From a virus: DNA of 64,000 nucleotides. How positions within the stretch are numbered: position 1 is the first letter of the stretch; every line of letters begins with the position of its first letter. Position numbers and translations under genes: made by a program. This document shows, one piece after another, positions 1-64,000 of the stretch. Location: IMG/VR virus record IMGVR_UViG_3300042287_000907; one strand, 5' to 3'. The notes under the pieces are model-generated. The model did not search any database and was not told where the DNA came from. It saw nothing but the letters and a program-made list of their open reading frames with translations.

Positions 1-1057
1 GTGGGTATATGCGGGACTTGCGAGTGTTATCATTATATGTGTTGGTGTGGTCTTTGGTAGTCACTACGCTTTCTCTAATTTTCTATTCTTATTTGACGCT
101 ACTGCCATTCTTGTTGGCACAATCTTGGTCGCTCTGCATGCCTACGGTGTCAAGTTTGTAAGTGAGTTTCTACAGAAACAGGCCATAAAGAAACAGTTTG
201 CCGGATATGCCAGTCCAACAGTTGTACGTATGCTTGCTGAGAATCCTGCACTCATCAAGGATGGAATGAAGCGTGAAGTTTCAATATGTTTTAGTGATCT
301 ACGTGGGTTTACACCATTAGGTGAAAGTTTCGGTGACGACGTTAAAGGACTAACACGTATCATGAACGGGTATATGGATGCTATTACACAACCTGTGTTA
401 GATGCTGATGGTATGATCATCAAGTATATCGGTGATGCCAGTATGCACATACACAATGCTCCTATTGAAGATCCTAACCATCCAAAAACAGCAGTTCGTA
501 CAGGACTTAACATGTTGAAGGCAGTAAAACAATTTAATGATAAGATTGTTGCAGAAGGCCGTCCTGCTATTGCTATGGGTGCAGGTATCAACACGGGCCT
601 AGGCTACATTGGAGAGATGGGATCTACTGCAAGGCACAGCTATGATATCCTAGGTGATGCTGTCAGTACTGCGGCACGTATTGAAAGCAAATGCAAAGAA
701 TATGGGTGTGTGCTATTAGTCGGTGGGGCCACAGTAGACCAGTGTGGTGATGATTTCTTCTTTCTAAAAATAGACGATCTAGCAGTCAAGGGCAAGACAG
801 TAGGTATCGCTATCTATACAGTCTTAGACGACGTCACTCCTGACTACCATGTGTCTAAGAAAATACACAATGCCATGCATGGTGCATATAGATCACAGAA
901 TTTCAGTACCGCAATCAGCATGTGCAAACAGCTGAGAGATCAGTTCGACGGCAGATTAAGTGGTTATTATGATATGTGGATCGAACGTTGCGAGTTCCAA
1001 TCGACACAGAAATTGCCTGAAGATTGGGATGGAATTTTCCACGCTTCGACAAAATAG
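1..1057 (+). CDS. Class III adenylate/guanylate cyclase, membrane-anchored (5' truncated by window)
   Basis: FSDLRGFT, KYIGDA, GINTG and YDILGDAVSTAARIE motifs of class III cyclases; frame is open from base 2; hydrophobic N-terminal segment. Confidence 0.9.
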   Translation, partial: WVYAGLASVIIICVGVVFGSHYAFSNFLFLFDATAILVGTILVALHAYGVKFVSEFLQKQAIKKQFAGYASPTVVRMLAENPALIKDGMKREVSICFSDLRGFTPLGESFGDDVKGLTRIMNGYMDAITQPVLDADGMIIKYIGDASMHIHNAPIEDPNHPKTAVRTGLNMLKAVKQFNDKIVAEGRPAIAMGAGINTGLGYIGEMGSTARHSYDILGDAVSTAARIESKCKEYGCVLLVGGATVDQCGDDFFFLKIDDLAVKGKTVGIAIYTVLDDVTPDYHVSKKIHNAMHGAYRSQNFSTAISMCKQLRDQFDGRLSGYYDMWIERCEFQSTQKLPEDWDGIFHASTK

Positions 1058-1061
1058 ATTG

Positions 1062-1391
1062 TTACTTCTTTGATTGTTCAGTGCCGACCAATGCATCTTT
1101 GAACTTGGCGTTGGCTTCTTCTTCAGTTTTCTGTTGTTCTATCACACGCTCTGATTCGATGATCTTACCACGCAGATGTAGAACTGTATTGACCTTTTGA
1201 TTCAGTCTGATTAAATCGTTGTCCAACATGCGGATTCGATCAATCAATGCTATCAATACAGTGTTGGCCTCACTAAGCACAGGCTTGACTTCTTTGGTGG
1301 CCCAAGTCCACACATAGAAAATCATGTAGCCCATACCGCCTGCTGCAACGATAGGAAACCCGTATTTGTTAATCAGCTCTACCACGTCCAT
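1062..1391 (-). CDS. Small membrane protein, YvrJ/holin-like (paralog of 1908-2189)
   Basis: N-terminal INKYGFPIVAAGGMGY TM segment followed by coiled coil; shares GFPI and LDN/ND(L/V)IR motifs with 1908-2189. Confidence 0.55.
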   Translation of the reverse strand: MDVVELINKYGFPIVAAGGMGYMIFYVWTWATKEVKPVLSEANTVLIALIDRIRMLDNDLIRLNQKVNTVLHLRGKIIESERVIEQQKTEEEANAKFKDALVGTEQSKK

Positions 1392-1536
1392 TTGTCATCT
1401 CCTTTTCGTTCCAAACTTCACCCCAGGGGTTCCATATTTTCTTTGGTGCGGTTTTAGGCACATGATAGTACCAAACTGCCACAGAGATTAATACTAGGCA
1501 TTCTAACAAATAGAATACCATAAATGCTTCAAACAT
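1369..1536 (-). CDS. Small hypothetical membrane protein (55 aa, not in ORF track)
   Basis: Manual translation MFEAFMVFYLLECLVLISVAVWYYH...; fills the gap between flanking minus-strand genes. Confidence 0.5.
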   Translation of the reverse strand: MFEAFMVFYLLECLVLISVAVWYYHVPKTAPKKIWNPWGEVWNEKEMTNGRGRAD

Positions 1537-1727
1537 CATCCCACCAACGGCCTAAACACAGTAATTACAGGTTGATAGGCCCATTCAAAGCCGACCAATA
1601 TCCCAACGATGAACCCGATTACAGCACCCCAAAGCGATGATTTAAATAAATCTCTTCCATGGTATATAGGCTGTGACTCGAGGTAGGTCTTGGTATGTTC
1701 AGGAAGATTATTATACCAGTTGCTCAT
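1536..1727 (-). CDS. Hypothetical membrane protein
   Basis: ORF track; single C-terminal TM; operon-like overlap. Confidence 0.6.
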   Translation of the reverse strand: MSNWYNNLPEHTKTYLESQPIYHGRDLFKSSLWGAVIGFIVGILVGFEWAYQPVITVFRPLVG

Positions 1728-1911
1728 TGCGCTCTCCGTCTTTGATAAATTTTACTAAAGGATCTACTTTTTTGAGATAGCAGCGACCGTTAACATTTAC
1801 CAATTGGAAGTAATCGCCGCCTTTCCATCCTAGTTTATCTACGTTAAGTTCTTCATCCAAGATTATCCCATTTGGACTTAAATCCCACGAATAGTCAAAA
1901 TGTAACATCAA
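1711..1911 (-). CDS. Hypothetical protein (possible AbrB/SpoVT-like fold)
   Basis: LGWKGGDYFQLV resembles the AbrB LGxxxGD pattern. Confidence 0.45.
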   Translation of the reverse strand: MMLHFDYSWDLSPNGIILDEELNVDKLGWKGGDYFQLVNVNGRCYLKKVDPLVKFIKDGERNEQLV

Positions 1912-2189
1912 TCTCTCCTTGCATCGTTCTTGCCATCTGCACGAGCTATGCGCTCTACATCTGGACGAAGACCCAAAGCATTAGACACCACTGCATCTAT
2001 GCGTATGACATCGTGATTCATGGTTTTTACACGGTTGTCTAAGGCTGTGATTATGCCGCTCAGACCTTTTACTGAACTCATAACAGAGCCCAACACCAAT
2101 TTGAGAGTTAGAAATACAAAGTATCCACCTGCCAGCGCCGCAGCAATTGGAAATCCTAGTTCCGCTACTAGTTTGAAAAATTCGCCCAT
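1908..2189 (-). CDS. Small membrane protein, YvrJ/holin-like
   Basis: LGFPIAAALAGGYFVF TM segment plus coiled coil. Confidence 0.55.
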   Translation of the reverse strand: MGEFFKLVAELGFPIAAALAGGYFVFLTLKLVLGSVMSSVKGLSGIITALDNRVKTMNHDVIRIDAVVSNALGLRPDVERIARADGKNDARRD

Positions 2190-2224
2190 CGATTCGCTCC
2201 CGGGTTATACTAGTATTTAACTGA

Positions 2225-2253
2225 TTGACAACATCGTTAACTGATGCTATAAT
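2225..2253 (+). promoter_or_regulatory. Sigma70 promoter
   Basis: TTGACA-17nt-TATAAT. Confidence 0.9.
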
Positions 2254-2282
2254 ATACACATAGAAAGTGAGTATAACCTGCC

Positions 2283-3086
2283 ATGAAAATCCAAATCGTA
2301 TCCGATCTACATCTAGAGTTCTCGGACATACTGATCAAAAACACCAATAACGCCGATGTATTGATTCTCGGTGGTGACATTATGATCGCTGAGAAAGTTC
2401 TCAAGCCTGAAAGTGAATTGGGTGTCCGTTTCAGAGATTTCTTGAAACGTTGCAGTTTTCAATTTCCGCATGTGATCTATATCGCTGGCAATCATGAGTT
2501 CTATGGCGGCTATTGGTCTAAAAGTCTAGAACAACTGCGCATGGCTTGTGGTGTTCACGATAACATCTACTTCCTTGAGCGTGATACTAAAATCATCGAT
2601 GATGTGGTGTTTGTAGGTGGCACACTTTGGACAGATATGAATAGACATGATCCATTGACTCTGCACGGTGTTCGTGACATGATGAATGATTTCAGATCTA
2701 TCACTGATGACACCTTGGGCTATATCAAACTCAAGCCTGCTACCACTGCAGAACGTCATAGACAGACTCGACAGTATATCGAGTTAATTGTCAAAGAACA
2801 CGCAGACAAGCGGGTAGTGGTAGTGGGGCATCACACTCCTAGTTTTCAGAGCTGTCACGAGATGTACAAATCAGACTATATCATGAACGGTGCGTATCAC
2901 AGTGACCTTTCAGAGATTATGTTGGATCATCCGCAGATCAAACTGTGGACACATGGTCATACACATCATTGTTTTGATTATGTCATAGGTGAGACTCGAG
3001 TGGTGTGTAATCCACGTGGTTACCATCAAGCCAGTGGATGGAGTGAAGATACTGGATGGGATCCAGAGAAAGTAGTTGAAGTATGA
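2283..3086 (+). CDS. Calcineurin-like metallophosphoesterase
   Basis: SDLH, GGD, GNHE, GHH and HGHTH motifs. Confidence 0.9.
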   Translation: MKIQIVSDLHLEFSDILIKNTNNADVLILGGDIMIAEKVLKPESELGVRFRDFLKRCSFQFPHVIYIAGNHEFYGGYWSKSLEQLRMACGVHDNIYFLERDTKIIDDVVFVGGTLWTDMNRHDPLTLHGVRDMMNDFRSITDDTLGYIKLKPATTAERHRQTRQYIELIVKEHADKRVVVVGHHTPSFQSCHEMYKSDYIMNGAYHSDLSEIMLDHPQIKLWTHGHTHHCFDYVIGETRVVCNPRGYHQASGWSEDTGWDPEKVVEV

Positions 3087-3553
3087 AAAAAATCTATTAC
3101 GAAAAAGTTGGGCGTAGGTATGTGCCTGTGAGTGAGTATGACAACGACTTTCTGGACAGCTTTACCAAAGGCAATCATCTCGTGATGAGCTATCCGGGAG
3201 GAACCAGCCGTAGGTACAACATCGATCCTGCGCTGGCTCCTATGATCGCTGCTGGCCGGTATGCTGAAGATGCTATGTGCAAGGCGCTGAATCGAGCCAG
3301 CGAAATGCGGCCTGCGAAGACCCCAATCACCCCAGGACAGCAACGAGCATGGAAAAAGTTGGCCAAAGAGTTTGGTGATGAATTGTGTACTCTCCACGGT
3401 GCCAGCATACACGATATCGCAGAAGCTGGGGTCAAGGCCATGCAAGTGGAGGCAGACAAGCTTCTGCAACACGAAGGTGTACGTAAGGCCTATGATCATT
3501 TCCAATTGATGTGCAAATTAACCAAAGACAATCAACCTCGCATTGACAATTAA
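3083..3553 (+). CDS. Hypothetical phage protein
   Basis: ORF track; ATGA overlap with upstream gene. Confidence 0.7.
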   Translation: MKKIYYEKVGRRYVPVSEYDNDFLDSFTKGNHLVMSYPGGTSRRYNIDPALAPMIAAGRYAEDAMCKALNRASEMRPAKTPITPGQQRAWKKLAKEFGDELCTLHGASIHDIAEAGVKAMQVEADKLLQHEGVRKAYDHFQLMCKLTKDNQPRIDN

Positions 3554-3571
3554 ACAGAAATATGCTATACT
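3543..3571 (+). promoter_or_regulatory. Sigma70 promoter
   Basis: TTGACA-17nt-TATACT. Confidence 0.85.
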
Positions 3572-3598
3572 ATAGTATCTTAATGAAAGGATTTAACC

Positions 3599-4159
3599 GT
3601 GATTACTCTTAAAGAATGGATGGAATTGGTAGACTATCGTATCACCGAGGGCAGTGAATACTGTTGGCAGTGCTATGGTCCCGATGCTTACTCTCTAGAT
3701 AGTTGGAATGGTGATCAAAATGGATATAGTTTTTGTATCATTTTTGATAATAAAACACAGGTAGTCTATGAAGTTCAGGCTCACGACTATGTGCATAATC
3801 GTGCCTATCGACTTATCAATCCTGACTTCCAAAGTAACCATTCCGATGAAAGTGAAGAGCGTGGCATCAGTGTCAATAATGCCTGGGATGATGTTAATTA
3901 CATCGATCTAGATGTAGATGACGATTTCTTCCAAAAAGCTCTGGCTATTCGTGAAGGTGAAGACTACGATACTCGTGTACAGATTCAGGTAGATTTCGAC
4001 GATGCAGAACTGTTAGAGTATATGAAGATCGCACACGATCGTGACATCACTTTTAACGAATTGGTTGAGATCGCTCTACAAGAAGCCATCGACCAACATC
4101 GCATGTTAAATGATATTGATTTTTCTGTAAAGAAGAAAAAGAAAAAGAAAGGCCGGTAA
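3599..4159 (+). CDS. Hypothetical phage protein with poly-Lys C-terminus
   Basis: ORF track; AAGGA SD before GTG start. Confidence 0.7.
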   Translation: MITLKEWMELVDYRITEGSEYCWQCYGPDAYSLDSWNGDQNGYSFCIIFDNKTQVVYEVQAHDYVHNRAYRLINPDFQSNHSDESEERGISVNNAWDDVNYIDLDVDDDFFQKALAIREGEDYDTRVQIQVDFDDAELLEYMKIAHDRDITFNELVEIALQEAIDQHRMLNDIDFSVKKKKKKKGR

Positions 4160-4485
4160 TGGGCGAAACTCAAAAGTTTTTAGAAGATCTAAAAACTGGT
4201 ATCAGACATATAGTGATCAATGACTGCTATGGCGGGTTTGGTCTCAGTGATCGTGCTCGTGAAGAATATAAAAAACTTGCAGGCATCACAGATTCTGGAT
4301 GGTATGATCGAGATGTTGCTCGTGATGATCCCTATCTGGTCAAGGTAGTCAAGGAACTAGGCTCTGCTGCCAGCGGCGGCCATGCCAAACTCAAGATAGT
4401 AGAAATACCCGGCGATGTGTCGTGGCACATTGGTGAGTACGACGGTGTAGAATGGGTGGCTGAAGATCATCGTACTTGGAAATGA
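4159..4485 (+). CDS. Hypothetical phage protein
   Basis: ORF track; translationally coupled. Confidence 0.7.
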   Translation: MGETQKFLEDLKTGIRHIVINDCYGGFGLSDRAREEYKKLAGITDSGWYDRDVARDDPYLVKVVKELGSAASGGHAKLKIVEIPGDVSWHIGEYDGVEWVAEDHRTWK

Positions 4486-4781
4486 CATTAGTAGCAGTAA
4501 ACGGTGGATGGGTAAAAATGCGCAAAACATCAGTGCACCATTGGCGGTTTGAAGATGGCAAGACCTGTCCTAATCCTGATAGTCAGTGGAAAATGGATCC
4601 GCCCCCTCGCGGTTGGTACTGTTGGGTATATCCTAGCGACCATCAAGAATTTCAAGAGTGGATGAGTAAAATGTGCCCTACAACAGATATCACGCATCGG
4701 TTTAACAGTGGTGATCCTATGTGGACTGTCTACATCAGCGACGATACTGAAGCAACATTATTTCAATTAAAGTGGTTATAA
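4476..4781 (+). CDS. Small paralog family member 1 (C-terminal FxLK/RW motif)
   Basis: Ends DDTEATLFQLKWL. Confidence 0.65.
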   Translation: MEMTLVAVNGGWVKMRKTSVHHWRFEDGKTCPNPDSQWKMDPPPRGWYCWVYPSDHQEFQEWMSKMCPTTDITHRFNSGDPMWTVYISDDTEATLFQLKWL

Positions 4782-5089
4782 TGAGCAAACCTGTAGTTAT
4801 GAGTTCTGACCAGTGGAATGCGGTACTCGATCGTATCAAGCAACGAGAAAAGCCCAGCGTTTATCTTTCACGAACAAAGATGAAAGAAGTCCTGGGCTTC
4901 ACTGTACGTGATCACAGAGAGTATGTCAAAGACCCAGATTATGTAAAATTACCATCAACAGGTGAATGGCACGATCTGGAACTTGGTTGGTATGAAGGCA
5001 AAAAGAATGTACATACCGTTCGATTGGATTTCTACGATGATCAAAAACGCACAATGTTTCTATTAAAATATGGTAACGGACAAACTTAA
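4772..5089 (+). CDS. Small paralog family member 2
   Basis: Contains FYDDQKRTMFLLKYG near the C-terminus. Confidence 0.65.
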   Translation: MVIMSKPVVMSSDQWNAVLDRIKQREKPSVYLSRTKMKEVLGFTVRDHREYVKDPDYVKLPSTGEWHDLELGWYEGKKNVHTVRLDFYDDQKRTMFLLKYGNGQT

Positions 5090-5321
5090 AATTAGTTCGC
5101 TTAATGAGATACTAGCCACCCGTGTTAGAACAGTTTACCCGTATCGTGTAAACTTTAATAATATCACACGTAATCAAATTGAAGAAATGTCCTCTTGGTG
5201 TATTAACAACTGCAAAGAACTCTGGCGTGAAGAACATGTTCATGCACTATATTTTCAATTCACAGACGATCACGATGCCATGATGTTTATGTTAAAGTTT
5301 GGCGGAAGGGGTAACGTATGA
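5070..5321 (+). CDS. Small paralog family member 3
   Basis: WCINNC and FTDDHDAMMFMLKFG. Confidence 0.65.
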   Translation: MVTDKLKISSLNEILATRVRTVYPYRVNFNNITRNQIEEMSSWCINNCKELWREEHVHALYFQFTDDHDAMMFMLKFGGRGNV

Positions 5322-5713
5322 TACCAGATTGGCAAACAAATGTGCTGAATAAACTTCAAGGCATCAAACCCAGTCAGCTGATATTGACCATGGCAGGCCG
5401 AGGGACTGGCAAGAGCGTGATGAATAGCCAAGCATTTCAGAGACTTTGGGATGACTTGCATGCTCGTCCAGTAGAAGATCTCAAACTCACAGAGGGCACA
5501 GTCTACGGCTGCCAATACTACTGTGTAGAACCAGTGGGCGGAGTTTGGCATGAAATGGAAGCGTGGTGCATAAAAACTTTTGATTCCACACAGGGATCTA
5601 TCTGGGGAGAAAATCCTACGCTCGCACCTGCACAGCGTTGGTATATGAACAATCGCAAGTTTTGGTTCCGCGATGATGCAGATCGTTTGATGTTTGTGAT
5701 GAGGTGGCGATGA
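5318..5713 (+). CDS. Small paralog family member 4 (N-terminal P-loop-like segment)
   Basis: AGRGTGKS near the N-terminus; ends FRDDADRLMFVMRWR. Confidence 0.65.
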   Translation: MIPDWQTNVLNKLQGIKPSQLILTMAGRGTGKSVMNSQAFQRLWDDLHARPVEDLKLTEGTVYGCQYYCVEPVGGVWHEMEAWCIKTFDSTQGSIWGENPTLAPAQRWYMNNRKFWFRDDADRLMFVMRWR

Positions 5714-5967
5714 CTCTAGAAGAAGAAATGCTGAATAAGGCAGGTATAGAAATGGCTCGCGAAATTGACCGCGAGGTGCTTTGGGGCATGCTCAAGGATA
5801 TAGGTTGGCGCAGAGTCATGTTGGATAGATTTACAGACAACAACCATGCTGTGGATATTACACATTGGTTAGAATCAAATTGTAAAAATCCCTTTGAACG
5901 CAGCGGTGCAGATTTTATCTTTGAATCTACAGTAGATGCTGTGAATTTTACACTAAGATGGAAGTGA
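5704..5967 (+). CDS. Small paralog family member 5
   Basis: WLESNC; ends FESTVDAVNFTLRWK. Confidence 0.65.
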   Translation: MAMTLEEEMLNKAGIEMAREIDREVLWGMLKDIGWRRVMLDRFTDNNHAVDITHWLESNCKNPFERSGADFIFESTVDAVNFTLRWK

Positions 5968-6173
5968 TAATTAAAAATCTGTCCCCTAATGATGCTATAG
6001 ATATTGTTAGAGACGTTCGAGAACAGGGCTTAGTGCAGGGGAAAGATTTTGATTTTGCATTTTATCAAACTCGTTGGGATTCAATGGTTGGAGAAATACC
6101 CAAATATACAAAATTTATTTTCCATCAAGATAAATGGGCGGTTTGGTTTAGTTTAAAATATGGCGATACATAA
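5958..6173 (+). CDS. Small paralog family member 6
   Basis: FHQDKWAVWFSLKYG near the C-terminus. Confidence 0.6.
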   Translation: MEVIIKNLSPNDAIDIVRDVREQGLVQGKDFDFAFYQTRWDSMVGEIPKYTKFIFHQDKWAVWFSLKYGDT

Positions 6174-6516
6174 ATTCAAAGGATACCAGTTTGACCCTGC
6201 TCAGGGTTACCTAGGGCCTGCACCCGAAGGAGATACATATAGGTATATGATAGTCAACGATCGAGTAGAGGAAATACGAGAAGTCGTTGTCCATTCGTTT
6301 ACAATGGGCGACGTAGAAGATCCAGACCTGTATGCTGCAGAACCACTTTGGAAATGGCAACAAAGTGAAGAAGGTGCGTGGGTCATGTCTCACGCAGTGG
6401 AAACTCCTAGCTGGAATAGAATCCCAGATCAACTGCAATACGGATATCGGTACGAGATTCGAGCTAAACTGTCAGGTGCTAGACTCACAGAATATCTGTT
6501 AAGGCACGGAAAATGA
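6160..6516 (+). CDS. Small paralog family member 7 (divergent)
   Basis: Ends ARLTEYLLRHGK. Confidence 0.55.
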   Translation: MAIHKFKGYQFDPAQGYLGPAPEGDTYRYMIVNDRVEEIREVVVHSFTMGDVEDPDLYAAEPLWKWQQSEEGAWVMSHAVETPSWNRIPDQLQYGYRYEIRAKLSGARLTEYLLRHGK

Positions 6517-6770
6517 TAGATCCGAATCCCACAGTGACAATTTTGCGGGCTCAGAAAGCAGAAGAGCATCTCAAGGTTGATGAAAGATTGATGCAGTTAT
6601 TAGATACGTATCACGCCATTGTGCTCAAAGATGATGACTTTTCAGAAAAACTCACATGGTGTTTGGAAAACTGTCAAAGCAAGTTTCGTGACCTCAGTGA
6701 TCCAAATGGCCGTGCTTGGTATTTCCAAAATGAACAAGATGCCATGCTGTTTGCGATGAGGTGGTCGTGA
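6513..6770 (+). CDS. Small paralog family member 8
   Basis: WCLENC; ends FQNEQDAMLFAMRWS. Confidence 0.65.
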   Translation: MIDPNPTVTILRAQKAEEHLKVDERLMQLLDTYHAIVLKDDDFSEKLTWCLENCQSKFRDLSDPNGRAWYFQNEQDAMLFAMRWS

Positions 6771-6776
6771 TAATAC

Positions 6777-6805
6777 TTGACATTTGACCTAGACGATGTT
6801 ATAAT
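6777..6805 (+). promoter_or_regulatory. Sigma70 promoter
   Basis: TTGACA-17nt-TATAAT. Confidence 0.85.
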
Positions 6806-6829
6806 ATTATATCATTTAGAAAGTATTAT

Positions 6830-7072
6830 ATGAACGAACAATTAATTGGTAATTTATTTGCAGAAGCACAACGTCAAATGACCGGTAGTTCAAGCAAAGA
6901 GTTTAGCGAAAAGTTTGCCGAGTTGATTGTTCGGGAATGTATTGACAAGATTGAAACACATCGTATTCCTGTTAGTAATAGTGCCGCAGGTGAGATGGCT
7001 TGCGAATGGACCTATGCCGCGTTGAAAGAGATTAGGGACGAGATTAAAGAACATTTCGGAGTTAAAGAATGA
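6830..7072 (+). CDS. Hypothetical phage protein
   Basis: ORF track; EKFAELIVREC...IKEHFGV pattern. Confidence 0.7.
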   Translation: MNEQLIGNLFAEAQRQMTGSSSKEFSEKFAELIVRECIDKIETHRIPVSNSAAGEMACEWTYAALKEIRDEIKEHFGVKE

Positions 7073-7473
7073 AAATAGGATTTAGTTTTGGTCGATGTAT
7101 TCGTGATATTGTTAACGGTGAAGTCGGCATCGATGATGTGGCATTTTTAATCACTGCCACCAACATTAAAGATGTCAGTCACTTAGACCATGTGATAGAT
7201 GTGTATATGGGAGAGCCCGGATATCTTCTAGGACTAGATCACCACAGTTGCAAAGAAGTCGCACATCTGCTTTGGAATTCTAATAGAGTGTTGCAACCAA
7301 GAGCACAGGGCATGCACAGACATGCACAGCCAGAAAATTCAGTTTGGGTAGATATGTTTCCCACAGAATGCAGTAAAAATCCTTCGGTCAAAACAGCCTG
7401 GGATCATTACAGATTTATGCTACATATAACTGAGAACGTTGATAATGAAGCAGTAGAGATTTTTAAACAATAG
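7069..7473 (+). CDS. Hypothetical phage protein
   Basis: ORF track; coupled overlap. Confidence 0.7.
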   Translation: MKIGFSFGRCIRDIVNGEVGIDDVAFLITATNIKDVSHLDHVIDVYMGEPGYLLGLDHHSCKEVAHLLWNSNRVLQPRAQGMHRHAQPENSVWVDMFPTECSKNPSVKTAWDHYRFMLHITENVDNEAVEIFKQ

Positions 7474-7481
7474 GAGATGCC

Positions 7482-7667
7482 ATGGTCAAAGAGGGATCAA
7501 GATGGGAAGGTAACGAAGGACAAAAATTTCATGTACTACATGTAATTGAAATCGACGGGCATACATGGGTTCATTATATCAAAGAAAATGCACCCGAAGA
7601 TTCTAATCGTGAATATAGCTGTTACATAGAAAGCTTCTTACAACGATTCAGGTCACTGCCAGAATGA
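7482..7667 (+). CDS. Hypothetical phage protein
   Basis: AGGAG SD; ORF track. Confidence 0.65.
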   Translation: MVKEGSRWEGNEGQKFHVLHVIEIDGHTWVHYIKENAPEDSNREYSCYIESFLQRFRSLPE

Positions 7668-7933
7668 TTAGTTTTAGTTTTAATATTCGAGTACCCGGAT
7701 CAAACAGGTTCAACAATATCAAATGTTGGCATGGATCTACGCCATTCAAGCACAAATTTTGGGAACTGCAGATCTATCAATCCGCTGATATCGTAGATCT
7801 GTTTGTGAGAATAACCCACAATCAAAGTCACGCTGGTCTACATATGGGTATTGGAATGGTGGGATATAATCTAGAATTCCAGGTCTATGATATAAGACAT
7901 TGGAACCCTGAAACCCGCAGATGGCAAACTTGA
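7664..7933 (+). CDS. Hypothetical phage protein
   Basis: ORF track; ATGA overlap. Confidence 0.65.
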   Translation: MISFSFNIRVPGSNRFNNIKCWHGSTPFKHKFWELQIYQSADIVDLFVRITHNQSHAGLHMGIGMVGYNLEFQVYDIRHWNPETRRWQT

Positions 7934-7989
7934 GATAATATACGCACTTAATTATGTTATAATACAACTAGGATAAGTAAAGTATACGC

Positions 7990-8565
7990 ATGGAGCAAAA
8001 AGTGAAAAAATCGGAATATTTCAATGCTGAGGATCAGATTGATCTCAAACTGCTAGAATCTAGCACATTTTTCCTTAACGGTGAAATCAACGAAGAATCT
8101 GTAGGAGAATGTGTGCGGTGGTTTCTCTATGAGAATCTTGATGTAGCCAAGGAAAAAACACTGACACTTTATATTAATTCCACAGGCGGTGATCTTTATC
8201 AGGCATTTGCACTCATAGATGTCATGCAGGCCAGTCCTCATAAAGTACGATGTGTAGGCATCGGTGCAGTGATGAGTGCGGCATTCTTGATCTTTGCTTC
8301 AGGCACACACGGTGAACGATACGCTGCCAAAAACACCAGTTTCATGTGCCACCAATTTTCCGAAAGTATGGACAATAAATATCACGATCTCAAAGCCACT
8401 ATGCGAGAAAATGACAGCTGTAATGAACGTATGGTCTCAGTTTTGAAAGCAGCCACTGGATTGGCACCCTCGGTGATCAAGAAACGCCTGCTGCCAGCAT
8501 CAGACGTTTATCTAACCGCAGAAGAAACTGTGGAAATTGGCGTAGCAGATCATCTACTGGGATAA
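7990..8565 (+). CDS. clpP: ClpP-like serine protease subunit
   Basis: LYINSTGG, AVMSAA (catalytic Ser), FMCHQ (catalytic His) and DVYLTAEE motifs. Confidence 0.85.
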   Translation: MEQKVKKSEYFNAEDQIDLKLLESSTFFLNGEINEESVGECVRWFLYENLDVAKEKTLTLYINSTGGDLYQAFALIDVMQASPHKVRCVGIGAVMSAAFLIFASGTHGERYAAKNTSFMCHQFSESMDNKYHDLKATMRENDSCNERMVSVLKAATGLAPSVIKKRLLPASDVYLTAEETVEIGVADHLLG

Positions 8566-8568
8566 TCA

Positions 8569-8817
8569 ATGAACAATGTCTATACCTTTGATCCCAAGGC
8601 CAAGGAAGATGAAGAGCGCAAGCAATCACTTTTAGAAGTCATAGATGCTGTGCGAGATCAGATAGAGCGAGGCGAGATTCGAGAACTAGTGGCCTGCAGT
8701 TTAGACAAGGATGGCGAGGCACAGATACATGTCAGTGCCTTGGATCTACCAGGCAGTGTCGGACTGTTTGAAATTGGCAAGCATCTGCTGATCTCACAGA
8801 CCAATGATGTGTTGTAA
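8569..8817 (+). CDS. Hypothetical phage protein
   Basis: ORF track. Confidence 0.65.
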   Translation: MNNVYTFDPKAKEDEERKQSLLEVIDAVRDQIERGEIRELVACSLDKDGEAQIHVSALDLPGSVGLFEIGKHLLISQTNDVL

Positions 8818-8846
8818 AAAAGCCACATAAACTGCAATGATCTAGG

Positions 8847-8875
8847 TTGACACATAAATAAAAAGACCGTATACT
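8847..8875 (+). promoter_or_regulatory. Sigma70 promoter P1 of tRNA operon
   Basis: TTGACA-17nt-TATACT. Confidence 0.85.
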
Positions 8876-8930
8876 AGCAGTTGTGTTTAGCAAAGAGTCA
8901 AAACTTTTTTGCCAGAAGTGCAAATAGAGG

Positions 8931-8959
8931 TTGACACAGAGACTAAATAAATGTATAAT
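8931..8959 (+). promoter_or_regulatory. Sigma70 promoter P2 of tRNA operon
   Basis: TTGACA-17nt-TATAAT with extended -10 TG-like context. Confidence 0.9.
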
Positions 8960-9010
8960 TAACACATGCACTAAAAATAGTGTGTGACTTTCAAGGAAAT
9001 GAAGAAGACA

Positions 9011-9154
9011 ATGAAACACGTATCATTACATATATCTTGTAAATCCGTAGCCCAGGTGGGAGGCTTTATGCCCTCATATTGGCTCGCGATTGATAGTATA
9101 TCTAATGATCGTACACCAGAGCTATTACCGGGGTCCGTGGAGATGTTAGTGTAA
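9011..9154 (+). CDS. Putative attenuator leader peptide (47 aa, contains all 20 amino acids)
   Basis: Manual translation MKHVSLHISCKSVAQVGGFMPSYWLAIDSISNDRTPELLPGSVEMLV*; in-frame alternative ATG at 8999; AAGGA upstream; 3' end overlaps the antiterminator. Confidence 0.7.
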   Translation: MKHVSLHISCKSVAQVGGFMPSYWLAIDSISNDRTPELLPGSVEMLV

Positions 9155-9186
9155 ACATAAAATACACAGCTACTTCAAAGGACCCC
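9130..9186 (+). promoter_or_regulatory. Putative antiterminator hairpin
   Basis: GGGGTCC(9130-36)/GGACCCC(9180-86), TGGAG/CTTCA and GTGTA/TACAC pairings; overlaps the terminator 5' arm. Confidence 0.7.
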
Positions 9187-9216
9187 AGGAATAAACACCC
9201 TGGGGTTTTTGTTTTT
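9182..9216 (+). terminator. Intrinsic terminator (attenuator)
   Basis: ACCCCAGG-9nt loop-CCTGGGGT followed by TTTTGTTTTT. Confidence 0.85.
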
Positions 9217-9228
9217 ATAAAGGAAAAA

Positions 9229-9408
9229 ATGGAACAGATAGATTACAAAAAATTAAATGAACGAGTCGTTGAACAGGCTTATGAAGCTGCTTTTAATCGA
9301 AATGAACTTTCGAAAGAACAACTTCAAAAACTTATTCAAGATAAGTTTGAACGTGCTAGAACATATCACGAATCGTTGGCAAAATTGTCGACGTTTAATG
9401 TAAACTAA
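9229..9408 (+). CDS. Small helical hypothetical protein (59 aa, not in ORF track)
   Basis: AAGGA SD; MEQIDYKKLNERVVEQAYEAAF...FNVN*. Confidence 0.65.
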   Translation: MEQIDYKKLNERVVEQAYEAAFNRNELSKEQLQKLIQDKFERARTYHESLAKLSTFNVN

Positions 9409-9519
9409 TAGCACAAAGTGTGAATATCAGGAAACGAGGTCCTGGCTCCGCACTATAAACACGGAGCGAACGGGCGGCCTGTAGGATGAAACTCTTCTTC
9501 TAGAGCGAAAAATTACAGC

Positions 9520-9578
9520 GTATTAAAGAGCATAGACCTGACCTGGACTGAGATGTCGCAGACTGTGTTCTTTAATAC
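9520..9578 (+). ncRNA. Stem-closed candidate small RNA
   Basis: 16-bp closing stem GTATTAAAGAGCATAG/CTGTGTTCTTTAATAC. Confidence 0.45.
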
Positions 9579-9644
9579 ACACTCTCCTACTCCACTTTAC
9601 AAGGAGGACAGATTGACATAGTCGATGGAGAGTGTTACAAATTT

Positions 9645-9733
9645 GGAGCTTGATCCCTACGGCGGACTGTAAATCCGTTGCCTTAATATGTAGGGTGGCT
9701 GGCAGTTAGGTTCGATTCCTTCAGGCTCCACCA
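9645..9733 (+). tRNA. tRNA-Tyr(GTA), atypical (no D arm)
   Basis: Acceptor GGAGCTT/AGGCTCC-A-CCA; anticodon loop CTGTAAA; TTCGATT T-loop. Confidence 0.65.
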
Positions 9734-9739
9734 AGTTTT

Positions 9740-9815
9740 GCCTCGTTCATATAACGGTCTATTATATCCGCCTGTCTAGCGGAATACAGGGGTTCGACTC
9801 CCCTACGAGGCGCCA
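9740..9815 (+). tRNA. tRNA-Asp(GTC)
   Basis: Cloverleaf; loop CTGTCTA; CCA encoded. Confidence 0.9.
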
Positions 9816-9821
9816 GTTTAT

Positions 9822-9897
9822 TCCCCAGTAGCACAGCGGTAGTTGCACTTGACTGTTAATCAAGGTGTCCGTGGTTCGATCCCACGCTGGGGAGCCA
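9822..9897 (+). tRNA. tRNA-Asn(GTT)
   Basis: Cloverleaf; loop CTGTTAA; CCA. Confidence 0.95.
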
Positions 9898-9905
9898 AGT
9901 TTTAT

Positions 9906-9980
9906 GGACCGTTCGTCTATCGGTTAGGACACTAGGTTTTCATCCTGGTAAGAGGGGTTCGACTCCCCTACGGTCTTCCA
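9906..9980 (+). tRNA. tRNA-Glu(TTC)
   Basis: Cloverleaf; loop TTTTCAT; CCA. Confidence 0.9.
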
Positions 9981-9986
9981 TATAAT

Positions 9987-10060
9987 GCGGGATTAGTTTA
10001 ATGGTCAAACGAAACCTTGCCAAGGTTTAGTCAGGAGTTCGATTCTCCTATCCCGCTCCA
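9987..10060 (+). tRNA. tRNA-Gly(GCC)
   Basis: Cloverleaf; loop TTGCCAA; U73-CCA. Confidence 0.95.
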
Positions 10061-10066
10061 AGTTAT

Positions 10067-10141
10067 ATGCCCTTAGTGTTAACGGCAGCACAACGGTCTC
10101 CAAAACCGCTAGTGGGGGTTCGAATCCCTCAGGGTATGCCA
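10067..10141 (+). tRNA. tRNA-Trp(CCA)
   Basis: Cloverleaf; loop CTCCAAA; G73-CCA. Confidence 0.9.
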
Positions 10142-10217
10142 ATTAGTATTATAAGTAATATGCTCGGCCCGGTAATTGCTATATTATGCTATCGAGCAAT
10201 AATTTAGAGGATATTGC

Positions 10218-10802
10218 ATGAACGACATCATTATACTAGACAATTTCTTACCTAAGTCATATGAAGATGAAATTGAAAAACATTTTTCTTCATTGGAGTT
10301 TCCCTGGTATTATAATCCGGGTGTTTCTTATTCACAAGAAGAGAACGCTAAATTTATTGCTAACGATAGCAATATAAAAGAAACCGACGGCTTCGTACAT
10401 AGATTGATCATAGAAAATGCAAAGGTAAGTGGGTATGGCGATCTAGTTAGGCCTATAATGTATTTTGTAGAAGACAAATTTAAAGTAAAGGTTAATTATA
10501 TCATCAGAGCAAGAGCCGTAATGATTTATAAAAATTCAGTGTTTGGAGAATTTTATAATGTTCCTCATGTTGACGATATGAACAGGCATATGACATTAAT
10601 TTACTATGTCAACGACAGCGATGGAGACACTGTTATCTTCAAAGAGAAATATGTAAATGATATTAGTTACAGTAAAAAGACTGTGGAACGTAGAGTTGAA
10701 CCTAGAAAAGGTAGAGCTGTTTTGTTTGACGGGCACCGTTATCATACAGGATCTGTGCCAAAATACAATAACAGAATGTTAATTAATTTCAATTTCAATT
10801 AA
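10218..10802 (+). CDS. 2OG-Fe(II) oxygenase
   Basis: PHVDD...IYYVNDSDGDT...FDGHRYHTG...RMLINFNF. Confidence 0.85.
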   Translation: MNDIIILDNFLPKSYEDEIEKHFSSLEFPWYYNPGVSYSQEENAKFIANDSNIKETDGFVHRLIIENAKVSGYGDLVRPIMYFVEDKFKVKVNYIIRARAVMIYKNSVFGEFYNVPHVDDMNRHMTLIYYVNDSDGDTVIFKEKYVNDISYSKKTVERRVEPRKGRAVLFDGHRYHTGSVPKYNNRMLINFNFN

Positions 10803-10803
10803 T

Positions 10804-10881
10804 AGTGCGGTGGCAGAGAGGCCCAATGCAAGAGTCTGCAAAACTCTAAAGCCGTGGGTTCAAATCCCACCCGCACTTCCA
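10804..10881 (+). tRNA. tRNA-Cys(GCA)
   Basis: Cloverleaf; loop CTGCAAA; U73-CCA. Confidence 0.9.
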
Positions 10882-10886
10882 ACAAT

Positions 10887-10978
10887 GCCAGCGAGACTTG
10901 GTAGTCAGAGAGGTTTTATAAACCTTTTAGCGCCAGATTAGCGTTCTTGAGAGGGTTCGATTCCCTCCGCTGGTACCA
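10887..10978 (+). tRNA. tRNA-Ile(TAT), atypical with long variable arm
   Basis: Acceptor GCCAGCG/CGCTGGT; loop TTTATAA; V-arm AGCGC/GCGTT; T arm GAGGG/CCCTC. Confidence 0.75.
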
Positions 10979-10982
10979 TTAT

Positions 10983-11060
10983 GTGTCGGTGGCAGAGAGG
11001 CCCATTGCAACGGATTGCAAATCCGTAAAACCGTCAGTTCAAATCTGACCCGACACTCCA
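10983..11060 (+). tRNA. tRNA-Cys(GCA), second copy
   Basis: Cloverleaf; loop TTGCAAA; U73-CCA. Confidence 0.9.
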
Positions 11061-11071
11061 GTAGAGTAAAT

Positions 11072-11665
11072 ATGTCTATGCTACCTGTTTATGAAAAATA
11101 TGCGTTATTGTCTAATAATGAAAAATTATTTTTATTCAATTTCGTATCTGGATTAAAATCAAATTCAATAATTTTAGAAGTAGGAACTTTTCTCGGTGGA
11201 AGTGCTGCTATAATGGCATCTTCTAATCCACAAGTAATCGTTCATACTATAGATGATTATAATGACAGACACGACAGGCATAAGCAATCAGTAAGTCTTA
11301 TGTTGCTAGAGTCTCTAGGTGAGAACCCTAGAACTAAAGAAAATGTAGAATTGTTATTAAAAGATTACAAAAATATATTTTTCCATAAAGGTAAAAGCCC
11401 TGATAATTTTAAAAATTGGGGAACACCGATTGATGTCTATTTCGAAGATGGTCTTCATAGAAATCCTACGTTAGAAAATAATGTAAATTACTGGACAAAA
11501 TTCTTATCAAAAAATGGTTACGTGATATTTCATGATCATCGACCGTTTCTTGAAACAGATCATCCTAGTAGATTTGAAGACGTAATTGATATCGTTCAAA
11601 GATTATCTAGTAATTTTGAGATAATCTCACAAGAAGAATCTTTGATTATTTTACAACAAAAATAA
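11072..11665 (+). CDS. Class I SAM-dependent methyltransferase (Methyltransf_24-like)
   Basis: ILEVGTFLGGSA, FEDGLH and GYVIFHD motifs; start moved to the ATG after tRNA-Cys. Confidence 0.8.
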   Translation: MSMLPVYEKYALLSNNEKLFLFNFVSGLKSNSIILEVGTFLGGSAAIMASSNPQVIVHTIDDYNDRHDRHKQSVSLMLLESLGENPRTKENVELLLKDYKNIFFHKGKSPDNFKNWGTPIDVYFEDGLHRNPTLENNVNYWTKFLSKNGYVIFHDHRPFLETDHPSRFEDVIDIVQRLSSNFEIISQEESLIILQQK

Positions 11666-11672
11666 AATTTAT

Positions 11673-11750
11673 GCCCCTCTAGCCCAATTGGTATGAGGCG
11701 TTTCTCTCAAAAGGAAAATCGTCCCGGTTCGAGTCCGGGGAGGAGTACCA
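11673..11750 (+). tRNA. tRNA-Leu(CAA), short variable loop
   Basis: Anticodon stem TTTCT/GGAAA, loop CTCAAAA; 5-nt variable region; A73-CCA. Confidence 0.75.
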
Positions 11751-11755
11751 AGTTT

Positions 11756-11846
11756 GGATGTAATAGTTGGTACGAGTGGGCATAAATTGCTTGCCCATGA
11801 CATGTTTCGAGCATGAAGGTTGGTTCGATTCCAACAGCATCCATCA
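11756..11846 (+). pseudogene. Degenerate tRNA-like element
   Basis: Acceptor GGATGT/GCATCC, T arm GTTGG-TTCGATT-CCAAC and V hairpin, but 9-nt anticodon loop and TCA end. Confidence 0.55.
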
Positions 11847-11852
11847 AGTTAT

Positions 11853-11942
11853 GGAAGTGTGGCTGAGTCTGGCTTAAGGCAGCAGTCTTGAAAACTGAAG
11901 TTCCGCAAGGGGCCGTGGGTTCGAATCCTACCACTTCCGCCA
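11853..11942 (+). tRNA. tRNA-Ser(TGA)
   Basis: Class II cloverleaf; loop CTTGAAA; G73-CCA. Confidence 0.95.
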
Positions 11943-11948
11943 ATGTAT

Positions 11949-12022
11949 TCCCGGATAGTTAAATGGTATAACAGTCGGCTGATAACCGGCCATTACAAGT
12001 TCGATTCTTGTTCTGGGAACCA
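11949..12022 (+). tRNA. tRNA-Ile(GAT)
   Basis: Cloverleaf; loop CTGATAA. Confidence 0.9.
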
Positions 12023-12073
12023 ATTTTTAAAAAGGAGATCTGTCATGACAAGTGACAAGAGTGATAAGATGTC

Positions 12074-12148
12074 GGGGGTATAACTTAACGGCTAAAGTAG
12101 TAGGCTTTTAACCTATTAATCAGAGTTCGATTCTCTGTGCCCCTACCA
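12074..12148 (+). tRNA. tRNA-Lys(TTT)
   Basis: Cloverleaf; loop CTTTTAA. Confidence 0.9.
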
Positions 12149-12216
12149 TATAAAAACACATTTTTCTGAACGCCAGTCAGTTGCCGTGCAGAGTAAGATT
12201 AGTGTGTTTCTATATG
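12147..12216 (+). ncRNA. Stem-closed candidate small RNA
   Basis: CATATAAAAACACATT/AGTGTGTTTCTATATG, 15 of 16 positions pair; spans the whole Lys-Met spacer. Confidence 0.45.
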
Positions 12217-12290
12217 GTAATGTAGCATAATGGTAGTGCAGCACCTTCATACGGTGTACAGTGAAAGTTCGACTCTTTCCATTACCACCA
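12216..12290 (+). tRNA. tRNA-Met/Ile2(CAT), elongator type
   Basis: Cloverleaf; loop TTCATAC; paired 1:72. Confidence 0.85.
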
Positions 12291-12295
12291 ATTAT

Positions 12296-12371
12296 CTCTC
12301 TAAAGTGTTATCTGGTTGCATCCGCGGTTTGGGGCCGTGTGGTCTAGGTTCGAATCCTAGTAGGGAGACCA
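12296..12371 (+). tRNA. tRNA-Pro(TGG)
   Basis: C1:G72, A73; loop TTTGGGG. Confidence 0.9.
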
Positions 12372-12374
12372 AGT

Positions 12375-12587
12375 TTTGTAAGTGTCAGCAAGTGAAGTCA
12401 CGCTGTTCAGTATTCTTCGAAGGTACTGTGCAGTAGAAGGCAAGCGGGTTCGATGCCTGGCCTATCTGTAATGGATAGGCGATAGATGGAATCCACGCTG
12501 GATGAATCCCAAGTGACGTACCGACTCCCGTCCGGACTTGTATAATCGGGTGAATGGTGCTGATAACGTGGTAGCACTACTTACAAA
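12375..12587 (+). ncRNA. About 210-nt multibranched candidate ncRNA
   Basis: TTTGTAAGT/ACTTACAAA closing stem; TGTCAGCA/TGCTGATA; GTCAC/GTGAC; hairpins capped by TTCG and GTAA. Confidence 0.6.
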
Positions 12588-12597
12588 TTCAATCTGT

Positions 12598-12671
12598 TGG
12601 GGGTTAGTGTAGCGGTAACACTACAGACTTTGACTCTGTCATCACTGGTTCGATCCCAGTACCCTCTGCCA
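12598..12671 (+). tRNA. tRNA-Gln(TTG)
   Basis: Cloverleaf; loop CTTTGAC; G73-CCA. Confidence 0.9.
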
Positions 12672-12675
12672 CAGA

Positions 12676-12760
12676 GTTCCGATCATCGCGGTAAGTGTAG
12701 CCGGCCGCCTATAAGGTCATCGATGATCGTGCCGTCGCGGGTAAGCGGCATCTCGGGAAC
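12676..12760 (+). ncRNA. 85-nt GC-rich structured candidate RNA
   Basis: GTTCC/GGAAC, GATCATCG/CGATGATC and GTGCCG/CGGCAT helices. Confidence 0.5.
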
Positions 12761-12762
12761 AT

Positions 12763-12837
12763 CGGTCCGTAGCTCAGTGGAAGAGTTCTGGTCTTCGAAA
12801 CCAGCTGTCGGGAGTTCGAATCTCTCCGGACCGGCCA
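12763..12837 (+). tRNA. tRNA-Arg(TCG)
   Basis: Cloverleaf; loop CTTCGAA. Confidence 0.9.
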
Positions 12838-12850
12838 TTACAAGGAGATT

Positions 12851-13057
12851 ATGATGAAACCTATGACTTTTAAAAATCGTATGAATAATGAACGTTTTGT
12901 CTGTGATGACGTCCGTGCTGTGGAAGTTATAGACGGAGAAGAATATCTCATAGTTCATCGACCCAATGAACATCGTGTTTTTAAGATGCGAAAAGATGCT
13001 TTGGAAAAAGATACCACTGTAGTGAAAGGGATATCACGAAACTTTGCGAAAGTTTAA
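12851..13057 (+). CDS. Small hypothetical protein (3' end overlaps tRNA-Arg(GCG))
   Basis: AAGGAG SD; ORF track. Confidence 0.6.
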   Translation: MMKPMTFKNRMNNERFVCDDVRAVEVIDGEEYLIVHRPNEHRVFKMRKDALEKDTTVVKGISRNFAKV

Positions 13058-13087
13058 GTTCACGTTCGACTCGTGGCAGTGGTACCA
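13013..13087 (+). tRNA. tRNA-Arg(GCG)
   Basis: ACCACTG/CAGTGGT acceptor; loop TTGCGAA. Confidence 0.85.
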
Positions 13088-13093
13088 AACAAT

Positions 13094-13168
13094 GGAGTCT
13101 GTGATGTAATGGTAGCATCCGAGATTGTGATTCTCGTCGCGTGGGTTCGATTCCCATCATTCTCCCCA
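13094..13168 (+). tRNA. tRNA-His(GTG)
   Basis: G-1:C73; loop TTGTGAT; two acceptor-stem mismatches. Confidence 0.8.
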
Positions 13169-13173
13169 AAAAT

Positions 13174-13249
13174 GCTGCTTTAGCTGATGTGGTCATAGCG
13201 GCGGTCTGAAGAACCGTTGAACCAGGTTCGATTCCTGGAGGCAGCACCA
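13174..13249 (+). tRNA. tRNA-Phe(GAA)
   Basis: Cloverleaf; loop CTGAAGA. Confidence 0.9.
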
Positions 13250-13337
13250 TATAACACTCTAGTGAAAGAACGAGCGTAGCTCTTAGGGCCTAGCCTGCGG
13301 CATTGCGGATTGCGGTGGCTAGTGTGTTTTTATATAT
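13250..13337 (+). ncRNA. Stem-closed candidate small RNA
   Basis: AACACTCTAG/CTAGTGTGTT closing stem flanked by TATA arms; GC-rich interior. Confidence 0.4.
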
Positions 13338-13421
13338 GCGAGTGTGGAGAAATGGTATACTCAGGAGACTTAAAATCTCCCGTCTTAGGGCATGAGGGTT
13401 CGAGTCCCTCCACTCGCACCA
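13338..13421 (+). tRNA. tRNA-Leu(TAA)
   Basis: Class II cloverleaf; loop CTTAAAA. Confidence 0.95.
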
Positions 13422-13446
13422 GAAATTTAGCATTGCTGTGTTAATA

Positions 13447-14082
13447 TTAATCAAAAATTCTAGCAGCTTCTTCAAAGCTACTAATTTGATTTATTGGAAA
13501 TCTTAGACTAAGGCTTAATCTCGAATAATATCCTCGATTATAATACACATTGTGAGGAATGTCTGTCCGAACCAATAAAGGGTGTGTAGCAGTTAGTTCA
13601 CATTGATCAATACAGATTACATCTTCGGTGCAGTAGTTTTTATATGTAATACCACTACCATACAAGTAATCGAACATTGAAGATTTATATGGATTCGGTT
13701 GTAAAATCGGAAAGACTTCACAATTTTTTTTGAACGTCCACCACTTGAATGCAGATTCTGAATCTGTTAATTCAAAATTAATTGCAAACGGAGTTTTTAT
13801 CCATTTATTATTTTCTAAAAAAACATCAGTATGTATATGAGGATCTTCTTTGTGTTTGCTTGGATCACCTACGTGTCCAAAAATTATCATAACATTAGGA
13901 AATACGTTTTTTGATCTAAAAAAATGTTTCGCTTCGTTTGACAGAAAATATCCTGTTTTTAAAGATGTATACAAATATTGTCTTGAGTTTGGATGTTTGT
14001 TAGATTTAGATTGAATGAGCTCGTCGAGAACATTTTCCATTAATGGATTGAATGAAATAGATAGTTGTTTAAAACACTGCAT
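13447..14082 (-). CDS. HxD...H double-stranded beta-helix (2OG-Fe(II)-like) protein
   Basis: HIHTD...FAINF...VRTDIPHNV...RLSLSLRF. Confidence 0.65.
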   Translation of the reverse strand: MQCFKQLSISFNPLMENVLDELIQSKSNKHPNSRQYLYTSLKTGYFLSNEAKHFFRSKNVFPNVMIIFGHVGDPSKHKEDPHIHTDVFLENNKWIKTPFAINFELTDSESAFKWWTFKKNCEVFPILQPNPYKSSMFDYLYGSGITYKNYCTEDVICIDQCELTATHPLLVRTDIPHNVYYNRGYYSRLSLSLRFPINQISSFEEAARIFD

Positions 14083-14104
14083 CTGATATTTATTTCTAAA
14101 ACTC

Positions 14105-14133
14105 TTGACAAGAGACTAAAATTGTCGTATAAT
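14105..14133 (+). promoter_or_regulatory. Sigma70 promoter (second tRNA transcription unit)
   Basis: TTGACA-17nt-TATAAT. Confidence 0.9.
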
Positions 14134-14147
14134 AGTTGTTGTAGTTA

Positions 14148-14231
14148 GCCCCGGTGGTGGAATGGTAGACACGTCGGTCTTAGAAGCCGATGTCGCAAGG
14201 CGTGAGAGTTCGAGTCTCTCCTGGGGCACCA
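14148..14231 (+). tRNA. tRNA-Leu(TAG)
   Basis: Class II cloverleaf; loop CTTAGAA. Confidence 0.95.
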
Positions 14232-14393
14232 TTAAGAAATAGCATTAGCGGGTATCGTCTATGGACGCATAGACTTATGAAGAATAGGGCCATCTTACTC
14301 TTCTGAAATAACCGTGGACAATGGCTGATGAGGAGAATCGAACTCCACTCAGAAATCCGTCTCATCCCATAGGGTGTAATGTTATTTTTTAAT
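14231..14393 (+). ncRNA. About 160-nt stem-closed candidate ncRNA
   Basis: 17-bp closing stem ATTAAGAAATAGCATTA/TAATGTTATTTTTTAAT; internal hairpins GTCTATG/CATAGAC and GGAG/CTCC. Confidence 0.55.
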
Positions 14394-14399
14394 GGTTAT

Positions 14400-14473
14400 G
14401 CCTCGTTAATTTAATGGTAGAATGCCCTCCTTACAAGTGGGATACGGCAGTTCGATTCTGTCACGAGGTACCA
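14400..14473 (+). tRNA. tRNA-Val(TAC)
   Basis: Cloverleaf; loop CTTACAA. Confidence 0.9.
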
Positions 14474-14480
14474 GTAATAC

Positions 14481-14566
14481 GGAAGACTCCCATAATGGTA
14501 TTGGAGCGGCTTGCTAAGCCGTCGATCGGCAACGGTTTCGGGGTTCGAGTCCCCGGTCTTCCGCCA
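14481..14566 (+). tRNA. tRNA-Ser(GCT)
   Basis: Class II cloverleaf; loop TTGCTAA. Confidence 0.9.
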
Positions 14567-14585
14567 AATTTTAAAAAGGAAATAT

Positions 14586-14765
14586 ATGAAACCTACTAAG
14601 AACTACAAGATGTCAAAGCCACTCAAGGCCAGCCTTGCACTGTCAACATTCCAAGATCCACATCAAAAGGGGCAGTGGAAACGTGCTATGATTGACGCTG
14701 AACTATGTGCGGCCATCCAACCTAAACGTGAAAAAGGTCGCAAGCCCGACGCAGTCAAGCAATAA
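14586..14765 (+). CDS. Small basic hypothetical protein
   Basis: AAAGGA SD before ATG 14586; MKPTKNYKMSK... Confidence 0.6.
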   Translation: MKPTKNYKMSKPLKASLALSTFQDPHQKGQWKRAMIDAELCAAIQPKREKGRKPDAVKQ

Positions 14766-14771
14766 AATTCT

Positions 14772-14845
14772 GGGGGATTAGTTAAATGGGATAACATCGG
14801 CTTTGCAAGCCGAGATTGAGAGTTCGATTCTCTCATCCTCCACCA
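14772..14845 (+). tRNA. tRNA-Ala(TGC)
   Basis: G3:U70 pair; loop TTTGCAA. Confidence 0.95.
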
Positions 14846-14862
14846 GAGATATATAGTATTAG

Positions 14863-14936
14863 GCCCTTTTAGTATAATGGTATTACACCTGTTTTGTAAT
14901 CAGGTTACGGCAGTTCGATTCTGTCAAGGGGCACCA
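14863..14936 (+). tRNA. tRNA-Thr(TGT)
   Basis: Cloverleaf; loop TTTGTAA. Confidence 0.9.
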
Positions 14937-14952
14937 ATTTTACCAAAAAGTA

Positions 14953-14981
14953 TTGACAAACACAGTAAAGAATGTTATACT
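14953..14981 (+). promoter_or_regulatory. Sigma70 promoter
   Basis: TTGACA-17nt-TATACT. Confidence 0.85.
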
Positions 14982-15002
14982 TGTTTTGTTGCGTTAGAAA
15001 TA

Positions 15003-15250
15003 ACGTGACCGGCGAGATGAAGGGTAGATGAGAAAAGACACAAGGCGTGAGCTTCATGCTTACTCCGAACTTACAATCCAACTGAACATTGGAACGTGTT
15101 TGTGTGATCCGATCCCTAATAGAATGTCATTTGTTAATCGGAAATATATGGACCTCTGTGTATTGTTAATTGCACATTGTCAAAGGAAGATTACAAACCT
15201 TCCGTTGTCCTTTGTCCGGTCTTTTACTTGACCTTTCGTCAAACCGTTAT
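15003..15250 (+). ncRNA. About 245-nt structured leader or ncRNA
   Basis: Long-range pairings GATGAAGGGT/ACCTTTCGTC, AAAAGAC/GTCTTTT and ACAAGG/CTTTGT; internal hairpins; 7-nt periodic tract. Confidence 0.55.
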
Positions 15251-15273
15251 ATTTTTAAAAAGAGAGAAAATCA

Positions 15274-15849
15274 ATGAACATCACACTGCGCAAGGCCAAT
15301 GCTGTACAACACAGCATCACAGAAGCAATCAAGAACATCAAAATTGATCTCACTGTAGAGATCAATGAGTTCCAAACAGTCGAGGACGTTATCACTAAAG
15401 CTAACTCCACCTTGGTAGAAAATGACGGCCGCCGTCAGAAGCTGACCATGGCTCTGTACAATATCCGTGCTCTAGTAGGCACAGCCAATACCGCCAGTGG
15501 TATCGACACTGCATTGGCCAAAGCAGCCTTTATCGACAAGCGTATTGGTCAGCTAGAGGAATTGGCCAAGGCCACAGAAATCACTGCTCTAGATGTAATC
15601 AAAGGCAAGCTGGACAAAATCCGCAACGACAAGAGCGAATCTACTCGCAGTCGCATCTACGGCTACAGCGACACAGTTACCACAGGTGTGCTAGGACTAG
15701 AACAGATCGCACAGGCCAAAGCAGAAGTGTTGAGTCTTAAAAAGCAGAAACAGAAGATCAACGACGAAGTGTTAGAACTCAACATCAAGACAGAGATTCC
15801 TCTTTCAGAAGATGTAGTTGCTGTATTGCAGGCCGAAGCATTAATTTAA
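15274..15849 (+). CDS. Coiled-coil protein of unknown function
   Basis: Helical heptad-rich sequence; ORF track. Confidence 0.75.
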   Translation: MNITLRKANAVQHSITEAIKNIKIDLTVEINEFQTVEDVITKANSTLVENDGRRQKLTMALYNIRALVGTANTASGIDTALAKAAFIDKRIGQLEELAKATEITALDVIKGKLDKIRNDKSESTRSRIYGYSDTVTTGVLGLEQIAQAKAEVLSLKKQKQKINDEVLELNIKTEIPLSEDVVAVLQAEALI

Positions 15850-15855
15850 AACTAT

Positions 15856-15929
15856 CGCGGGATAGAGAAACGGTAACTCACGAGTCTCATAAGCTCGAGA
15901 TCCTGGTTCGATTCCGGGTCCCGCAACCA
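15856..15929 (+). tRNA. tRNA-fMet(CAT), initiator type
   Basis: C1:A72 mismatch; CGCGGG start; loop CTCATAA. Confidence 0.85.
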
Positions 15930-15943
15930 ACCATAAGGTACGT

Positions 15944-16171
15944 ATGAAAAATAAATCACTGAGTCGTGGTCCCGAAATTGACACAGAAAAATGTGTGGAA
16001 AATATAGGCGGTAATAGATTTGACTTGGTGCTGATTGCATCAGCTCGTGCCAGAGAGCTCAGTCGCAGACACAAGGCAGCTGAACTACAGACGCAGATGA
16101 ACGCACCTGTGGCAGCACTGTTAGATGTGCAGTCAGGTGCGGTGGGTCGAGAATACCTGAAAAAAGTCTAG
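15944..16171 (+). CDS. rpoZ: RNA polymerase omega subunit homolog
   Basis: CVENIGGNRFDLVLIASARAREL...PVAALLDV matches the RpoZ conserved regions. Confidence 0.8.
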   Translation: MKNKSLSRGPEIDTEKCVENIGGNRFDLVLIASARARELSRRHKAAELQTQMNAPVAALLDVQSGAVGREYLKKV

Positions 16172-16200
16172 TCTTAAGATTATAGATTAAATAAATCTAT

Positions 16201-16274
16201 GCGGGGTTCGTATAGTGGTAATACCTGAGCCTTCCAAGCTCATGCGGAGAGTTCGATTCTCTTACCCCGCTCCA
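16201..16274 (+). tRNA. tRNA-Gly(TCC)
   Basis: Cloverleaf; loop CTTCCAA. Confidence 0.95.
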
Positions 16275-16288
16275 AATAAAATAACAAG

Positions 16289-16825
16289 ATGAAAATAATC
16301 GTTACCGGACATACGAGAGGTCTAGGAAAAGGCATTTATGATTATTTTTCTAAAGACAATGAAGTTGTTGGATTTTCAAAAAGTAATGGGTTTGATATCA
16401 CTGACCCTGATTGTAGAACAGAAATAGTAAATGCATCTGAAGATGCAGATATTTTTGTGAATAACGCACATGTTAATGGAGATTCTGCACAACTGCATTT
16501 ACTTAAAGATATGCACGAACTTTGGAAACATCAAAATAAAATTATAATTAATGTAAGTAGTTTTAGATCCACTTTTGTAGATGGCAATTTTGAATTTTCA
16601 GAGTCTTTTCGAGTTAAGAAAGAGTTGGATCTTTTTTGTACAAAAAATCAACACGTATTAAAATATCCTTATCTAATAAATCTTAGACCCGGCCTTATTG
16701 ATACAGACAGAACACGCAATGAACAGGGTAAAAAAATGAATGTCCAAGACGTAATTGTGGTATTAGATTTTATTTTGAAAAACAAAGATATTTTTAAGAT
16801 ACTAGATATAGGCTTTAAAGGCTGA
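16289..16825 (+). CDS. Short-chain dehydrogenase/reductase-like protein
   Basis: TGHTRGLG, FVNNA, IINVSS and PGLIDT motifs; the catalytic YxxxK position appears as FxxxK. Confidence 0.75.
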   Translation: MKIIVTGHTRGLGKGIYDYFSKDNEVVGFSKSNGFDITDPDCRTEIVNASEDADIFVNNAHVNGDSAQLHLLKDMHELWKHQNKIIINVSSFRSTFVDGNFEFSESFRVKKELDLFCTKNQHVLKYPYLINLRPGLIDTDRTRNEQGKKMNVQDVIVVLDFILKNKDIFKILDIGFKG

Positions 16826-16855
16826 AAAAATTATTAAATTCTCAGAAGACACATA

Positions 16856-17431
16856 ATGTACAAAACGATAGACAAAAATGAAATTTTTCAAAAATTTGAT
16901 TTCTCATCGTTGATCACCAAGCAAGATGATCTCGAAGCCTGTGAAATTATCAAGACGATCATAGCTGACGGTAACTATTTTACTAATTCGCCTAAGTATC
17001 AAACCAAAGAAAACATCTTTGCTAGATCAGAAGCTGTATGGTTAAAATACCGTGTGAGTTTCATGATGAGTGCGTTCATGTATCTAGGCCGTGAAGCCAA
17101 AATATCTAACATGATGGCCTGGAGTTTTATGACCAATCTCGAGGGTGCCGAAAACCGTGATAATCTCTGGCATCATCATTGGCATCCTACTACCCCCACC
17201 GCACAAATACTCAGTGGTATTTGGTATCTACACATACCCGAGGATGTTAAAGATCGAGACTATTGCGGTACAGAGATGGCACCGGGGGGTCCTCAATCTG
17301 ATGACAGATATTTTGTGCGTCCCGCAGATGGTAATTGGTTGATCTATCCCGGCAACATGTGGCATCGCCCCGGAATCGTACAGAGCGATCAATACAGATT
17401 TGTCTTAGCCGCAGACATTCAAATAGACTAA
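16856..17431 (+). CDS. Putative 2OG-Fe(II) oxygenase
   Basis: WHHH...LSGIWYL...GTE...LIYP...WHRP...RFVLAAD. Confidence 0.7.
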   Translation: MYKTIDKNEIFQKFDFSSLITKQDDLEACEIIKTIIADGNYFTNSPKYQTKENIFARSEAVWLKYRVSFMMSAFMYLGREAKISNMMAWSFMTNLEGAENRDNLWHHHWHPTTPTAQILSGIWYLHIPEDVKDRDYCGTEMAPGGPQSDDRYFVRPADGNWLIYPGNMWHRPGIVQSDQYRFVLAADIQID

Positions 17432-17432
17432 A

Positions 17433-17507
17433 CTGGCCATAGTATAATGGATAATACAGCGAGCTTCTACCTCGCGAATGTGGGTTCGATTCCTGCTGGC
17501 CGGACCA
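17433..17507 (+). tRNA. tRNA-Arg(TCT)
   Basis: Cloverleaf; stem GCGAG/CTCGC; loop CTTCTAC. Confidence 0.9.
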
Positions 17508-17511
17508 CGCC

Positions 17512-17585
17512 GCTCTCATAGTATAAAAGCATTACACTACATTGGTAATGTAGAAACGGTGGAGCATTACCACCTGAGAGCACCA
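17512..17585 (+). tRNA. tRNA-Thr(GGT), non-canonical T and D loops
   Basis: GCTCTCA/TGAGAGC acceptor; loop TTGGTAA; T-loop AGCATTA. Confidence 0.75.
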
Positions 17586-17586
17586 C

Positions 17587-17615
17587 TTGACAAAAATTGA
17601 TAAATGTAGTATAAT
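17587..17615 (+). promoter_or_regulatory. Sigma70 promoter
   Basis: TTGACA-17nt-TATAAT. Confidence 0.9.
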
Positions 17616-17643
17616 ACTAGTATACAAATTATCAAAGGCATAT

Positions 17644-18066
17644 ATGCAGATCATCATGGAAGGTAGGGCTAGTCCTACCAAATCAATCATAGAAACCTCC
17701 GCGAATTTCTTTGCCAAAGAACTGGGATTGAGCCGTAGCCGGTTCACTCTGTTGATCATGACTGAACGAGGAATGGCCCGTAAAGAAGGCATGCGAGGTG
17801 CGGTGCATAAAGTAGGTCCAAAATTTCTTACCATGATCATAGACTCTGGGCTAGAGTTTGAAAGACTGATAATCACCCTGGCACACGAAATGATACATGT
17901 CAAACAATATGCTCGCGGTCAGATCAAATCCAGCCGCAGTTGCAAAACACACTATTGGATGGGCCGGCACATACGTAAAAGCTATTACGATCAACCTTGG
18001 GAAATCGAAGCCTATACCAAAGAACGTGTGCTAGCCAATAAAATTTTTGCGATAACAGGAGCATGA
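17644..18066 (+). CDS. Zincin-type metallopeptidase-like protein
   Basis: LAHEMIHVKQY (HExxH) and PWEIEAY; start moved downstream of the promoter. Confidence 0.75.
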   Translation: MQIIMEGRASPTKSIIETSANFFAKELGLSRSRFTLLIMTERGMARKEGMRGAVHKVGPKFLTMIIDSGLEFERLIITLAHEMIHVKQYARGQIKSSRSCKTHYWMGRHIRKSYYDQPWEIEAYTKERVLANKIFAITGA

Positions 18067-18067
18067 C

Positions 18068-18607
18068 ATGAATCCATGGATACAAAACGTAGCACTCAGC
18101 GATATCCGTAAAGGACATCACATCGACGCAGGCATAAACTCTATGCTGATCCAGATCTGCGATCCGCCCGGAGATTTTCCTACTCCTAAACATCAGTTCA
18201 AAGAAGTCCATCAGTTCCAATTCTTGGACATCGAAGAAAAAGACTTTGCATTGGAAGAAGTCATGCGTTGCAGTCAATCACAGGCTGATGAGCTGGTTCG
18301 ATTACTGCAACACGCACTAGAGAATCGTATGAATGTAGTTGTTCACTGTCACGCCGGCGTTTGCCGCAGCGGGGCGGTTTGCGAAATCGGTGTTATGCTA
18401 GGCTTCCGCGACACTGAAGCGTTTCGTTCACCGAACCTACTTGTCAAGCATCGCATGATGCGAGCATTGGGTTGGCTCTACGATGAACAGGAACCTCACT
18501 CGATCAATGGAGTACCGGTTCCAGAAGATTGGACCAACGACAACGAGAAAGTCTTTATGCTAGCCGCTGAACGCAGAGCTCGAAGAGAAAGAGAAGGTGA
18601 CATATGA
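18068..18607 (+). CDS. Protein tyrosine/dual-specificity phosphatase family
   Basis: VHCHAGVCRS (HCxxGxxR). Confidence 0.85.
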   Translation: MNPWIQNVALSDIRKGHHIDAGINSMLIQICDPPGDFPTPKHQFKEVHQFQFLDIEEKDFALEEVMRCSQSQADELVRLLQHALENRMNVVVHCHAGVCRSGAVCEIGVMLGFRDTEAFRSPNLLVKHRMMRALGWLYDEQEPHSINGVPVPEDWTNDNEKVFMLAAERRARREREGDI

Positions 18608-18798
18608 ATATATCAAGTATCCAACGATATCAAATACAACAGTACAATCTGGAACAAAGAAATCTGCAAGAAAAGCGAGAAGAAGATTATCGTAAGTTAG
18701 TAGAACGAAAAAACTTTGAGCAGATTGTTGCAGAACGGGTGGCAAGAAATCTACGGTTAGATCTAGACAAAGGTAGAAACATTGATCTAGAATGTTAA
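18604..18798 (+). CDS. Hypothetical protein
   Basis: ORF track; ATGA overlap. Confidence 0.55.
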   Translation: MNISSIQRYQIQQYNLEQRNLQEKREEDYRKLVERKNFEQIVAERVARNLRLDLDKGRNIDLEC

Positions 18799-18839
18799 AC
18801 TGTTGTAAAAATACAACATCTAGACCCTGTTAATTTCGA

Positions 18840-18868
18840 TTGACAGGGTTTCTTTTTGGTGCTATAAT
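18840..18868 (+). promoter_or_regulatory. Sigma70 promoter overlapping a terminator hairpin
   Basis: TTGACA-17nt-TATAAT; ACCCTGTTAA/TTGACAGGGT hairpin plus T-tract. Confidence 0.8.
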
Positions 18869-18874
18869 AGAACA

Positions 18875-19075
18875 ATGATAGAAGTAAAAAGCAAAACAAA
18901 AACACAAGAATTTGAAACATTAGCCCTAGCAATGACGTGGGCTAAGACTGTGAATGAGTTTGTTGTCATCACAGTTAACGGAATGGAAATAGTAGGGCGG
19001 TTTGGCGCAGACAGCGTTGTCAACGGCAAGTGCCCAGATGGTGTAGATTACACCTGGAAAAAACGTAGAATCTAA
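18875..19075 (+). CDS. Hypothetical protein
   Basis: ORF track; ATG only a few nt after the -10 box (possibly leaderless). Confidence 0.6.
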   Translation: MIEVKSKTKTQEFETLALAMTWAKTVNEFVVITVNGMEIVGRFGADSVVNGKCPDGVDYTWKKRRI

Positions 19076-19092
19076 AATGAAAGGAGGGCAAG

Positions 19093-19698
19093 ATGCCTAG
19101 TGTATTTTTAGTATCAGACACGCACTTTGGACACACAGGTGTTTGCCGCTTCACCCGTGATGATGGCACTAAATTGCGCCCTTGGGACTCTGCTGAAGAA
19201 ATGGACGAAGCCATGGTCAAGGCATGGAATGAACGTGTAAAACCCACTGACAAGGTCTACCATTTGGGCGATGTTGTCATCAACCGCAAAGCGTTGAGTA
19301 TTTTGCATCGTTTAAATGGCGACAAGGTGTTGATCCGTGGTAACCACGATATTTTCAAAGACACGGATTATATCCAACACTTCCGCGAATTACGTGCCTA
19401 TCATGTGATGAACGGTATGATCTTAAGTCATATCCCTGTACACGAAGCCAGTTTGGGTCGATTTGGTGTTAACATACACGGACACCTGCACTCAAATCGT
19501 GTGCGTAAAGCTCGCGGGGTTGATGCTAGAACAGGTGCTGTGTTGTACGGTGATGAAATAGATGTTCGTTATCACTGTGTATGTGTGGAACAGACACCGG
19601 ATTTTGCCCCTATATTGTTCGAAGATGTCATAGCACGTATACAAGCAGAAGGCGGCGAAGTAGGTTTCCGCAATGGCAACGGACCTACAGTGGATTAG
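19093..19698 (+). CDS. Calcineurin-like metallophosphoesterase
   Basis: SDTHFGH, HLGD, GNHD and HGHLH motifs. Confidence 0.9.
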   Translation: MPSVFLVSDTHFGHTGVCRFTRDDGTKLRPWDSAEEMDEAMVKAWNERVKPTDKVYHLGDVVINRKALSILHRLNGDKVLIRGNHDIFKDTDYIQHFRELRAYHVMNGMILSHIPVHEASLGRFGVNIHGHLHSNRVRKARGVDARTGAVLYGDEIDVRYHCVCVEQTPDFAPILFEDVIARIQAEGGEVGFRNGNGPTVD

Positions 19699-19746
19699 AA
19701 CATAGTTCTATTTGAGCGTCAGCCCCTAGGCGCTATACAAAAGGGC

Positions 19747-19775
19747 AAAATAGCACCTTCGGGTGCTATTTTTTT
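19747..19775 (+). terminator. Intrinsic terminator
   Basis: AAAATAGCACC-TTCG-GGTGCTATTTT-TTT. Confidence 0.9.
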
Positions 19776-19837
19776 GGCTATATGTTCTGGACTCTGCGAC
19801 ATAAATATATGAGTAGGAATAATCCAGGAGTTTAAAC

Positions 19838-21886
19838 ATGCCCTTACAGATTCGCAGAGGCACAAACGCACAAAGACAAGCCATGACACAGGCCCTAGCT
19901 CAGGGCGAACTGTTGTATGTTACTGATGAACAAAAATTATATGTTGGTAATGGCAGCACACTAGGTGGCATACAAATTACCGGTTATACTGATGAAAATG
20001 CACAGGATGCTGCTGCAGGATTGTTTGCCAACGGCACACACAGTGGTATAACTTTCGCATATAATGACGCAGGCGCTAGTATATCTGCCGAATTAGATCT
20101 AACTACCAACACAGGTACAATAGGCGGAGTATTTAAAGGCGACGTAGTAGCAGAAGATTCTACTCTACTCATAGATGCTACTTTGGGCAGAATTGTTGGA
20201 CCTGTATTTTCTAATGTCACAGGCAATGTCACAGGCAATGTCACAGGCAATGTCACAGGCAATGTCACAGGTAATGCAGACACTGCTACAACAGCTACCA
20301 CAGCCACCACAGTAGCACTTACTGCTACTAATTTTACCGCAACTGGACACTTTATCACATTCGTTGATACCGCTACTGGCAATGAAACCTTAAGAACAGA
20401 TACCGCCCTAACATATAACCCAAGCACTGATACATTAACTGCCGGCATTTTTTCGGGCACTTTATCCGGTAATACTGTCGGATATCATACAGGTGACGTT
20501 AAAGGTTCTGTATTTGCAGATGATTCAACTATGTTGGTAGATGCAACCGGCGGACGATTCTTTGGAGATCTAACAGGTAATGTCAGTGGTAACATTGAGA
20601 CTAACTTAATTTCTTCTGCAACATCTACTACCATTGTTGTAGATACCCCCGTTAATTTTCAGACTGCGGTAACTGTTGAGGGTGATTCGAATTTTTACAG
20701 TGAAGGTACCTTCATAACCAATGAAACAAATCTTCGGACTATAGCATTAGATCAATTCCATGATGACTCTGTATCGGCTTCTTTTCTTAATCTAAGAAGA
20801 GCTCGAGGAAATGATTTATCCCCATTAAACGTGTTAGATGGTGACACAATAGGTGCAGTTATATCTAGTGCCAAGGTTACTGACGGATATGACACAGTTG
20901 CTGGTATTTTTACAAAAATTCAAGGAACACCAACATCATCTATAGCGCCAGCTGGTTTTGAATTCTGGACTAGATCATCTACCACAAACACGTTCGGACC
21001 GCGATTAAGAATAAGAAATGATGGGCAATTATTTCAAAATATCGATGACTTCTCTACAGCTCCTGCTTATAGATTGGTGCAAATTCATAACAACCAGGAA
21101 AGCAGAGATTTTAGATTAACCAAGGCTAGGGAATCTGGAGGATTACCAATCGCTGTTCAACCCGACGACGTGCTTGCTAAATTTAATTTTGCAGGTTACG
21201 ACGGTGCTGACTATTCAAATTCTGCTCAAATAAGATCAGTTGTAGAAACCGGATCTACGGTAACTACTGGCAGAGTGCCGGGAAGACTTGATTTTTATGT
21301 TGCGAATAGTGTCGGTACCTTGATAGAAAAAATGTCGATAGGCGCTGTTTCTACATTAATCAATGGACAATTGATCGTAGCTTCGGCAACTGCGAACTCA
21401 TTACCATTGTATCTTCAAAATAATACCAGTTCGGTTACTGATGGTGCTAGATTAGGAATGCGTAGATCTAGGGGAACATATACTGCACCGACTGCTGTTC
21501 AAAACGGTGATGTGTTGTATAGACTAGGATGGGGCGGCTACGACGGATCGGTCTACAGAGACAGTGCCTTTATAACAGGTACCGTAACCGGAGCTGTGAG
21601 TTCAGGGGTAATACCGACTAAGTTGAGTATCTTAACTGAAAACTCTTCAGGAACTAAAACCCTTGCATTAGAAATCACAGACAGTCAGGTTGTAAAAATT
21701 GATACCATAGCATCCTTGACCGGACAGTCTACTAATTTCAGTAATGCTGTTCGTTTAGTTGTATATGCTGATAATACAGCCAGAGATGCTGCAATAACTT
21801 CACCTACTGCTGGTATGATGGTGTTTAATACCACCGGAACAAAATTCCAAGGATATACAGGCGCAGCCTGGGTTGATCTAAATTAA
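19838..21886 (+). CDS. Tail fibre / virion structural protein
   Basis: MPLQIRRGT...GELLYVTD N-terminus; NVTG repeats; repeated RxRG...VQxGD modules; GMMVFNTT...FQGY C-terminus; TAAATA upstream. Confidence 0.75.
   Translation: MPLQIRRGTNAQRQAMTQALAQGELLYVTDEQKLYVGNGSTLGGIQITGYTDENAQDAAAGLFANGTHSGITFAYNDAGASISAELDLTTNTGTIGGVFKGDVVAEDSTLLIDATLGRIVGPVFSNVTGNVTGNVTGNVTGNVTGNADTATTATTATTVALTATNFTATGHFITFVDTATGNETLRTDTALTYNPSTDTLTAGIFSGTLSGNTVGYHTGDVKGSVFADDSTMLVDATGGRFFGDLTGNVSGNIETNLISSATSTTIVVDTPVNFQTAVTVEGDSNFYSEGTFITNETNLRTIALDQFHDDSVSASFLNLRRARGNDLSPLNVLDGDTIGAVISSAKVTDGYDTVAGIFTKIQGTPTSSIAPAGFEFWTRSSTTNTFGPRLRIRNDGQLFQNIDDFSTAPAYRLVQIHNNQESRDFRLTKARESGGLPIAVQPDDVLAKFNFAGYDGADYSNSAQIRSVVETGSTVTTGRVPGRLDFYVANSVGTLIEKMSIGAVSTLINGQLIVASATANSLPLYLQNNTSSVTDGARLGMRRSRGTYTAPTAVQNGDVLYRLGWGGYDGSVYRDSAFITGTVTGAVSSGVIPTKLSILTENSSGTKTLALEITDSQVVKIDTIASLTGQSTNFSNAVRLVVYADNTARDAAITSPTAGMMVFNTTGTKFQGYTGAAWVDLN
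20213..20272 (+). repeat. 12-bp tandem repeat x5 (NVTG) in tail fibre
   Basis: AATGTCACAGGC x4 plus AATGTCACAGGT. Confidence 0.95.
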
Positions 21887-22852
21887 CTCTGACATAAGAT
21901 TGTCAACTAGATCTTGAAGAGGTAATATTTTGTCGATAAAATCGACGGATGACCCCATACATATGTGACCAACATTGGAGTTTTTAATTCCTTGTTTCAA
22001 AGATAGACTATGATTGATATCATCTTTATCTATTTCAGAAAAAATAATACTGTTCTGACCTGTTTGAAATCTTGATAAATCATGCCGTGTTGATCTAATA
22101 ATTTTTTCTTTGACATCGGTTGATATCTCACATTCTATAGCAGTGATAAAATATGATCCTATTCCTATGATTTCTGCGCCGGCATTGATAAATTCTTTTA
22201 CCTGCGAACCAGAATGTATGCCACCAGTTGGAACAAAAACTTTATCAGGAGATGCAGTCTCTAGTTGTAAAAATTCTTCAATCAGTGTTTTTCTATCGTT
22301 GTGAACTATGGTTTTTCCTGACGCATCACTTGATTTAATTATTGCTCCTGAAAACAAATCTTTAACGCGATCGGTTTTTTTAATCCAATGATCTGGTATT
22401 AAACATTTAAATAGACATTTTATTCCTGCTCTTTCTATATCTAAAAAAATAGATTCTAGTCTTGACATATTTTTTTCAAAAACATCTTTGTTGTCATCGA
22501 TTTCAGACCTGTAAATATGTCCTGTTTCGTCTATAACTTCTAGATGAGAAAATAACTTTTTAGAACAAATATTTAAAAATTCTGGCTTACACATGTCAAA
22601 AAGTTCTACACTTACTATTAAATTATTTGTTCCGGTTAAGTTATTGAATATTGTTAGGTCTTTTTCGAACTGATGAACATCAAACAATTCCTTCCCATAA
22701 TAATAGTTATATGCTGATATAGAAGGAAAAATTCCAACCCGATTACATGCAACAGCGAAATTCATCGTTGAAACTTTATTCATAGCCGCTAGCATTATCG
22801 GATATTTGCTATCAAACAATTTCAACGGCCTAGATAGAAATCGTTGATTCAT
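21878..22852 (-). CDS. Nitronate monooxygenase / FMN TIM-barrel oxidoreductase-like protein
   Basis: KYPIMLAAM and PTGGI...GAEIIGIGSYF motifs. Confidence 0.65.
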   Translation of the reverse strand: MNQRFLSRPLKLFDSKYPIMLAAMNKVSTMNFAVACNRVGIFPSISAYNYYYGKELFDVHQFEKDLTIFNNLTGTNNLIVSVELFDMCKPEFLNICSKKLFSHLEVIDETGHIYRSEIDDNKDVFEKNMSRLESIFLDIERAGIKCLFKCLIPDHWIKKTDRVKDLFSGAIIKSSDASGKTIVHNDRKTLIEEFLQLETASPDKVFVPTGGIHSGSQVKEFINAGAEIIGIGSYFITAIECEISTDVKEKIIRSTRHDLSRFQTGQNSIIFSEIDKDDINHSLSLKQGIKNSNVGHICMGSSVDFIDKILPLQDLVDNLMSELI

Positions 22853-23821
22853 CTATTTTTGAACCACTGTCCTTTCAGCCAACGGCTGATATAGTTTTTT
22901 GGCATCTAGTATAACTTTTTTGATTCCGTTGGGGCTAAGGTATTCTTTTTCTATTGTTTCAAAATTATCTTCGAAACTTTTAGATATTACCGGGTTTTCC
23001 AGAGCCACTCGCATTTCTTTATTAAACCATGCTACGATTTCTGGTTTTGTCTTAGGAGGCAAAACAATCAGCCTGTAGATATAGAAATTCAAATCTTTAA
23101 TTTCTCTATTAAAAACTTGATACTGAGGGGAAGTCGCAAAAGGCGAATTTGCTGTGATGCCTATTATTTTAATTTTTCCAGTTGATTCTGCGGTCTTTAT
23201 CAGCCCTGCAGGTATTACTCCGAAATCTAAATTTCCGGAAGCAACGTCCATCATTACTTCTCTTGCTGCTTTATATCTAATTTCTTTTACTTTAGACTTA
23301 TCGGCTTTACTGTGATGCATGATAGAATAATACGGTATTGCTTGCGTACCAGTGGCTGTGCCAAAATTTAAATTTTTATTATTCAAGTTTAAATATTGAA
23401 TTAACTCTTTGGGATTGTTCACTGGACTATTAATTGGAGAGATAATAACTGCAGGATCAGATGGTAATCCAATTACATATTCAAAACTATCTGCGTTCCA
23501 TTTAACTCTATCTTTGAATACAATTTCGCTCCAAATAAATACATCACCAAAAAAAGGCATCAACATATGATGTCCATCATTTGGCATAGATATGAAATTG
23601 TTTGTTACCTCTACCTGTCCCGGACCTGGTTTATAGTGGTAACTAAAAGAAACGTTGGTTCTTTTGGTAATGTCATCTGTGACTCGCCTTAGTGCGATTT
23701 CTGCTGTGGTTCCTGGACCAGCACCTATGTAGATGTTTACCGGTTGATTCGGCTGCCATGCGTGAGCATTGATAACTCCGTTGCAGATTAAAAACAAAGT
23801 AAATAAAATTTTTTTCATCAA
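22853..23821 (-). CDS. tctC: Tripartite tricarboxylate transporter substrate-binding protein (Bug/TctC)
   Basis: Signal peptide; WQPNQPVNI, KPGPG, NDGH, YKAAREVMMDVASG and PPKTKPEIV motifs. Confidence 0.75.
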   Translation of the reverse strand: MMKKILFTLFLICNGVINAHAWQPNQPVNIYIGAGPGTTAEIALRRVTDDITKRTNVSFSYHYKPGPGQVEVTNNFISMPNDGHHMLMPFFGDVFIWSEIVFKDRVKWNADSFEYVIGLPSDPAVIISPINSPVNNPKELIQYLNLNNKNLNFGTATGTQAIPYYSIMHHSKADKSKVKEIRYKAAREVMMDVASGNLDFGVIPAGLIKTAESTGKIKIIGITANSPFATSPQYQVFNREIKDLNFYIYRLIVLPPKTKPEIVAWFNKEMRVALENPVISKSFEDNFETIEKEYLSPNGIKKVILDAKKLYQPLAERTVVQK

Positions 23822-23840
23822 ATATACCTTTTAAAATTTT

Positions 23841-25088
23841 TCATTGTGTATAGCTTCCTATTTTGACAGGTATAGAAAATATAGGCTTATACCCTGTAGG
23901 AAGTCCGGCAGAATCGTGGTGTAGAAATTCAGAATCGATCCCACGTAAATAACTATATATGTGATGATTCCATTTGTCTCTTACTAATTTGGTTTCATGA
24001 TGTTCCCAAAAAACCCAATCCTGTGGTTTTCCGTTGTGTATTCCGTTTAAAAACTTAATATCTTTGACTACCTGAAATCTATCAAAAGACCAATAAGGAT
24101 ATAATACCTTTTTGGAAATATCACTTTTCTTGTTAAATTTTAAACTTGCTATAGATAATGGATCGTATCCCTCTAGATTTTCATATTTGTATTTTTCTTC
24201 GAGCAACCACCGATCTTCTGGATTATTCTTATAATACAGAAAATTCTGATATGCCATTTCTACAGCCAATAACGGCATGTCAGGAGTCCAATAAAAATAT
24301 TCACCTCCATTACCAGTGTAGGTTACATTGTGCTGCAACGTCCAATCAACAAAATGCATTTTCACTGTGTTCGGATCATCATCTAGAACTATCAAATTAG
24401 GTTTGTCTGCTCCCTCGATTAACCCAACTTTGAGGCCTTTGTTACTTAGATTTTTTTCATGATCTGAAAACCATTGCATCCTATAAAAACTAGTTGGACT
24501 GTGATAGTGATTTTGTTTTTCAAACATCGCATCTTCAACATTTTTTTCTCTAGTTATATCTGATAGCCAATCATCGATATGTATTTCTATCTCCGGATAA
24601 TTTTTGGAGATCCAATCTAAGTCAGGCTTGATCACAAAGTCCCATTCACTCAACTCGTTTCGGGGAGAAAAGTCTATGTTATTAGGCTTGTACAACCCTT
24701 TTCCGATAGCAGAGACTGGCCAATTCACATAGATAGCATCTAATTTTATCTTGTTTTTAAGAAAGGTCATTAACACATTGTGGCTATCGGATCCTCCGCT
24801 ATAACGTAAAATTAGATAATCATACTTGTCTCGCAGTTGTTGAGCTCTTTCTTTATAGAGATTTTCTAGGGGAGTAGTTCCCAACAACCTGTAATCTATA
24901 CTTTTAAATAGATCAAAATAATACATAAAAACTACACGAGCATTTATGCCTTGTTTTCTAAGACGAGTGGCCTCTAAAAGTGCTTCTACTTTATTAAAGT
25001 AATCATTGATCTTTTGACGAGTAGTACAATTATAAACTCTATAGCATCCCGAAGGGGTTGCCGATAAATCTATTTCATTCATGATCAA
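23841..25088 (-). CDS. PP-loop (N-type ATP pyrophosphatase) protein
   Basis: RAQQLRDKYDYLILRYSGGSDSHN. Confidence 0.75.
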   Translation of the reverse strand: MIMNEIDLSATPSGCYRVYNCTTRQKINDYFNKVEALLEATRLRKQGINARVVFMYYFDLFKSIDYRLLGTTPLENLYKERAQQLRDKYDYLILRYSGGSDSHNVLMTFLKNKIKLDAIYVNWPVSAIGKGLYKPNNIDFSPRNELSEWDFVIKPDLDWISKNYPEIEIHIDDWLSDITREKNVEDAMFEKQNHYHSPTSFYRMQWFSDHEKNLSNKGLKVGLIEGADKPNLIVLDDDPNTVKMHFVDWTLQHNVTYTGNGGEYFYWTPDMPLLAVEMAYQNFLYYKNNPEDRWLLEEKYKYENLEGYDPLSIASLKFNKKSDISKKVLYPYWSFDRFQVVKDIKFLNGIHNGKPQDWVFWEHHETKLVRDKWNHHIYSYLRGIDSEFLHHDSAGLPTGYKPIFSIPVKIGSYTQ

Positions 25089-26395
25089 CCTTTTTCAAAA
25101 ATTCCCAAACAATGTTTATTCAGTAATTCAAAAACGTCAGGAAGAACTTCTTTCCACTTGGTGTTTCTTTTTAGATCTAGAATATCCATTTTAGTTACAA
25201 AATCTTTTACATGATCTAAATTAACATGATCCATATATGTCTCAAGCATGTTTATTTCTATCCTAGCATACTTGAGGTATTGGGGATCATGTGAATAATC
25301 TAATAAATTTTTTATGATTTCTTCTTTTGCTGATCTGGGTAAGTGCCTTATATTCAACCACTCTGGACCATCTAAAAATCTATATTGTTGTTGTTTGATT
25401 CCGTGTTTTTTACAAAATTCGTAAACTCTTTGAACGCTGTAAATACTGGCTATTCCTATGCAGGTGCTGAGATAACTAATGTCTATGTTGTGTTCTTTAA
25501 TGTAAATTAAATTTTTTTCAAAGGTTTCAAAATTTCCCATGTAACGAATTAGATCATATCTTTCTTCAGTTTCGTCTATGCTTATGCACAAAAATACATT
25601 TTTAAAATTTATCCATTTGTCTATAACTTTTTTGTTAATGACGCTGAGATTCGTATCATACCTCAATTGTATATTTTTGGATAATCCTCTTTCAATCAAC
25701 TTATCTAGACATTCCTGCATCTGAGGCACTAATAACGGCTCCCCGCCTGTGAAATAAATGTACTCGAGTTGCGGAGCAATTTTATCAAACATTTCCCACC
25801 ATCTCTCTGATTCCCACCAAGGCTCGTATCCAGCCATCCGATATTTTCCGTTGTTGTCTTGATATATAGGAAATTCTTTTCTTTTGAGAACAAAATTGCT
25901 GCTACCAGTTAGAGCCACCCAATCTTCATACCACTGATTGCTGTGTAAAGGACTACACATGATGCATTTTTGATTACACAAATTTCCAAAGCGAAGATCT
26001 AAATTTATCACTTTAGGATTCAATAATGTTCCGTCCGACAGTGTGACGTCTTTGGCCGTTTCAACATTTATATAATTTTTTAATTCTACGGCGGTCTGTT
26101 GAAGTACACGTTGACGTTTGCTTGCACCATTAGCACATTCGACATCATAACAATTTGTACACCTCAAAGGTTGTATATTTCGAGACATGTCTCTTCTATG
26201 TTTTTTGTGTGTCTCACTGTTCATTGCTTCATCAATAGAATGCGTCATCACATTGAGAACTTTGTCGTTGATATCTCTGGCCATTCCGTAATCTGTGTCA
26301 TAGTTAGCTAGACAACATATCTTGTAATCTCCTTGTCCATCTATTTCAATTTGGCTCCATGCCTCAGGACAAAAAGATTCTAAATTAAAGCTCAT
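25085..26395 (-). CDS. Radical SAM protein with N-terminal Twitch/SPASM-like Cys cluster
   Basis: CNQKCIMC and FTGGEPL; N-terminal C...CC...CTNC. Confidence 0.85.
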   Translation of the reverse strand: MSFNLESFCPEAWSQIEIDGQGDYKICCLANYDTDYGMARDINDKVLNVMTHSIDEAMNSETHKKHRRDMSRNIQPLRCTNCYDVECANGASKRQRVLQQTAVELKNYINVETAKDVTLSDGTLLNPKVINLDLRFGNLCNQKCIMCSPLHSNQWYEDWVALTGSSNFVLKRKEFPIYQDNNGKYRMAGYEPWWESERWWEMFDKIAPQLEYIYFTGGEPLLVPQMQECLDKLIERGLSKNIQLRYDTNLSVINKKVIDKWINFKNVFLCISIDETEERYDLIRYMGNFETFEKNLIYIKEHNIDISYLSTCIGIASIYSVQRVYEFCKKHGIKQQQYRFLDGPEWLNIRHLPRSAKEEIIKNLLDYSHDPQYLKYARIEINMLETYMDHVNLDHVKDFVTKMDILDLKRNTKWKEVLPDVFELLNKHCLGIFEKG

Positions 26396-27202
26396 GTGAT
26401 TTCCTCCGCAATTTACTTAGCAAAAATTCTAAGTAGAAAAATGAATACTGATAAATACCTTGTGATTAAACTTGTCAATAATGAACTATTTGTAGGACTT
26501 GAATCTTTTTTGGATCTCAAAAAATTAGACGATTTGCATGATAAAATATCTTATGCTATCGGAAAGAGCGCAGATTCAATTTATCCTGCTAGCCCCCCTT
26601 CCTACTCGTTTGCTGAGTCTGAATTGATGTCTCATCATCAATTGAAAGAGGAATTGAGGAAGGAAACTCCCGAACTAAACAATTTTCAATTAGATTGGTA
26701 TGCATTGATGCATGGATGTGCTGGTCACGGATTTTGTCTTTTCCTTAGAAACATCAGCAACTATCCGGCAGATTTTAGATTTAAATGTTTAAATTCTTAC
26801 ACATCGTTAACTCCCGCCGGACATAATTTTGATTTTCTGTTTAATTGGATTGACGATCAAAATTGTTTCAAGGAATATGGTAGAGTGTTATTTTTTATAT
26901 CACCTGCTGGATCCGAGGGAATCATACATCGTGACAACAAAGGTTTAGATGAATATGTAGATAATTTTATTTGGATAACTGGTAAACATCCTAAAAAGTT
27001 ATTTTTATTCGACACAGACACCGGCGAACGACACGTGTCTGATCATAGAGCAATGTATTTCATGAACCATAATTATCATGGCACTGTTAATGATTCGGAT
27101 TACTGGAGTTGGAGTCTTAGAATTGACGGGGTGTTTACTGACGAGTTCTTAGAAAAAACTCATTTAAATAATTTTTTCGAAAATTCTAAACCCAATCATT
27201 GA
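26396..27202 (+). CDS. HxD...H 2OG-Fe(II)-like oxygenase
   Basis: GRVLFF...IIHRD...NYHG...SLRIDG. Confidence 0.65.
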   Translation: MISSAIYLAKILSRKMNTDKYLVIKLVNNELFVGLESFLDLKKLDDLHDKISYAIGKSADSIYPASPPSYSFAESELMSHHQLKEELRKETPELNNFQLDWYALMHGCAGHGFCLFLRNISNYPADFRFKCLNSYTSLTPAGHNFDFLFNWIDDQNCFKEYGRVLFFISPAGSEGIIHRDNKGLDEYVDNFIWITGKHPKKLFLFDTDTGERHVSDHRAMYFMNHNYHGTVNDSDYWSWSLRIDGVFTDEFLEKTHLNNFFENSKPNH

Positions 27203-27699
27203 TGTTCATTTACGGACATTACCAGATGAATTCTACCTAAAGTTTCATGTCCATTTAAAAAAGTATGTAACTTGGTAGTGTCAGTCGAATAGATTCTACC
27301 TTCTAGCAATCTAAAACATTGTTTTTCAATCGGCCAAACCATCCAGCACTGATCGTTTGTTACAATAGGAATATGTATTCTTTTAAACGGATCAGCATGA
27401 ACAGAATAGCATTTTCTTGGATCCATCAAAATAATTCTGCTTCTGAAACCTTTAAATCGTTGTATAAGACCTTCAATGGATGATCCCTTTAAAACTGAAT
27501 TAATCACTTGATATTTGGTTTCATCTTGTTCACTCAAGGCCTTCAAGGACCCAGTATTATTGTACCAATCATCTTGTCCTTCATAGAGATTTTGTAATGA
27601 TATTTGATTATCTTTAAACCCTATGTTGGCAATGATATCGTTGATATCCTTGGTTAACTCAGAAAAATTTTCTAGTTTTTCAATATGTGTAAACAGCAT
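27196..27699 (-). CDS. Aspartyl/asparaginyl beta-hydroxylase-like oxygenase
   Basis: CYSVHAD...RIHIPIVTN...LHTFLN...RIHLV. Confidence 0.7.
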   Translation of the reverse strand: MLFTHIEKLENFSELTKDINDIIANIGFKDNQISLQNLYEGQDDWYNNTGSLKALSEQDETKYQVINSVLKGSSIEGLIQRFKGFRSRIILMDPRKCYSVHADPFKRIHIPIVTNDQCWMVWPIEKQCFRLLEGRIYSTDTTKLHTFLNGHETLGRIHLVMSVNEHQ

Positions 27700-27742
27700 G
27701 AATTTATTTATGACCAGGCAATTGCTTATAAATATTTGTAAC

Positions 27743-28930
27743 ATGGATTATCAGAAATACCCTAAACTTCTTTCAAAATACGGATGTTGGATTGTAGATA
27801 ACAAGGGGTTTACAAAAAAATTCGACGCCTTTCAATACGCTTCGATACATAAAAAAGATCAAATTCATTTTTATTACCATAATCATATCTGGGAAAATTT
27901 TGATAGATCTCTGTTAGGAAAAATTCCTCTACCCAATCTTTACAAGCAACGAGCTGAACAGCTGAGAGATCGATATTCGCATCTAGTTTTGCATTTCAGC
28001 GGTGGTTCGGACAGTTACAATATACTACATACTTTTTTAACACACAAAATAAAATTAGACGAAATAGTAGTGAAATGGCCTAAAATTTTATCTGACAAAA
28101 AATTTTACACGCCTAATGTCAACGACACCTCTGCTAGAAATAGTCTAAGTGAATGGGACTATGCTATTGAGCCTGTTTTAAAAAGAATATCAAAATCTAA
28201 TCCAGAGATCAAAATTACCATAGTCGATTATGTAGAAAATCTTATGTCTAAAAATATCACAGACATTATAGAGGAAAAATTAGATCACAACAACTATTTC
28301 TATTCTAATTATACTCCGGCAGTTTTTTTTATGTCAGCGAACATAGATAAATTCGATGCTAGATATACACCAGAAAATACTGCCCACATTTTCGGAATAG
28401 AAAAGCCAGTGCTATCAGAAAAACCTGATGGAATATATTTACATTTTGCAGATCATGCATTTGATATGTTAGCTGTAGATCCTAACCTAGGTACCAAAGA
28501 ACCTTTTTATTGGACTGCAGATTTACCGATCTTACCTATGGAGCAGGCATATCAATGTGCCTTACATATGGTAGCTGATTCTAAATTTAATAATTTTTTG
28601 TATAAAAATAGTTTAGTGAGTGCAGCCCGGGGCAACAGGATCATGAAAGCACAAAATAAAATTTTTAAAAAAGTTCTTTACGCCGAATCATGGAATGATG
28701 ATATTTTCCAGGCAGAAAAACCCAATATACAAAGAAATGATTGGTACTACTGGATGTACGAGATTGCTGATTTAAGTTGTGCAAGAAACATTTTTTCCAA
28801 TGTTGTAAAAGACATAACTATTGATGTAAACAGCAAATTTTTTCAAGATCCGACAAATATAAATTACGGACTAAGAAAACTTAAAACCAGAGCATTTAAG
28901 GTGTTAGATTTAAAAATAAATAACTTTTAA
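27743..28930 (+). CDS. PP-loop protein (paralog of 23841 and 32272)
   Basis: RAEQLRDRYSHLVLHFSGGSDSYN; TATAAATA at 27727 just upstream. Confidence 0.75.
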   Translation: MDYQKYPKLLSKYGCWIVDNKGFTKKFDAFQYASIHKKDQIHFYYHNHIWENFDRSLLGKIPLPNLYKQRAEQLRDRYSHLVLHFSGGSDSYNILHTFLTHKIKLDEIVVKWPKILSDKKFYTPNVNDTSARNSLSEWDYAIEPVLKRISKSNPEIKITIVDYVENLMSKNITDIIEEKLDHNNYFYSNYTPAVFFMSANIDKFDARYTPENTAHIFGIEKPVLSEKPDGIYLHFADHAFDMLAVDPNLGTKEPFYWTADLPILPMEQAYQCALHMVADSKFNNFLYKNSLVSAARGNRIMKAQNKIFKKVLYAESWNDDIFQAEKPNIQRNDWYYWMYEIADLSCARNIFSNVVKDITIDVNSKFFQDPTNINYGLRKLKTRAFKVLDLKINNF

Positions 28931-28943
28931 TTAAGGGGAAAAA

Positions 28944-29246
28944 ATGTCTTTTCAGGTTATACACATCTTTAGAAGAGTCGATGAGTCTATACCATGGCAC
29001 ATCGAATATTTCAGCAAACTTCCTAAAAAAAGATTTGAATATATAAAGGCGCAGGAAACATTCAAAGTATCTAGAATCGTATTGGAATTAGATCCGTTAA
29101 CATTAGAAGTTACACAGGATTGGGAAAGCGAGGCTTTATATGAAGATTATATGCAATACCCGGCGGTGGTCGGAATGCAGAAAGAGTTTGATTTATACAA
29201 TCAAAATAATGGAATATCCAAAGAATCAAAAATGTTAACAACATAA
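28944..29246 (+). CDS. Small hypothetical protein (possible dimeric alpha/beta barrel)
   Basis: VTQDWESEALY resembles the ABM-type WES motif. Confidence 0.5.
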   Translation: MSFQVIHIFRRVDESIPWHIEYFSKLPKKRFEYIKAQETFKVSRIVLELDPLTLEVTQDWESEALYEDYMQYPAVVGMQKEFDLYNQNNGISKESKMLTT

Positions 29247-29267
29247 CAGTGCTCAATTAATCATAGA

Positions 29268-30314
29268 ATGCCTTTTAGAATTACTAATTTAGAAACAGTC
29301 GTTATAAAAATTCCGCTGAAAAATCCTATGTTTCTTTCTGGTAGGTGCATAAGTCATGCAGAAAATATAATTGTCAAAATTGAATCAGATGGATTAGTCG
29401 GTTGGGGCGAATCAGCATCAGCTCCTAGAATGACTGGTGACACAGTTTCTGGCATGAACGAAATTATTAATCGTTGGTTCAAAACTTTTGTTATTGGTCA
29501 AGAAATTTCAAATTACAAAAAAATTATTTCAGACATAGACAAAATGTTCTATGGTAATACCGGAGCTAAATTTGCGGTATACTCGGCTTTACTAGATTTA
29601 TATTGCAGAGCTAACGATGTGTCATTGCATCAATTATTAGGAAAAAAAATTAGAAATGATATTGCAAGTTTAAGAATATTAGCTAACGAAACCATAGAGG
29701 ACGATCTTAACGAAGCTGAAGCATGTTACCTGTCCGGAGTTAAATTTTTCAAAGTTAAAATAGGCAAACACAATATTGACGATGAGATTTCGTTGATACA
29801 TCGCCTAAGAGAAATTACACATAATTCCAATCTTTGTGTTGATTCAAACAGTGGAATTTCTACAGAATCTTTTCAAAAGTTTGTTCGAGAAACATCTAGA
29901 GATAACATACTCTTTATCGAAGATTGTAATTCTCTCGACCTAGGTGTAAGTGTGTGTCTAGATCAAGACATTTTTACCTGTAAAGATATTCGCGAAATGA
30001 TGAATCTAGGCACTGGTCAGGGGGTAAATTTAAAACTAATGAAATTCAGTGATCCCTTCAAACTGGTCGAGGCCGCCAATCTAACAAACGATCTAGGATT
30101 GAATATAAATTTGTCCGGTAAGATAGCCGAGACTGGCATTGCTAGTTCGGTTCTGTTAAACTGTGCTGCCGTGGCACCTAATATAAATTGGGGTGTAAGC
30201 ACTACTAATCAATATCTGCTTCAAGACATTATTACAAAAACAGACTCGTCAAACTTCGAGCCTGTGACTGTAGATGAATATCTTGTAAAGCAATTTAAGT
30301 ATACCGATGTATAG
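29268..30314 (+). CDS. Enolase-superfamily (muconate cycloisomerase / epimerase-like) protein
   Basis: GLVGWGE, ALLDLY, FKVKIG, VDSN and FIED motifs. Confidence 0.8.
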   Translation: MPFRITNLETVVIKIPLKNPMFLSGRCISHAENIIVKIESDGLVGWGESASAPRMTGDTVSGMNEIINRWFKTFVIGQEISNYKKIISDIDKMFYGNTGAKFAVYSALLDLYCRANDVSLHQLLGKKIRNDIASLRILANETIEDDLNEAEACYLSGVKFFKVKIGKHNIDDEISLIHRLREITHNSNLCVDSNSGISTESFQKFVRETSRDNILFIEDCNSLDLGVSVCLDQDIFTCKDIREMMNLGTGQGVNLKLMKFSDPFKLVEAANLTNDLGLNINLSGKIAETGIASSVLLNCAAVAPNINWGVSTTNQYLLQDIITKTDSSNFEPVTVDEYLVKQFKYTDV

Positions 30315-31068
30315 TATCTGCGGTACAGTCTTTTAGAATTTTATCGCTCTCGTCTGTACGAACTGCGGTTATAATCATTACCACTCTAGGTTTATAACTC
30401 ATGTTTGCAGTACAGTGAGGAATATTTAACGTGTCAAAAATATGTACATCACCGGCACGCCACTGTGTTAGAACAGAATTACCATAAACCATTATCTGTC
30501 CCGGCTCGTAATCTTCTAAAAATATTACCATTCTAGACATTTTATGCGGAGCCAACGGATTCCTGTGCCAAAGTTTGTCTACGTGCCAAGTAAATAGCTG
30601 TCCGGGCATTTGCACATGCACTCGAGTTCTTAATCTTTTGAACTTCCAATATTCTCCCATCTTCTGTAAGGAAGGAATATGACACATGTCTGGTTCCGGA
30701 ACCATTTGAACAAAATCGTTTGTTACTCCGCTTTGTTCTAGATCGTAATCTTCTTGATTTTGAAGAGGACTCACTCCACCAGGGAACCCTGGATGGACAC
30801 CGATTTTCGAAAGGTCTGACCAACCTACATCTTTGGATTTTTCAATCAGCCAAGGAATGATTTTTGGTATCTCTGGGTCTAATTCAAATCTTCCTAACTG
30901 ATGATACCAATCTCCTTCTTCTTCTTTTTTCCATTTATCGAAATGATAACTGCTGAAATTTTCTTTGATATATTCTAAATTGCTTTGGTACTTTTCAGCC
31001 CCTTGATATTGAAAATCAGCAGGCAAAGAATGATACCTAGCTCTCGATTCATAAATTTTTGGATCCAT
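30295..31068 (-). CDS. HxD...H 2OG-Fe(II)-like oxygenase
   Basis: PGQLFTWHVD...W.AGD...IPHCTAN...PRVVMIIT. Confidence 0.7.
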   Translation of the reverse strand: MDPKIYESRARYHSLPADFQYQGAEKYQSNLEYIKENFSSYHFDKWKKEEEGDWYHQLGRFELDPEIPKIIPWLIEKSKDVGWSDLSKIGVHPGFPGGVSPLQNQEDYDLEQSGVTNDFVQMVPEPDMCHIPSLQKMGEYWKFKRLRTRVHVQMPGQLFTWHVDKLWHRNPLAPHKMSRMVIFLEDYEPGQIMVYGNSVLTQWRAGDVHIFDTLNIPHCTANMSYKPRVVMIITAVRTDESDKILKDCTADTIHRYT

Positions 31069-31256
31069 TATTTTTCCTCTGTTTCATAAGCTATAACAAT
31101 GAGCCAATCCACAAAGTCTGTGTCATCCTCATCTAATACACCGGTTTTTCCATCGTAGCAGTACATGACTTTACATCTAGGACGCTTGGCATCTGGGGGT
31201 GGTAACACTCCCTCTTTCCATGGTCGAATCTTCATGGTTGAAGAATCAGTATTCAT
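31068..31256 (-). CDS. Small hypothetical protein
   Basis: ORF track; coupled to neighbours. Confidence 0.55.
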   Translation of the reverse strand: MNTDSSTMKIRPWKEGVLPPPDAKRPRCKVMYCYDGKTGVLDEDDTDFVDWLIVIAYETEEK

Positions 31257-31258
31257 AT

Positions 31259-32185
31259 TTATTTGAATTCTATTTTATATTTTTTGATCAACTCACTCTG
31301 TCGGTTGATAACTTCAAACACGTATTCACGATCTCCAACATCTTTTCCGAAATAAGCCTTAGTGTAGGTATCTTCTGTTTGTTTATCATTTAGATATTCT
31401 TTTAAAAGTGTAGACCATGCATTATGTACTTTTTTATCAGTCCCTGGTGGTAATCCAATAAAAAACAATTCGCCGTGTTGCCACGAAGGTATTTTACTTT
31501 TGAGATCTAAGACACCCGTCGGTAACCCAGACTTGCCTGCAGAAAAACCAAAGATAATTTTAACCTTCCCGGATTCTGCCAAAGGCAATGCCGTTGACAT
31601 GGGAACCAATGCCAACGGAATATGTTTTCCTGCCACATCTCTACTTGACTCGGTTGATGTTTTGTACGGTATTAGCAGAGGTTTAGGCGCTTCGAGTTTT
31701 TCTACAAGCTGATTTAGATTTATGAGATTGGCCACCGCATGCCAACCTATTTTTGTTTCTGGATCGTTGGATTTAAGAATACGAACGAAATCATTGTAAT
31801 TTTCATACCTGCTACCAGGAAATGTTATGAAAGCATTAGCATTTCCGCCAGTGGTCACAATCGGATCGATTACTTCTCTACTTAATCGTTCTTTAGCTAA
31901 CCATGAATTGCTGGTTGAATTTATCATCAACACAGATCCGTCTTTATTTGATGTTGCTAATTCATTTGCGGCTATTGTGCTGTTACCTCCAGGCTTGTAA
32001 ATAGGATTCAAATTGATTCCTCTTTTTGCCAGCCACAGTGAAAGATGACGCACCTGTATATCTGAAATTCCGCCCGGACCATACGGTACTAAGATATTAA
32101 CATCTTTTGGAATTTCTACGGTGGGGTTTGCCCACAGTGGATTTGTTACAAAAATCATCGCCAACCAAACTAAAATTCTTTTCAT
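31259..32185 (-). CDS. tctC: Bug/TctC substrate-binding protein (second copy)
   Basis: Signal peptide; VPYGPGGISD, KPGG, KDG, IPYK and PPGT motifs. Confidence 0.8.
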   Translation of the reverse strand: MKRILVWLAMIFVTNPLWANPTVEIPKDVNILVPYGPGGISDIQVRHLSLWLAKRGINLNPIYKPGGNSTIAANELATSNKDGSVLMINSTSNSWLAKERLSREVIDPIVTTGGNANAFITFPGSRYENYNDFVRILKSNDPETKIGWHAVANLINLNQLVEKLEAPKPLLIPYKTSTESSRDVAGKHIPLALVPMSTALPLAESGKVKIIFGFSAGKSGLPTGVLDLKSKIPSWQHGELFFIGLPPGTDKKVHNAWSTLLKEYLNDKQTEDTYTKAYFGKDVGDREYVFEVINRQSELIKKYKIEFK

Positions 32186-32271
32186 TAGTATTTTCCTTGA
32201 TGCCTTCAGTTGATATTTATAAAACGTTCATTTTTAAATTTTCAAATATGACACAATATAAATAGTCCACC

Positions 32272-33435
32272 ATGATAAAAAAAGCGTTAGGCTACTACAA
32301 GGTAGATAATATAGAATTTGATTCCAAGATACAGGCATGTTTGTTTGCAACTAAATTTTCAAAACCAGTAACATGGATCTTCAACGACGACATATTTTCA
32401 AACTATGATTGGTCCCTAGAACCTTCACTGTCATTAGATGCCTTGTATGATATGAGATCTAGATCTCTTAGAGAAAAATATGACTATATTATTATTAGCT
32501 ACAGCGGCGGTGCCGATAGCCATAATATCGTTGAAAGTTTCCTAAGGCAGGGATTGCATATAGATGAATTGTTGATCAACACAATGTCTGAAGGAAATGG
32601 AAATTTTATGAACATTTCCCAAGACAACAAAAGTTCTCATAATGCTGCTGCTTCCGAACATGTTCTACAGACATTACCCCGACTACAAGAAATACAAAAT
32701 AGGTCTCCTAAAACTAAGATCACTATTGTGGATCTAACTAAATTTTTATTTTCTTTTTTTGATGATCACGGAGATGCCAGTTGGATTGAAACAAAGAGAG
32801 AAGGTCTGAATCCGTTAAATGTAACAAGATATAATTATCTGTATTTTTCAGAAATAAGAAAAAAATTCGATAAAGATAAAAAAATTGCTATCATTTTAGG
32901 AGTGGAGAAACCCCGCACATATATACACAGCCAGACCAATGACTTTTACATACGTTTCAATGATAGAGCTTCTAACATAGCCAGTGTAAATGATTTCGTT
33001 AAAGATTATCCAAATTCGACCGTAGAATATTTTTATTGGAGTCCTGAATCTGTAGATATGTTGTGTAAACAGGCACATGTTATAAAACGTTGGCTTGAAC
33101 TTACACCGATGTATTTGGATCTATGGAGCGGGAAATCTTTATCTAAAGAAGTTTTTAGATTGGTTCATGAAAGGGTGCTTAGAAATCTAATTTATTCGAC
33201 ATGGAACGAATCCTGGTACCAGGCTGATAAATCAACAAGAGATTGGTATAGTGAATTTGATTCGTGGTTTATTCAAGGTCATAGGGGTACTAAAACGCAT
33301 TCCATATGGTTAGAAGGGTTGTCTTATGTACAATCGAACGCAGGAAATTTTGTAAACGTAAAAAACGGCATCGCAGATGGACTCGTTATGTTTAATCATG
33401 ATTATAAAATAGGACCAATGAGTATTCATAAATAA
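32272..33435 (+). CDS. PP-loop protein
   Basis: LREKYDYIIISYSGGADSHN; TATAAATA at 32257. Confidence 0.75.
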   Translation: MIKKALGYYKVDNIEFDSKIQACLFATKFSKPVTWIFNDDIFSNYDWSLEPSLSLDALYDMRSRSLREKYDYIIISYSGGADSHNIVESFLRQGLHIDELLINTMSEGNGNFMNISQDNKSSHNAAASEHVLQTLPRLQEIQNRSPKTKITIVDLTKFLFSFFDDHGDASWIETKREGLNPLNVTRYNYLYFSEIRKKFDKDKKIAIILGVEKPRTYIHSQTNDFYIRFNDRASNIASVNDFVKDYPNSTVEYFYWSPESVDMLCKQAHVIKRWLELTPMYLDLWSGKSLSKEVFRLVHERVLRNLIYSTWNESWYQADKSTRDWYSEFDSWFIQGHRGTKTHSIWLEGLSYVQSNAGNFVNVKNGIADGLVMFNHDYKIGPMSIHK

Positions 33436-33453
33436 ACCCACAAAAGGTCAAAT

Positions 33454-33894
33454 ATGAAATTCAACGAAAACCATCCACGAAGTATTGCCAAGGTTATTTC
33501 CTGGCGGGTATTGATAACTGTATCTCACATAGTAAACGCCTTTGTGGTCACGGGTAGTTTGCTGATTGGAGTAAAGATAGCAGGGCTAGCTCTGGTAATT
33601 AACAGTGTAATGTTTTGGGTGCATGAACGTAGCTGGAACGTTATACAGTGGAATCGAAAAGAAAATGAAAAAATTAAATTCACAGAAGGACAATCGAGAT
33701 CAATTTCAAAAGTTGTATCATGGAGAATTTTTATCACAGTCAGCAATTTTGTAATACCCTTTATTATGACTGGAAGTTGGGGGCAGGCTGCGTTATTTGC
33801 AGGAATGGCCACTGTTGTTAACATAGTCTTATATTGGAGTCACGAAAGATTATGGAACTGGATTCGATGGGGCAAACACTCAGTGATTGTTTAA
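33454..33894 (+). CDS. Tandem DUF2061-like membrane protein
   Basis: Two repeats of RSIxKVxSWR...HERxW. Confidence 0.75.
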   Translation: MKFNENHPRSIAKVISWRVLITVSHIVNAFVVTGSLLIGVKIAGLALVINSVMFWVHERSWNVIQWNRKENEKIKFTEGQSRSISKVVSWRIFITVSNFVIPFIMTGSWGQAALFAGMATVVNIVLYWSHERLWNWIRWGKHSVIV

Positions 33895-34885
33895 TATGAA
33901 CATACCTTTTCAATCAACCGGTCTCGATAACGATTGGTATTACGGTTTCGAGGACGACAAATATATTCTTAAAATCAATCCTGCAGAACACACTAATCTT
34001 AATTTCAAAGAAGCATGTATGTTTCTTGCCGGCGAGTTACATAAAAATTTAAAATTTCCAGTTATTTCGCTGAGCGGCGGACTCGATGGTCAAATAGTAT
34101 TAAATTCGTTCTATGATCAAAACCTAAAAGTAGACTGTGTGTTTAGACACTATCCTGGGTTTAATGATATAGAACTAGAATGGGTAAACGCTCTACAGAA
34201 AAAATACAATTTTAAATTAACTAAAATTGTAATTAATCCATACGAAATTAGAGAAGAAATTTTAAAAGAACATCAAGAAACTAAGATCTTTCCTGGCGAA
34301 TTGATGTATAAAAAATTTGTTTCTATGCTCCCGGAAGACATGGATATCATACAAGGATATGAAGGTCCTATAATTGCACAGGGTTTTGGAAAATTATATT
34401 ATCTTGAATCATATAATACTTTCGAATTTGCTAGACGACGAGCAGTGGCTCTGCTGAATAGAAAGAGCAAATTTATTACCTTCGGCAAGAACAGTAATAT
34501 ACTGGCGTCTATCTTTCAAGAAGAACCGTTTCAATGTTTTTTAGATTCTTATGATTACTTTGCTGGTCACGACCTAACACGGTTTCTTAAAGACCTATTG
34601 CCTGATTCTTGGGATTTATACATAAAACCGTATCTCTATTATAAACATTGGAAACAAGATCTTATGTATTTTCCAAAATATCAAGGGTCAGAAAAAATTC
34701 ACTGGCTAGGAGACTATAGGACCTATTATAGAGAACGGATGATTGTTATCGAAATCAATACTCTACGTAATCATATTTTCAGTCAAACGTCTCAATACAC
34801 AAACTTCACAGAAAGCAAATATTCTATCAAGAATTTTAGTAAAGACCTGCTCTCTGGTTTCAAATCTCTCTCAGAAAATATATGA
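33887..34885 (+). CDS. PP-loop protein (asparagine-synthetase-like motif)
   Basis: VISLSGGLDGQ; paralog of 34882. Confidence 0.65.
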   Translation: MFNMNIPFQSTGLDNDWYYGFEDDKYILKINPAEHTNLNFKEACMFLAGELHKNLKFPVISLSGGLDGQIVLNSFYDQNLKVDCVFRHYPGFNDIELEWVNALQKKYNFKLTKIVINPYEIREEILKEHQETKIFPGELMYKKFVSMLPEDMDIIQGYEGPIIAQGFGKLYYLESYNTFEFARRRAVALLNRKSKFITFGKNSNILASIFQEEPFQCFLDSYDYFAGHDLTRFLKDLLPDSWDLYIKPYLYYKHWKQDLMYFPKYQGSEKIHWLGDYRTYYRERMIVIEINTLRNHIFSQTSQYTNFTESKYSIKNFSKDLLSGFKSLSENI

Positions 34886-35808
34886 CACAAAACATTCATT
34901 CTGGAATAAATTTTGGTTTCGAGGACAAAAAATTTTATGTAGAATATAGTTGTTCTCGGCCAGTTGAAAATCTCAGAAAGGAATTTGATAGACGTGCTGT
35001 ATCGTTGTATGAAAAAAATCCTAAACTTATGCTAGGATTAAGTACCGGTCTAGATAGTCAAGCAGTATTACACAGTTTTTTTACTCAGGGGATTCCTATA
35101 GAAGTTGCCTTTCTTTATCTGAAAGGATCTAACGAAAATGAACTAGAACGTTTAAAATTTTTAGAAAAGAAATATAATTTTAAATCTATAATAATAGAAA
35201 TGGATCCTTATCAAAAGAAAGATGAACTTTTAGAATTAACTAGACAAACCGGGCTGGCTCCATATCAACACATGCATACTCAGTTCCTAAATCAGCTGCC
35301 AGGAGATTATGATTTTATACAAGGAATACATGGCCCAGACCTTTTGTACAAAAATGATAAATGGTACATGTTAGAAACTGCTAACTCTTTTGAAATCGCT
35401 AGATTAAGAGCACTACAATTGTCAAACAGAACAGGCGATATTATTGGTTGGGAAAGATTTGGAGAAATGCTACTCAGTTTACTAACCGACGATGTTGTGC
35501 AGGCGTTTTTGCATGCCTACCCTTACATCAAAGATAATGGGTTAAGAGATAGTAATGGAGAAAAAATTAGGATAATCGATCATTGGGATCTTTACATAAA
35601 ACCATTCATCTACGGTAAGTATTGGAAAGACGAATTAGAATATTATCCCAAGTATCAAGGTCCAGAAAAAGTTGATTGGATCATGAATACACAATGGCAC
35701 AAATACATGGAAAACTTGGTCCCGATACCATTATTTGATCTCGTAGATCATCTATCTAAATTTAATGGCGAAACTGCTAGGTTCTGGCAGAGATCCGACA
35801 ATAGCTGA
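34882..35808 (+). CDS. PP-loop protein
   Basis: LGLSTGLDSQ; shares WDLYIKP...PKYQG with 33887. Confidence 0.65.
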   Translation: MTQNIHSGINFGFEDKKFYVEYSCSRPVENLRKEFDRRAVSLYEKNPKLMLGLSTGLDSQAVLHSFFTQGIPIEVAFLYLKGSNENELERLKFLEKKYNFKSIIIEMDPYQKKDELLELTRQTGLAPYQHMHTQFLNQLPGDYDFIQGIHGPDLLYKNDKWYMLETANSFEIARLRALQLSNRTGDIIGWERFGEMLLSLLTDDVVQAFLHAYPYIKDNGLRDSNGEKIRIIDHWDLYIKPFIYGKYWKDELEYYPKYQGPEKVDWIMNTQWHKYMENLVPIPLFDLVDHLSKFNGETARFWQRSDNS

Positions 35809-36692
35809 TCATAGTTTCTATCGTAGTGTCTCCTGAACGTAAAACCGTTGTATTTTTTTTCTAAAAAGTTTTCAAATTCTAGTATTAGGTCTTGACAATT
35901 TTCAAACCCGGTTTTTTTCTTTCTTTCTAGCAAGTCCGGATAAGCTTCTCGATATCCTATAATCTTAGTTGAATTGGTTCCTAATTTTCCATAATATTCA
36001 TCATTGATCAGCTTCTTGATCCAGGTTGTGTTATTCCATGCTGTCATGAGACTCGGTGACCATTTAAAATATTCCATGACCGCTGGCCTATTTTTATAAA
36101 TCATATATTTTGACCAACCTATATCATGTTCCCAGCAACTCATTAACCATGTTCCTTGTTTAGAATAATCATTGTCTGTTCTATTCCATGACGGAACACC
36201 TTCGGAATAGATTGGTAATCCGTCAGTGTATTCCATGAATTTCAATTGAGGTAACACCATGGCTCTGTCTATTTGCGCATTTTCAGAAATAGTTTCAGCT
36301 TCCTGTTCATAATAATTTTTAAGACTGAAATCTATTATTCTGTATTTTACATCTAGCATGGAGCAGACAGTTACAGCATAACTCACATCGTACATGTTGT
36401 AATCGTTTTCGTATCTAAAGATACAGACTTCTGGATCGGCTCCTATTTCTAAAAACGATCTGAGAACTATCTCGCTGTCTATACCACCGCTAAACATTAT
36501 ACAAGGTCTTAGCCCGGGATAATGATCAAGTATATCTTTTGAAGCTAACAGTAGTTCTTGCCTAAAAGTTCCGACACTCACAGAGTCGACCTCGAAGGCT
36601 GTTGAAAACACATCGTCCTTGGAAAACGATCTAGAAAATTTTTCTCCATTATAGGACCAATTGTACCAATTTTGAGAAGATGTATAGATCAT
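35748..36692 (-). CDS. PP-loop protein (asparagine-synthetase-like)
   Basis: IMFSGGIDSE...RKKKTGF. Confidence 0.7.
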   Translation of the reverse strand: MIYTSSQNWYNWSYNGEKFSRSFSKDDVFSTAFEVDSVSVGTFRQELLLASKDILDHYPGLRPCIMFSGGIDSEIVLRSFLEIGADPEVCIFRYENDYNMYDVSYAVTVCSMLDVKYRIIDFSLKNYYEQEAETISENAQIDRAMVLPQLKFMEYTDGLPIYSEGVPSWNRTDNDYSKQGTWLMSCWEHDIGWSKYMIYKNRPAVMEYFKWSPSLMTAWNNTTWIKKLINDEYYGKLGTNSTKIIGYREAYPDLLERKKKTGFENCQDLILEFENFLEKKYNGFTFRRHYDRNYDQLLSDLCQNLAVSPLNLDR

Positions 36693-37117
36693 TTTAATTC
36701 AGTTCCAAAAATTCTGTCCCATACTGGGAAAAATAAACCAAAATTCTTATCCGGTCGGCGATGGTGTTTCAAATGCCATTCTCCGCAGGTTAGTAATGGT
36801 AAATTAAAACCTCGTCTATGTTCTAAAGGTTCTTGAAGAAAGGCCGCCCATATATAATAAAAAATCGCTATCCACCATTGACCAGTTATCCAGCTAAAAA
36901 TTATTGTAGGAATAACTTCAGTAAACCATAGATCGATCGTGCTTGGCCAGTCATCGTTAAAAAGAAATAAATTATTCCAGTGCCATCCGGTTATTGTTTT
37001 AATCACATAAACATGATGATGTCTATGAAATTCTTTTATATAGGGAGTTTTATGACCTATTCTGTGTATCCAGTACAAAACAAAGGTCCATAAGAAAAAA
37101 TAAAAAATATATTCCAT
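36689..37117 (-). CDS. Sterol desaturase / fatty-acid hydroxylase family protein
   Basis: His boxes HRIGH, HRHHH and HLKHH; NFG...WDRIFGT. Confidence 0.85.
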   Translation of the reverse strand: MEYIFYFFLWTFVLYWIHRIGHKTPYIKEFHRHHHVYVIKTITGWHWNNLFLFNDDWPSTIDLWFTEVIPTIIFSWITGQWWIAIFYYIWAAFLQEPLEHRRGFNLPLLTCGEWHLKHHRRPDKNFGLFFPVWDRIFGTELK

Positions 37118-37118
37118 A

Positions 37119-37907
37119 TTAATCTATTCTAATTATTTTTATTAGCCAAAAAGTCGGATCAAATTCCCACCACTTGCGACCATAATTAGGATTACGACCG
37201 TCGCCGTGATGATTGTTGTGCCATGCCTCTCCCAGGATAATCGGAAACAGCCAAGGAACATTGACACTGTCGTCCACAAGATCATAATTCTTATACCCGA
37301 CCCAAGAAAGATGTGTGCCGCTGGTCTGAATTAAAAAACTATGTAAAGTGATAAAGGCAGCAAACCCCATAAGGTATAACCATAATTCAAAATTTATCAG
37401 GGCCACAGCTAGGTGACTCAACCAGAATATTTTGATATAATGTTTGTGCGCAAAAATCATGTCGCTGTCTCTCAACAGATCTAATACTGATCTAATGCTC
37501 ATTGCCCTCATTTTAAACATCCATAGAATGTAACTGTGCCAAAACCCGTGTCTAGGACTATGAGCATCCTTGTCAGTGTCTGTGTATCTATGGTGATATC
37601 CTCGGTGTATTCCTATCCAATATATAGGACTTCCCTGTCCGGCGATTATCGCAAACCACAACAATAGACGTTTGGTTATTTTGTTGACTTTGTATCCGCC
37701 ATGGCAAAATAGACGATGATACCCTGCTGAAATTCCTAGCATTTTCATGCAGATGTAACCAATTAAGGTAGCAACCCACCACCAATCTGGTGGCGAACTA
37801 AAAAATATCGAGTATAACGCATATACACCGACTGCCTGCATCGGAACAATACTGCCCCACAGGTTAGGAAAATGAACAATATTTTTAATTATAGACATCT
37901 TTTCCAT
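37119..37907 (-). CDS. Delta-9-type fatty acid desaturase
   Basis: GYHRLFCH, HRGYHH...DAHSP and GEAWHNNHH. Confidence 0.9.
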   Translation of the reverse strand: MEKMSIIKNIVHFPNLWGSIVPMQAVGVYALYSIFFSSPPDWWWVATLIGYICMKMLGISAGYHRLFCHGGYKVNKITKRLLLWFAIIAGQGSPIYWIGIHRGYHHRYTDTDKDAHSPRHGFWHSYILWMFKMRAMSIRSVLDLLRDSDMIFAHKHYIKIFWLSHLAVALINFELWLYLMGFAAFITLHSFLIQTSGTHLSWVGYKNYDLVDDSVNVPWLFPIILGEAWHNNHHGDGRNPNYGRKWWEFDPTFWLIKIIRID

Positions 37908-38434
37908 TCTTCTAAAATACTTTTATCTCCTTGATAGATTATTTTTTGCCAACAACTATCGTCAGATTCATTACTACAGGTAAGATATTTGAATTCATTT
38001 TTACAAAATTGAATATCATAAACAGATTTGAATTGGTTTATCACCCAGTCTTCCCAGTTATTGCTTTGCCGACTGATAAAAATCAATCTGCATTCTGTGT
38101 TCTCTTTAAGCCAATTTATTTGACTGAGGGCTGTTTCTGCAAAACTAGGACTCATGATTTTAGGGTAGTTAATTCTATTGGAAGGTTTCCATAATCTATT
38201 TAATATTCTATAGGTTTCTTTAGGCCAACAATTTTTAATGGCTATGCTAGAACACATTTCCGGAATACCGTCATCATTATAGCATATAGTAAATGCTGAT
38301 GCCTGAGACAGTGTTTCTCTATTGTAGTTCTTCCATAGTTTGTGAGATACATCGTTGTATTGAATATTTCTCAAATATTCGAATTCATCATCTAATGTTT
38401 TGTTTGTAGTAGGTTTCCAAGTTATGGTTTTCAT
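37889..38434 (-). CDS. Hypothetical protein (possibly GNAT-like)
   Basis: ORF track; RILNRLW motif; fold guess only. Confidence 0.5.
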   Translation of the reverse strand: MKTITWKPTTNKTLDDEFEYLRNIQYNDVSHKLWKNYNRETLSQASAFTICYNDDGIPEMCSSIAIKNCWPKETYRILNRLWKPSNRINYPKIMSPSFAETALSQINWLKENTECRLIFISRQSNNWEDWVINQFKSVYDIQFCKNEFKYLTCSNESDDSCWQKIIYQGDKSILEEWKRCL

Positions 38435-39930
38435 TATATAATCTTTTTCTTCTTGACAATGTAATACCAAACTATCATCATGACAGCTATTAAAATAAAT
38501 GTCATAGATATAGGTTTATCTAAAAATATAAACCAATCTCCTCTACTAATAATTAAAGATCGCCTTAGATGTTCTTCAAACATCTTTCCTATAACAAAAC
38601 TTAATAACACAGGTGAGGGATCACAATCTAATAATTTCAACACAACTGCGGCGATTGAAAGGGGTAATAACAATCCCATTATAAGCCAACTCTGAGTTAC
38701 TACATATGCAGCAATTAAACACGTCAGCAATATTATAATACTTAATACACTTTGAGGAATTCTAGTAATACTAACCCATAAGCTGATCAACGGAAGATTT
38801 AAAATTATTAAGAAGAAATTCCCGATCCACATAGAAACAATTAGAGTCCAAAACAATCCAGGATTGAAAGAAATCAGTTGAGGACCTGGCTGGAGTCCGA
38901 AAAGTAAAAGAACGCTTAAAATTATTGCCATGGTAGGACCAGTGGGTATTCCGAAACTTAGCAAAGGAATAAAACTAGTCTGAGCCGAAGCGTTGTTGGC
39001 GCTTTCAGGAGAAGCAATGCCTTCGATTGCTCCTTTTCCAAATTTTTCTGGATGCTTACTAATTCTTTTTTCTAAGGCATAACTTACCACAGAAGCCAGA
39101 ATTGGACCTGCTCCTGGAAGAATGCCCAACACCGATCCAATAACTGTACCTCTTAATATAGGCATAATTGCGATCCCTATTTCTTCCTTCGTGGGATACA
39201 TGTCTTTAAATTTTAAACCAGAACATTTTTCTATAATGATTTCTTTTTCTTGGCAAATAAAATTATAAAATACTTCAGCAATACCAAAAACAGACATCGC
39301 TAATATTACAAAAGGCAAACCTTCACCTAATGCAGGTATCCCAAATGTCATCCTTTCTATTCCAGAATTCACATCGTATCCTATGGTTGATAGCAGCAGT
39401 CCTAGCATCACCATTGAAAAAGATTTCAAAAAAGAATCTCCACCCAACACTATTACGGATAACAATCCCAACCCCATTAAGGATGCATATTCTACAGGAC
39501 CAAAATAGAATGCCAGCTGAGATGCAGGCACGGCAAACAATGCTATAGCTATGGTAGAGAAAGTTCCTGCCACAAATGAGCCAATGGCTGAGATAGAAAG
39601 TGCTGTGCCTGATTTACCCATTTGTGACAATGCATACCCGTCATTTACTATTACAACAGATGATGCTTCTCCTGGCAGTTTCAATAAAATTGCCGTGATA
39701 GAACCACCGTATTGAGTTCCATAATATATTCCTGCTAAAAAAATTATCGCTGTTACCGGATTTGGTATCATTAAAACACCTGGCAACAGGATACTCATTG
39801 ATGTGGCTGGGCCTAGTCCCGGCAACACTCCTACCAATGTGCCTAAGAAAACACCAGCAAAGCAATACAACAAATTCTGTAAAGAAAATGCTTCACTGCC
39901 ATACATGAGGGCCTGCTGTATTATTTCCAT
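38434..39930 (-). CDS. tctA: Tripartite tricarboxylate transporter large permease
   Basis: [12 protein letters not shown]...PG, PESANNA and GIPTG motifs; polytopic membrane protein. Confidence 0.92.
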
Positions 39931-40121
39931 TTTACAGATGAAAAAATTAAAATCAAACCGTTAACTGCCAGGATAGCGGAGAGACCCGAAGGAAAGAATC
40001 CAGGAGGGATCTGCGAAAAATCTTGCAGAGAAGACATGTAAAATAACGATTCGTAGAAAAATAACAGGCCTATAGAAATAAAAAGGATACCCAAAATAAA
40101 ATTTTTTTTGTCAACAATCAT
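39921..40121 (-). CDS. tctB: TctB-like small subunit (short, two TM)
   Basis: PPGFFP motif between two TM helices; immediately upstream of tctA. Confidence 0.65.
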   Translation of the reverse strand: MIVDKKNFILGILFISIGLLFFYESLFYMSSLQDFSQIPPGFFPSGLSAILAVNGLILIFSSVKWK

Positions 40122-40156
40122 CTAGTTAAATATAGAATAAACATGCAGTATATTTA

Positions 40157-40735
40157 ATGAAACTATCATTCGACCAAAAATATTATTATGGAATTTTGCT
40201 GTCAGGCGGACTTGATAGTGCTATTCTTTTGTATCTGTTGGTCAAACACAATAAAGGAATTAAAATACAACCATTCACTATTCCAAAGAAAGATGGCGCA
40301 TACCTGTATGCTGATCCCATAATTGATTTTTTTAACCGTAAGTTTAATTTTAACATACCAGGTACTGTTAAGGCAGGTAGTCCAGATGTTCATCATAGCC
40401 AACAAAATGCATCTGCTGTGAAAGAAGTATTTCAAAAACATCAAATAGATAAAATTTTTATAGCTTTAAACCCTGTACCAGATGCTTTAAAAAACTATCC
40501 CGGTGTCCCCAACAGAGCCAAAGAAAGTATTGATCCTAGAATAATTTTTCCTTTCGTGGATTTTACCAAAGAAAAAATTTTATCTATGTTGTTTGATAAT
40601 AGCTTAGAAGAACTGATTTCATTAACTCATTCTTGTACCGAACAACAAGTAGGAAGATGCGGAACCTGTTGGCAATGCCAAGAAAGAGCATGGGCATTTC
40701 AAGAATTAAAAAAACAAGACTGCGGAATAAATTAA
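40157..40735 (+). CDS. QueC-like PP-loop ATPase
   Basis: LLSGGLDS and THSC...CGTCWQCQER zinc motif. Confidence 0.7.
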   Translation: MKLSFDQKYYYGILLSGGLDSAILLYLLVKHNKGIKIQPFTIPKKDGAYLYADPIIDFFNRKFNFNIPGTVKAGSPDVHHSQQNASAVKEVFQKHQIDKIFIALNPVPDALKNYPGVPNRAKESIDPRIIFPFVDFTKEKILSMLFDNSLEELISLTHSCTEQQVGRCGTCWQCQERAWAFQELKKQDCGIN

Positions 40736-40736
40736 C

Positions 40737-41441
40737 ATGTCTAATATCATAGTTCCACCCGGTGTTAGCGGAAGATCTCAGAATTATTCTCCCGATAATG
40801 TTTCTGCAGAAGACATTAAAAACGAACTCACATTATCAAATCTAGGAAGTTTTGAACCTTTAAAATTTAAAATTGATTGTCGATCTTTTATGGAAGAAAT
40901 AAAACACTTTGAAAATGATTGGCAAGATTATCTACCTAGAACCGACAGGCCTAATAATAGACAGTCTTTGACATTAACTAATCTTCCAGGGTCGGATCAT
41001 AAAACAAATCCTAGTTTGGCTCAAGCAAGCTACGCTGCCGGAAGAAGACTAAGCGAATTAGAATTTAATCAACCTACAGCAGTTTATAATGCCTGTCATA
41101 GTTTACACGGATTCTTAAATTTATGGAGTCCTCTTGGGAGAACTTTTCTTGTAAAAAGCAATATAGGTGGACATTTTGTGCCGCATAGAGATCATCCCAG
41201 TATGCCTCGTGATGTTTTTAGATTAATAGTATTTTTAAACAATTGTGGCCCCTATGACTATGATTGGTTAATGGATGATCGAAAGTTGAACATTGAACAC
41301 GGCAGGGCGTATTATGTTAATACCAGACATACTCACAGAACTATTTCTTGGGTGAATGACAGCATACATTTAATTCTCAATATTCCCATGACTGCGGAAA
41401 ATGTAGATAAAATTATCGCTAATTTACAGCACACTCACTGA
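40737..41441 (+). CDS. Aspartyl beta-hydroxylase-like oxygenase
   Basis: GGHFVPHRD...NTRHTH. Confidence 0.65.
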   Translation: MSNIIVPPGVSGRSQNYSPDNVSAEDIKNELTLSNLGSFEPLKFKIDCRSFMEEIKHFENDWQDYLPRTDRPNNRQSLTLTNLPGSDHKTNPSLAQASYAAGRRLSELEFNQPTAVYNACHSLHGFLNLWSPLGRTFLVKSNIGGHFVPHRDHPSMPRDVFRLIVFLNNCGPYDYDWLMDDRKLNIEHGRAYYVNTRHTHRTISWVNDSIHLILNIPMTAENVDKIIANLQHTH

Positions 41442-41969
41442 TTGTAATTTTTCCTCTATAGCGTACCAGTCTTCGATAAAAAAACTTCTTAAACTTACAA
41501 CTGCCATCCATTTTTCTGGATCAGGATTATACCCAGTGTGCCAGTTTGTTCCGGGGGTAAATTTAACAGCACCTTTAGTAAATGACCATGAATCTATTAA
41601 TTCGGCATTTTCTGGTTTAATGATAGGTATTCCGTAGGAATTGTTTGGGGGAGCAACTAAATTTCCGGTTGGCCTGTTTAACTTATCTAAATTTTTGTAT
41701 ATCTCAAGTTCTGCATGTTTGAATTCATCTGTGGTAAAATCTAATGCCCATGGAGTAGGTCCATGATCTCCCATGTCTACATGTATAGGCATTCTGTGTC
41801 TGGGCTTAATCCAGCCAACAACACAGCGTATGTCTCTACCTCTACACACATCTTGTAAGTTAAATTCTTCTATCCACGGACTTGCTGAATGAATGGCCGC
41901 GATATAATATGTGGTCGCGGTGTTATCGGGAACGAATTTAGTATAAGGTAGTTGTATAGAAGTAAACAT
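41424..41969 (-). CDS. HxD...H DSBH oxygenase-like protein
   Basis: PIHVD...WHTG. Confidence 0.6.
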   Translation of the reverse strand: MFTSIQLPYTKFVPDNTATTYYIAAIHSASPWIEEFNLQDVCRGRDIRCVVGWIKPRHRMPIHVDMGDHGPTPWALDFTTDEFKHAELEIYKNLDKLNRPTGNLVAPPNNSYGIPIIKPENAELIDSWSFTKGAVKFTPGTNWHTGYNPDPEKWMAVVSLRSFFIEDWYAIEEKLQSVSVL

Positions 41970-42526
41970 TATTTTATATATTTAGATAGCTTTTCACCTA
42001 GAGATTCAAAAGTTTCGTCAAACCTCAGAGTACAGGCCACTCGTCTTTGGATGTGAGGAAAACTTTTTACTCTATGGATAATTTGAGGATTAAAAATCAC
42101 CGGTCCGGGAGTGTCCCATTTATCAATGACTGTTCTTGCGTCTGGCCAAACTGTGGCATCATCGATTCTTCCCTTAGGATCAAATTTCGGTGTGGCATTT
42201 TCTTCGCTGTAAAATTCCACCCAGGTTCCGGGAGTAAAATTCCAATTAATTCCACATTGTCTTTTTGCGACAACGCCATCGTCAGAAAACCAATTTCCGT
42301 CTGTGTGTGGAGGCCTAGGTCTTAATGTCCACCAATTGATCATTAAAAATGTATTTCTTAATTTCACATTGTTTTCTTGGAAACACTCAATTAATTCTGG
42401 ATTAAGATACTCAGTAGAATGCAATTTGTCCATGCGATTTTCTGGCCAATCGTTGTTTAATAGATAATCCACTGGATGACTGAAAGGAAATATATCTAAT
42501 GCTAACTTGATGTAACAGGTATTCAT
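41969..42526 (-). CDS. HxD...H DSBH oxygenase-like protein
   Basis: PHTDG...INWNFTPG...IHRV; close paralog of 42523. Confidence 0.6.
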   Translation of the reverse strand: MNTCYIKLALDIFPFSHPVDYLLNNDWPENRMDKLHSTEYLNPELIECFQENNVKLRNTFLMINWWTLRPRPPHTDGNWFSDDGVVAKRQCGINWNFTPGTWVEFYSEENATPKFDPKGRIDDATVWPDARTVIDKWDTPGPVIFNPQIIHRVKSFPHIQRRVACTLRFDETFESLGEKLSKYIK

Positions 42527-43047
42527 TTTTTTAAATAGTCTTTTAGTTTTTCTTTAACAGAAAAATAAGGTTCATCAAATCCAATACTGTATGTTAGTCT
42601 ACGCACAGTTTGATTTATGTTTTTGACTGTATGAGGAATCTGTGTATTGATTAGTGCTGGACCGAGAGAATCCCATATTGCTATAGGTTCTGACGAAGTT
42701 TTCCAAAATATATTTGTAGTATCCTGTGATCTTATATAATCATTTCCTGGAATTTTTTCATAGAACTCGACCCAAGATCCCGGAGTAAAATTCCAGTTTA
42801 ATGCAGTATTTCTAAAGCCGTCGGTATGAGGAAATGTTACTTTATCACCAAACCAATAAATTAATAACCACTTTGGCCTTATTGAAATTTTACAACTGTG
42901 TAAAAAATCTACTAGTTCATTATTCAGTTCAGAAATATCCCTAACTTGGGTCATTTGATTTTCTAAAAATGTATCTAAGTTAACCGAATTAATAGATTCT
43001 TTGAGTGGATGGATTTTAATATCTAATTCAACGTAACAGGTATTCAT
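42523..43047 (-). CDS. HxD...H DSBH oxygenase-like protein
   Basis: PHTDG...LNWNFTPG...PHTV. Confidence 0.6.
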   Translation of the reverse strand: MNTCYVELDIKIHPLKESINSVNLDTFLENQMTQVRDISELNNELVDFLHSCKISIRPKWLLIYWFGDKVTFPHTDGFRNTALNWNFTPGSWVEFYEKIPGNDYIRSQDTTNIFWKTSSEPIAIWDSLGPALINTQIPHTVKNINQTVRRLTYSIGFDEPYFSVKEKLKDYLKK

Positions 43048-43574
43048 TCTATATTTAATCTAGATTTTACCTCGTTATAGTTTAATCTGTCTTTGGTAAT
43101 TTTATCTCCGACAACAATACTAATACACCATCGATCATTTTTACCATTTACTACTGTATGAAAATCACCGACATTTACAAGATTTAGATTAATCAGAGTC
43201 GCTTGACAAATTTCTTCAGCATTGGTTTTTTCTAATTTGAGATATCTAGTATTAGATTTGCTGTAGGCGTATATTATTTTATTATGGTCTGCGGCTTTAT
43301 ACCAATGCATTACGCTGTCATTGCCATTGATAATGTAATTTAATTTGCATTTATTATCAATTTCGTGTCCGTCGCAGTGTATATCATACGATCGATTTGG
43401 TGGTAGATAAAATATCTCTGTCCATAATACCACGGCATCAAGCGTATTTTCTAGCCATTGGTGCACTTTTTCGGGCAACAAATTGATATTACATTTGGTC
43501 TGTTGATCGACAAACTCCGTAAGATCGAGATCGATAGAAAAAGGCAATTCAACCGGATGATAAAAATTATTCAT
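43044..43574 (-). CDS. HxD...H DSBH oxygenase-like protein
   Basis: IHCDG...FHTV...RWCIS. Confidence 0.6.
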   Translation of the reverse strand: MNNFYHPVELPFSIDLDLTEFVDQQTKCNINLLPEKVHQWLENTLDAVVLWTEIFYLPPNRSYDIHCDGHEIDNKCKLNYIINGNDSVMHWYKAADHNKIIYAYSKSNTRYLKLEKTNAEEICQATLINLNLVNVGDFHTVVNGKNDRWCISIVVGDKITKDRLNYNEVKSRLNIE

Positions 43575-44098
43575 TGAAATTTATCTCGGACATCTTCAAA
43601 TTTAAATTCTTTATTGACACTCCAACTAAGAATTATTCTTGGTTTTGAACTATTGTTAATAACCATGTGGGGAATTGAATTATTGATCAACGTAGGTTCT
43701 AGCAAAGTAAATCTAAAAAGTTCCGTTACTTCCGACTTGATTAAATTATAAACGTTTTTAGAATCATATTCTAAAATTGGATCTTTAACATGCTCATAGA
43801 AAATTGTTACGCTGTCTTCGGTGTTCTCAATAGGTATATTCAACGCCGCTGATCGTTGAGCATCAACGTGCAAAGGAATTTTACGATTTCCTGGTAGAGT
43901 ATATATATTATAAATGCTGCTTAAAAACGGATACTTAGATTGTATTTTTTGTAGATAAGGATGATCTGACACTGATCTATGATGGGAAGCATTCAGATTT
44001 TTATCGGATGAAAACTGATTTAGAAAAACTATTTCTTTGATTTCTTCTAGATTTAAATCTAATTTAGGTTGGTAAATTAGATTTGTTTTTTTGTTCAT
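43571..44098 (-). CDS. HxD...H DSBH oxygenase-like protein
   Basis: LHVD...LNIP...PHMV...RIILS. Confidence 0.6.
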   Translation of the reverse strand: MNKKTNLIYQPKLDLNLEEIKEIVFLNQFSSDKNLNASHHRSVSDHPYLQKIQSKYPFLSSIYNIYTLPGNRKIPLHVDAQRSAALNIPIENTEDSVTIFYEHVKDPILEYDSKNVYNLIKSEVTELFRFTLLEPTLINNSIPHMVINNSSKPRIILSWSVNKEFKFEDVRDKFQ

Positions 44099-44168
44099 GG
44101 TTTCTATTAGTTTTAAAATTATGTTACAGCTGACGATTATTTATTGAAACAATTTTAAATAGAAACAG

Positions 44169-44888
44169 TTAAGTTTTTTTGGTAAAAATACTTATTCCTA
44201 ATTTTGAATGCACCCCTACCCTACGAAAGTCACTGGCACAATGCAGTCGAATGCTGTCAAATATTATGGCATTTCTAGGAATCCAAGGAATCATACATTT
44301 TATGCTCATCCCATCCAACCAATGTTTCTTTAGATGGGTGAAATATGTTTCATATAGTTTTTGATCAAACTCAGCTGCTGCAAGATTTTCTATTCTTGAA
44401 TAATCATATATCTGTTCATTGTAGTAGGTCGGTATATCGTTTTCGTTTTTAAAAAACTTTGCTGGACCGTGAAAATATAGTTGATCAAAAAAGCATAGAT
44501 GAGGAAATTCTTTTACATTTTCGCCGTACAATTTCAATGGTAGTGTTATACCTTTGTATACGTCATTCGGTAACTCGAATGTATCGTCATTGTGAATAAC
44601 ATGCGGGTACTCTGTTTTATAAAAAAAAGCTGCGGTGATTACATAATTTCCTATTATTGATTTTAACCTATCAATAATATTAGTCACTACTTGATCTTGA
44701 TTAAAATTATTAAGATTTAAAGTTACAGGACCTGTATTTTTTTTAATTATTGAAGAACAATTATTGTCTTGAGATTGTTCAAAAATTTTTATTAGATATG
44801 ATACTTCGTCTTCAAGAAGAAAATTCGGAACGAAGAAGGGATCAGTTATATTAGACCTAATAACAGATATTTCTTCTTCGTTCCTCAT
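44169..44888 (-). CDS. HxD...H DSBH oxygenase-like protein
   Basis: IHNDD...FDSIRLHCA. Confidence 0.6.
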   Translation of the reverse strand: MRNEEEISVIRSNITDPFFVPNFLLEDEVSYLIKIFEQSQDNNCSSIIKKNTGPVTLNLNNFNQDQVVTNIIDRLKSIIGNYVITAAFFYKTEYPHVIHNDDTFELPNDVYKGITLPLKLYGENVKEFPHLCFFDQLYFHGPAKFFKNENDIPTYYNEQIYDYSRIENLAAAEFDQKLYETYFTHLKKHWLDGMSIKCMIPWIPRNAIIFDSIRLHCASDFRRVGVHSKLGISIFTKKT

Positions 44889-44891
44889 TTT

Positions 44892-45911
44892 TTAAAAACG
44901 ATGGCTGATTCCTAGTCCTAATGAACTGGTATCTAAACCGGCTGTTGCCGGAGCACTTGTTGCATTGAACATGGTCATAGACGAGTTAGATTGATTATAG
45001 ACTTTGCTATATGCTCCATAAAGTGTGGTGCGTTTACTTAGGTCTTTGGTAACCGCTAATGTAACACCGTTGCCTTTGTTGTTAGTAGTGCTGGAACCAT
45101 TTGAGCTGTGCGCATATACGACATGAGCAGCATACTGTTGCTGCAACGGTACCCTTACTGAGGTTACCCATGTCGAACTAGTCACATCAGCGGTAGTTGA
45201 ATTATCACCTCTTGCATAGGCAGTACCAACTGATAACACAGAAAAATCATAGGCCAACCCTGCAGTCGTGGTCTCACGTGCTGCCACACCCACACCTTGA
45301 TTTTTCTGATAGCCTATTCCTGCCTTTACTTTGCCTGCTTCGTATCTTAGAGCCACTCCATTTTGATCTGCATTGGCATCTGTGGTTGCTCCTACGTTGT
45401 TGGTAGCATGACCCACTATGAGTTGAAATCCTCCATAAACTGGACTGTCATATCTGACCACGTTTTTTTGATCAGTACCCAATTCAACACTGGTACCGTT
45501 AGTTGGATGCATACCAAAGTTTCCAGATTGTGATACAAATATATCCATCTCTCCTACTAGAGCCACATCAGTTCGTCCCATTCTAATTGATCCCAACGAA
45601 GACTTGATACCAATATGCGCATCTCTATTGAAAATTTCATTAGCAGCTACAGTGGTAGACCCCATTGATCCTGTGGAGGGATTCAACGTTCCTTCTATTT
45701 GAAAAAAGGTACTTAGCCCTCCTCCGAGGTCTTCTGTGCCTCTAAACCCTAAACGACTCGTGCTATATTGACTATCAGCCGCTCTAGTAAAACTAGAGGT
45801 TCCGTTGTTGTAGGACTGTATGCTTGTGTCAATTACACCGTATACCGTAACCTGTGCGTAGGCGGCAGAAACTCCAAAAAGACACAGAAATGGCAAAAAT
45901 TTTAATTTCAT
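44892..45911 (-). CDS. Gram-negative outer-membrane porin (betaproteobacterial type)
   Basis: Signal peptide; VTVYGVID, SRLGFRGTEDLGGGL and LSKRTTLY motifs; C-terminal GISHRF. Confidence 0.9.
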   Translation of the reverse strand: MKLKFLPFLCLFGVSAAYAQVTVYGVIDTSIQSYNNGTSSFTRAADSQYSTSRLGFRGTEDLGGGLSTFFQIEGTLNPSTGSMGSTTVAANEIFNRDAHIGIKSSLGSIRMGRTDVALVGEMDIFVSQSGNFGMHPTNGTSVELGTDQKNVVRYDSPVYGGFQLIVGHATNNVGATTDANADQNGVALRYEAGKVKAGIGYQKNQGVGVAARETTTAGLAYDFSVLSVGTAYARGDNSTTADVTSSTWVTSVRVPLQQQYAAHVVYAHSSNGSSTTNNKGNGVTLAVTKDLSKRTTLYGAYSKVYNQSNSSMTMFNATSAPATAGLDTSSLGLGISHRF

Positions 45912-45989
45912 TTAATTCGATCTCCATAAATTTAAATCGCTACACTATATATCCTTGAGTAATTTTCTTCAAAATTTTCTATAAAAGTA

Positions 45990-46018
45990 TTGCAATAAGA
46001 ATGATTTTGTTATATAAT
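45990..46018 (+). promoter_or_regulatory. Sigma70 promoter
   Basis: TTGCAA-17nt-TATAAT. Confidence 0.75.
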
Positions 46019-46024
46019 AAAGCT

Positions 46025-46135
46025 GTGGTCGTGAGCAAATTGGCAAAGCTCCCGCTGGACCCATAGTCCAGAATGGGGACGGGGCGCTGACGTAGTTCGT
46101 AGCCTTTGTAGGTTCGAAACCTACCGACCACACCA
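46025..46135 (+). ncRNA. tRNA-like RNA (111 nt) with expanded, potentially pseudoknotted anticodon arm
   Basis: GTGGTCG/CGACCAC-A-CCA acceptor, D arm with GG, T arm GTAGG-TTCGAAA-CCTAC, long V arm. Confidence 0.75.
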
Positions 46136-46177
46136 ATTACTACAATAAGTAGTAGAACATAACTTAAGGAAAACATT

Positions 46178-46372
46178 ATGTCAAACACAGTAGAACAACT
46201 CAAAGCAGCATTTGAAAACTTTTTAGCGGAAGATGCAAAATTTGCCGCTGGTAACAACGCAGCAGGTACTCGTGCTCGTAAAGCACTTCAAGAAGTAGGT
46301 AAAGCAGTTAAAGCTCGTCGTAACGAAATCACAGAAGAAAAGAACGCCCGTAAAGAAGCTAAAGGTGCATAA
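46178..46372 (+). CDS. Histone H1-like (Hc1 family) small protein
   Basis: KFAAGNNAAGTRARKALQE pattern. Confidence 0.7.
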   Translation: MSNTVEQLKAAFENFLAEDAKFAAGNNAAGTRARKALQEVGKAVKARRNEITEEKNARKEAKGA

Positions 46373-46938
46373 TGCATCTTGATCAAGATGCTTTTTCTAG
46401 CGGACAAGTATTGAGCAAATTATGGTTAGCTGAATCTTTAGAAAAAATCATAGAACTTAACATGCCAGCACACCCTAGACAGATACTTTGTTTAGGTGGC
46501 TGGTATGGTCTAACAAATTTTATATTAAGGATCCGCAATCGTATTGAAATCAAAACTTTTCGCAGTTTAGATATTGATCCCGAAGTTGAAAAAATCGCAG
46601 ATAAGATCAATAACTCTTGGGAGTGGCAAAATTGGCAATTTAAAAGTATAACTGGCGATGCCAACGACTTTCAATATACCATCGATGATTTCGACACAGT
46701 GATAAACACCAGCGTAGAACATATTGAATCTCAAGAATGGTTTGACAACATTCCTAAAGGAACATTAGTGGTGTTACAAAGCAACGACATGAAACATGAA
46801 GATCATTGTCATAATCATAATTCTCTAGAAAACTTTGTCAAAGATTTCAAGTTATCTGAGATTTATTTTACTGGTGAAAAACTATTTGAATATCCAGATT
46901 GGCAATTTCGAAGATTTATGATTATTGGGGTAAAATAA
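46372..46938 (+). CDS. Class I SAM-dependent methyltransferase-like protein
   Basis: LGGWYG, SLDID and VINTSVEH motifs. Confidence 0.65.
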   Translation: MHLDQDAFSSGQVLSKLWLAESLEKIIELNMPAHPRQILCLGGWYGLTNFILRIRNRIEIKTFRSLDIDPEVEKIADKINNSWEWQNWQFKSITGDANDFQYTIDDFDTVINTSVEHIESQEWFDNIPKGTLVVLQSNDMKHEDHCHNHNSLENFVKDFKLSEIYFTGEKLFEYPDWQFRRFMIIGVK

Positions 46939-46941
46939 TAA

Positions 46942-47442
46942 ATGGCCAACAAAAAAAACATGAATAAAGATTACACCGTAACTGGTAGTCTAGATGGATA
47001 TGGTGCTGGTGCTCTCGACTATAGTAATATCAGTTCTGGGTACGGTGCTGATACTATCACCATTGACTTAGGTGGGGGAGCAGCACAGCCAATCTATACC
47101 ATAGATACAATGAACGATATCACTCTGGATTCCAGCACGTTCACCTTCGGCAGCACCACAGTTCCTTATACCTACACAACAACCGGCACAACTGGTTATA
47201 ACTTCAATACCACATCACCAAGTGTCAATATCACAAGTGGTGGTATCGACATGGCTGCTGGCACTGATATCAAAGTAGATGGTAAAAGTCTCAAAGAGTT
47301 TATGAACAAGATGGAAGAACGTTTGGCCATACTTGTTCCTGATCCTAAGAAACTAGAACAGTTTGCTGCACTGAAAAAAGCCTACGAACATTACAAGCTG
47401 ATGGAGTCGCTCTGTCAGGAACAACCTAAAGAAGAAGCTTAA
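46942..47442 (+). CDS. Hypothetical protein, Thr/Gly-rich
   Basis: ORF track. Confidence 0.65.
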   Translation: MANKKNMNKDYTVTGSLDGYGAGALDYSNISSGYGADTITIDLGGGAAQPIYTIDTMNDITLDSSTFTFGSTTVPYTYTTTGTTGYNFNTTSPSVNITSGGIDMAAGTDIKVDGKSLKEFMNKMEERLAILVPDPKKLEQFAALKKAYEHYKLMESLCQEQPKEEA

Positions 47443-47446
47443 ATAT

Positions 47447-48118
47447 ATGGATGTTAAACTTTTATCCTACAGTCAACCCACAGCCGAATTTAGAGATCTG
47501 GGCCTCTCAGATGCGCAGGAACTCATTGCGTATTGCGCCCGTGTCAGCAATCCCTCAAATCAACTTAACACAGAAACATCAGAGAAGCTTATACGATATT
47601 TGGTCAGACACCAACACTGGTCGCCACTTGAAATGGTTTCAGCCTGTATTGAAATTACCACAACACGAGATATTGCAAGACAAATTTTGCGACACAGAAG
47701 CTTCAGCTTCCAAGAGTTCAGTCAGCGATATGCTGATCCTACTAAAGACCTGTCGTTTGTTACAAGAGAAGCTAGACTTCAAGACCCCAAGAACAGACAG
47801 AACAGTGTCGAAGTGGAAGATCAACTGCTACAAAACGAATGGTATAGAGCTCAACAACGAGTTATCTATGCCGCACAACGAGAATACGAGTGGGCTATCG
47901 CTAATGGCATAGCCAAGGAACAGGCTCGAGCTGTGCTACCAGAAGGACTTATCGAAAGCCGCTTGTATATGAATGGCACTCTGCGTAGTTGGATTCACTT
48001 TATTGAATTGAGATCAGCTAACGGCACACAGAAAGAACATCAATTAATTGCACGGTCCTGTGCAGAAGTGATCGCTACTGTGTTTCCTATGGCAGAAGAT
48101 TTACTAAGCAAGGAGTAA
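47447..48118 (+). CDS. thyX: FAD-dependent thymidylate synthase
   Basis: HWSPLE, RHRSFSFQEFSQRY and ARAVLP signature. Confidence 0.95.
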   Translation: MDVKLLSYSQPTAEFRDLGLSDAQELIAYCARVSNPSNQLNTETSEKLIRYLVRHQHWSPLEMVSACIEITTTRDIARQILRHRSFSFQEFSQRYADPTKDLSFVTREARLQDPKNRQNSVEVEDQLLQNEWYRAQQRVIYAAQREYEWAIANGIAKEQARAVLPEGLIESRLYMNGTLRSWIHFIELRSANGTQKEHQLIARSCAEVIATVFPMAEDLLSKE

Positions 48119-48120
48119 TA

Positions 48121-48276
48121 ATGAAGACAGATCTACTCAAAGCAGCACTGTTAAAGAAAAAACAGAATCAAAAACAAAACAACGACAAAAACACCACAGA
48201 TGCCAATCACGGCATACATGGTAGTCAGATCAATGTAAACAAACCCGTCAAAAAGTCTGCAGGTCGTGGAAGATAA
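48121..48276 (+). CDS. Small basic hypothetical protein (51 aa, not in ORF track)
   Basis: AAGGAG SD; MKTDLLKAALLKKK...SAGRGR*. Confidence 0.55.
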   Translation: MKTDLLKAALLKKKQNQKQNNDKNTTDANHGIHGSQINVNKPVKKSAGRGR

Positions 48277-48649
48277 TCTCAAAAAATTCTGTGAAAATTA
48301 CGATGTTCGTGTAGTCAATGACACTGGACGAGCTGCTCGATATCATCCCCCTAGATTCTTTACAGATCCCGAACGTGCTGATGTCATACGAAACGATGTC
48401 GTAGAATATCAAACTGAGAAACTCTATACTCTGCAGATTCCAGAGAGCAGATTAAAGACTTTGGTAGAGATGGAAAAACGCTTCTTCAACAACAATCCGC
48501 ACAGCCAGGGCTACACTGACATGTTCGAAATGCTGATGAACAAAGAACGTGAGGAATCAAACTTTCGTATGACCCACGAGTCTGTGAAAAAAGCCTACGA
48601 GCAGTACAGCATGATGCTGTATTTGGCAGGGTATCATCGAAAAATCTGA
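48266..48649 (+). CDS. Hypothetical phage protein
   Basis: ORF track. Confidence 0.65.
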   Translation: MEDNLKKFCENYDVRVVNDTGRAARYHPPRFFTDPERADVIRNDVVEYQTEKLYTLQIPESRLKTLVEMEKRFFNNNPHSQGYTDMFEMLMNKEREESNFRMTHESVKKAYEQYSMMLYLAGYHRKI

Positions 48650-48667
48650 GTCATTTTCCAATTGTTA

Positions 48668-48696
48668 TTGACAGATTCTTGAAAAGATCGTATAAT
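48668..48696 (+). promoter_or_regulatory. Sigma70 promoter
   Basis: TTGACA-17nt-TATAAT. Confidence 0.9.
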
Positions 48697-48732
48697 TAAA
48701 GTGTTCGACTACTAAGTCTTAGAAGGAATAAA

Positions 48733-49581
48733 ATGGCACAGCACACTAACTATTGGAGTTGTACTCCATTCGCAGATTGGGTTCGAGGCACCGAGAAGCT
48801 CAGTGCAGGCACAGCTGAAGAATGGGATAACTGGACCACCCAAGCCCAGATCAAGCACAACTTCCGTTATTGGTTAGCTGAGGAAGCACTAGGACATATC
48901 CAAGATTTTGTCACTTGGCCTGTAAGGAAACTATATGATATCAAGTACTACATTAACAACCGTTGGGTTAGTCGCACTCATAGTCTTACCGCTCATCCCA
49001 GGGATATTAAGCCTGGCCAGTGGCAGGACGTGGGGAACCGCTTTCTGCCTTGCCTATTCAATGAGCTGGTTGATTTTGTTGAGATAGAATCAGCTTGGAG
49101 TCACATTGCATGGGGAGACAAAGAAGCCCGTGCCAAATACAATCCCCCATTCTGGGCTAGTGGCTGGTTCCGTTGGCGTGTTTGGCGTTGTCCACAAGCA
49201 GGTCTTGATCACTTAGATTGGGCAATGACACTAACTATGGGTGACGACTGGGGTGTAGAAAAGGATAGTCCTAATTACGGAAAGCCGACTAGCCAAGCAC
49301 TTCGTGCAAAAGAAATCAAAGAACTTTACACATGGTGGACTGTGACTTATCGCAATCGTCCTGATCCATACGAAGCATCGGGCTGGAGTGCTCACTGCGA
49401 TGCTATGCGTGTGAAGTATCCAGGCAGAATGTTTTCTAGCCTATACCCAAAAGATCCTGCTGATCGCAAAGCCAGCGATAAGGCTCACAAGCTACTGCAA
49501 AAGATCGAAGCTGCCTACGAAAAAGAAGACGAAGCTATGATGATTCGTTTGATCAAAGCTCGAGATAGTCTATGGACTTGA
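48733..49581 (+). CDS. Hypothetical Trp-rich phage protein
   Basis: ORF track; AAGGA SD. Confidence 0.75.
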   Translation: MAQHTNYWSCTPFADWVRGTEKLSAGTAEEWDNWTTQAQIKHNFRYWLAEEALGHIQDFVTWPVRKLYDIKYYINNRWVSRTHSLTAHPRDIKPGQWQDVGNRFLPCLFNELVDFVEIESAWSHIAWGDKEARAKYNPPFWASGWFRWRVWRCPQAGLDHLDWAMTLTMGDDWGVEKDSPNYGKPTSQALRAKEIKELYTWWTVTYRNRPDPYEASGWSAHCDAMRVKYPGRMFSSLYPKDPADRKASDKAHKLLQKIEAAYEKEDEAMMIRLIKARDSLWT

Positions 49582-49707
49582 AAGACTCTAGATTCCGCCT
49601 TTGGGTCAACCAACTTTGGATGGAGAATCGCGAGGAGAGATTGATCTACAGAGAAGAACCTGCTACAATTAAACAGTACTGGCACACCTACAAGTGGTGG
49701 ATCAGAC

Positions 49708-49956
49708 GTGAATATCGACACCAAGAGAGAAAAAATGCCCGACGATAAAATGCAACAGCTCTATGATAACTATCTAGAGTTCACCGATCACATGATAGGT
49801 GTACATGGTGCCATGCAGGTGGCAGCGGTTATGATGACGCAGGCGCTGAGCATATATCGATCTGCAATGGATCCTGACGACTACGATAGGATGGTTGATA
49901 TGATTTCAGCCAGTCGCTCGCAGGTAAAAACATTTGATAGGTTGCCCATACAATGA
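49708..49956 (+). CDS. Hypothetical phage protein
   Basis: ORF track. Confidence 0.6.
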   Translation: MNIDTKREKMPDDKMQQLYDNYLEFTDHMIGVHGAMQVAAVMMTQALSIYRSAMDPDDYDRMVDMISASRSQVKTFDRLPIQ

Positions 49957-50333
49957 AAGCACAAATTCCAGCAGAAGGTATTTTAAAAACCAACGATTGG
50001 GGAGACTCTAAAGTCTACAAGATTATTTGTAATTGTGGCCACGATGATCACAGCCATAATGTCTGGGTTGAATCTGACGAGTACGAAGTTAACATCACTG
50101 TTTACACCACAGTCAAGACAAACTTTTGGTCAAAGACACGTTGGCAACATATTTGGACATTGTTATCAAAAGGCTACATCGATTGCGAAACCACTGTGTC
50201 TATGACTGAACAACAGGCCCTTAATTACGCCCACACACTGCTTGATGCAGTTGATGATGTGAAAAAATTTAAAAAAGATTTCAAAGAAAAATCTGCTACT
50301 ACCAAATCATTAGAACAAGGAGATTGTGTATGA
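49953..50333 (+). CDS. Hypothetical phage protein
   Basis: ORF track; CNCG...H motif. Confidence 0.65.
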   Translation: MKAQIPAEGILKTNDWGDSKVYKIICNCGHDDHSHNVWVESDEYEVNITVYTTVKTNFWSKTRWQHIWTLLSKGYIDCETTVSMTEQQALNYAHTLLDAVDDVKKFKKDFKEKSATTKSLEQGDCV

Positions 50334-51577
50334 CAGCCAACCCCAAAGGCTCATGGCCATTCGCTCCCAGCGATGCTCCAGAACCAACTGCTGAAGAACT
50401 AGAAAAACAACAGCTGGCAGAGAAACAGCAGCTGATAGAAGTTCTCAAGTTCACACCATGCACCTATAAAATATCAATGTGGGGCTACGGTGGCGAAAAG
50501 GTCATGGGCACAGTGAAAAAGAAAGTATGGAACTACTGCATGAAAAACAGCGTGGACCTGCAAGAAATAGCTTGGAGTGATGAAGACACTGTTCAGGAAG
50601 AAATGGGATTAGATTTAGATCAGTTACCGTTTACACCCGGACAGTGGTATGAGTGCGATGATATGGCACATGTCAATGGAGTAAGCCGAGGTGCCGGAAC
50701 AGTACAGATTGAAAATGAAAAAGGTGACACAATTTTTGAAAAAAGTTTTGATGACTGTGATGGCGGTGATGGCAGCCCTGCATGGAGCTGTCAGGACGAG
50801 GTCTGGGTCGGCAGTCGTAAAAAAGGTGAAGTGGTGTTCATTGGTAGCTCCAACGAGAAAGGAACATTCTTTGAGGGAGAGTTTGAACTGCGAGCCCCGT
50901 TTGATATTGAAAAACTAGAACTCTACTACGATGAAGTTGACGGAGAAGAGATTGTGAACTCCGTGATGTATGACGGTGAAGAGATCGACAACAACGGTGG
51001 CTCAACCGACGGCAAGAGTTCAGACATGATTATGGTCATGCTTACAGACGACGAAGGCGGATTTGTACGATATTCTCCAGAAGAAAAGAACTGGGGACAT
51101 CCTCCGATTGGTACTAGTCCAAGCGAATGGGAAAAGTCTGAAACGTTTAAGTTTAAAAAAGTCAAACCTACAATAGAAGGTTGGTATAGCTGTGTTTGGC
51201 GAAGCTATGGTACCACATACGGTACGGCATACTGGAACGGCACAGAATTCGGTGAATGGGAATACGGCAAGTTCAAACCAATCTCTGGTGTAGAAACCTG
51301 GAGTGGTTACAATTGGGACACAAGCTCATGGGTCAATCAACCTCCCGAGCCTGTGGATGCTATCTGCGATAACAAAGAATGCGGATGGGTAGGTATGCGC
51401 AGCGATATGCGTGAAGATGACGACTACAACAGTCATTGTCCAGAATGCGATGGCACAGAGTTTTCGTGGATTGACTATGATCCTAACACCAAAGAGGGTC
51501 GTGCTAATCGTAAAAAGTATTGTAAAGAATGGGATCCAGAAGTATCTATGAATAGAATTGTAAAATCACATGGATAA
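50324..51577 (+). CDS. Acidic multidomain hypothetical protein with C-terminal Zn ribbon
   Basis: CDNKECGW...CPEC. Confidence 0.7.
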   Translation: MCMTANPKGSWPFAPSDAPEPTAEELEKQQLAEKQQLIEVLKFTPCTYKISMWGYGGEKVMGTVKKKVWNYCMKNSVDLQEIAWSDEDTVQEEMGLDLDQLPFTPGQWYECDDMAHVNGVSRGAGTVQIENEKGDTIFEKSFDDCDGGDGSPAWSCQDEVWVGSRKKGEVVFIGSSNEKGTFFEGEFELRAPFDIEKLELYYDEVDGEEIVNSVMYDGEEIDNNGGSTDGKSSDMIMVMLTDDEGGFVRYSPEEKNWGHPPIGTSPSEWEKSETFKFKKVKPTIEGWYSCVWRSYGTTYGTAYWNGTEFGEWEYGKFKPISGVETWSGYNWDTSSWVNQPPEPVDAICDNKECGWVGMRSDMREDDDYNSHCPECDGTEFSWIDYDPNTKEGRANRKKYCKEWDPEVSMNRIVKSHG

Positions 51578-52127
51578 AGTTAGTAAAAGCCCTGATCGAC
51601 ATACCTTTCAAAAAGAGGGATATGTCAAACGACAGGAAGAAAAAGGAGAACCTATCAATGAAAATTATCTTGATTGGTTTGAACAAGTCTTAGAAGAACA
51701 TAATAATAAGTTTAACGATCCCCAAAGCAGAATCAACAACATGGAGTACGATCTCCTAACCACTAATTGGATTTTGGAGAAAGTTCGTGCTCACGATGCA
51801 TATGCTCAAAACTTGTATGCGGCAATGTGTAATAATGGATTCATTAGGCTAGAAGTCATTCCTGTACTTAAAGGTGAGGAATGGGGTTGCTCTTGGAGAT
51901 ATGCTGGCGGCATTGTAGCTGATATGCGACAACAAGGTGATTACATCGATTGGTATTGTTCGGGTATCCGAAATGATTATCAAGACGAAGAAGCTGGAAA
52001 TTTATATGATCAGCGTAAATATGTACCCGAAGGTTGCATCACCGACGAGATCCGGAGTGATCTCCAACGTCTTGGCTGGGCCGTAGCGCCTGGTGGAGAT
52101 TGGGAAAACTTTGAAAAAGGAGATTAA
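51570..52127 (+). CDS. Hypothetical phage protein
   Basis: ORF track. Confidence 0.7.
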   Translation: MDKVSKSPDRHTFQKEGYVKRQEEKGEPINENYLDWFEQVLEEHNNKFNDPQSRINNMEYDLLTTNWILEKVRAHDAYAQNLYAAMCNNGFIRLEVIPVLKGEEWGCSWRYAGGIVADMRQQGDYIDWYCSGIRNDYQDEEAGNLYDQRKYVPEGCITDEIRSDLQRLGWAVAPGGDWENFEKGD

Positions 52128-52136
52128 TAATTTATT

Positions 52137-52334
52137 ATGACCTGGGAACTTTATGAGGTCTGGTCTGAGGACGATATTGGACATCAGGAATTGGTAGAAA
52201 CTACCAAGAGTTTGAAAGAAGCCAAAGAATTAGCTCAAAATACTTTGGAACTAGAAGGCATAGAAGCCGTGACCATATTCCAAGAATTGGACAACGGCGA
52301 CACCGTGGAAATTGAACGGTTGACATTATATTAA
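52137..52334 (+). CDS. Small acidic hypothetical protein
   Basis: ORF track. Confidence 0.6.
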   Translation: MTWELYEVWSEDDIGHQELVETTKSLKEAKELAQNTLELEGIEAVTIFQELDNGDTVEIERLTLY

Positions 52335-52348
52335 ATTGGTGCTATAAT
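52320..52348 (+). promoter_or_regulatory. Sigma70 promoter
   Basis: TTGACA-17nt-TATAAT. Confidence 0.9.
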
Positions 52349-52379
52349 AACTATATTAATTACTGCACAGGAGCATAAA

Positions 52380-53561
52380 TTGGCAACAAGCACTCGAGTT
52401 TCTAAAAAACATGTGGCCGAGCATCGTGCCAAGGCCGGTCGTGACCTGAGCCCTAAGTGGGACGGTCAAGAGGTAATGACCGCAGACCAATTCAATCGAC
52501 ACTTCCGTATAAGCATGGACTATTACAGATTGGAACACAGCGGCAAAGACCTTAAGCCTAAGGTCATAAACTGGATGAGCGTGAATGGCTACTCTAAGGA
52601 CACTATCAAACAGTTCAAAGATACCAAAGACAATCGATGTTCTATCACAGTTGGGGCAGTTGCTGCCAATCTACTGCGTGGTATGCCTCCAGTGAGAGCA
52701 GATTTTAACGAAGGTCGTAACACAGCAGAATGGCTCAGCAAGGCTATTGCCAACATTATTGATGAAGGCAAACACGATGAACAGGAAGTAGAACTAAGCA
52801 CAGCATCTAAACCTGCGATTATCCAACCCAGTATACAGGAACGCACTCAAGAAGCTGCCTTTAAAATGACTGAAGAGATCGAAGATGCTCTGGAATTATT
52901 CGCTGAAGATCCAGAAGCGTTTGATCCTAAAGCATTTAAGCTTCTAAATCTTCTAAGAGGTCGCCAGGTCAAGGCCGCACACGCTAGGATCATCAAGAAT
53001 TGGTACCAGCGACAGCATGATGAATATGCGGAACTGCAAGAAGGTAAATGCGAACAACTCAAAGAAGGTTACAGCCATTTGACCAAAGCACAGATCAAAA
53101 AGATTGTGACATTCTACAATGAAATTCTTGCTGCCTGCGATATGCTGGCACAGGAAGCTAAGATCAATAAGAAGCCTAGGGCTAAAAAACCCACTGATAA
53201 ATCTAAGTTAGTCGCCAAAATGAAACATCTCAAACAGGATGATAAATTAAAACTGGTCAGCATTAACCCACAGGATATCATAGGTGCTAAAGAATTGTGG
53301 GTGTTTAATACTAAAACTCGTAAAATAGGCAAGTATATAGCTGCCGAATTCAACGAGCTCGGTGTCAAAGGCACGAGTATTATAGGATTTGATCCAATAA
53401 AAAGTGTGCAAAAAACACTACGTAAACCAGAAGAACAGCTCAAAGAGTTCAAGGCTGCAGGCAAGGTACAGTTACGCAAGTTCCTAGACGATATTAAAGC
53501 TGTAGATATCAAGCTGAACGGTAGAATTAACGAAGATACTATACTGATTCGCATTCAATAA
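52380..53561 (+). CDS. Large basic hypothetical phage protein
   Basis: AGGAG SD; own promoter and terminator. Confidence 0.75.
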   Translation: MATSTRVSKKHVAEHRAKAGRDLSPKWDGQEVMTADQFNRHFRISMDYYRLEHSGKDLKPKVINWMSVNGYSKDTIKQFKDTKDNRCSITVGAVAANLLRGMPPVRADFNEGRNTAEWLSKAIANIIDEGKHDEQEVELSTASKPAIIQPSIQERTQEAAFKMTEEIEDALELFAEDPEAFDPKAFKLLNLLRGRQVKAAHARIIKNWYQRQHDEYAELQEGKCEQLKEGYSHLTKAQIKKIVTFYNEILAACDMLAQEAKINKKPRAKKPTDKSKLVAKMKHLKQDDKLKLVSINPQDIIGAKELWVFNTKTRKIGKYIAAEFNELGVKGTSIIGFDPIKSVQKTLRKPEEQLKEFKAAGKVQLRKFLDDIKAVDIKLNGRINEDTILIRIQ

Positions 53562-53579
53562 TAACGTAGATCTACAGTA

Positions 53580-53606
53580 AAAACAGGCTTCGGCCTGTTT
53601 TTTTTT
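53580..53606 (+). terminator. Intrinsic terminator
   Basis: AAAACAGGC-TTCG-GCCTGTTTT plus T-tract. Confidence 0.9.
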
Positions 53607-53674
53607 GCATTGATAAATACAATAATATATGCAATCTTGTATTATTTCGATTGTGAAAAAATGGAAACACATAA

Positions 53675-54508
53675 ATGCCTAATCAACAATCTATAGATAA
53701 CCTGTTAACTTCGTTTAGAGAAGTTTTAGAATCTGGCAAAGATGTCAATGTAGCGGAAGTGCCATTTATCATTATAAAAGGTGATATTGATGGCAAGGGC
53801 ATTCTTTGGTCAGGACAAGGACATAATAAACAATTTTTATTTGCCTCTAAACCAGATAGATTTTTTGTATCTGAAAACATTGATTTAGCCAAAGGCAAAA
53901 ATATATCAGTCAATAATATAAAACTGCTAGATGAAAAAGAACTAGGCGCTACTGTTACCAAAAGCAATTTACGTGAAGTTGGTCATCTTAAGGGATTGAT
54001 TGTAGATGGCAGTATGAGAATTGATCAATACATAGTTTATGATAGTAATACCAATAGGTTAGGTATAGGAATTGAAAATCCTAATGCTGCTCTCAGCATT
54101 GCTGAGGACGGAGTAGAAATAATCCTAGGTACAACAAATGGAGTAAAGGGATTTGTTGGTACATTTGCCAGTCATAATCTAGATATCGTAACTGATAACA
54201 CTCCAAGGATTTCTATCGAAGCTGGCGGTAATATTACACTAGGCAGCAATGTTAATAAAGTAACTGTGTTAGGAACATTAGGAATTAATGTTAACAATCC
54301 CGATCCGCGAGCTGCATTACATGTGAATGGATCAATTAAATTTAATAACAAAATACATCTCAGCGATAATAATTTTCCAACTTCTGGTCATTACACTGTT
54401 GGAGATATCGTCTGGAACAATCAACCAGCCGCTGGCAGATTCGTAGGTTGGGTATGCGTGGTTGAAGGAAGTCCTGGTCTTTGGAACGGATTCGGAAGAA
54501 TTGAATAA
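53675..54508 (+). CDS. Tail-fibre-related structural protein
   Basis: RLGIGIENP and LGINVNNP beta repeats; GDIVWN...GWVCV C-terminal motif. Confidence 0.6.
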   Translation: MPNQQSIDNLLTSFREVLESGKDVNVAEVPFIIIKGDIDGKGILWSGQGHNKQFLFASKPDRFFVSENIDLAKGKNISVNNIKLLDEKELGATVTKSNLREVGHLKGLIVDGSMRIDQYIVYDSNTNRLGIGIENPNAALSIAEDGVEIILGTTNGVKGFVGTFASHNLDIVTDNTPRISIEAGGNITLGSNVNKVTVLGTLGINVNNPDPRAALHVNGSIKFNNKIHLSDNNFPTSGHYTVGDIVWNNQPAAGRFVGWVCVVEGSPGLWNGFGRIE

Positions 54509-55101
54509 TGTCTCGAGCTGTGGTACTCGGCAACGGCGAAAGCCGTAGAGACATAGACCTAAGCTCATTAATCGTAGACACACTGATTGGTTGCAACGCC
54601 ATTCACAGAGATATCACCGTTGATCACTTGATCTGCTGTGATAGACGAATGGCTGATGAAGCTGTAGAAAATTCTCAGACCAAAAACACGTCGATCTATG
54701 TGAGACCTTCATGGTTTCATTACTTTAGAAAAATACGTAAACACAAAAACATAAAGGTCTTGCCTGACCTTCCCTATAAGGGAGAGCACAAAAAGGACGA
54801 TCCCGACCATTGGGGCAGCGGTGGATTCGCTGTGTTGTTGGCCGCAGCATTGGAATACTCTGAAATAGAACTTATCGGGTTTGATCTGTATCCTGTCAAC
54901 TCTGCTGTGAATAATATCTACAAGGGCACAAAAAATTATGCTAGATCCGATGCACAACCTATAGATTATTCATATTGGGTCTATCAGATCAACCGCGTGT
55001 TCATGTGTCATCCCAATCAAAAATTCATTATTAGAAATCACAGAGATTGGAACATGCCTCGAGAATGGCAGAAAAATAACGTAGAATTTATTGCGTTATA
55101 A
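54508..55101 (+). CDS. Rossmann-like protein (DUF115/Maf/glycosyltransferase-related)
   Basis: AVVLGNGESR, IGCNA, SGG...A and LIGFD motifs. Confidence 0.55.
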   Translation: MSRAVVLGNGESRRDIDLSSLIVDTLIGCNAIHRDITVDHLICCDRRMADEAVENSQTKNTSIYVRPSWFHYFRKIRKHKNIKVLPDLPYKGEHKKDDPDHWGSGGFAVLLAAALEYSEIELIGFDLYPVNSAVNNIYKGTKNYARSDAQPIDYSYWVYQINRVFMCHPNQKFIIRNHRDWNMPREWQKNNVEFIAL

Positions 55102-55138
55102 ATAACTTGATAGTATAATAAATTATACACACAGGCAC

Positions 55139-55214
55139 AGCGGACTTTTACGTCATTCATCCCGCTTTATAAACTCTGCATGTCGTCAAACTTACTCGCT
55201 TTATGCATAGGAGG
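55139..55214 (+). promoter_or_regulatory. Candidate pseudoknot riboswitch-like leader of queD
   Basis: AGCGG/CCGCT stem; loop pairs with downstream ATGTCGT; alternative pairing into the SD. Confidence 0.4.
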
Positions 55215-55220
55215 CAAGAG

Positions 55221-55772
55221 ATGGCGAAATATCTTTCAACAAAAACTTACGGCAATGATAGAGGTCTGTCATGCTGCTTTAGACAATGGCGTGCCACGCA
55301 CAGTCATTGCTCATTATTACACGGATACTCAATCGGAATAAGATTGATTTTTGAATGTGACACTCTTGACGAAAAGAATTGGGGCATGGACTTCGGTGGC
55401 CTCAAAGACTTTAAAGCCTGGGCCGATCACATGTTTGATCACACTACCGTGATCGCTGAAGATGATCCTTTACTAGATCGTTTCAAAGAGATGAGTGGAT
55501 GGAGTTCAAATCCAGAACACGATGGTAGGCCAGAACGTGTACAAGTAGAACCATATCGCAGATCTGGTGTTTGTGATCTACGTGTTGTTCCGGGAGTAGG
55601 CTGTGAAATGTTTGCTAAATTATGCTATGACAAGATGGATTGGTTGTTGAAGAACGGTAACCATCGTTATCCGCTGAATCCAACAGTGCGTATAAAATCT
55701 GTAGAAGTATTTGAACACGCAGGCAATTCTGCCACATACGAAGGCGACATTCCTATTATACGTGAGTGTTGA
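55221..55772 (+). CDS. queD: 6-carboxytetrahydropterin synthase (QueD/PTPS family)
   Basis: HSHCSLLHGY, MDFG, FDH, GCE and VEVFE motifs. Confidence 0.85.
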   Translation: MAKYLSTKTYGNDRGLSCCFRQWRATHSHCSLLHGYSIGIRLIFECDTLDEKNWGMDFGGLKDFKAWADHMFDHTTVIAEDDPLLDRFKEMSGWSSNPEHDGRPERVQVEPYRRSGVCDLRVVPGVGCEMFAKLCYDKMDWLLKNGNHRYPLNPTVRIKSVEVFEHAGNSATYEGDIPIIREC

Positions 55773-55964
55773 ATGAACAGTCTTGAACGTATATGGGCCC
55801 GGGCGACCGGGCACCTAATGGGGCAAACGGATGACGATCGTCCCGATGTTCCTATCCTTACTGTTCGTGAAGCAAGAATAGCACTGTTCTTGAAAACTTT
55901 TTGGGTCATCATTCACGTTATCACCTGCCTGTTTATTATTGCCAACGTTATTAGGCATTGGTAA
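55773..55964 (+). CDS. Small membrane protein
   Basis: C-terminal TM helix. Confidence 0.6.
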   Translation: MNSLERIWARATGHLMGQTDDDRPDVPILTVREARIALFLKTFWVIIHVITCLFIIANVIRHW

Positions 55965-55972
55965 ATAGTTTT

Positions 55973-56803
55973 ATGCGTACATTTGCCATAAACAGAATCG
56001 TTGCCAGCAACGAAAACAAAATATTTCTAATCGCTGGCCCTTGCCAGATAGAAAGCCAAACTCATGCAGAACAAACTGCCGGCACCATAAAAGAAATCTG
56101 TGACGAGCTGGACATTGATTTAGTCTATAAAAGCAGCTTTGACAAGGCCAATAGATCAAGTCTGGGCACTCGACGTGGTATTGGCATTGACGAAGGATTA
56201 AAAATCCTCAACAGCATCAAACATGAATTTGGTATTCCTATATTAACTGACATACACGAAACGTATCAGGCACAGCTAGTAGCAGATGCAGGTATAGATG
56301 TTATACAGATTCCTGCATTCTTGTGTCGTCAAACTGATTTGTTATTGGCTGCAGGTGCTACTGGTTGTGCCATCAATGTCAAAAAAGGTCAGTTTCTTGC
56401 GCCACACGATATGAAAAACGTTGCGGCGAAGATTGCCTCAACTGGTAATGAACGCATTATGTTATGCGAAAGAGGATACACCCATGGATATAATAATCTT
56501 GTTGTGGATATGCGCAGTCTACCCATTATGGCAGGCACCGGGTATCCAGTGGTCTTTGATGCCACTCATAGTGTCCAACAGCCTGGAGGAATGGGGGAAC
56601 GATCAGGTGGAGACCGGACTATGGTACCCTACCTAGCGAGAGCTGCTGTAGCTACCGGATCAGTAGCTGCTGTGTTTGTGGAGTGTCATGAAGATCCAGA
56701 TAATGCTCCCTCAGATGGACCTAATATGATTCCATTAAATCAGTTAAAGAAGTTATTAAAAGACTTGGTGGCCATAGATGGAATTGTCAAAAGAAGAACG
56801 TAA
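55973..56803 (+). CDS. kdsA: KDO-8-phosphate synthase
   Basis: IAGPCQIES, KSSFDKANRSS, PAFLCRQTDL, KKGQF and DATHSVQ motifs. Confidence 0.95.
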   Translation: MRTFAINRIVASNENKIFLIAGPCQIESQTHAEQTAGTIKEICDELDIDLVYKSSFDKANRSSLGTRRGIGIDEGLKILNSIKHEFGIPILTDIHETYQAQLVADAGIDVIQIPAFLCRQTDLLLAAGATGCAINVKKGQFLAPHDMKNVAAKIASTGNERIMLCERGYTHGYNNLVVDMRSLPIMAGTGYPVVFDATHSVQQPGGMGERSGGDRTMVPYLARAAVATGSVAAVFVECHEDPDNAPSDGPNMIPLNQLKKLLKDLVAIDGIVKRRT

Positions 56804-57578
56804 AAGGATCAAGCGCGAAGCCAAAGCCAGAAAGGCCGCACAGCAATATGCAGCCATAGTGGCTGATCTCGATCCTAATACTAAGATCACTATCCTATGT
56901 GTGAGATTCGGCAACAAATACGGACGCGAATACGTAGAAAGACTACGCAACATGATAGCAAGGCATATCACTATTCCTTATGAACTGGTATGTCTTACAG
57001 ATGACCAACATCCCATAGAGGGTGTTCGCAACATCGTCCAGCCTAATGCCAACTATCCTAAAGGTTGGTGGCACAAGGTACACATGTTTGATCCTGATCT
57101 ACCCTTGAGGGGTCGAGTATTATATTTCGATCTAGATGTGGTTATCCATGCTAACATAGACAAACTCACGGTATATTGTCCCGGACAATTCGTAGGCATA
57201 CATGATTTCAATAGAAAATTCTATGCTTCATGGCGATATCTCAACAGTTCTGTAATGGCCTGGGAACACGGCACACAGACACATATCTGGACTCAGTTCC
57301 AAACCAATCCTAGAGATGCACAGCGATTGCAGGGAGATCAGGATTGGATCTGGAAACTGTGTCAGAATTCAATCAAATTTTGGCCTAGAGAATGGATCCA
57401 AAGTTACAAATGGGAAATCCGAAATCGCAGTGAACTCACCATGAACAACGGCAAACGCACATTCGCCACTGTTCGCAACGATGTTATCCCGGATCCAGAA
57501 TGCTCAGTGGCGGTGTTTCACGGCGATCCAAATCCCTGTGCGGTACAGGATAAGTTTGTAGTTGACAACTGGTGCTGA
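56778..57578 (+). CDS. GT-A fold glycosyltransferase
   Basis: WWHK, YFDLDVV (DxD), NSSVM, GDQDWI and FHGDPNP motifs. Confidence 0.75.
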   Translation: MELSKEERKRIKREAKARKAAQQYAAIVADLDPNTKITILCVRFGNKYGREYVERLRNMIARHITIPYELVCLTDDQHPIEGVRNIVQPNANYPKGWWHKVHMFDPDLPLRGRVLYFDLDVVIHANIDKLTVYCPGQFVGIHDFNRKFYASWRYLNSSVMAWEHGTQTHIWTQFQTNPRDAQRLQGDQDWIWKLCQNSIKFWPREWIQSYKWEIRNRSELTMNNGKRTFATVRNDVIPDPECSVAVFHGDPNPCAVQDKFVVDNWC

Positions 57579-57590
57579 TGATGTTATACT
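57562..57590 (+). promoter_or_regulatory. Sigma70 promoter
   Basis: TTGACA-17nt-TATACT immediately before the uvsE ATG. Confidence 0.8.
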
Positions 57591-57596
57591 TGTAGT

Positions 57597-58664
57597 ATGA
57601 ACACTACATACAGACGTATAGGCTTTGCCTGCAAATGGATCAATGATCCTTCCGAAGTTAACGGAATGAAAATTAACGCTCGCGATCGCGACTTAAATAC
57701 AGGCTCAACCACAGTTAGATGGTTGCGTGAACATCCTCAAGAAGCAGAACAGCGGCTTTGGGATTTGATGGAGCGAAACATAGAAGCCTGCTACAAATTA
57801 GTCAGCAGGGTAGGAACATTAGATGAAGATCTTAGAATGGTACGACTCAGTAGTGATATATTGCCTGTATACACTGAGCCTAGTTGGAAGTGGTTTTGGC
57901 GGCAGCCCGATGTTCGGAACTATGCCGAAAGAAATTTTAGCCGAGTGGGTGAACTGGCCCGTGAGAATCGTGTTCGGCTTAGTTTTCATCCTGGTCAGTT
58001 CACTGTGCTGGCTAGCGATAATCCAGGTATTGTCGATCGCTCAATAGAAGAATTTGAGTATCATGTAGATATGGCTCGTTGGATGGGCTATGGCAAAACA
58101 TTCCAAGACTACAAGATTAATGTGCATATTGCTGGCCGACAAGGACCGGACGGTATTCGACGTGCGTTACAACGAATGACTCCCGAAGCTCGCAACTGTC
58201 TTACCATTGAAAACGACGAAATGACCTGGGGAATCGAAGATAGCCTTGAGCTAGTCAATGACTGCGCACTTGTATTAGACATTCATCATCATTGGATTAA
58301 AACTGGAGAATATATTGAACCGACTGACGACCGTGTTAAAAGGGTTATTGATAGCTGGCGTGGTGTTCGGCCTGTCATACATTATAGTGTTTCACGGGAA
58401 GACTGTCTTGTTGAGCATCCCGGACACATCCGCCCCGATCTTTCGACCCTCTTAGAACAGGGTTACAAGAAAGCTAAACTCAGAGCGCACAGTGAGTTTT
58501 ATTGGAATTCTGCGGTCAATGCATGGGCACTGACTTTCAGAAATCAGTTCGACATCATGTGCGAATCAAAAGCAAAAAATCTTGCTTCGTTTACGTTATA
58601 CGAACAGGCTAAAAAGATTACTGTCGAGCCGCTGGTTTGCGACCGCGAGTTGTTGCTTTCTTAG
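57597..58664 (+). CDS. uvsE: UV damage endonuclease
   Basis: RIGFAC, RLSSD, SFHPGQF, IENDE and LDIHHH motifs. Confidence 0.9.
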   Translation: MNTTYRRIGFACKWINDPSEVNGMKINARDRDLNTGSTTVRWLREHPQEAEQRLWDLMERNIEACYKLVSRVGTLDEDLRMVRLSSDILPVYTEPSWKWFWRQPDVRNYAERNFSRVGELARENRVRLSFHPGQFTVLASDNPGIVDRSIEEFEYHVDMARWMGYGKTFQDYKINVHIAGRQGPDGIRRALQRMTPEARNCLTIENDEMTWGIEDSLELVNDCALVLDIHHHWIKTGEYIEPTDDRVKRVIDSWRGVRPVIHYSVSREDCLVEHPGHIRPDLSTLLEQGYKKAKLRAHSEFYWNSAVNAWALTFRNQFDIMCESKAKNLASFTLYEQAKKITVEPLVCDRELLLS

Positions 58665-58923
58665 CAGCTGCCTTGGCTTTTGTAGCTACTTTTTTAACTT
58701 CTGTTTTAGCCTTGTCAACAACCACCGCAGCGTCTTTAGCATCTACTATCCCGTCCTTGTTTACATCGGCAGCAGCTTTGACACCTTCTACCACATTTTG
58801 AACAGAAGTTTTAGCATCAGCAAGATCTACCTTACCGTCATTGTTTACATCAAGAGTCTTAGAACTTCTGTTGAAATACACAAGAGCACCGATAACAACT
58901 ACGACTGCAATCGCTAATAACAT
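58618..58923 (-). CDS. Membrane-anchored protein with two EF-hand/dockerin-like loops and basic tail
   Basis: TM helix; DVNNDGKVDLAD and DVNKDGIVDAKD; KAAAKK tail. Confidence 0.7.
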   Translation of the reverse strand: MLLAIAVVVVIGALVYFNRSSKTLDVNNDGKVDLADAKTSVQNVVEGVKAAADVNKDGIVDAKDAAVVVDKAKTEVKKVATKAKAAAKKATTRGRKPAARQ

Positions 58924-58953
58924 TTCCATAATGAATTCTCCTTGGAGTTGTAT

Positions 58954-59241
58954 TTAGTACTTGCCCACAGGCAAAGTCGTACTAGCGGGCATATCCCAGA
59001 TTTTTTTCTGCTCTACTCCTATTCGTTGAGCAAATCTTTTAGCGTCACACTCTGTGCAGCAATGAAAATAATTGTTGCTGAGACGCTTCTTATCCATGTG
59101 TTTGAGATCACGGGTAAACTCTGAGTCACAGCTGTCGCATCTCAAAATCACTGCGATTTTGTTTCTCACATATTCATGCCGATGACCTAGTTTACTGAGT
59201 CTAACATAATGATTCTGTTGGATTTCTGTTTTGATAAACAT
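58954..59241 (-). CDS. Small Cys-rich (Zn-finger) protein
   Basis: CDSC...CCTEC. Confidence 0.65.
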   Translation of the reverse strand: MFIKTEIQQNHYVRLSKLGHRHEYVRNKIAVILRCDSCDSEFTRDLKHMDKKRLSNNYFHCCTECDAKRFAQRIGVEQKKIWDMPASTTLPVGKY

Positions 59242-59312
59242 CGTGTATTTACATTAGGCTTATAAAACTTTGGGCTAAATACACTCAGCAACTGCTAATC
59301 CTAGGAAAAACT

Positions 59313-62300
59313 ATGGCAAGAAAGACAATTGATATCGGTGCTATTGGCAATGATGGTACCGGTGATAGCATAAGAGATTCATTCAGAAAAGTCAACGACA
59401 ACTTCCGTGAACTTTATAGTTCTCTAGGGCTAGGTGAAAACCTCACTTTTATCGGCCTAGATGACACTCCGGAAACATATGTAGGTCAGAACGATCCTGT
59501 TACCGGATCCACTCCATTAGTTACTGTTAACAACACAGAATCCGGATTGTCGTTTAAGCGATTGATCGCAGGTGCAGGAGTCAGCATAGACTTTACCACC
59601 AATCCCAACGAAATCACTATCAACAGCGAATTTTCAGAAATAGTAGCTGATCCTACTCCTCAGTTAGGAGGTGACCTATCCATGAGGTCGGGTGGAAATC
59701 AATACAGAATTATTGATGCTGGAACAACAATATCTCCGTTAAGCCCCATCTACAAACATGAATTGGTTAACAAAAATTATGCAGATTCAAAGATAGCTCG
59801 AGCAGGAGTTTCTGCTGTTAACCCAGAAACAGGACTAGTAGACGGTTCTTTTGGTACTATGAGTGGTCCGCTGATACTATCACGCAGTCCCGAACCCGAC
59901 GACGACGAACTTTACGGTGGATTGATCGCAGCCACTAAACAATACGTTGATTCATCTGCATTTGGTAGTTCAGTGAATCTTTATGTGGCTCTAAGTGGTT
60001 CTGATGATAGACCCGGTGTTTCCAAAGCTCTACAGGGACGAGCGTTGGCTTATGCTTATCGAACACTAGAAGCTGCACTAAAACGTGCAGAAGAATTGGT
60101 TCTAGAAGGTCCGGCAGAAATCGGACCTTATAAAAAGATATTAACATTTAATAATGGTCTAGGCACATGTACGTTGGATGGTATCGGCGAAGCTCCCGGA
60201 TCGGGTTCGGGATTTTCTGGTATACTGAGAATGAGTATAGACACTGCCGAACTCAACGGAGTAGGAACTAACTATTTTCCAGGTGATATACTATCAGTAG
60301 TTGGTGGTACCGGCACTGGCACAGCCACAATACAGGTGTTAACAACTCTCACAACGCCAGGTGCTATATCTACATTTAAAATAATATCTACCGGAATATA
60401 CACTGCACTACCTGGAACAACCGCGATATCTACCGTCATTTCAACATCTGCAGCACCTGTGGGCATTGGTGCTATTGGCACTGGAGCATCGTTTGATCTA
60501 ACCTATAAGGTAGCCTCAGTCTCTATCGCTCCTGGTGGCGGTGGCTCAGGCTACGGTTTAGTATCTGTGCGCATTACAGGTGGTGGTGGTAGTGGTGCAT
60601 TTGGTACTGCTGTAGTTACTAGTGGGGTAATCACAAGTATCACTATCACTGATAAAGGATCAGGTTTTACTTCCTTGCCAACTCTGCTAGTTAATCTGCC
60701 TCGATTTAGGATTCGCACAGATGGATACCGAACTGATTTCACCGGAGACGTTTTAACTAATACTCCCGAAGCTATACGTGGTCGAGATATTCGTGAAGGT
60801 CTGTTTCTTCGAGGAGAAACTTCTGGCGCCTTGGCGCAGATATTATCACACACAGGTGCCTTAGACAGCGATGGCAATGAAATATTCGACGTTGACATAA
60901 AATTTGGTAACTTTGTAACTGATGAAGTTATATCCTACGGTGACATCAGTAAAAGTATTCAGATTTCCATCTTGGTAGAAAGCGGAGAATACTATGAAAA
61001 CTATCCGTTAAAGGTACCACAAAACTGTTCTATTGTTGGTGATGAATTTCGTAGAGTGATTTTTAGACCATTACCAGGCGTAAGTTCGAGTCCTTGGGCG
61101 TTTCAAAAATTCCGTAGAGATCTGGTCATAGATGGATTAACTACTGCTAATAAACTGTTTGCCTATCACTATCTGTCAGACACAGATGCACCAGTGTATC
61201 CGCCTATTAATAATCCCGGAAACTACGACTCGGCTGCTACACTATTGGATTTAAACAGAACATTCCTACAAAATGAAATCACTGCTTGGATCAACAACAA
61301 TATTGATGTAGCCGGTGTCGGTTCAATCTGGTACAATTTTGAATATCTAGAATCTAAATGTCAACGCGATATCGGATTAATTGTAGATGCCATTGTGTTT
61401 GACCTCAAGTATGGCGAATATAATCGCACAGTCAGTGCTGCACTGAAATATTATCAAGGTGCTAGTGCTCAGTATGCGATTACTGTACAGCTAGAACAAT
61501 ATCAGGAAGTATTGGTTAAACTCAACCAATTGATGCAGAGTATTATAGATAATACTGAGATTACCCCAGTTTATAACCCTACGTTCCCACAGATCATAGA
61601 TCAAGCATTTGTTGCAGAAGTGGGTGCGGACAGTGTTGTTTCTAGCCTTATCACTGCTATTGATAATATCATTGATGAAAGTGGACCCGGATTTGGCAGC
61701 GTAAATCAACCCAAAAACAACGAAGAGATGGATGTGTTCTTGGCTAATGATGCTGTGCGCTGGCAGGCTATTACCGCACAAGGACATGGCGGATTCATGG
61801 GAATATTAGATCCTACAGGCCAGATATTGGCCAAGTCACCATACTTCCAAGAATGTGCTTCATTCTCAAGAAGCAAAGATCGTCAAGTATTTGCAGGTGG
61901 TATGTTTGTAGACGGGTTCACCGGCAATCTGCAATTCCGTCACAATACTACCAGCGGAGATTTTCTCACACTAGGTGTGTCAGGACTGGCTAGATTCCCT
62001 CAACTGCCCTGTTCTTTCTTAGTAGATGATTCGGTATTCCGTGTAAACTATGTTAGAGATTTTGTGTACGATCCCGCTGGATCTTCGGCTAATCTTGTAT
62101 TAGACGATATAAACCCATTTACTCGTGCAGCAGGCACACAGACCTGTACCATTAGCTTTGCGTCGCCGGCAGTGATAACCAGAGTAGCCCACAGACTACA
62201 ACCTGGCGCTACTGTGGTGTTCAGTACCACAGGCACACTACCTGGCGGGATAGTCGCTGGCCAGGAATATTTTATAGCTGAAGATGGACTTACTAATAAC

Positions 62301-64000
62301 ACCTTCAATATCAATGCCGCATTTGGTTCAACTGTTAAAGTAAACACAACCAGTGCTGGTTCGGGTGTTCACAGCTATCAACGAATCTATGAGATCTTGA
62401 TGCCAGGTAACAGATCAATGCTGTGTAACGACTTTACACAGATTAACGATTTAGGCTACGGTATCTGCGCCATCAATGGCGGGTTGGTAGAAGCTGTGAG
62501 CATGTTTACTTACTATTGCCACATCAGCTACTATAGTGTCAATGGCGCACAGATCAGATCAATAGGAGGATCAAGTGCGCATGGTAATTATGCCTTGGTA
62601 GCAGAAGGATTTGATCCACTAGAAATTCCTACTCCGACCAGTGTGTTTGAAGAATTCGCACAGAGAGTCAAATGTTATTTTCCGAACTCAGTCTATGAAA
62701 ATACTCTAAATGGCCTGTTCATCTATATCTACGGTTATGATTATCTACCATTAAATGCTTCAGAACTAGAAGTAGATCACGGCGGAATTATCGTCAGATA
62801 TCCTATTACTACTGTTGCTCAAGAAGACTCATTCCCCGCAGGTGTAGCTCGTTTGAACCTGACTACAGGATCGAGCGGAGCAGAAAGCGACGGTCTGTTT
62901 GCTATTGTGCCTGACAATACCGTGATGACCCTAAGAAACAATGGACAGATCGTACTTACTGGTGGTCTTGAGAATGTAGCTGTGCGTCCATCAACTGGTC
63001 TTAAACTACGAGAAACCAGTAACACGGTATATCGTGTACTGCTGTTTACGTCCATGGAGGACACCACCGGACCTTATCCGGTTAGTATTACCAATGCATC
63101 TCCTGCAGTGATTAAGATTTTAGTGACCGTGAACACTATCACAGATAATCTCGTAACCACCCAACAGAATCACAAACTAAAATTAGGTGATAAGTTCATA
63201 CCTACTTCTACCGCTAATGGGTTTGTCAGTGGAACTACGTATTACGTGATCTCAGTTCCAGAAGCCAATCAGTTTACTGTCAGCACTTCGTCAGGTGGTA
63301 GTGTACATGCCCTTGTTAACGGTAGCGGATTAACCATACAGGGTGTAAAGACACACAAGCTAATAGAAAATTACACAATTAGTTTTAGATCCACAGCTGG
63401 ATTCACTGCCACCATCAGCGGTACCACACTCACTATTGTTAGTTTGACATTCGGTACCATCGCTACTGGTATGACCTTGACTGGTCTTGGCATCACTGCT
63501 GGGACCACAATCAGCAGTGGGTCTGGCTCAACCTGGACCATTAACAACAGTCATACGATAGCATCACCGTTGTCAATGATCTTAACTGGAGCAGTTCCTA
63601 CCGGCATCACTGCAGAAACTGAATACTATGTGTTGCCCGACGGTCTCACAGATACAGAATTCCGTGTCTCCGCTACAAAAAATGGAGTGGCAATCAATAC
63701 TAGTTCTGTAGGCCTAGGTACATTCACACTCACGCATGAAGGTCTGACCAAGACCAATCTCAGAGAAAACTATGACTATGTAGAATTGACTCTTAATGTA
63801 CCAGGTGACACTGCCATCTATAATCTGGTAGCCTCTGACACCACTGTGACCACTAATTTAATTACTCTCAGTACCATTAGTTATCAGGTTAAACCAGGCA
63901 TGCCTATAGTGTTTGCAGGCACTACATTCGGTGGCATTACAGCCAGCACCGTATACTATGTAAGGTCGAGTCCATTTAGTGCCAACATTCCAATTGCCAC
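59313..64000 (+). CDS. Very large virion structural (baseplate/tail) protein, 3' truncated
   Basis: MARKTIDIGAIGNDGTGDSIRDSFRKVNDNF N-terminus (T4-like baseplate gp9/gp10-type motif); G/T/S-rich repeats; the ORF track lists no closed + ORF here, consistent with a frame open to the window end. Confidence 0.8.
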   Translation, partial: MARKTIDIGAIGNDGTGDSIRDSFRKVNDNFRELYSSLGLGENLTFIGLDDTPETYVGQNDPVTGSTPLVTVNNTESGLSFKRLIAGAGVSIDFTTNPNEITINSEFSEIVADPTPQLGGDLSMRSGGNQYRIIDAGTTISPLSPIYKHELVNKNYADSKIARAGVSAVNPETGLVDGSFGTMSGPLILSRSPEPDDDELYGGLIAATKQYVDSSAFGSSVNLYVALSGSDDRPGVSKALQGRALAYAYRTLEAALKRAEELVLEGPAEIGPYKKILTFNNGLGTCTLDGIGEAPGSGSGFSGILRMSIDTAELNGVGTNYFPGDILSVVGGTGTGTATIQVLTTLTTPGAISTFKIISTGIYTALPGTTAISTVISTSAAPVGIGAIGTGASFDLTYKVASVSIAPGGGGSGYGLVSVRITGGGGSGAFGTAVVTSGVITSITITDKGSGFTSLPTLLVNLPRFRIRTDGYRTDFTGDVLTNTPEAIRGRDIREGLFLRGETSGALAQILSHTGALDSDGNEIFDVDIKFGNFVTDEVISYGDISKSIQISILVESGEYYENYPLKVPQNCSIVGDEFRRVIFRPLPGVSSSPWAFQKFRRDLVIDGLTTANKLFAYHYLSDTDAPVYPPINNPGNYDSAATLLDLNRTFLQNEITAWINNNIDVAGVGSIWYNFEYLESKCQRDIGLIVDAIVFDLKYGEYNRTVSAALKYYQGASAQYAITVQLEQYQEVLVKLNQLMQSIIDNTEITPVYNPTFPQIIDQAFVAEVGADSVVSSLITAIDNIIDESGPGFGSVNQPKNNEEMDVFLANDAVRWQAITAQGHGGFMGILDPTGQILAKSPYFQECASFSRSKDRQVFAGGMFVDGFTGNLQFRHNTTSGDFLTLGVSGLARFPQLPCSFLVDDSVFRVNYVRDFVYDPAGSSANLVLDDINPFTRAAGTQTCTISFASPAVITRVAHRLQPGATVVFSTTGTLPGGIVAGQEYFIAEDGLTNNTFNINAAFGSTVKVNTTSAGSGVHSYQRIYEILMPGNRSMLCNDFTQINDLGYGICAINGGLVEAVSMFTYYCHISYYSVNGAQIRSIGGSSAHGNYALVAEGFDPLEIPTPTSVFEEFAQRVKCYFPNSVYENTLNGLFIYIYGYDYLPLNASELEVDHGGIIVRYPITTVAQEDSFPAGVARLNLTTGSSGAESDGLFAIVPDNTVMTLRNNGQIVLTGGLENVAVRPSTGLKLRETSNTVYRVLLFTSMEDTTGPYPVSITNASPAVIKILVTVNTITDNLVTTQQNHKLKLGDKFIPTSTANGFVSGTTYYVISVPEANQFTVSTSSGGSVHALVNGSGLTIQGVKTHKLIENYTISFRSTAGFTATISGTTLTIVSLTFGTIATGMTLTGLGITAGTTISSGSGSTWTINNSHTIASPLSMILTGAVPTGITAETEYYVLPDGLTDTEFRVSATKNGVAINTSSVGLGTFTLTHEGLTKTNLRENYDYVELTLNVPGDTAIYNLVASDTTVTTNLITLSTISYQVKPGMPIVFAGTTFGGITASTVYYVRSSPFSANIPIA

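Follow-up and report, generated by a model that had tools for sequence, protein, structure and literature searches.

In the classical amino acid leaders (trpL, hisL, pheL, leuL, thrL and the ilv leaders), a short leader peptide contains runs of one to three cognate amino acids, and the genes under control are those for the biosynthesis of these amino acids. These leaders also possess a 1:2 anti-antiterminator or a pause hairpin, by means of which an untranslated leader terminates. T-box riboswitches bind one specific uncharged tRNA directly and need neither a ribosome nor an ORF. There is still debate about the reason for which large phages possess tRNA genes and about the use they make of them; the matching of codon usage, compensation for the decay of host tRNAs, and escape from defences that cleave tRNAs are the candidates.

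The most similar known system is the uORF of whiB7/wblC in Actinobacteria, which is long and diverse and is followed by a Rho-independent terminator with a competing antiterminator (PMC10274678). Efficient translation of the whiB7 uORF leads to termination, and stalling leads to read-through (PMC10274678). whiB7 was induced by knocking down genes (for biosynthetic enzymes, tRNAs or tRNA synthetases) that concern 18 of the 20 amino acids, and removal of the single Trp codon from the uORF greatly weakens the response to Trp deprivation (PMC10274678). There a single Trp codon suffices for a response to Trp deprivation, which answers the objection that one codon per amino acid would be too few. 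The uORF is enriched in Ala and is not kept complete, since that of M. smegmatis has no Cys and that of M. tuberculosis is without several residues, and its target is a transcription factor for antibiotic resistance and alanine supply (PMC10274678).

The phage element described here resembles whiB7 in architecture, with a diverse uORF and a predicted choice between terminator and antiterminator. Unlike whiB7, it is viral, is not homologous, and lies before tRNA genes; moreover, it is the completeness itself, i.e. the presence of all 20 amino acids in the leader peptide, that is conserved, in as few as 35 codons. With the classical leaders the element shares the order of its parts: promoter, short ORF, antiterminator versus intrinsic terminator, and regulated genes. 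As in those leaders, the stop codon lies approximately 60–70 nt before the end of the U-tract, and a ribosome at the stop codon would block the antiterminator. Unlike leaders of the trp/his type, the phage leader has no codon runs (its 20 residues occur mostly once each), no anti-antiterminator is predicted, and the putatively regulated genes encode tRNAs. Because both codon runs and an anti-antiterminator are missing, the element is filed under ribosome-mediated attenuation, outside every named family.

T-box riboswitches have in common with the phage element the dependence on tRNA status (putative in the phage), the choice between terminator and antiterminator, and translation-related genes downstream. 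In antibiotic-sensing attenuators with a leader ORF, such as the mef/mel and msrD leaders, a ribosome stalled in the leader ORF is reported to relieve a downstream terminator, so that trouble in translation is turned into transcription, as proposed for the phage element (PMC4335068, PMC10314930). In those leaders the stalling needs a drug and a specific nascent peptide, amino-acid completeness plays no part, and the targets are resistance genes (PMC4335068, PMC10314930). A full-text literature search found no account of leader-peptide control over phage or cellular tRNA genes. An earlier reading of this DNA (hereafter the sequence-only reading) had known of no description of a general sensor of this kind. 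This stands for tRNA genes as the target, for which no published case was found, but not for the sensing of many amino acids via single codons, which the whiB7 uORF already performs (PMC10274678).

The window and its relatives

The window, i.e. the whole stretch of 64,000 nucleotides that was analysed, comes from an uncultured giant freshwater phage. On the + strand, a ClpP-like gene and an 82-aa gene are followed by two promoters, the leader ORF, a hairpin, a terminator, a 59-aa ORF, a spacer and the tRNA genes. The features are as follows.

8847..8875, + strand: upstream sigma70-type promoter, TTGACA-17-TATACT, 11/12 (consensus scan)
8931..8959, + strand: proximal sigma70-type promoter, TTGACA-17-TATAAT, 12/12 (consensus scan)
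9011..9154, + strand: leader ORF, 47 codons plus TAA (MKHVSLH...EMLV), open in 200 of 200 judged related loci
9011..9121, + strand: putative sensing part of the leader, codons 1–37, with all 20 amino acids (codon count); a ribosome stalled here would leave 9130 onward free
9130..9186, + strand: predicted antiterminator hairpin P1 (GGGGTCC/GGACCCC, TGGAG/CUUCA, GUGUA/UACAC), fold of -24.6 kcal/mol and covariation
9182..9216, + strand: predicted intrinsic terminator, stem ACCCCAGG/CCUGGGGU, 9-nt loop and U-tract (pairing, and compensatory changes in homologs)
9229..9408, + strand: conserved 59-aa ORF with an AAGGA ribosome-binding site, 46–100% identical across loci
9645..13421, + strand: first block of the tRNA array, from an atypical Tyr gene to Leu-TAA (ARAGORN, Rfam)

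A DNA search against 50,697 phage records gave no match to the window. In DNA and protein searches of cultured phage records the region had no relatives, and the neighbouring genes gave remote matches only. CheckV puts the nearest virus record, G001, at a completeness of 16%; this fragment does not contain the region. Homologs were found by scanning IMG/VR and the JGI metagenomes with the flanking 82-aa and 59-aa proteins, which yielded 216 loci. The start of the 59-aa homolog could be placed in 206 of them, six of which had too little upstream sequence, leaving 200 loci that were judged. These represent 110 distinct leader regions and 104 distinct peptides, and as the homologs are mutually related, counts over them overstate independence. 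The related contigs are up to 356 kb in length and come from metagenomes, apparently mostly of lake water.

Tandem consensus sigma70 promoters had been proposed at 8847 and 8931 by the sequence-only reading, and both were present, with 11 and 12 of the 12 consensus positions, respectively. The transcription start is expected at approximately 8966, downstream of the proximal promoter. Among the homologs, the 260 nt upstream contained a promoter-like site of 10/12 or better in all 106 unique leaders with enough sequence; a site of at least 11/12 was found in 102 and two or more sites in 88 of the 106, against a background of 0.86 promoter-like sites per kb. In approximately twenty of the promoter-like sites of the homologs the -10 box ends 6–11 nt before the ATG, and those leaders are therefore probably leaderless mRNAs.

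Between the terminator and position 14105 of the window there was no site of at least 11/12 (one site of 10/12 at 9959 and several of 9/12 were detected), so that the first twenty or so tRNAs would depend on read-through, barring unrecognised phage-specific promoters. A further consensus-like promoter within 600 nt downstream was found in 37 of the 106 homologs, indicating that control of the tRNAs by the switch would not be exclusive everywhere.

According to the sequence-only reading, the terminator is followed by the tRNA array. A same-strand tRNA array was indeed found 200–1100 nt after the 59-aa gene in 20 of the 20 loci scanned, with variable tRNA order, but it is not the immediate neighbour, as the 59-aa ORF and a structured spacer of 235 nt intervene. 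The 59-aa protein had no match in Pfam, PHROGs or the ESM Atlas. The window contains 28 tRNA genes detected by ARAGORN plus two detected by Rfam only, and the array encodes tRNAs for all 20 amino acids.

A cmscan search of positions 8700–18000 against Rfam, at E values up to 1, gave no leader, T-box or other match in 8847–9216. The matches obtained in 8700–18000 were tRNA, a weak tRNA-Sec and three weak, chance-level Plastid-ycf2 matches on tRNA antisense. A tmRNA-like or other known RNA gene was rejected as an identity of the region, for which both ARAGORN and Rfam were negative.

The leader ORF and its amino-acid completeness

The 47-codon ORF at 9011–9154 that the sequence-only reading had pointed out was present, and its frame is conserved across the homologs. 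A second in-frame ATG lies at 8999; the homologs favour 9011 as the start. An ORF of at least 28 codons, ending 45–125 nt before the 59-aa gene, was found in 200 of the 200 judged loci. In pairwise comparisons, 132 of 168 indels (79%) located 5' of the hairpin were multiples of three. The distance from ORF to hairpin, taken modulo 3, was 0 in 45, 2 in 35 and 1 in 20 homologs, i.e. the hairpin is read in all three frames. The 5' part thus behaves as coding sequence and the 3' part as translated RNA, and P1, being read in all three frames, is constrained as RNA.

Translation of the leader ORF would start from a ribosome-binding site that is weak or oddly spaced (AAGGAA, 12 nt before the ATG at 9011). 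An internal start at Met20, with GGGAGG 4 nt upstream, was considered and rejected, since GGGAGG is missing in many homologs. Codon-position and synonymous/non-synonymous counts, made on ungapped comparisons, were uninformative and nearly flat for both the leader and a control gene. Searches of Pfam, PHROGs and the ESM Atlas gave no match for the leader, and a collection of 5.8 billion proteins contained only three gene calls for it.

All 20 amino acids and 30 different codons had been counted in the first 37 codons by the sequence-only reading, together with the isoacceptor families GGA/GGC, ATA/ATT, TCN/AGT, TTA/CTC and CCC/CCA. Both statements were exact. Among the 104 distinct peptides (34–51 aa), 91 contained all 20 residues, and the 13 others missed one to three, with 19 residues present in seven peptides, 18 in five and 17 in one. 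The shortest complete peptides (L181, L175 and L193) were 35 residues long.

Such completeness is unlikely by chance. With residue frequencies calculated from the phage's own long ORFs, the probability of a complete set was 0.037 at 47 residues, 0.0065 at 38 and approximately 0.005 at 37, and it amounted to 0.3–0.5% over 35–37 residues. In real windows of the proteins encoded in the 64-kb stretch, completeness was seen in 2.6% (47 residues) and 0.4% (37 residues). To allow for kinship, the peptides were cut down to 13 with pairwise identities below 40%; eight of these were complete where 0.39 would be expected, a number not attained in any of 200,000 simulations. A simulation of decay showed that random change at 20% of the nucleotides keeps only 11% of complete leaders complete.

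The residues that make up the set are not fixed in position. Most rare residues of the leader are present in a single copy. Cys, which accounts for 1.4% of residues in the background and has an expected presence of 0.47, was found in all 101 peptides of up to 55 residues; in 94 of them it is single-copy, and these single copies are spread over 15 alignment columns. The single copies of His, Tyr and Phe occupied 14, 8 and 9 columns, respectively. Single-copy residues are thus lost in one place and regained in another, suggesting selection for presence and not for position. In four lineages (L033, L045, L046 and L068) the peptides can barely be aligned with the rest, yet they are complete. The alignment of related loci (approximately 100 distinct homologs) therefore shows ORF, frame and completeness to be kept despite divergence of the peptide.

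The set was complete 5' of P1 in 78 of 87 complete peptides, against 12.6 expected from permutation within each peptide. The codon at which the last new residue first occurs starts at a median of 9 nt 5' of P1 in the homologs, which would be about the last spot where a stalled ribosome leaves P1 free. Completeness therefore belongs to exactly that segment in which stalling would favour the antiterminator. Judged by these comparisons of sequence, the amino-acid completeness of the leader is under selection.

Codon boxes were counted in 98 leaders, within the ORF segment 5' of the hairpin, and compared with synonymous resampling, a procedure that ignores kinship. Both boxes of Arg were present in 74 of the 98 leaders (37.6 expected), both of Ile (ATH and ATA) in 81 of 98 (47.7 expected), both of Leu in 84 of 98 (65.6 expected) and both of Gly in 59 of 98 (37.9 expected). 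No association was detected at 20 loci between leader codons and optional isoacceptors (Lys-CTT/AAG, Thr-GGT/ACY, Val-GAC, Arg-ACG and Leu-CAA), and AAG was missing from the leader in 10 of 10 phages that carry a Lys-CTT tRNA. A version of the idea in which the leader represents every anticodon therefore gained no support; the data speak only for the amino acids and for the main boxes of split codon families.

The predicted antiterminator and terminator

The hairpin that the sequence-only reading had described, GGGGTCC (9130–9136) with GGACCCC (9180–9186) plus TGGAG/CTTCA and GTGTA/TACAC, was found with a predicted energy of -24.6 kcal/mol. The stop codon of the leader (9152–9154) lies within it. 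In the terminator, ACCCCAGG (9182–9189) pairs with CCTGGGGT (9199–9206) and is followed by TTTTGTTTTT. The stem has 8 bp, is GC-rich, and was predicted at -14.2 kcal/mol, or -18.6 kcal/mol when extended. A consensus scan missed this terminator because its loop has 9 nt and the scan was limited to 8.

P1 and the terminator have positions 9182–9186 in common. Covariation was computed on 36 aligned homologs. In P1, 12 of the 17 pairs were changed on both sides; the covariation score was 0.285 versus 0.174 in shuffles (0 of 500 reached the observed score), and it was at most 0.129 when the partners were slid. In the terminator, 99.3% of the cells were paired, and five of the eight pairs showed compensatory changes. 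The column of position 9186 covaries both with its P1 partner (AU in 21, GC in 11) and with its terminator partner (UG in 17, CG in 12, UA in 6). Double covariation of this kind would be expected of two helices that are used in turn.

Folding of the segment 9120–9216 of the window gave P1 without the terminator for the free RNA and the terminator for the masked RNA, and masking of the RNA up to 9136, 9142, 9154 or 9166 led to the terminator fold in each case. The body of the ORF folds on itself without pairing to P1. The mutual exclusivity of hairpin and terminator put forward by the sequence-only reading was thus borne out by the shared nucleotides, the covariation of both helices, and the switch of the folds on masking.

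With the nucleotides masked that a ribosome standing on the stop codon would cover, the terminator was predicted to form in 109 of 109 distinct homologs; it was lost from the free minimum-energy fold in 83 of the 109. In 26–28 of the 109 homologs the equilibrium fold keeps the terminator without a ribosome, so that in these the switch would rest on the order of folding. P1 was predicted in the whole untranslated leader, before the 3' arm of the terminator is made, in 109 of 109 homologs. As P1 is the predicted state of the untranslated leader throughout, there would be no anti-antiterminator, and the untranslated state would be one of read-through ('on').

Proposed mechanism, alternatives and meaning

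In the homologs, P1 mostly starts 21–28 nt before the stop codon, and the 5' arm of the terminator mostly lies 20–26 nt after it (28 nt in the window). By established footprint dimensions, approximately 9135–9166 would lie under a ribosome whose A site holds the stop codon, and such a ribosome would therefore remove the 5' arm of P1 and leave the terminator untouched. It would follow from this geometry that stalling leads to read-through. A reversed control, in which translation causes read-through, was rejected because the 5' arm of the terminator, 28 nt past the stop codon, is outside the ribosome's reach.

These results suggest that the element is a ribosome-mediated transcription attenuator with a 'pangram' leader, which gauges the decoding of every amino acid; we consider this reading probable. 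According to it, host RNA polymerase would initiate at the two strong promoters, followed by a ribosome translating the 47 codons of the leader. With fast decoding, this ribosome would be within the last ten codons or on the stop codon (9152–9154) as the polymerase reaches 9200–9216. It would then occupy the 5' arm of P1 and leave ACCCC (9182–9186) free, so that the terminator would form and an RNA of approximately 250 nt would be released. A ribosome delayed at any of codons 1–37, or never loaded, would allow P1 to form first; ACCCC would be sequestered, no terminator would be made, and transcription would continue through the 59-aa ORF to the tRNA genes. The element would thus sense how fast each amino acid is decoded, with both codon boxes of Arg, Ile, Leu, Ser and Gly included, and its output would be a set of tRNAs for every amino acid. 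Too slow a reading of any codon class by the ribosomes probably leads the phage to make its own tRNAs.

Several observations speak against the attenuator. Among them are points given above: the poor ribosome-binding site, the homologs in which the free equilibrium fold keeps the terminator, the further downstream promoters, the untracked isoacceptors, the 13 incomplete peptides, the kinship of the homologs, and the predicted 'on' state of the untranslated leader, in contrast to trp. In addition, each amino acid is mostly represented by one codon, and a delay would have to be strong to be felt. The last new residue in the window, Glu37, lies 9 nt before P1, and a ribosome stalled there may partly occlude the hairpin.

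Translation of the leader, the kinetics of coupling, the direction of control in vivo and the physiological trigger are putative parts of this model. The trigger may be that host tRNAs are diluted or cleaved, that translation is under general stress, or that the level of the phage's own tRNAs feeds back on the element. The anticodon nucleases named by the sequence-only reading (PrrC, VapC or PARIS, for example) are a speculative choice of trigger. Amino-acid starvation would be an odd trigger because extra tRNA would not cure starvation; for the same reason a loss of tRNA itself would make better sense as the signal, be it that the host pool decays, that defence nucleases cleave tRNAs, or that the phage's own tRNA level feeds back.

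In every locus the terminator is followed first by the 59-aa ORF, the conservation of which exceeds that of the leader. This would fit an attenuator of the same build that acts as a general gauge of translation stress (ribosome inhibitors, host shut-off or lost coupling of transcription and translation), the main product of which is the 59-aa protein and not the tRNAs, with completeness merely widening the range of insults detected. The predicted 'on' state of the untranslated leader and the additional downstream promoter in about a third of the homologs are in agreement with such a gauge, as is the response of whiB7 to both antibiotics and starvation (PMC10274678). However, the sensing of stress as such does not call for all 20 amino acids, and completeness is not maintained in the uORFs of whiB7 (PMC10274678), whereas in the phage leader both completeness and the presence of both codon boxes appear to be under selection. 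Furthermore, the array behind the switch covers all 20 amino acids, and an array was present in all 20 loci scanned. We therefore regard the stress gauge as unlikely.

Conservation of the ORF would also be expected of an ordinary small protein gene with its own promoters and terminator, in which the peptide is the product and the hairpin at the stop codon serves for stabilisation or translational coupling. A core motif, IAQVGGFMPSYWLAINSLSNDRTPE, is recognisable in most of the leader family, and its Trp column is invariant, as would suit a functional protein. Against this, the peptides of the four divergent lineages are complete without being alignable, single-copy residues shift among up to 15 columns, and the C-terminal 10 codons run in three frames over a conserved RNA helix. 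A protein gene would also leave the absence of any protein-family match and the scarcity of gene calls (three among 5.8 billion proteins) unaccounted for, and it gives no reason for the covarying nucleotides common to P1 and the terminator. This explanation is very improbable.

Least probable of all is that the terminated transcript of approximately 250 nt, driven by two consensus promoters, is itself the product, i.e. an abundant structured small RNA, possibly of dual function like rnTrpL, to which the properties of the ORF are secondary: the 251-nt transcript folds far better than shuffles (z = -5.2) and its 3' part shows high conservation of both loop and stem sequence, but in-frame indels, the placement of start and stop codons and amino-acid completeness are left unexplained, no Rfam family was matched, and a small RNA would be compatible with the attenuator as an added role and not an alternative to it.

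A more specific version of the pangram attenuator is an on-demand counter-defence circuit, in which the leader detects the loss of any single host tRNA species, e.g. by anticodon nucleases or by decay of the pool after destruction of host DNA, and the phage in response transcribes its own complete tRNA set. We put this forward tentatively, at somewhat less than even chances. If it is true, the new tRNAs would restore translation of the leader and switch the element off, giving a closed loop that holds decoding capacity constant during infection.

We know of no other case in which amino-acid completeness, rather than sequence, is the conserved character of a peptide, and short ORFs may be searched for this novel constraint. 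With approximately 370 bp and consensus sigma70 promoters, the element is compact and can be tested directly in a laboratory host, and it could serve to report global decoding capacity. If the input is indeed the slow reading of any codon class and the output a tRNA for every amino acid, then tRNA supply would be a quantity that the phage regulates, and a pangram attenuator would indicate depletion as the selective force behind phage tRNAs.

Leader ORF and its counterparts in divergent lineages

Within the 47-codon leader ORF of the candidate attenuator, GGGAGG lies 4 nt 5' of the in-frame codon for Met20 (ATG, 9068-9070; the two together span 9058-9070). This arrangement may serve either as an internal start or as a Shine-Dalgarno-like pause site. 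Among the leader's homologs, only some carry its GGFM motif. When the transcript is folded to its minimum energy, most of the ORF (its body, 9019-9112) is predicted to fold back on itself into a single long, imperfect hairpin.

In five divergent lineages of related metagenomic phage loci (L045, L046, L033, L059 and L068), the roughly 30 nt upstream of each leader ATG contain a -10 box (TACAAT or TATACT) whose end is 6-11 nt short of the ATG. The mRNAs of these leaders are probably leaderless, with translation starting at the 5' end.

tRNA genes called differently by ARAGORN and Rfam

ARAGORN and Rfam differ on three regions of the window, which are listed with the tRNA of a related locus:

9644-9730: weak tRNA-clan match, as tRNA-Sec (Rfam, 28.6 bits); no tRNA called by ARAGORN
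10887-10978: 92-nt tRNA, anticodon TAT, long variable arm (ARAGORN call, Ile)
17512-17582: tRNA (Rfam, 51 bits); absent from the ARAGORN calls
L039, 6416-6504: tRNA-Tyr (GTA), example of the first array position

In related loci, a tRNA-Tyr (GTA) of 84-89 nt opens the array at the position equivalent to 9644-9730, and this region is probably the sole Tyr tRNA of the window, with an atypical fold. The TAT tRNA gene, which is shared by many related arrays, scored highest in Rfam against tRNA-Sec, at a sub-threshold 35.7 bits. The tRNA at 17512-17582 directly adjoins the preceding tRNA-Arg (TCT).

Protein and tmRNA genes associated with the array

Two protein genes interrupt the tRNA array, and tmRNA genes lie near the arrays of three relatives:

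10218-10802: 2OG-Fe(II) oxygenase gene (PF13640, 8e-8)
11015-11665: class I methyltransferase gene (PF13578, 3e-10)
L038, 3902-4318: tmRNA gene, tag peptide ...DADFAMAA
L039, 4565-4981: tmRNA gene, tag peptide ...DAEFAIAA
L045, 9915-10320: tmRNA gene, tag peptide ANDEVYALAA

Unlike these related phages, no tmRNA gene was found within the window.

In all related loci, a 59-aa protein (9229-9408 in the window) is encoded between the terminator and the tRNAs. Its sequence is helical-looking and has a core that is invariant (EQ..KLIQ.K..RA; consensus KEQLQKLIQDKFERAR); searches of Pfam, PHROGs and the ESM Atlas returned no match. This protein would be the first product of transcriptional read-through past the predicted terminator.

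What the first reader, a model, noticed from the sequence alone, without database searches (positions are those of the whole stretch)
46025..46135. tRNA-like RNA whose CAU anticodon can pair with its own internal AUG (pseudoknot)
Seen: a perfect 7-bp acceptor stem with A73-CCA, a D arm with GG, a canonical T arm and a long V arm. The anticodon arm is replaced by CCG...CGG enclosing a hairpin CTGGA-CCCATAG-TCCAG (7-nt loop with CAT in the anticodon position, C at 33) followed by AATGGGGA. ATGGG (46073-77) is complementary to CCCAT (46060-64). It has its own sigma70 promoter, sits 28 kb from the array, and leads into an Hc1-like gene. Inference: a chargeable but non-decoding tRNA mimic (nuclease or synthetase decoy, or amino-acid donor for non-ribosomal chemistry), or a conformationally gated tRNA-Met.
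Basis: partly seen in the sequence, partly recalled or inferred. Interest (0 to 1): 0.75.

Follow-up and report, generated by a model that had tools for sequence, protein, structure and literature searches.

The report
Phage tRNA-shaped non-decoding small RNA
This is a real, widely conserved small RNA of large freshwater phages that keeps the body and CCA end of a leucine tRNA but has an over-long "anticodon" arm, so it almost certainly does not read codons; the self-pairing pseudoknot proposed for it is not supported.

Summary
The 111-nt element (window 46025-46135, + strand) is real. It belongs to a family of about 100 distinct variants in lake and river viral contigs. A type-1 core-pattern scan found no true copy in the bacterial and archaeal genomes held. 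blastn found none in cultured phages, and Rfam 15 has no matching family.

- **Supported features:** The acceptor stem, T stem, long variable arm, distal hairpin and the G18:U55 elbow contact all covary. A73 is invariant and CCA is encoded in 74 of 80 variants. A sigma-70-type promoter lies 6-7 nt before nucleotide 1 in 98 different upstream regions. The body is closest to tRNA-Leu.
- **Why it is not a decoder:** The anticodon arm is about twice the normal length and position 33 is C, U or A. A sister subfamily in the same slot (promoter, RNA, Hc1 gene) replaces the CAU hairpin with a GNRA-capped hairpin.
- **Pseudoknot:** The CCCAU/AUGGG pseudoknot is not supported. A39:N50 pairs in only 41 of 80 variants, and no pair shows a compensatory change. 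The G-run more likely pairs with the invariant CCC after the D stem.
- **Splicing:** Contigs from RNA libraries carry the unspliced form.

The function is unknown. My best guess is a trans-acting tRNA-Leu-shaped scaffold that displays an exchangeable hairpin to a protein partner.

The parts
45990..46018 (+). Dedicated sigma-70-type promoter (TTGCAA, 17 nt, TATAAT). The -10 box ends 6 nt before nucleotide 1 of the RNA, so the predicted start is the mature 5' end.
   Evidence: 10 of 12 consensus matches. In one search, 98 distinct upstream regions of family members all carry TTGAC/TTGCA at -35 and TATAAT/TATACT about 6-7 nt before G1/A1. This includes copies inside tRNA arrays.
46025..46135 (+). 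The tRNA-shaped small RNA (111 nt), type 1 of the family.
   Evidence: sequence; family model 127.8 bits, E=1e-32, the only copy in the window; not called by ARAGORN, and no Rfam family matches even at E<=10.
46025..46031 (+). Acceptor stem 5' strand; pairs with 46125-46131.
   Evidence: 100% paired in 80 variants; 5 of 7 pairs have compensatory changes.
46034..46050 (+). D arm: stem AGC/GCT and loop AAATTGGCAAA with G18 G19. The loop resembles that of the phage's tRNA-Leu.
   Evidence: G18:U55 changes to A18:G55 together (71 versus 9 sequences), which supports a tRNA elbow.
46051..46053 (+). Invariant CCC. Proposed 5' strand of the proximal helix of the long arm, pairing with GGG at 46075-46077.
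Evidence: RNAalifold. The sister subfamily keeps CC/GG 91-100% paired. C27->G with G53->U occurs in L289/L297.
46055..46071 (+). Distal hairpin: 5-bp stem CTGGA/TCCAG and loop CCCATAG (46060-46066). C32:G38 may form a sixth pair.
   Evidence: 98% paired; 4 of 5 pairs compensatory. Loop is C(U)-N-C-A-Y-A-G; position 33 is C 54, U 23, A 3; 32:38 is C-G or U.G.
46072..46080 (+). AAT (variable, 3' side of the internal loop), then the G-run GGGG (last three G invariant, first in over 90% of variants), then AC linker (A/C/G; C/U/A).
   Evidence: AAT varies as AAA, AGT, ATT, TAA, ACA, TTA, AGA, ATA. The G-run stayed constant in a scan that did not require it.
46081..46106 (+). Long variable arm. The stem starts at G57:U82 and the loop region holds an invariant UA.
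   Evidence: 3 of 3 base pairs compensatory; G:U to A:U at its first pair.
46108..46124 (+). T arm GTAGG-TTCGAAA-CCTAC.
   Evidence: 100% paired; the 50:64 pair is compensatory. Some relatives have T loop GGCAGGA together with a changed D loop.
46132..46135 (+). Discriminator A73 and encoded CCA.
   Evidence: A73 is invariant; CCA is encoded in 74 of 80 variants. All 28 ARAGORN-called tRNAs of the array also encode CCA.
46178..46372 (+). Hc1-type histone H1-like gene, in the same transcription unit.
   Evidence: Pfam PF07432, E=1.5e-14. Of the 80 best Hc1 loci in viral contigs, 71 have the RNA directly upstream, plus one cut by a contig end.
46374..46401 (+). Intrinsic-terminator-like hairpin plus T run that closes the promoter-RNA-Hc1 unit.

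Best explanation
The element is a single-copy, independently transcribed, tRNA-Leu-derived small RNA that does not decode.

**What it looks like.** It keeps the parts of a tRNA that give the L shape and the 3' end: 7-bp acceptor stem, D/T elbow, long variable arm and A73-CCA. Its anticodon arm is replaced by a roughly 11-12-layer irregular stem. That stem has a proximal CC(C)/GG(G) helix, a small internal loop, and a distal hairpin that differs between subfamilies. In type 1 (this window) the distal hairpin looks like a CAU anticodon stem-loop. In type 2 it is capped by a GNRA tetraloop.

**How it most likely works (inferred).** It is made at a high level from its own promoter, starting at its mature 5' end. 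It is freed from the downstream Hc1 mRNA or downstream tRNAs at the CCA end and accumulates as a stable tRNA-like particle. It then acts in trans as a tRNA mimic. The tRNA chassis gives stability and access to tRNA-binding proteins, possibly including charging by LeuRS, which needs neither anticodon nor variable arm. The conserved long arm with its exchangeable head is the site for a specific partner. The type-1 head could be bait for a factor that recognises CAU anticodon loops.

**Shown:** conservation, covariation, promoter, synteny, the Leu-like body, loss of the anticodon in relatives, and presence of the unspliced form in RNA libraries.

**Inferred:** stability, processing, trans action, charging and the partner.

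**My odds:**
- non-decoding tRNA-derived RNA: about 0.85;
- acts in trans as a mimic or scaffold: about 0.55;
- specifically a decoy or sponge against a host tRNA-targeting factor: about 0.2;
- charged with leucine: about 0.35.
For: - **Family size and range:** searches give about 100 distinct variants, all in viral or freshwater metagenome contigs.
- **Structure:** (covariation of acceptor, hairpin, V and T helices; 93.6% of cells paired, against 20-48% when partners are slid; G18:U55 tertiary covariation).
- **Promoter:** (fixed distance to +1 in 98 distinct upstream regions, including array copies).
- **Leu-like body:** (next best hit in the window is tRNA-Leu(taa), 36 bits; the 8 best non-family hits in 15 arrays are all tRNA-Leu). 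A73 is invariant and the D loop resembles the phage's own tRNA-Leu(tag).
- **Non-decoding:** position 33 is C/U/A and 32:38 can pair. The type-2 subfamily at the same locus has GNRA heads and no CAU. Rfam's tRNA model gives no hit at E<=10 and ARAGORN makes no call.
- **Arm architecture:**
- **Copy number:** one per large genome, including a 353-kb contig rated 98% complete.
- **Expression:** metatranscriptome contigs from several studies cover the RNA. One (depth 11.6) runs unbroken from 46034 to the CCA end with no differences and no joint.
Against: - No experiment bears on stability, charging, partner or phenotype.
- The RNA is always the first gene of a transcription unit and is tightly linked to Hc1 (72 of 80 loci). 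A cis role as a processing or stability leader would explain this equally well.
- Contig ends at the CCA may reflect strain branching in the assembly graph rather than RNA ends (caveat).
- One RNA-library contig extends 465 nt upstream of the promoter, so DNA carry-over or read-through cannot be excluded.
- The type-1 loop C-N-C-A-U-A-G is strongly conserved, and 23 of 80 variants have U33. Some anticodon-like use in type 1 is therefore not strictly excluded.
- No candidate partner protein was found in the window: the neighbours have no Pfam or PHROG match.
Confidence: 0.55

Rival explanations
1. Cis-acting 5' leader. The tRNA-like fold sits at the very start of the transcript to stabilise it, or to provide a processing site (RNase E/Z/P type) that releases the Hc1 mRNA or downstream tRNAs. 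This is how plant mitochondrial t-elements and herpesvirus tRNA-miRNA units work. The RNA itself would have no trans function.
For: It is always first in its transcription unit, with the promoter 6-7 nt upstream. 71 of the 80 best Hc1 loci have it directly upstream, plus one cut by a contig end. In arrays it precedes tRNA-Ser(gct) by 5-50 nt. A terminator closes the RNA-Hc1 unit. RNA contigs bridging the CCA end into the spacer exist.
Against: A mere processing signal would not need an invariant A73, an encoded CCA, a conserved long arm with an invariant G-run, a sequence-conserved loop, or the elbow covariation. The same RNA serves two unrelated downstream contexts (Hc1 versus tRNA arrays), and Hc1 genes function without it in some phages (L007, L235, L250). 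Contigs that stop at the CCA have higher depth than those that bridge it (11.6 and 23.5 versus 2-4.6; weak evidence).
Confidence: 0.2
2. A genuine but odd decoding tRNA: a long-V-arm tRNA with CAU anticodon (Met, or Ile after lysidine modification). Its altered anticodon stem would make it resistant to a host anticodon nuclease while it still works on the ribosome.
For: With 14 nt removed in silico it is called tRNA-Met(cat). C34-A35-U36-A37 is conserved and 23 of 80 variants have U33. These phages also carry long-V-arm tRNAs with a UAU anticodon. Nuclease-resistant phage tRNAs are known (PMC11464382, PMC11555353).
Against: The arm is 3-4 bp plus an internal loop longer than any known decoder. 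U33 is replaced by C or A in 57 of 80 variants. C32:G38 can pair. The anticodon drifts (CAC in five variants, GAU in one). Type-2 relatives in the same slot have no anticodon at all. The window already has two ordinary CAU tRNAs.
Confidence: 0.06
3. One reading: a tRNA-Met whose CAU anticodon is masked by pairing with the internal AUGGG, as a pseudoknot or alternative hairpin that acts as a conformational gate.
For: The complementarity exists in this sequence. The unconstrained minimum-energy fold of this one sequence uses CCCAU/AUGGG as an alternative hairpin. The C37->U changes keep a G.U pair.
Against: No pair shows a compensatory change. A39:N50 is broken in 39 of 80 variants and U40:N49 in 12 of 80. 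CAC-loop variants are not compensated. The G-run is kept in type-2 RNAs that lack the CCCAU loop, and there it pairs with CC after the D stem. As a 5-bp pseudoknot only one nucleotide would be left to cross the 5-bp hairpin stem, which is sterically implausible (my inference from general pseudoknot geometry).
Confidence: 0.03
4. A Y-RNA-like partner of a Ro60/Rsr protein. The tRNA-like module plus a bulged helix (type 2 has GGUCCG...CACUUGG, reminiscent of the Ro-binding GGUCCGA motif) would tether a ring protein to an exonuclease.
For: Bacterial and phage YrlA RNAs mimic tRNA (PMC4201824). The type-2 arm contains G-U-(C)-C-G with an unpaired C.
Against: No TROVE-domain gene was found in five large contigs carrying the RNA, including one rated 98% complete; the same search found TROVE in 2 of the 14 control genomes. 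There is no Rfam Y_RNA or YrlA hit. The topology is the reverse of YrlA: the ends lie in the acceptor stem, not in the Ro-binding stem. The motif is absent in type 1 and varies by covariation in type 2.
Confidence: 0.03

Closest known systems
Class II (long-variable-arm) tRNA-Leu of bacteria and of these phages
   Same: 7/5 acceptor/T architecture, U8, A14, G18G19 and a T loop TTCGAAA with covarying elbow, a long V arm, A73-CCA, and a Leu-type D loop. tRNA-Leu genes are the best non-family hits of the family model.
   Different: The anticodon arm is about twice as long, with an internal loop. No Leu anticodon is present and position 33 is not conserved. The distal module is exchangeable (CAU-like loop or GNRA). 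It has its own promoter at +1. tRNA finders do not detect it.
Pseudo-tRNAs and regulatory tRNA-like small RNAs, e.g. Bacillus cereus tRNA-Other and inactive allo-tRNAs (as cited in PMC5389517)
   Same: Free-standing tRNA-shaped RNAs with an acceptor end that are thought not to serve normal decoding and may be charged non-canonically or act as regulators.
   Different: Different lineage (phage, Leu-derived), a long arm with an invariant G-run, and fixed synteny with an Hc1 gene or a tRNA array. Nothing is known about charging.
YrlA / bacterial and phage Y RNAs (PMC4201824)
   Same: Phage-encoded non-coding RNAs that mimic the tRNA elbow and are handled by tRNA enzymes. Both have a long extra helix as the binding site for a protein.
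   Different: In YrlA the ends lie in the protein-binding stem and there is no free CCA acceptor end; here it is the reverse. No Rsr/TROVE gene is present and there is no Rfam hit.
tRNA-like processing elements: plant mitochondrial t-elements (PMC1920247) and the murine gammaherpesvirus 68 tRNA-like/miRNA units (the latter from my own knowledge)
   Same: A tRNA-like fold placed next to another gene in one transcript, which can define RNA ends. The viral tRNA-like RNAs receive CCA but are not charged.
   Different: Those are usually degenerate in sequence. This family keeps A73-CCA, the elbow and a conserved arm, and occurs in two unrelated contexts.
Engineered 'tRNA scaffold' RNAs, in which the anticodon stem-loop is replaced by a cargo hairpin for stable expression (technology referred to in PMC3401473; details from my own knowledge)
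   Same: The same design: an intact acceptor, D, T and CCA body, with the anticodon arm extended and carrying a variable hairpin.
   Different: This one is natural, evolved and phage-borne. Whether the head is a 'cargo' is inference.
Phage T4 stable RNAs 'species 1 and 2' (rnaC, rnaD) in the T4 tRNA region (from memory, not checked here)
   Same: Small stable phage RNAs of unknown function that are encoded with tRNAs and matured like tRNAs.
   Different: No sequence relation was tested. The T4 RNAs are not known to have a full cloverleaf with a long V arm.

Membership tests
tRNA (Rfam RF00005 / ARAGORN definition) | Complete cloverleaf recognised by tRNA models | tested here: not met
   ARAGORN makes no call at default settings. 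Rfam's tRNA model gives no hit at the gathering score or at E<=10 on 251 nt. It is called only after 14 nt are deleted in silico.
tRNA (Rfam RF00005 / ARAGORN definition) | 7-bp acceptor stem, 5-bp T stem, D arm, and elbow contacts G18:U55 and G19:C56 | tested here: met
   acceptor and T stems 100% paired with compensatory changes. G18:U55 changes to A18:G55 in 9 sequences.
tRNA (Rfam RF00005 / ARAGORN definition) | 5-bp anticodon stem with a 7-nt loop, U33 and a conserved anticodon | tested here: not met
   The arm has 3-4 extra pairs plus an internal loop. Position 33 is C 54, U 23, A 3. C32:G38 can pair. The sister subfamily has GNRA tetraloops.
tRNA (Rfam RF00005 / ARAGORN definition) | Discriminator plus CCA 3' end | tested here: met
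   A73 is invariant and CCA is encoded in 74 of 80 variants.
tRNA (Rfam RF00005 / ARAGORN definition) | Aminoacylation and delivery to the ribosome | not testable with these tools
   Needs charging assays or tRNA-seq. Only a Leu-like identity set can be inferred.
Intron-containing tRNA | One contiguous insert whose removal restores a normal anticodon arm | tested here: not met
   The extra nucleotides lie on both strands (3 + 11 nt). The forced ARAGORN intron model (tRNA-Pro, 15-nt intron) pairs hairpin bases with the G-run, although those bases covary with their hairpin partners. RNA-library contigs show no joint.
   0 of 5 pairs have compensatory changes, and two pairs are broken in 39 and 12 of 80 sequences.
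Y RNA / YrlA | Encoded with a Ro60/Rsr (TROVE) gene, and matching the Y_RNA or YrlA models | tested here: not met
   No TROVE in 5 large contigs, while the control search found it in 2 of 14 control genomes. No Rfam hit.
tmRNA | tRNA-Ala-like domain with G3:U70 and a tag reading frame | tested here: not met
   ARAGORN in tmRNA mode finds nothing even at a lowered threshold. Pair 3:70 is G-C in 79 of 80 variants.

The most novel reading that the evidence does not exclude
A natural 'tRNA scaffold' system. Large freshwater phages use a tRNA-Leu chassis with its own promoter to display exchangeable hairpin heads on a conserved stalk. One head copies a CAU anticodon stem-loop and another is a GNRA-capped helix. 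The RNA would act as a sponge or decoy for host tRNA-targeting proteins (anticodon nucleases, toxins or modification enzymes) or for a phage protein such as Hc1. That would make it an RNA-based anti-defence or regulatory module of a kind not yet described.
Probability: 0.2. Interest if true: 0.85.

Novelty: new variant of a known kind. Interest (0 to 1): 0.62.

Why it matters
Phage tRNA genes have recently become central to the arms race with bacterial tRNA-cleaving defences. Until now the phage side has consisted of working tRNAs.

This family appears to be a well-conserved, apparently expressed phage RNA that keeps everything a tRNA-binding protein or processing enzyme would see, yet cannot plausibly decode. 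It also swaps its 'head' between lineages. It offers three things:
- a clean, testable case of tRNA mimicry by a DNA phage;
- a natural counterpart of the engineered tRNA scaffold;
- a warning that tRNA finders and Rfam miss such genes, which therefore go unannotated in large phage genomes.

It also gives about 100 sequences with rich covariation for structural work.

Tried and rejected
- **Rfam:** no family matches the element, at gathering scores or at E<=10 on the 251-nt region.
- **ARAGORN:** nothing at default settings, with introns allowed, or in tmRNA mode. At lowered thresholds it forces a 'tRNA-Pro(ggg) with 15-nt intron' or a partial 'tRNA-Val'. I rejected both because they break the covarying hairpin.
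- **Mis-counted pattern scans:** searches used the wrong spacing and returned only chance matches.
- **Bacterial and archaeal genomes:** the scan of one genome for each of 185,579 species with the type-1 core pattern gave 21 matches, all in GC-rich DNA without any tRNA shape. This covers the type-1 pattern only.
- **Cultured phages:** no blastn match to the RNA. Synechococcus phage S-SRM01 has an Hc1 gene but no family member.
- **Earlier notes of this scan:** nothing.
- **Ro60/Y-RNA idea:** no TROVE gene.
- **Loop pairing with the Hc1 start region:** CAUAG could pair with UUAUG here, but relatives have AAAUG. I rejected this by eye.
- **Closest co-resident tRNA by simple pairwise alignment:** inconclusive. 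The covariance model gave the clear Leu result instead.
- **RNA-library contigs:** parts of the stretch without cover, and contig ends at the CCA, cannot be read as RNA ends. Assembly graphs break where strains diverge, and that happens exactly at the borders of this conserved element.
- **Neighbouring proteins:** no PHROG or Pfam hit for the 188-aa and 166-aa ORFs; only a weak methyltransferase lead.
- **Literature:** searches found no description of this RNA. The catalogue of 10,006 unnamed viral candidate structures (PMC10690425) may contain it, but its text does not describe it.
Full report
**What is there**

It has:
- a 7-bp acceptor stem followed by A and CCA;
- a D arm with GG;
- a canonical T arm and a long variable arm;
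- in place of the anticodon arm, a longer region containing the hairpin CTGGA-CCCATAG-TCCAG followed by AATGGGGACGG.

ARAGORN finds 28 tRNAs at 9.7-17.5 kb but not this element. Rfam finds 26 tRNAs and nothing here, even at E<=10 on a 251-nt slice. A sigma-70-type promoter (TTGCAA, 17 nt, TATAAT) ends 6 nt before the first base. An Hc1-type histone-like gene (PF07432, E=1.5e-14) starts 42 nt after the CCA. A terminator-like hairpin follows that gene. If CCG and AATGGGGACGG are removed in silico, ARAGORN calls a 97-nt long-V-arm 'tRNA-Met(cat)' at default settings. The description 'tRNA with a two-sided insertion at the top of the anticodon stem' is therefore accurate.

**It is a large family**

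- An exact 17-mer from the hairpin occurs in 20 IMG/VR contigs, and all are the same element.
- Degenerate patterns that each left part of the element free gave many more in IMG/VR and in JGI metagenomes. In total there are 80 distinct 'type 1' sequences.
- The same core pattern in one genome for each of 185,579 bacterial and archaeal species gave only chance matches without tRNA shape.
- No cultured phage in the INPHARED set matches.
- A covariance model built from the 80 sequences scores the window's copy at 127.8 bits, and it is the only copy in the window.
- Each of five large contigs, including a 353-kb contig rated 98% complete, has one copy. One metagenome contig has two.

The hosts are unknown. 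The ThyX gene beside the element is closest to those of Limnohabitans, Methylophilales and Curvibacter phages. The window also carries a Porin_4 porin and a TctA transporter. A freshwater betaproteobacterial host therefore seems more likely than a cyanobacterium. All sequencing runs holding the stretch are lake, river or freshwater samples.

**Structure from comparison (80 type-1 sequences)**

| Helix | Paired | Compensatory pairs |
|---|---|---|
| Acceptor stem | 100% | 5 of 7 |
| Distal hairpin | 98% | 4 of 5 |
| Base of the variable arm | 99.6% | 3 of 3 |
| T stem | 100% | 1 |

Sliding the partners by 1-3 columns drops pairing from 93.6% to 20-48%. The strongest mutual-information pairs are exactly these helices. 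The tertiary pair G18:U55 changes to A18:G55 in nine sequences, which also have altered T and D loops. The RNA therefore folds as a tRNA-like L with a long variable arm. A73 is invariant and CCA is encoded in 74 of 80 variants. All 28 ARAGORN-called tRNAs of the window's array also encode CCA.

**The pseudoknot is not supported**

None of the five proposed pairs (CCCAU with AUGGG) shows a compensatory change. A39:N50 is a standard pair in only 41 of 80 sequences and U40:N49 in 68 of 80. The three bases before the G-run vary freely (AAU, AAA, AGU, AUU, UAA, ACA, UUA, AGA, AUA). Variants with a CAC loop are not compensated.

The unconstrained minimum-energy fold of this single sequence does use CCCAU/AUGGG, but as an alternative hairpin that destroys the covarying one. 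The z-score is only -2.2.

As a 5-bp pseudoknot, a single nucleotide would have to span the 5-bp hairpin stem. I consider that sterically implausible (inference).

**A sister subfamily changes the picture**

The Hc1 protein has close relatives in at least 578 viral contigs. In the best 80 loci the family model finds an RNA directly upstream of Hc1 in 71. One more is cut by a contig end. Eight lack the RNA, and four of these keep the promoter plus a 6-bp mini-hairpin.

Twenty of the 71 are type 1. Forty-nine are 'type 2', scoring 63-87 bits. Type 2 has the same acceptor stem, D arm, variable arm, T arm and ACCA, but the distal module differs. It reads CCUCC, [G/A/U]GU, C, then a 4-bp hairpin CGUU-GNRA-AACG, C, AC[U/C], [U/A]GGG, AAY, GGGGC. 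There is no CAU and no 7-nt loop, and the cap is a GNRA tetraloop (GCGA, GUGA, GAGA, GGGA). Two intermediates (L289, L297) have yet another GNRA or U-rich head.

So the family's conserved function does not need an anticodon. Together with position 33 (C 54, U 23, A 3) and a 32:38 pair that is C-G or U.G, this makes ribosomal decoding very unlikely for type 1 as well.

**Which proximal helix?**

RNAalifold instead pairs the invariant (U)CCC after the D stem with the G-run. Four lines of evidence favour the second option:
- In the type-2 and intermediate alignment, the counterpart of CCG/CGG is only 71% paired (7 and 9 of 23 broken), while CC/GG next to the distal module is 91-100% paired.
- G57 pairs with U82 at the base of the variable arm (GU 15, AU 7, GC 1), which is incompatible with G57 pairing to C29.
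- In L289 and L297, C27->G is accompanied by G53->U, keeping a wobble pair. This is one evolutionary event only.

In type 1 the positions themselves are nearly invariant, so this remains the better-supported model rather than a proof. In this model the arm consists of 3-4 bp, an internal loop (G30 opposite A48-N50), 5-6 bp and a 5-7-nt loop. That is about 11-12 stacked layers. Type 2 has an arm of the same overall size.

**Origin and identity**

In the window, the next best hit of the family model is tRNA-Leu(taa) at 36 bits. In 15 phage tRNA arrays the eight best non-family hits are all tRNA-Leu (31-47 bits), followed by Tyr and Arg. Ser is not among the 17 top hits checked. The D loop (GGAAUUGGCAGAC in most members) resembles that of the phage's own tRNA-Leu(tag) (GGAAUGGUAGAC).

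From established knowledge of E. coli-type LeuRS, A73 and the D-loop/elbow architecture are its identity elements, and neither the anticodon nor the variable arm is needed. Leucylation is therefore conceivable, but it is untested here.

**Context**

There are two contexts.

*Upstream of Hc1.* In the window's lineage and in type 2, the RNA sits between its promoter and Hc1.

*Inside tRNA arrays.* Members with acceptor stems GCGGCUG or GCGACUG mostly lie inside tRNA arrays (17 of the 20 loci examined). The RNA lies directly upstream of tRNA-Ser(gct) in nearly all of them, often after another tRNA-Ser (uga or gga).

In both contexts, 98 distinct upstream sequences carry a -35 box (TTGAC/TTGCA) and a -10 box (TATAAT/TATACT) about 6-7 nt before a purine at position 1. 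The RNA is thus predicted to start at its mature 5' end, without an RNase P step, and it is always the first gene of its unit.

**Expression**

Four metatranscriptome runs from different studies hold parts of the stretch as assembled contigs.
- One contig (depth 11.6) starts, right after an Illumina adapter remnant, at 46034 and runs without any difference or joint to 46135. The unspliced insert-bearing form is therefore present in an RNA library.
- Another contig (depth 23.5) carries a type-2 arm joined to the shared T arm.
- Contigs that bridge the CCA into the spacer have lower depth (2-4.6).
- No part of 45850-46008 is covered.

These are weak hints of a discrete RNA. Contigs cannot prove ends, assembly graphs break where strains diverge (exactly at the borders of this element), and one contig extends 465 nt upstream.

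**What it most likely does**

The data show a single-copy, strongly conserved, independently transcribed, tRNA-Leu-derived RNA that cannot plausibly decode. It carries a conserved stalk with an exchangeable head.

I think it most likely accumulates as a stable tRNA-like particle and acts in trans as a mimic or scaffold. The chassis would give stability and entry to tRNA-handling proteins. The arm would bind a specific partner. The type-1 head, which copies a CAU anticodon stem-loop (C34, A35, U36, A37 conserved), would be bait for something that reads such loops.

Recent work shows that bacterial defences cleave tRNAs in the anticodon arm or variable loop, and that phages answer with their own tRNAs (PMC11464382, PMC11555353, PMC13056530, PMC13096335). 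A decoy role is therefore reasonable, but it is only one possibility (about 0.2).

The main rival is a cis role as a 5' leader and processing element for Hc1 or the downstream tRNAs (about 0.2). That would explain the position but not the conserved A73-CCA, elbow and arm. A real decoding tRNA (about 0.06), the gated pseudoknot (about 0.03) and a Y-RNA-like role (about 0.03; no TROVE gene) are unlikely.

**Novelty**

tRNA-like non-coding RNAs are a known kind. Examples are pseudo-tRNAs such as B. cereus tRNA-Other, inactive allo-tRNAs, YrlA, and viral tRNA-like processing units. This family is not in Rfam 15, and I found no paper that describes it. It differs from all of those in combining four features:
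- a complete acceptor/CCA end;
- a long variable arm;
- a doubled arm with swappable heads;
- a dedicated promoter at +1.

I rate it a new variant of a known kind, of moderate to high interest.

Noticed in passing
window 10887-10978 (+); also L314:1501-1599, and in L062, L090, L094: A second odd tRNA. It is a 92-nt long-variable-arm tRNA with anticodon UAU, A73-CCA, a 4-nt D loop and a 6-7-bp anticodon stem, lying between two tRNA-Cys genes. A 99-nt counterpart in another phage's array has a normal 5-bp stem, loop CUUAUAC and a ~27-nt V arm, and ARAGORN misses it. It is unclear which synthetase charges a class-II-shaped tRNA that reads AUA.
   Followed up: partly
window 17512-17585 (+): A tRNA found by Rfam (51 bits) but not by ARAGORN. 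By eye it is a tRNA-Thr(GGU) with a non-canonical T loop (AGCAUUA).
   Followed up: partly
window 11673-11750 (+) and the whole array 9740-17585: The 'tRNA-Leu(caa)' is only 78 nt, i.e. it has a short variable region, which is unusual for a bacterial-type tRNA-Leu. No tRNA-Tyr is present in the window's array, although related phage arrays have one.
   Followed up: no
window 46372-46938 (+): The 188-aa ORF right after Hc1 is syntenic in relatives and directly follows the second RNA copy in L116. It belongs to a virus-only family with no Pfam or PHROG match. A language-model search gives a weak lead to class I SAM-dependent methyltransferases, and the sequence has a GxG-like motif (LCLGGWYG).
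   Followed up: partly
L007:3800-3850; L250, L269, L274, L276 (about 60 nt before the Hc1 start): Hc1 loci that lack the RNA keep the promoter, followed by a 6-bp mini-hairpin (for example GUGGCA...UGUCAC) that resembles the RNA's acceptor stem. It may be a deletion remnant.
   Followed up: no
window 19838-21886 (+): A 682-aa protein with an N-terminal Mtd_N domain (major tropism determinant, the target protein type of diversity-generating retroelements). No reverse transcriptase was looked for.
   Followed up: no
window 38434-39930 (-), 44892-45911 (-), 25085-26395 (-), 57597-58664 (+): Host-like auxiliary genes: a TctA tricarboxylate transporter subunit, a Porin_4 outer-membrane porin, a radical-SAM/SPASM enzyme and a UvdE UV endonuclease. 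Together with the ThyX similarities, these point to a freshwater betaproteobacterial host rather than a cyanobacterium.
   Followed up: partly
L116:3141-3252 and L116:6140-6249: One metagenome contig carries two type-1 copies 3 kb apart. One lies before Hc1 and one before the 187-aa methyltransferase-like gene. Each has its own promoter.
   Followed up: partly
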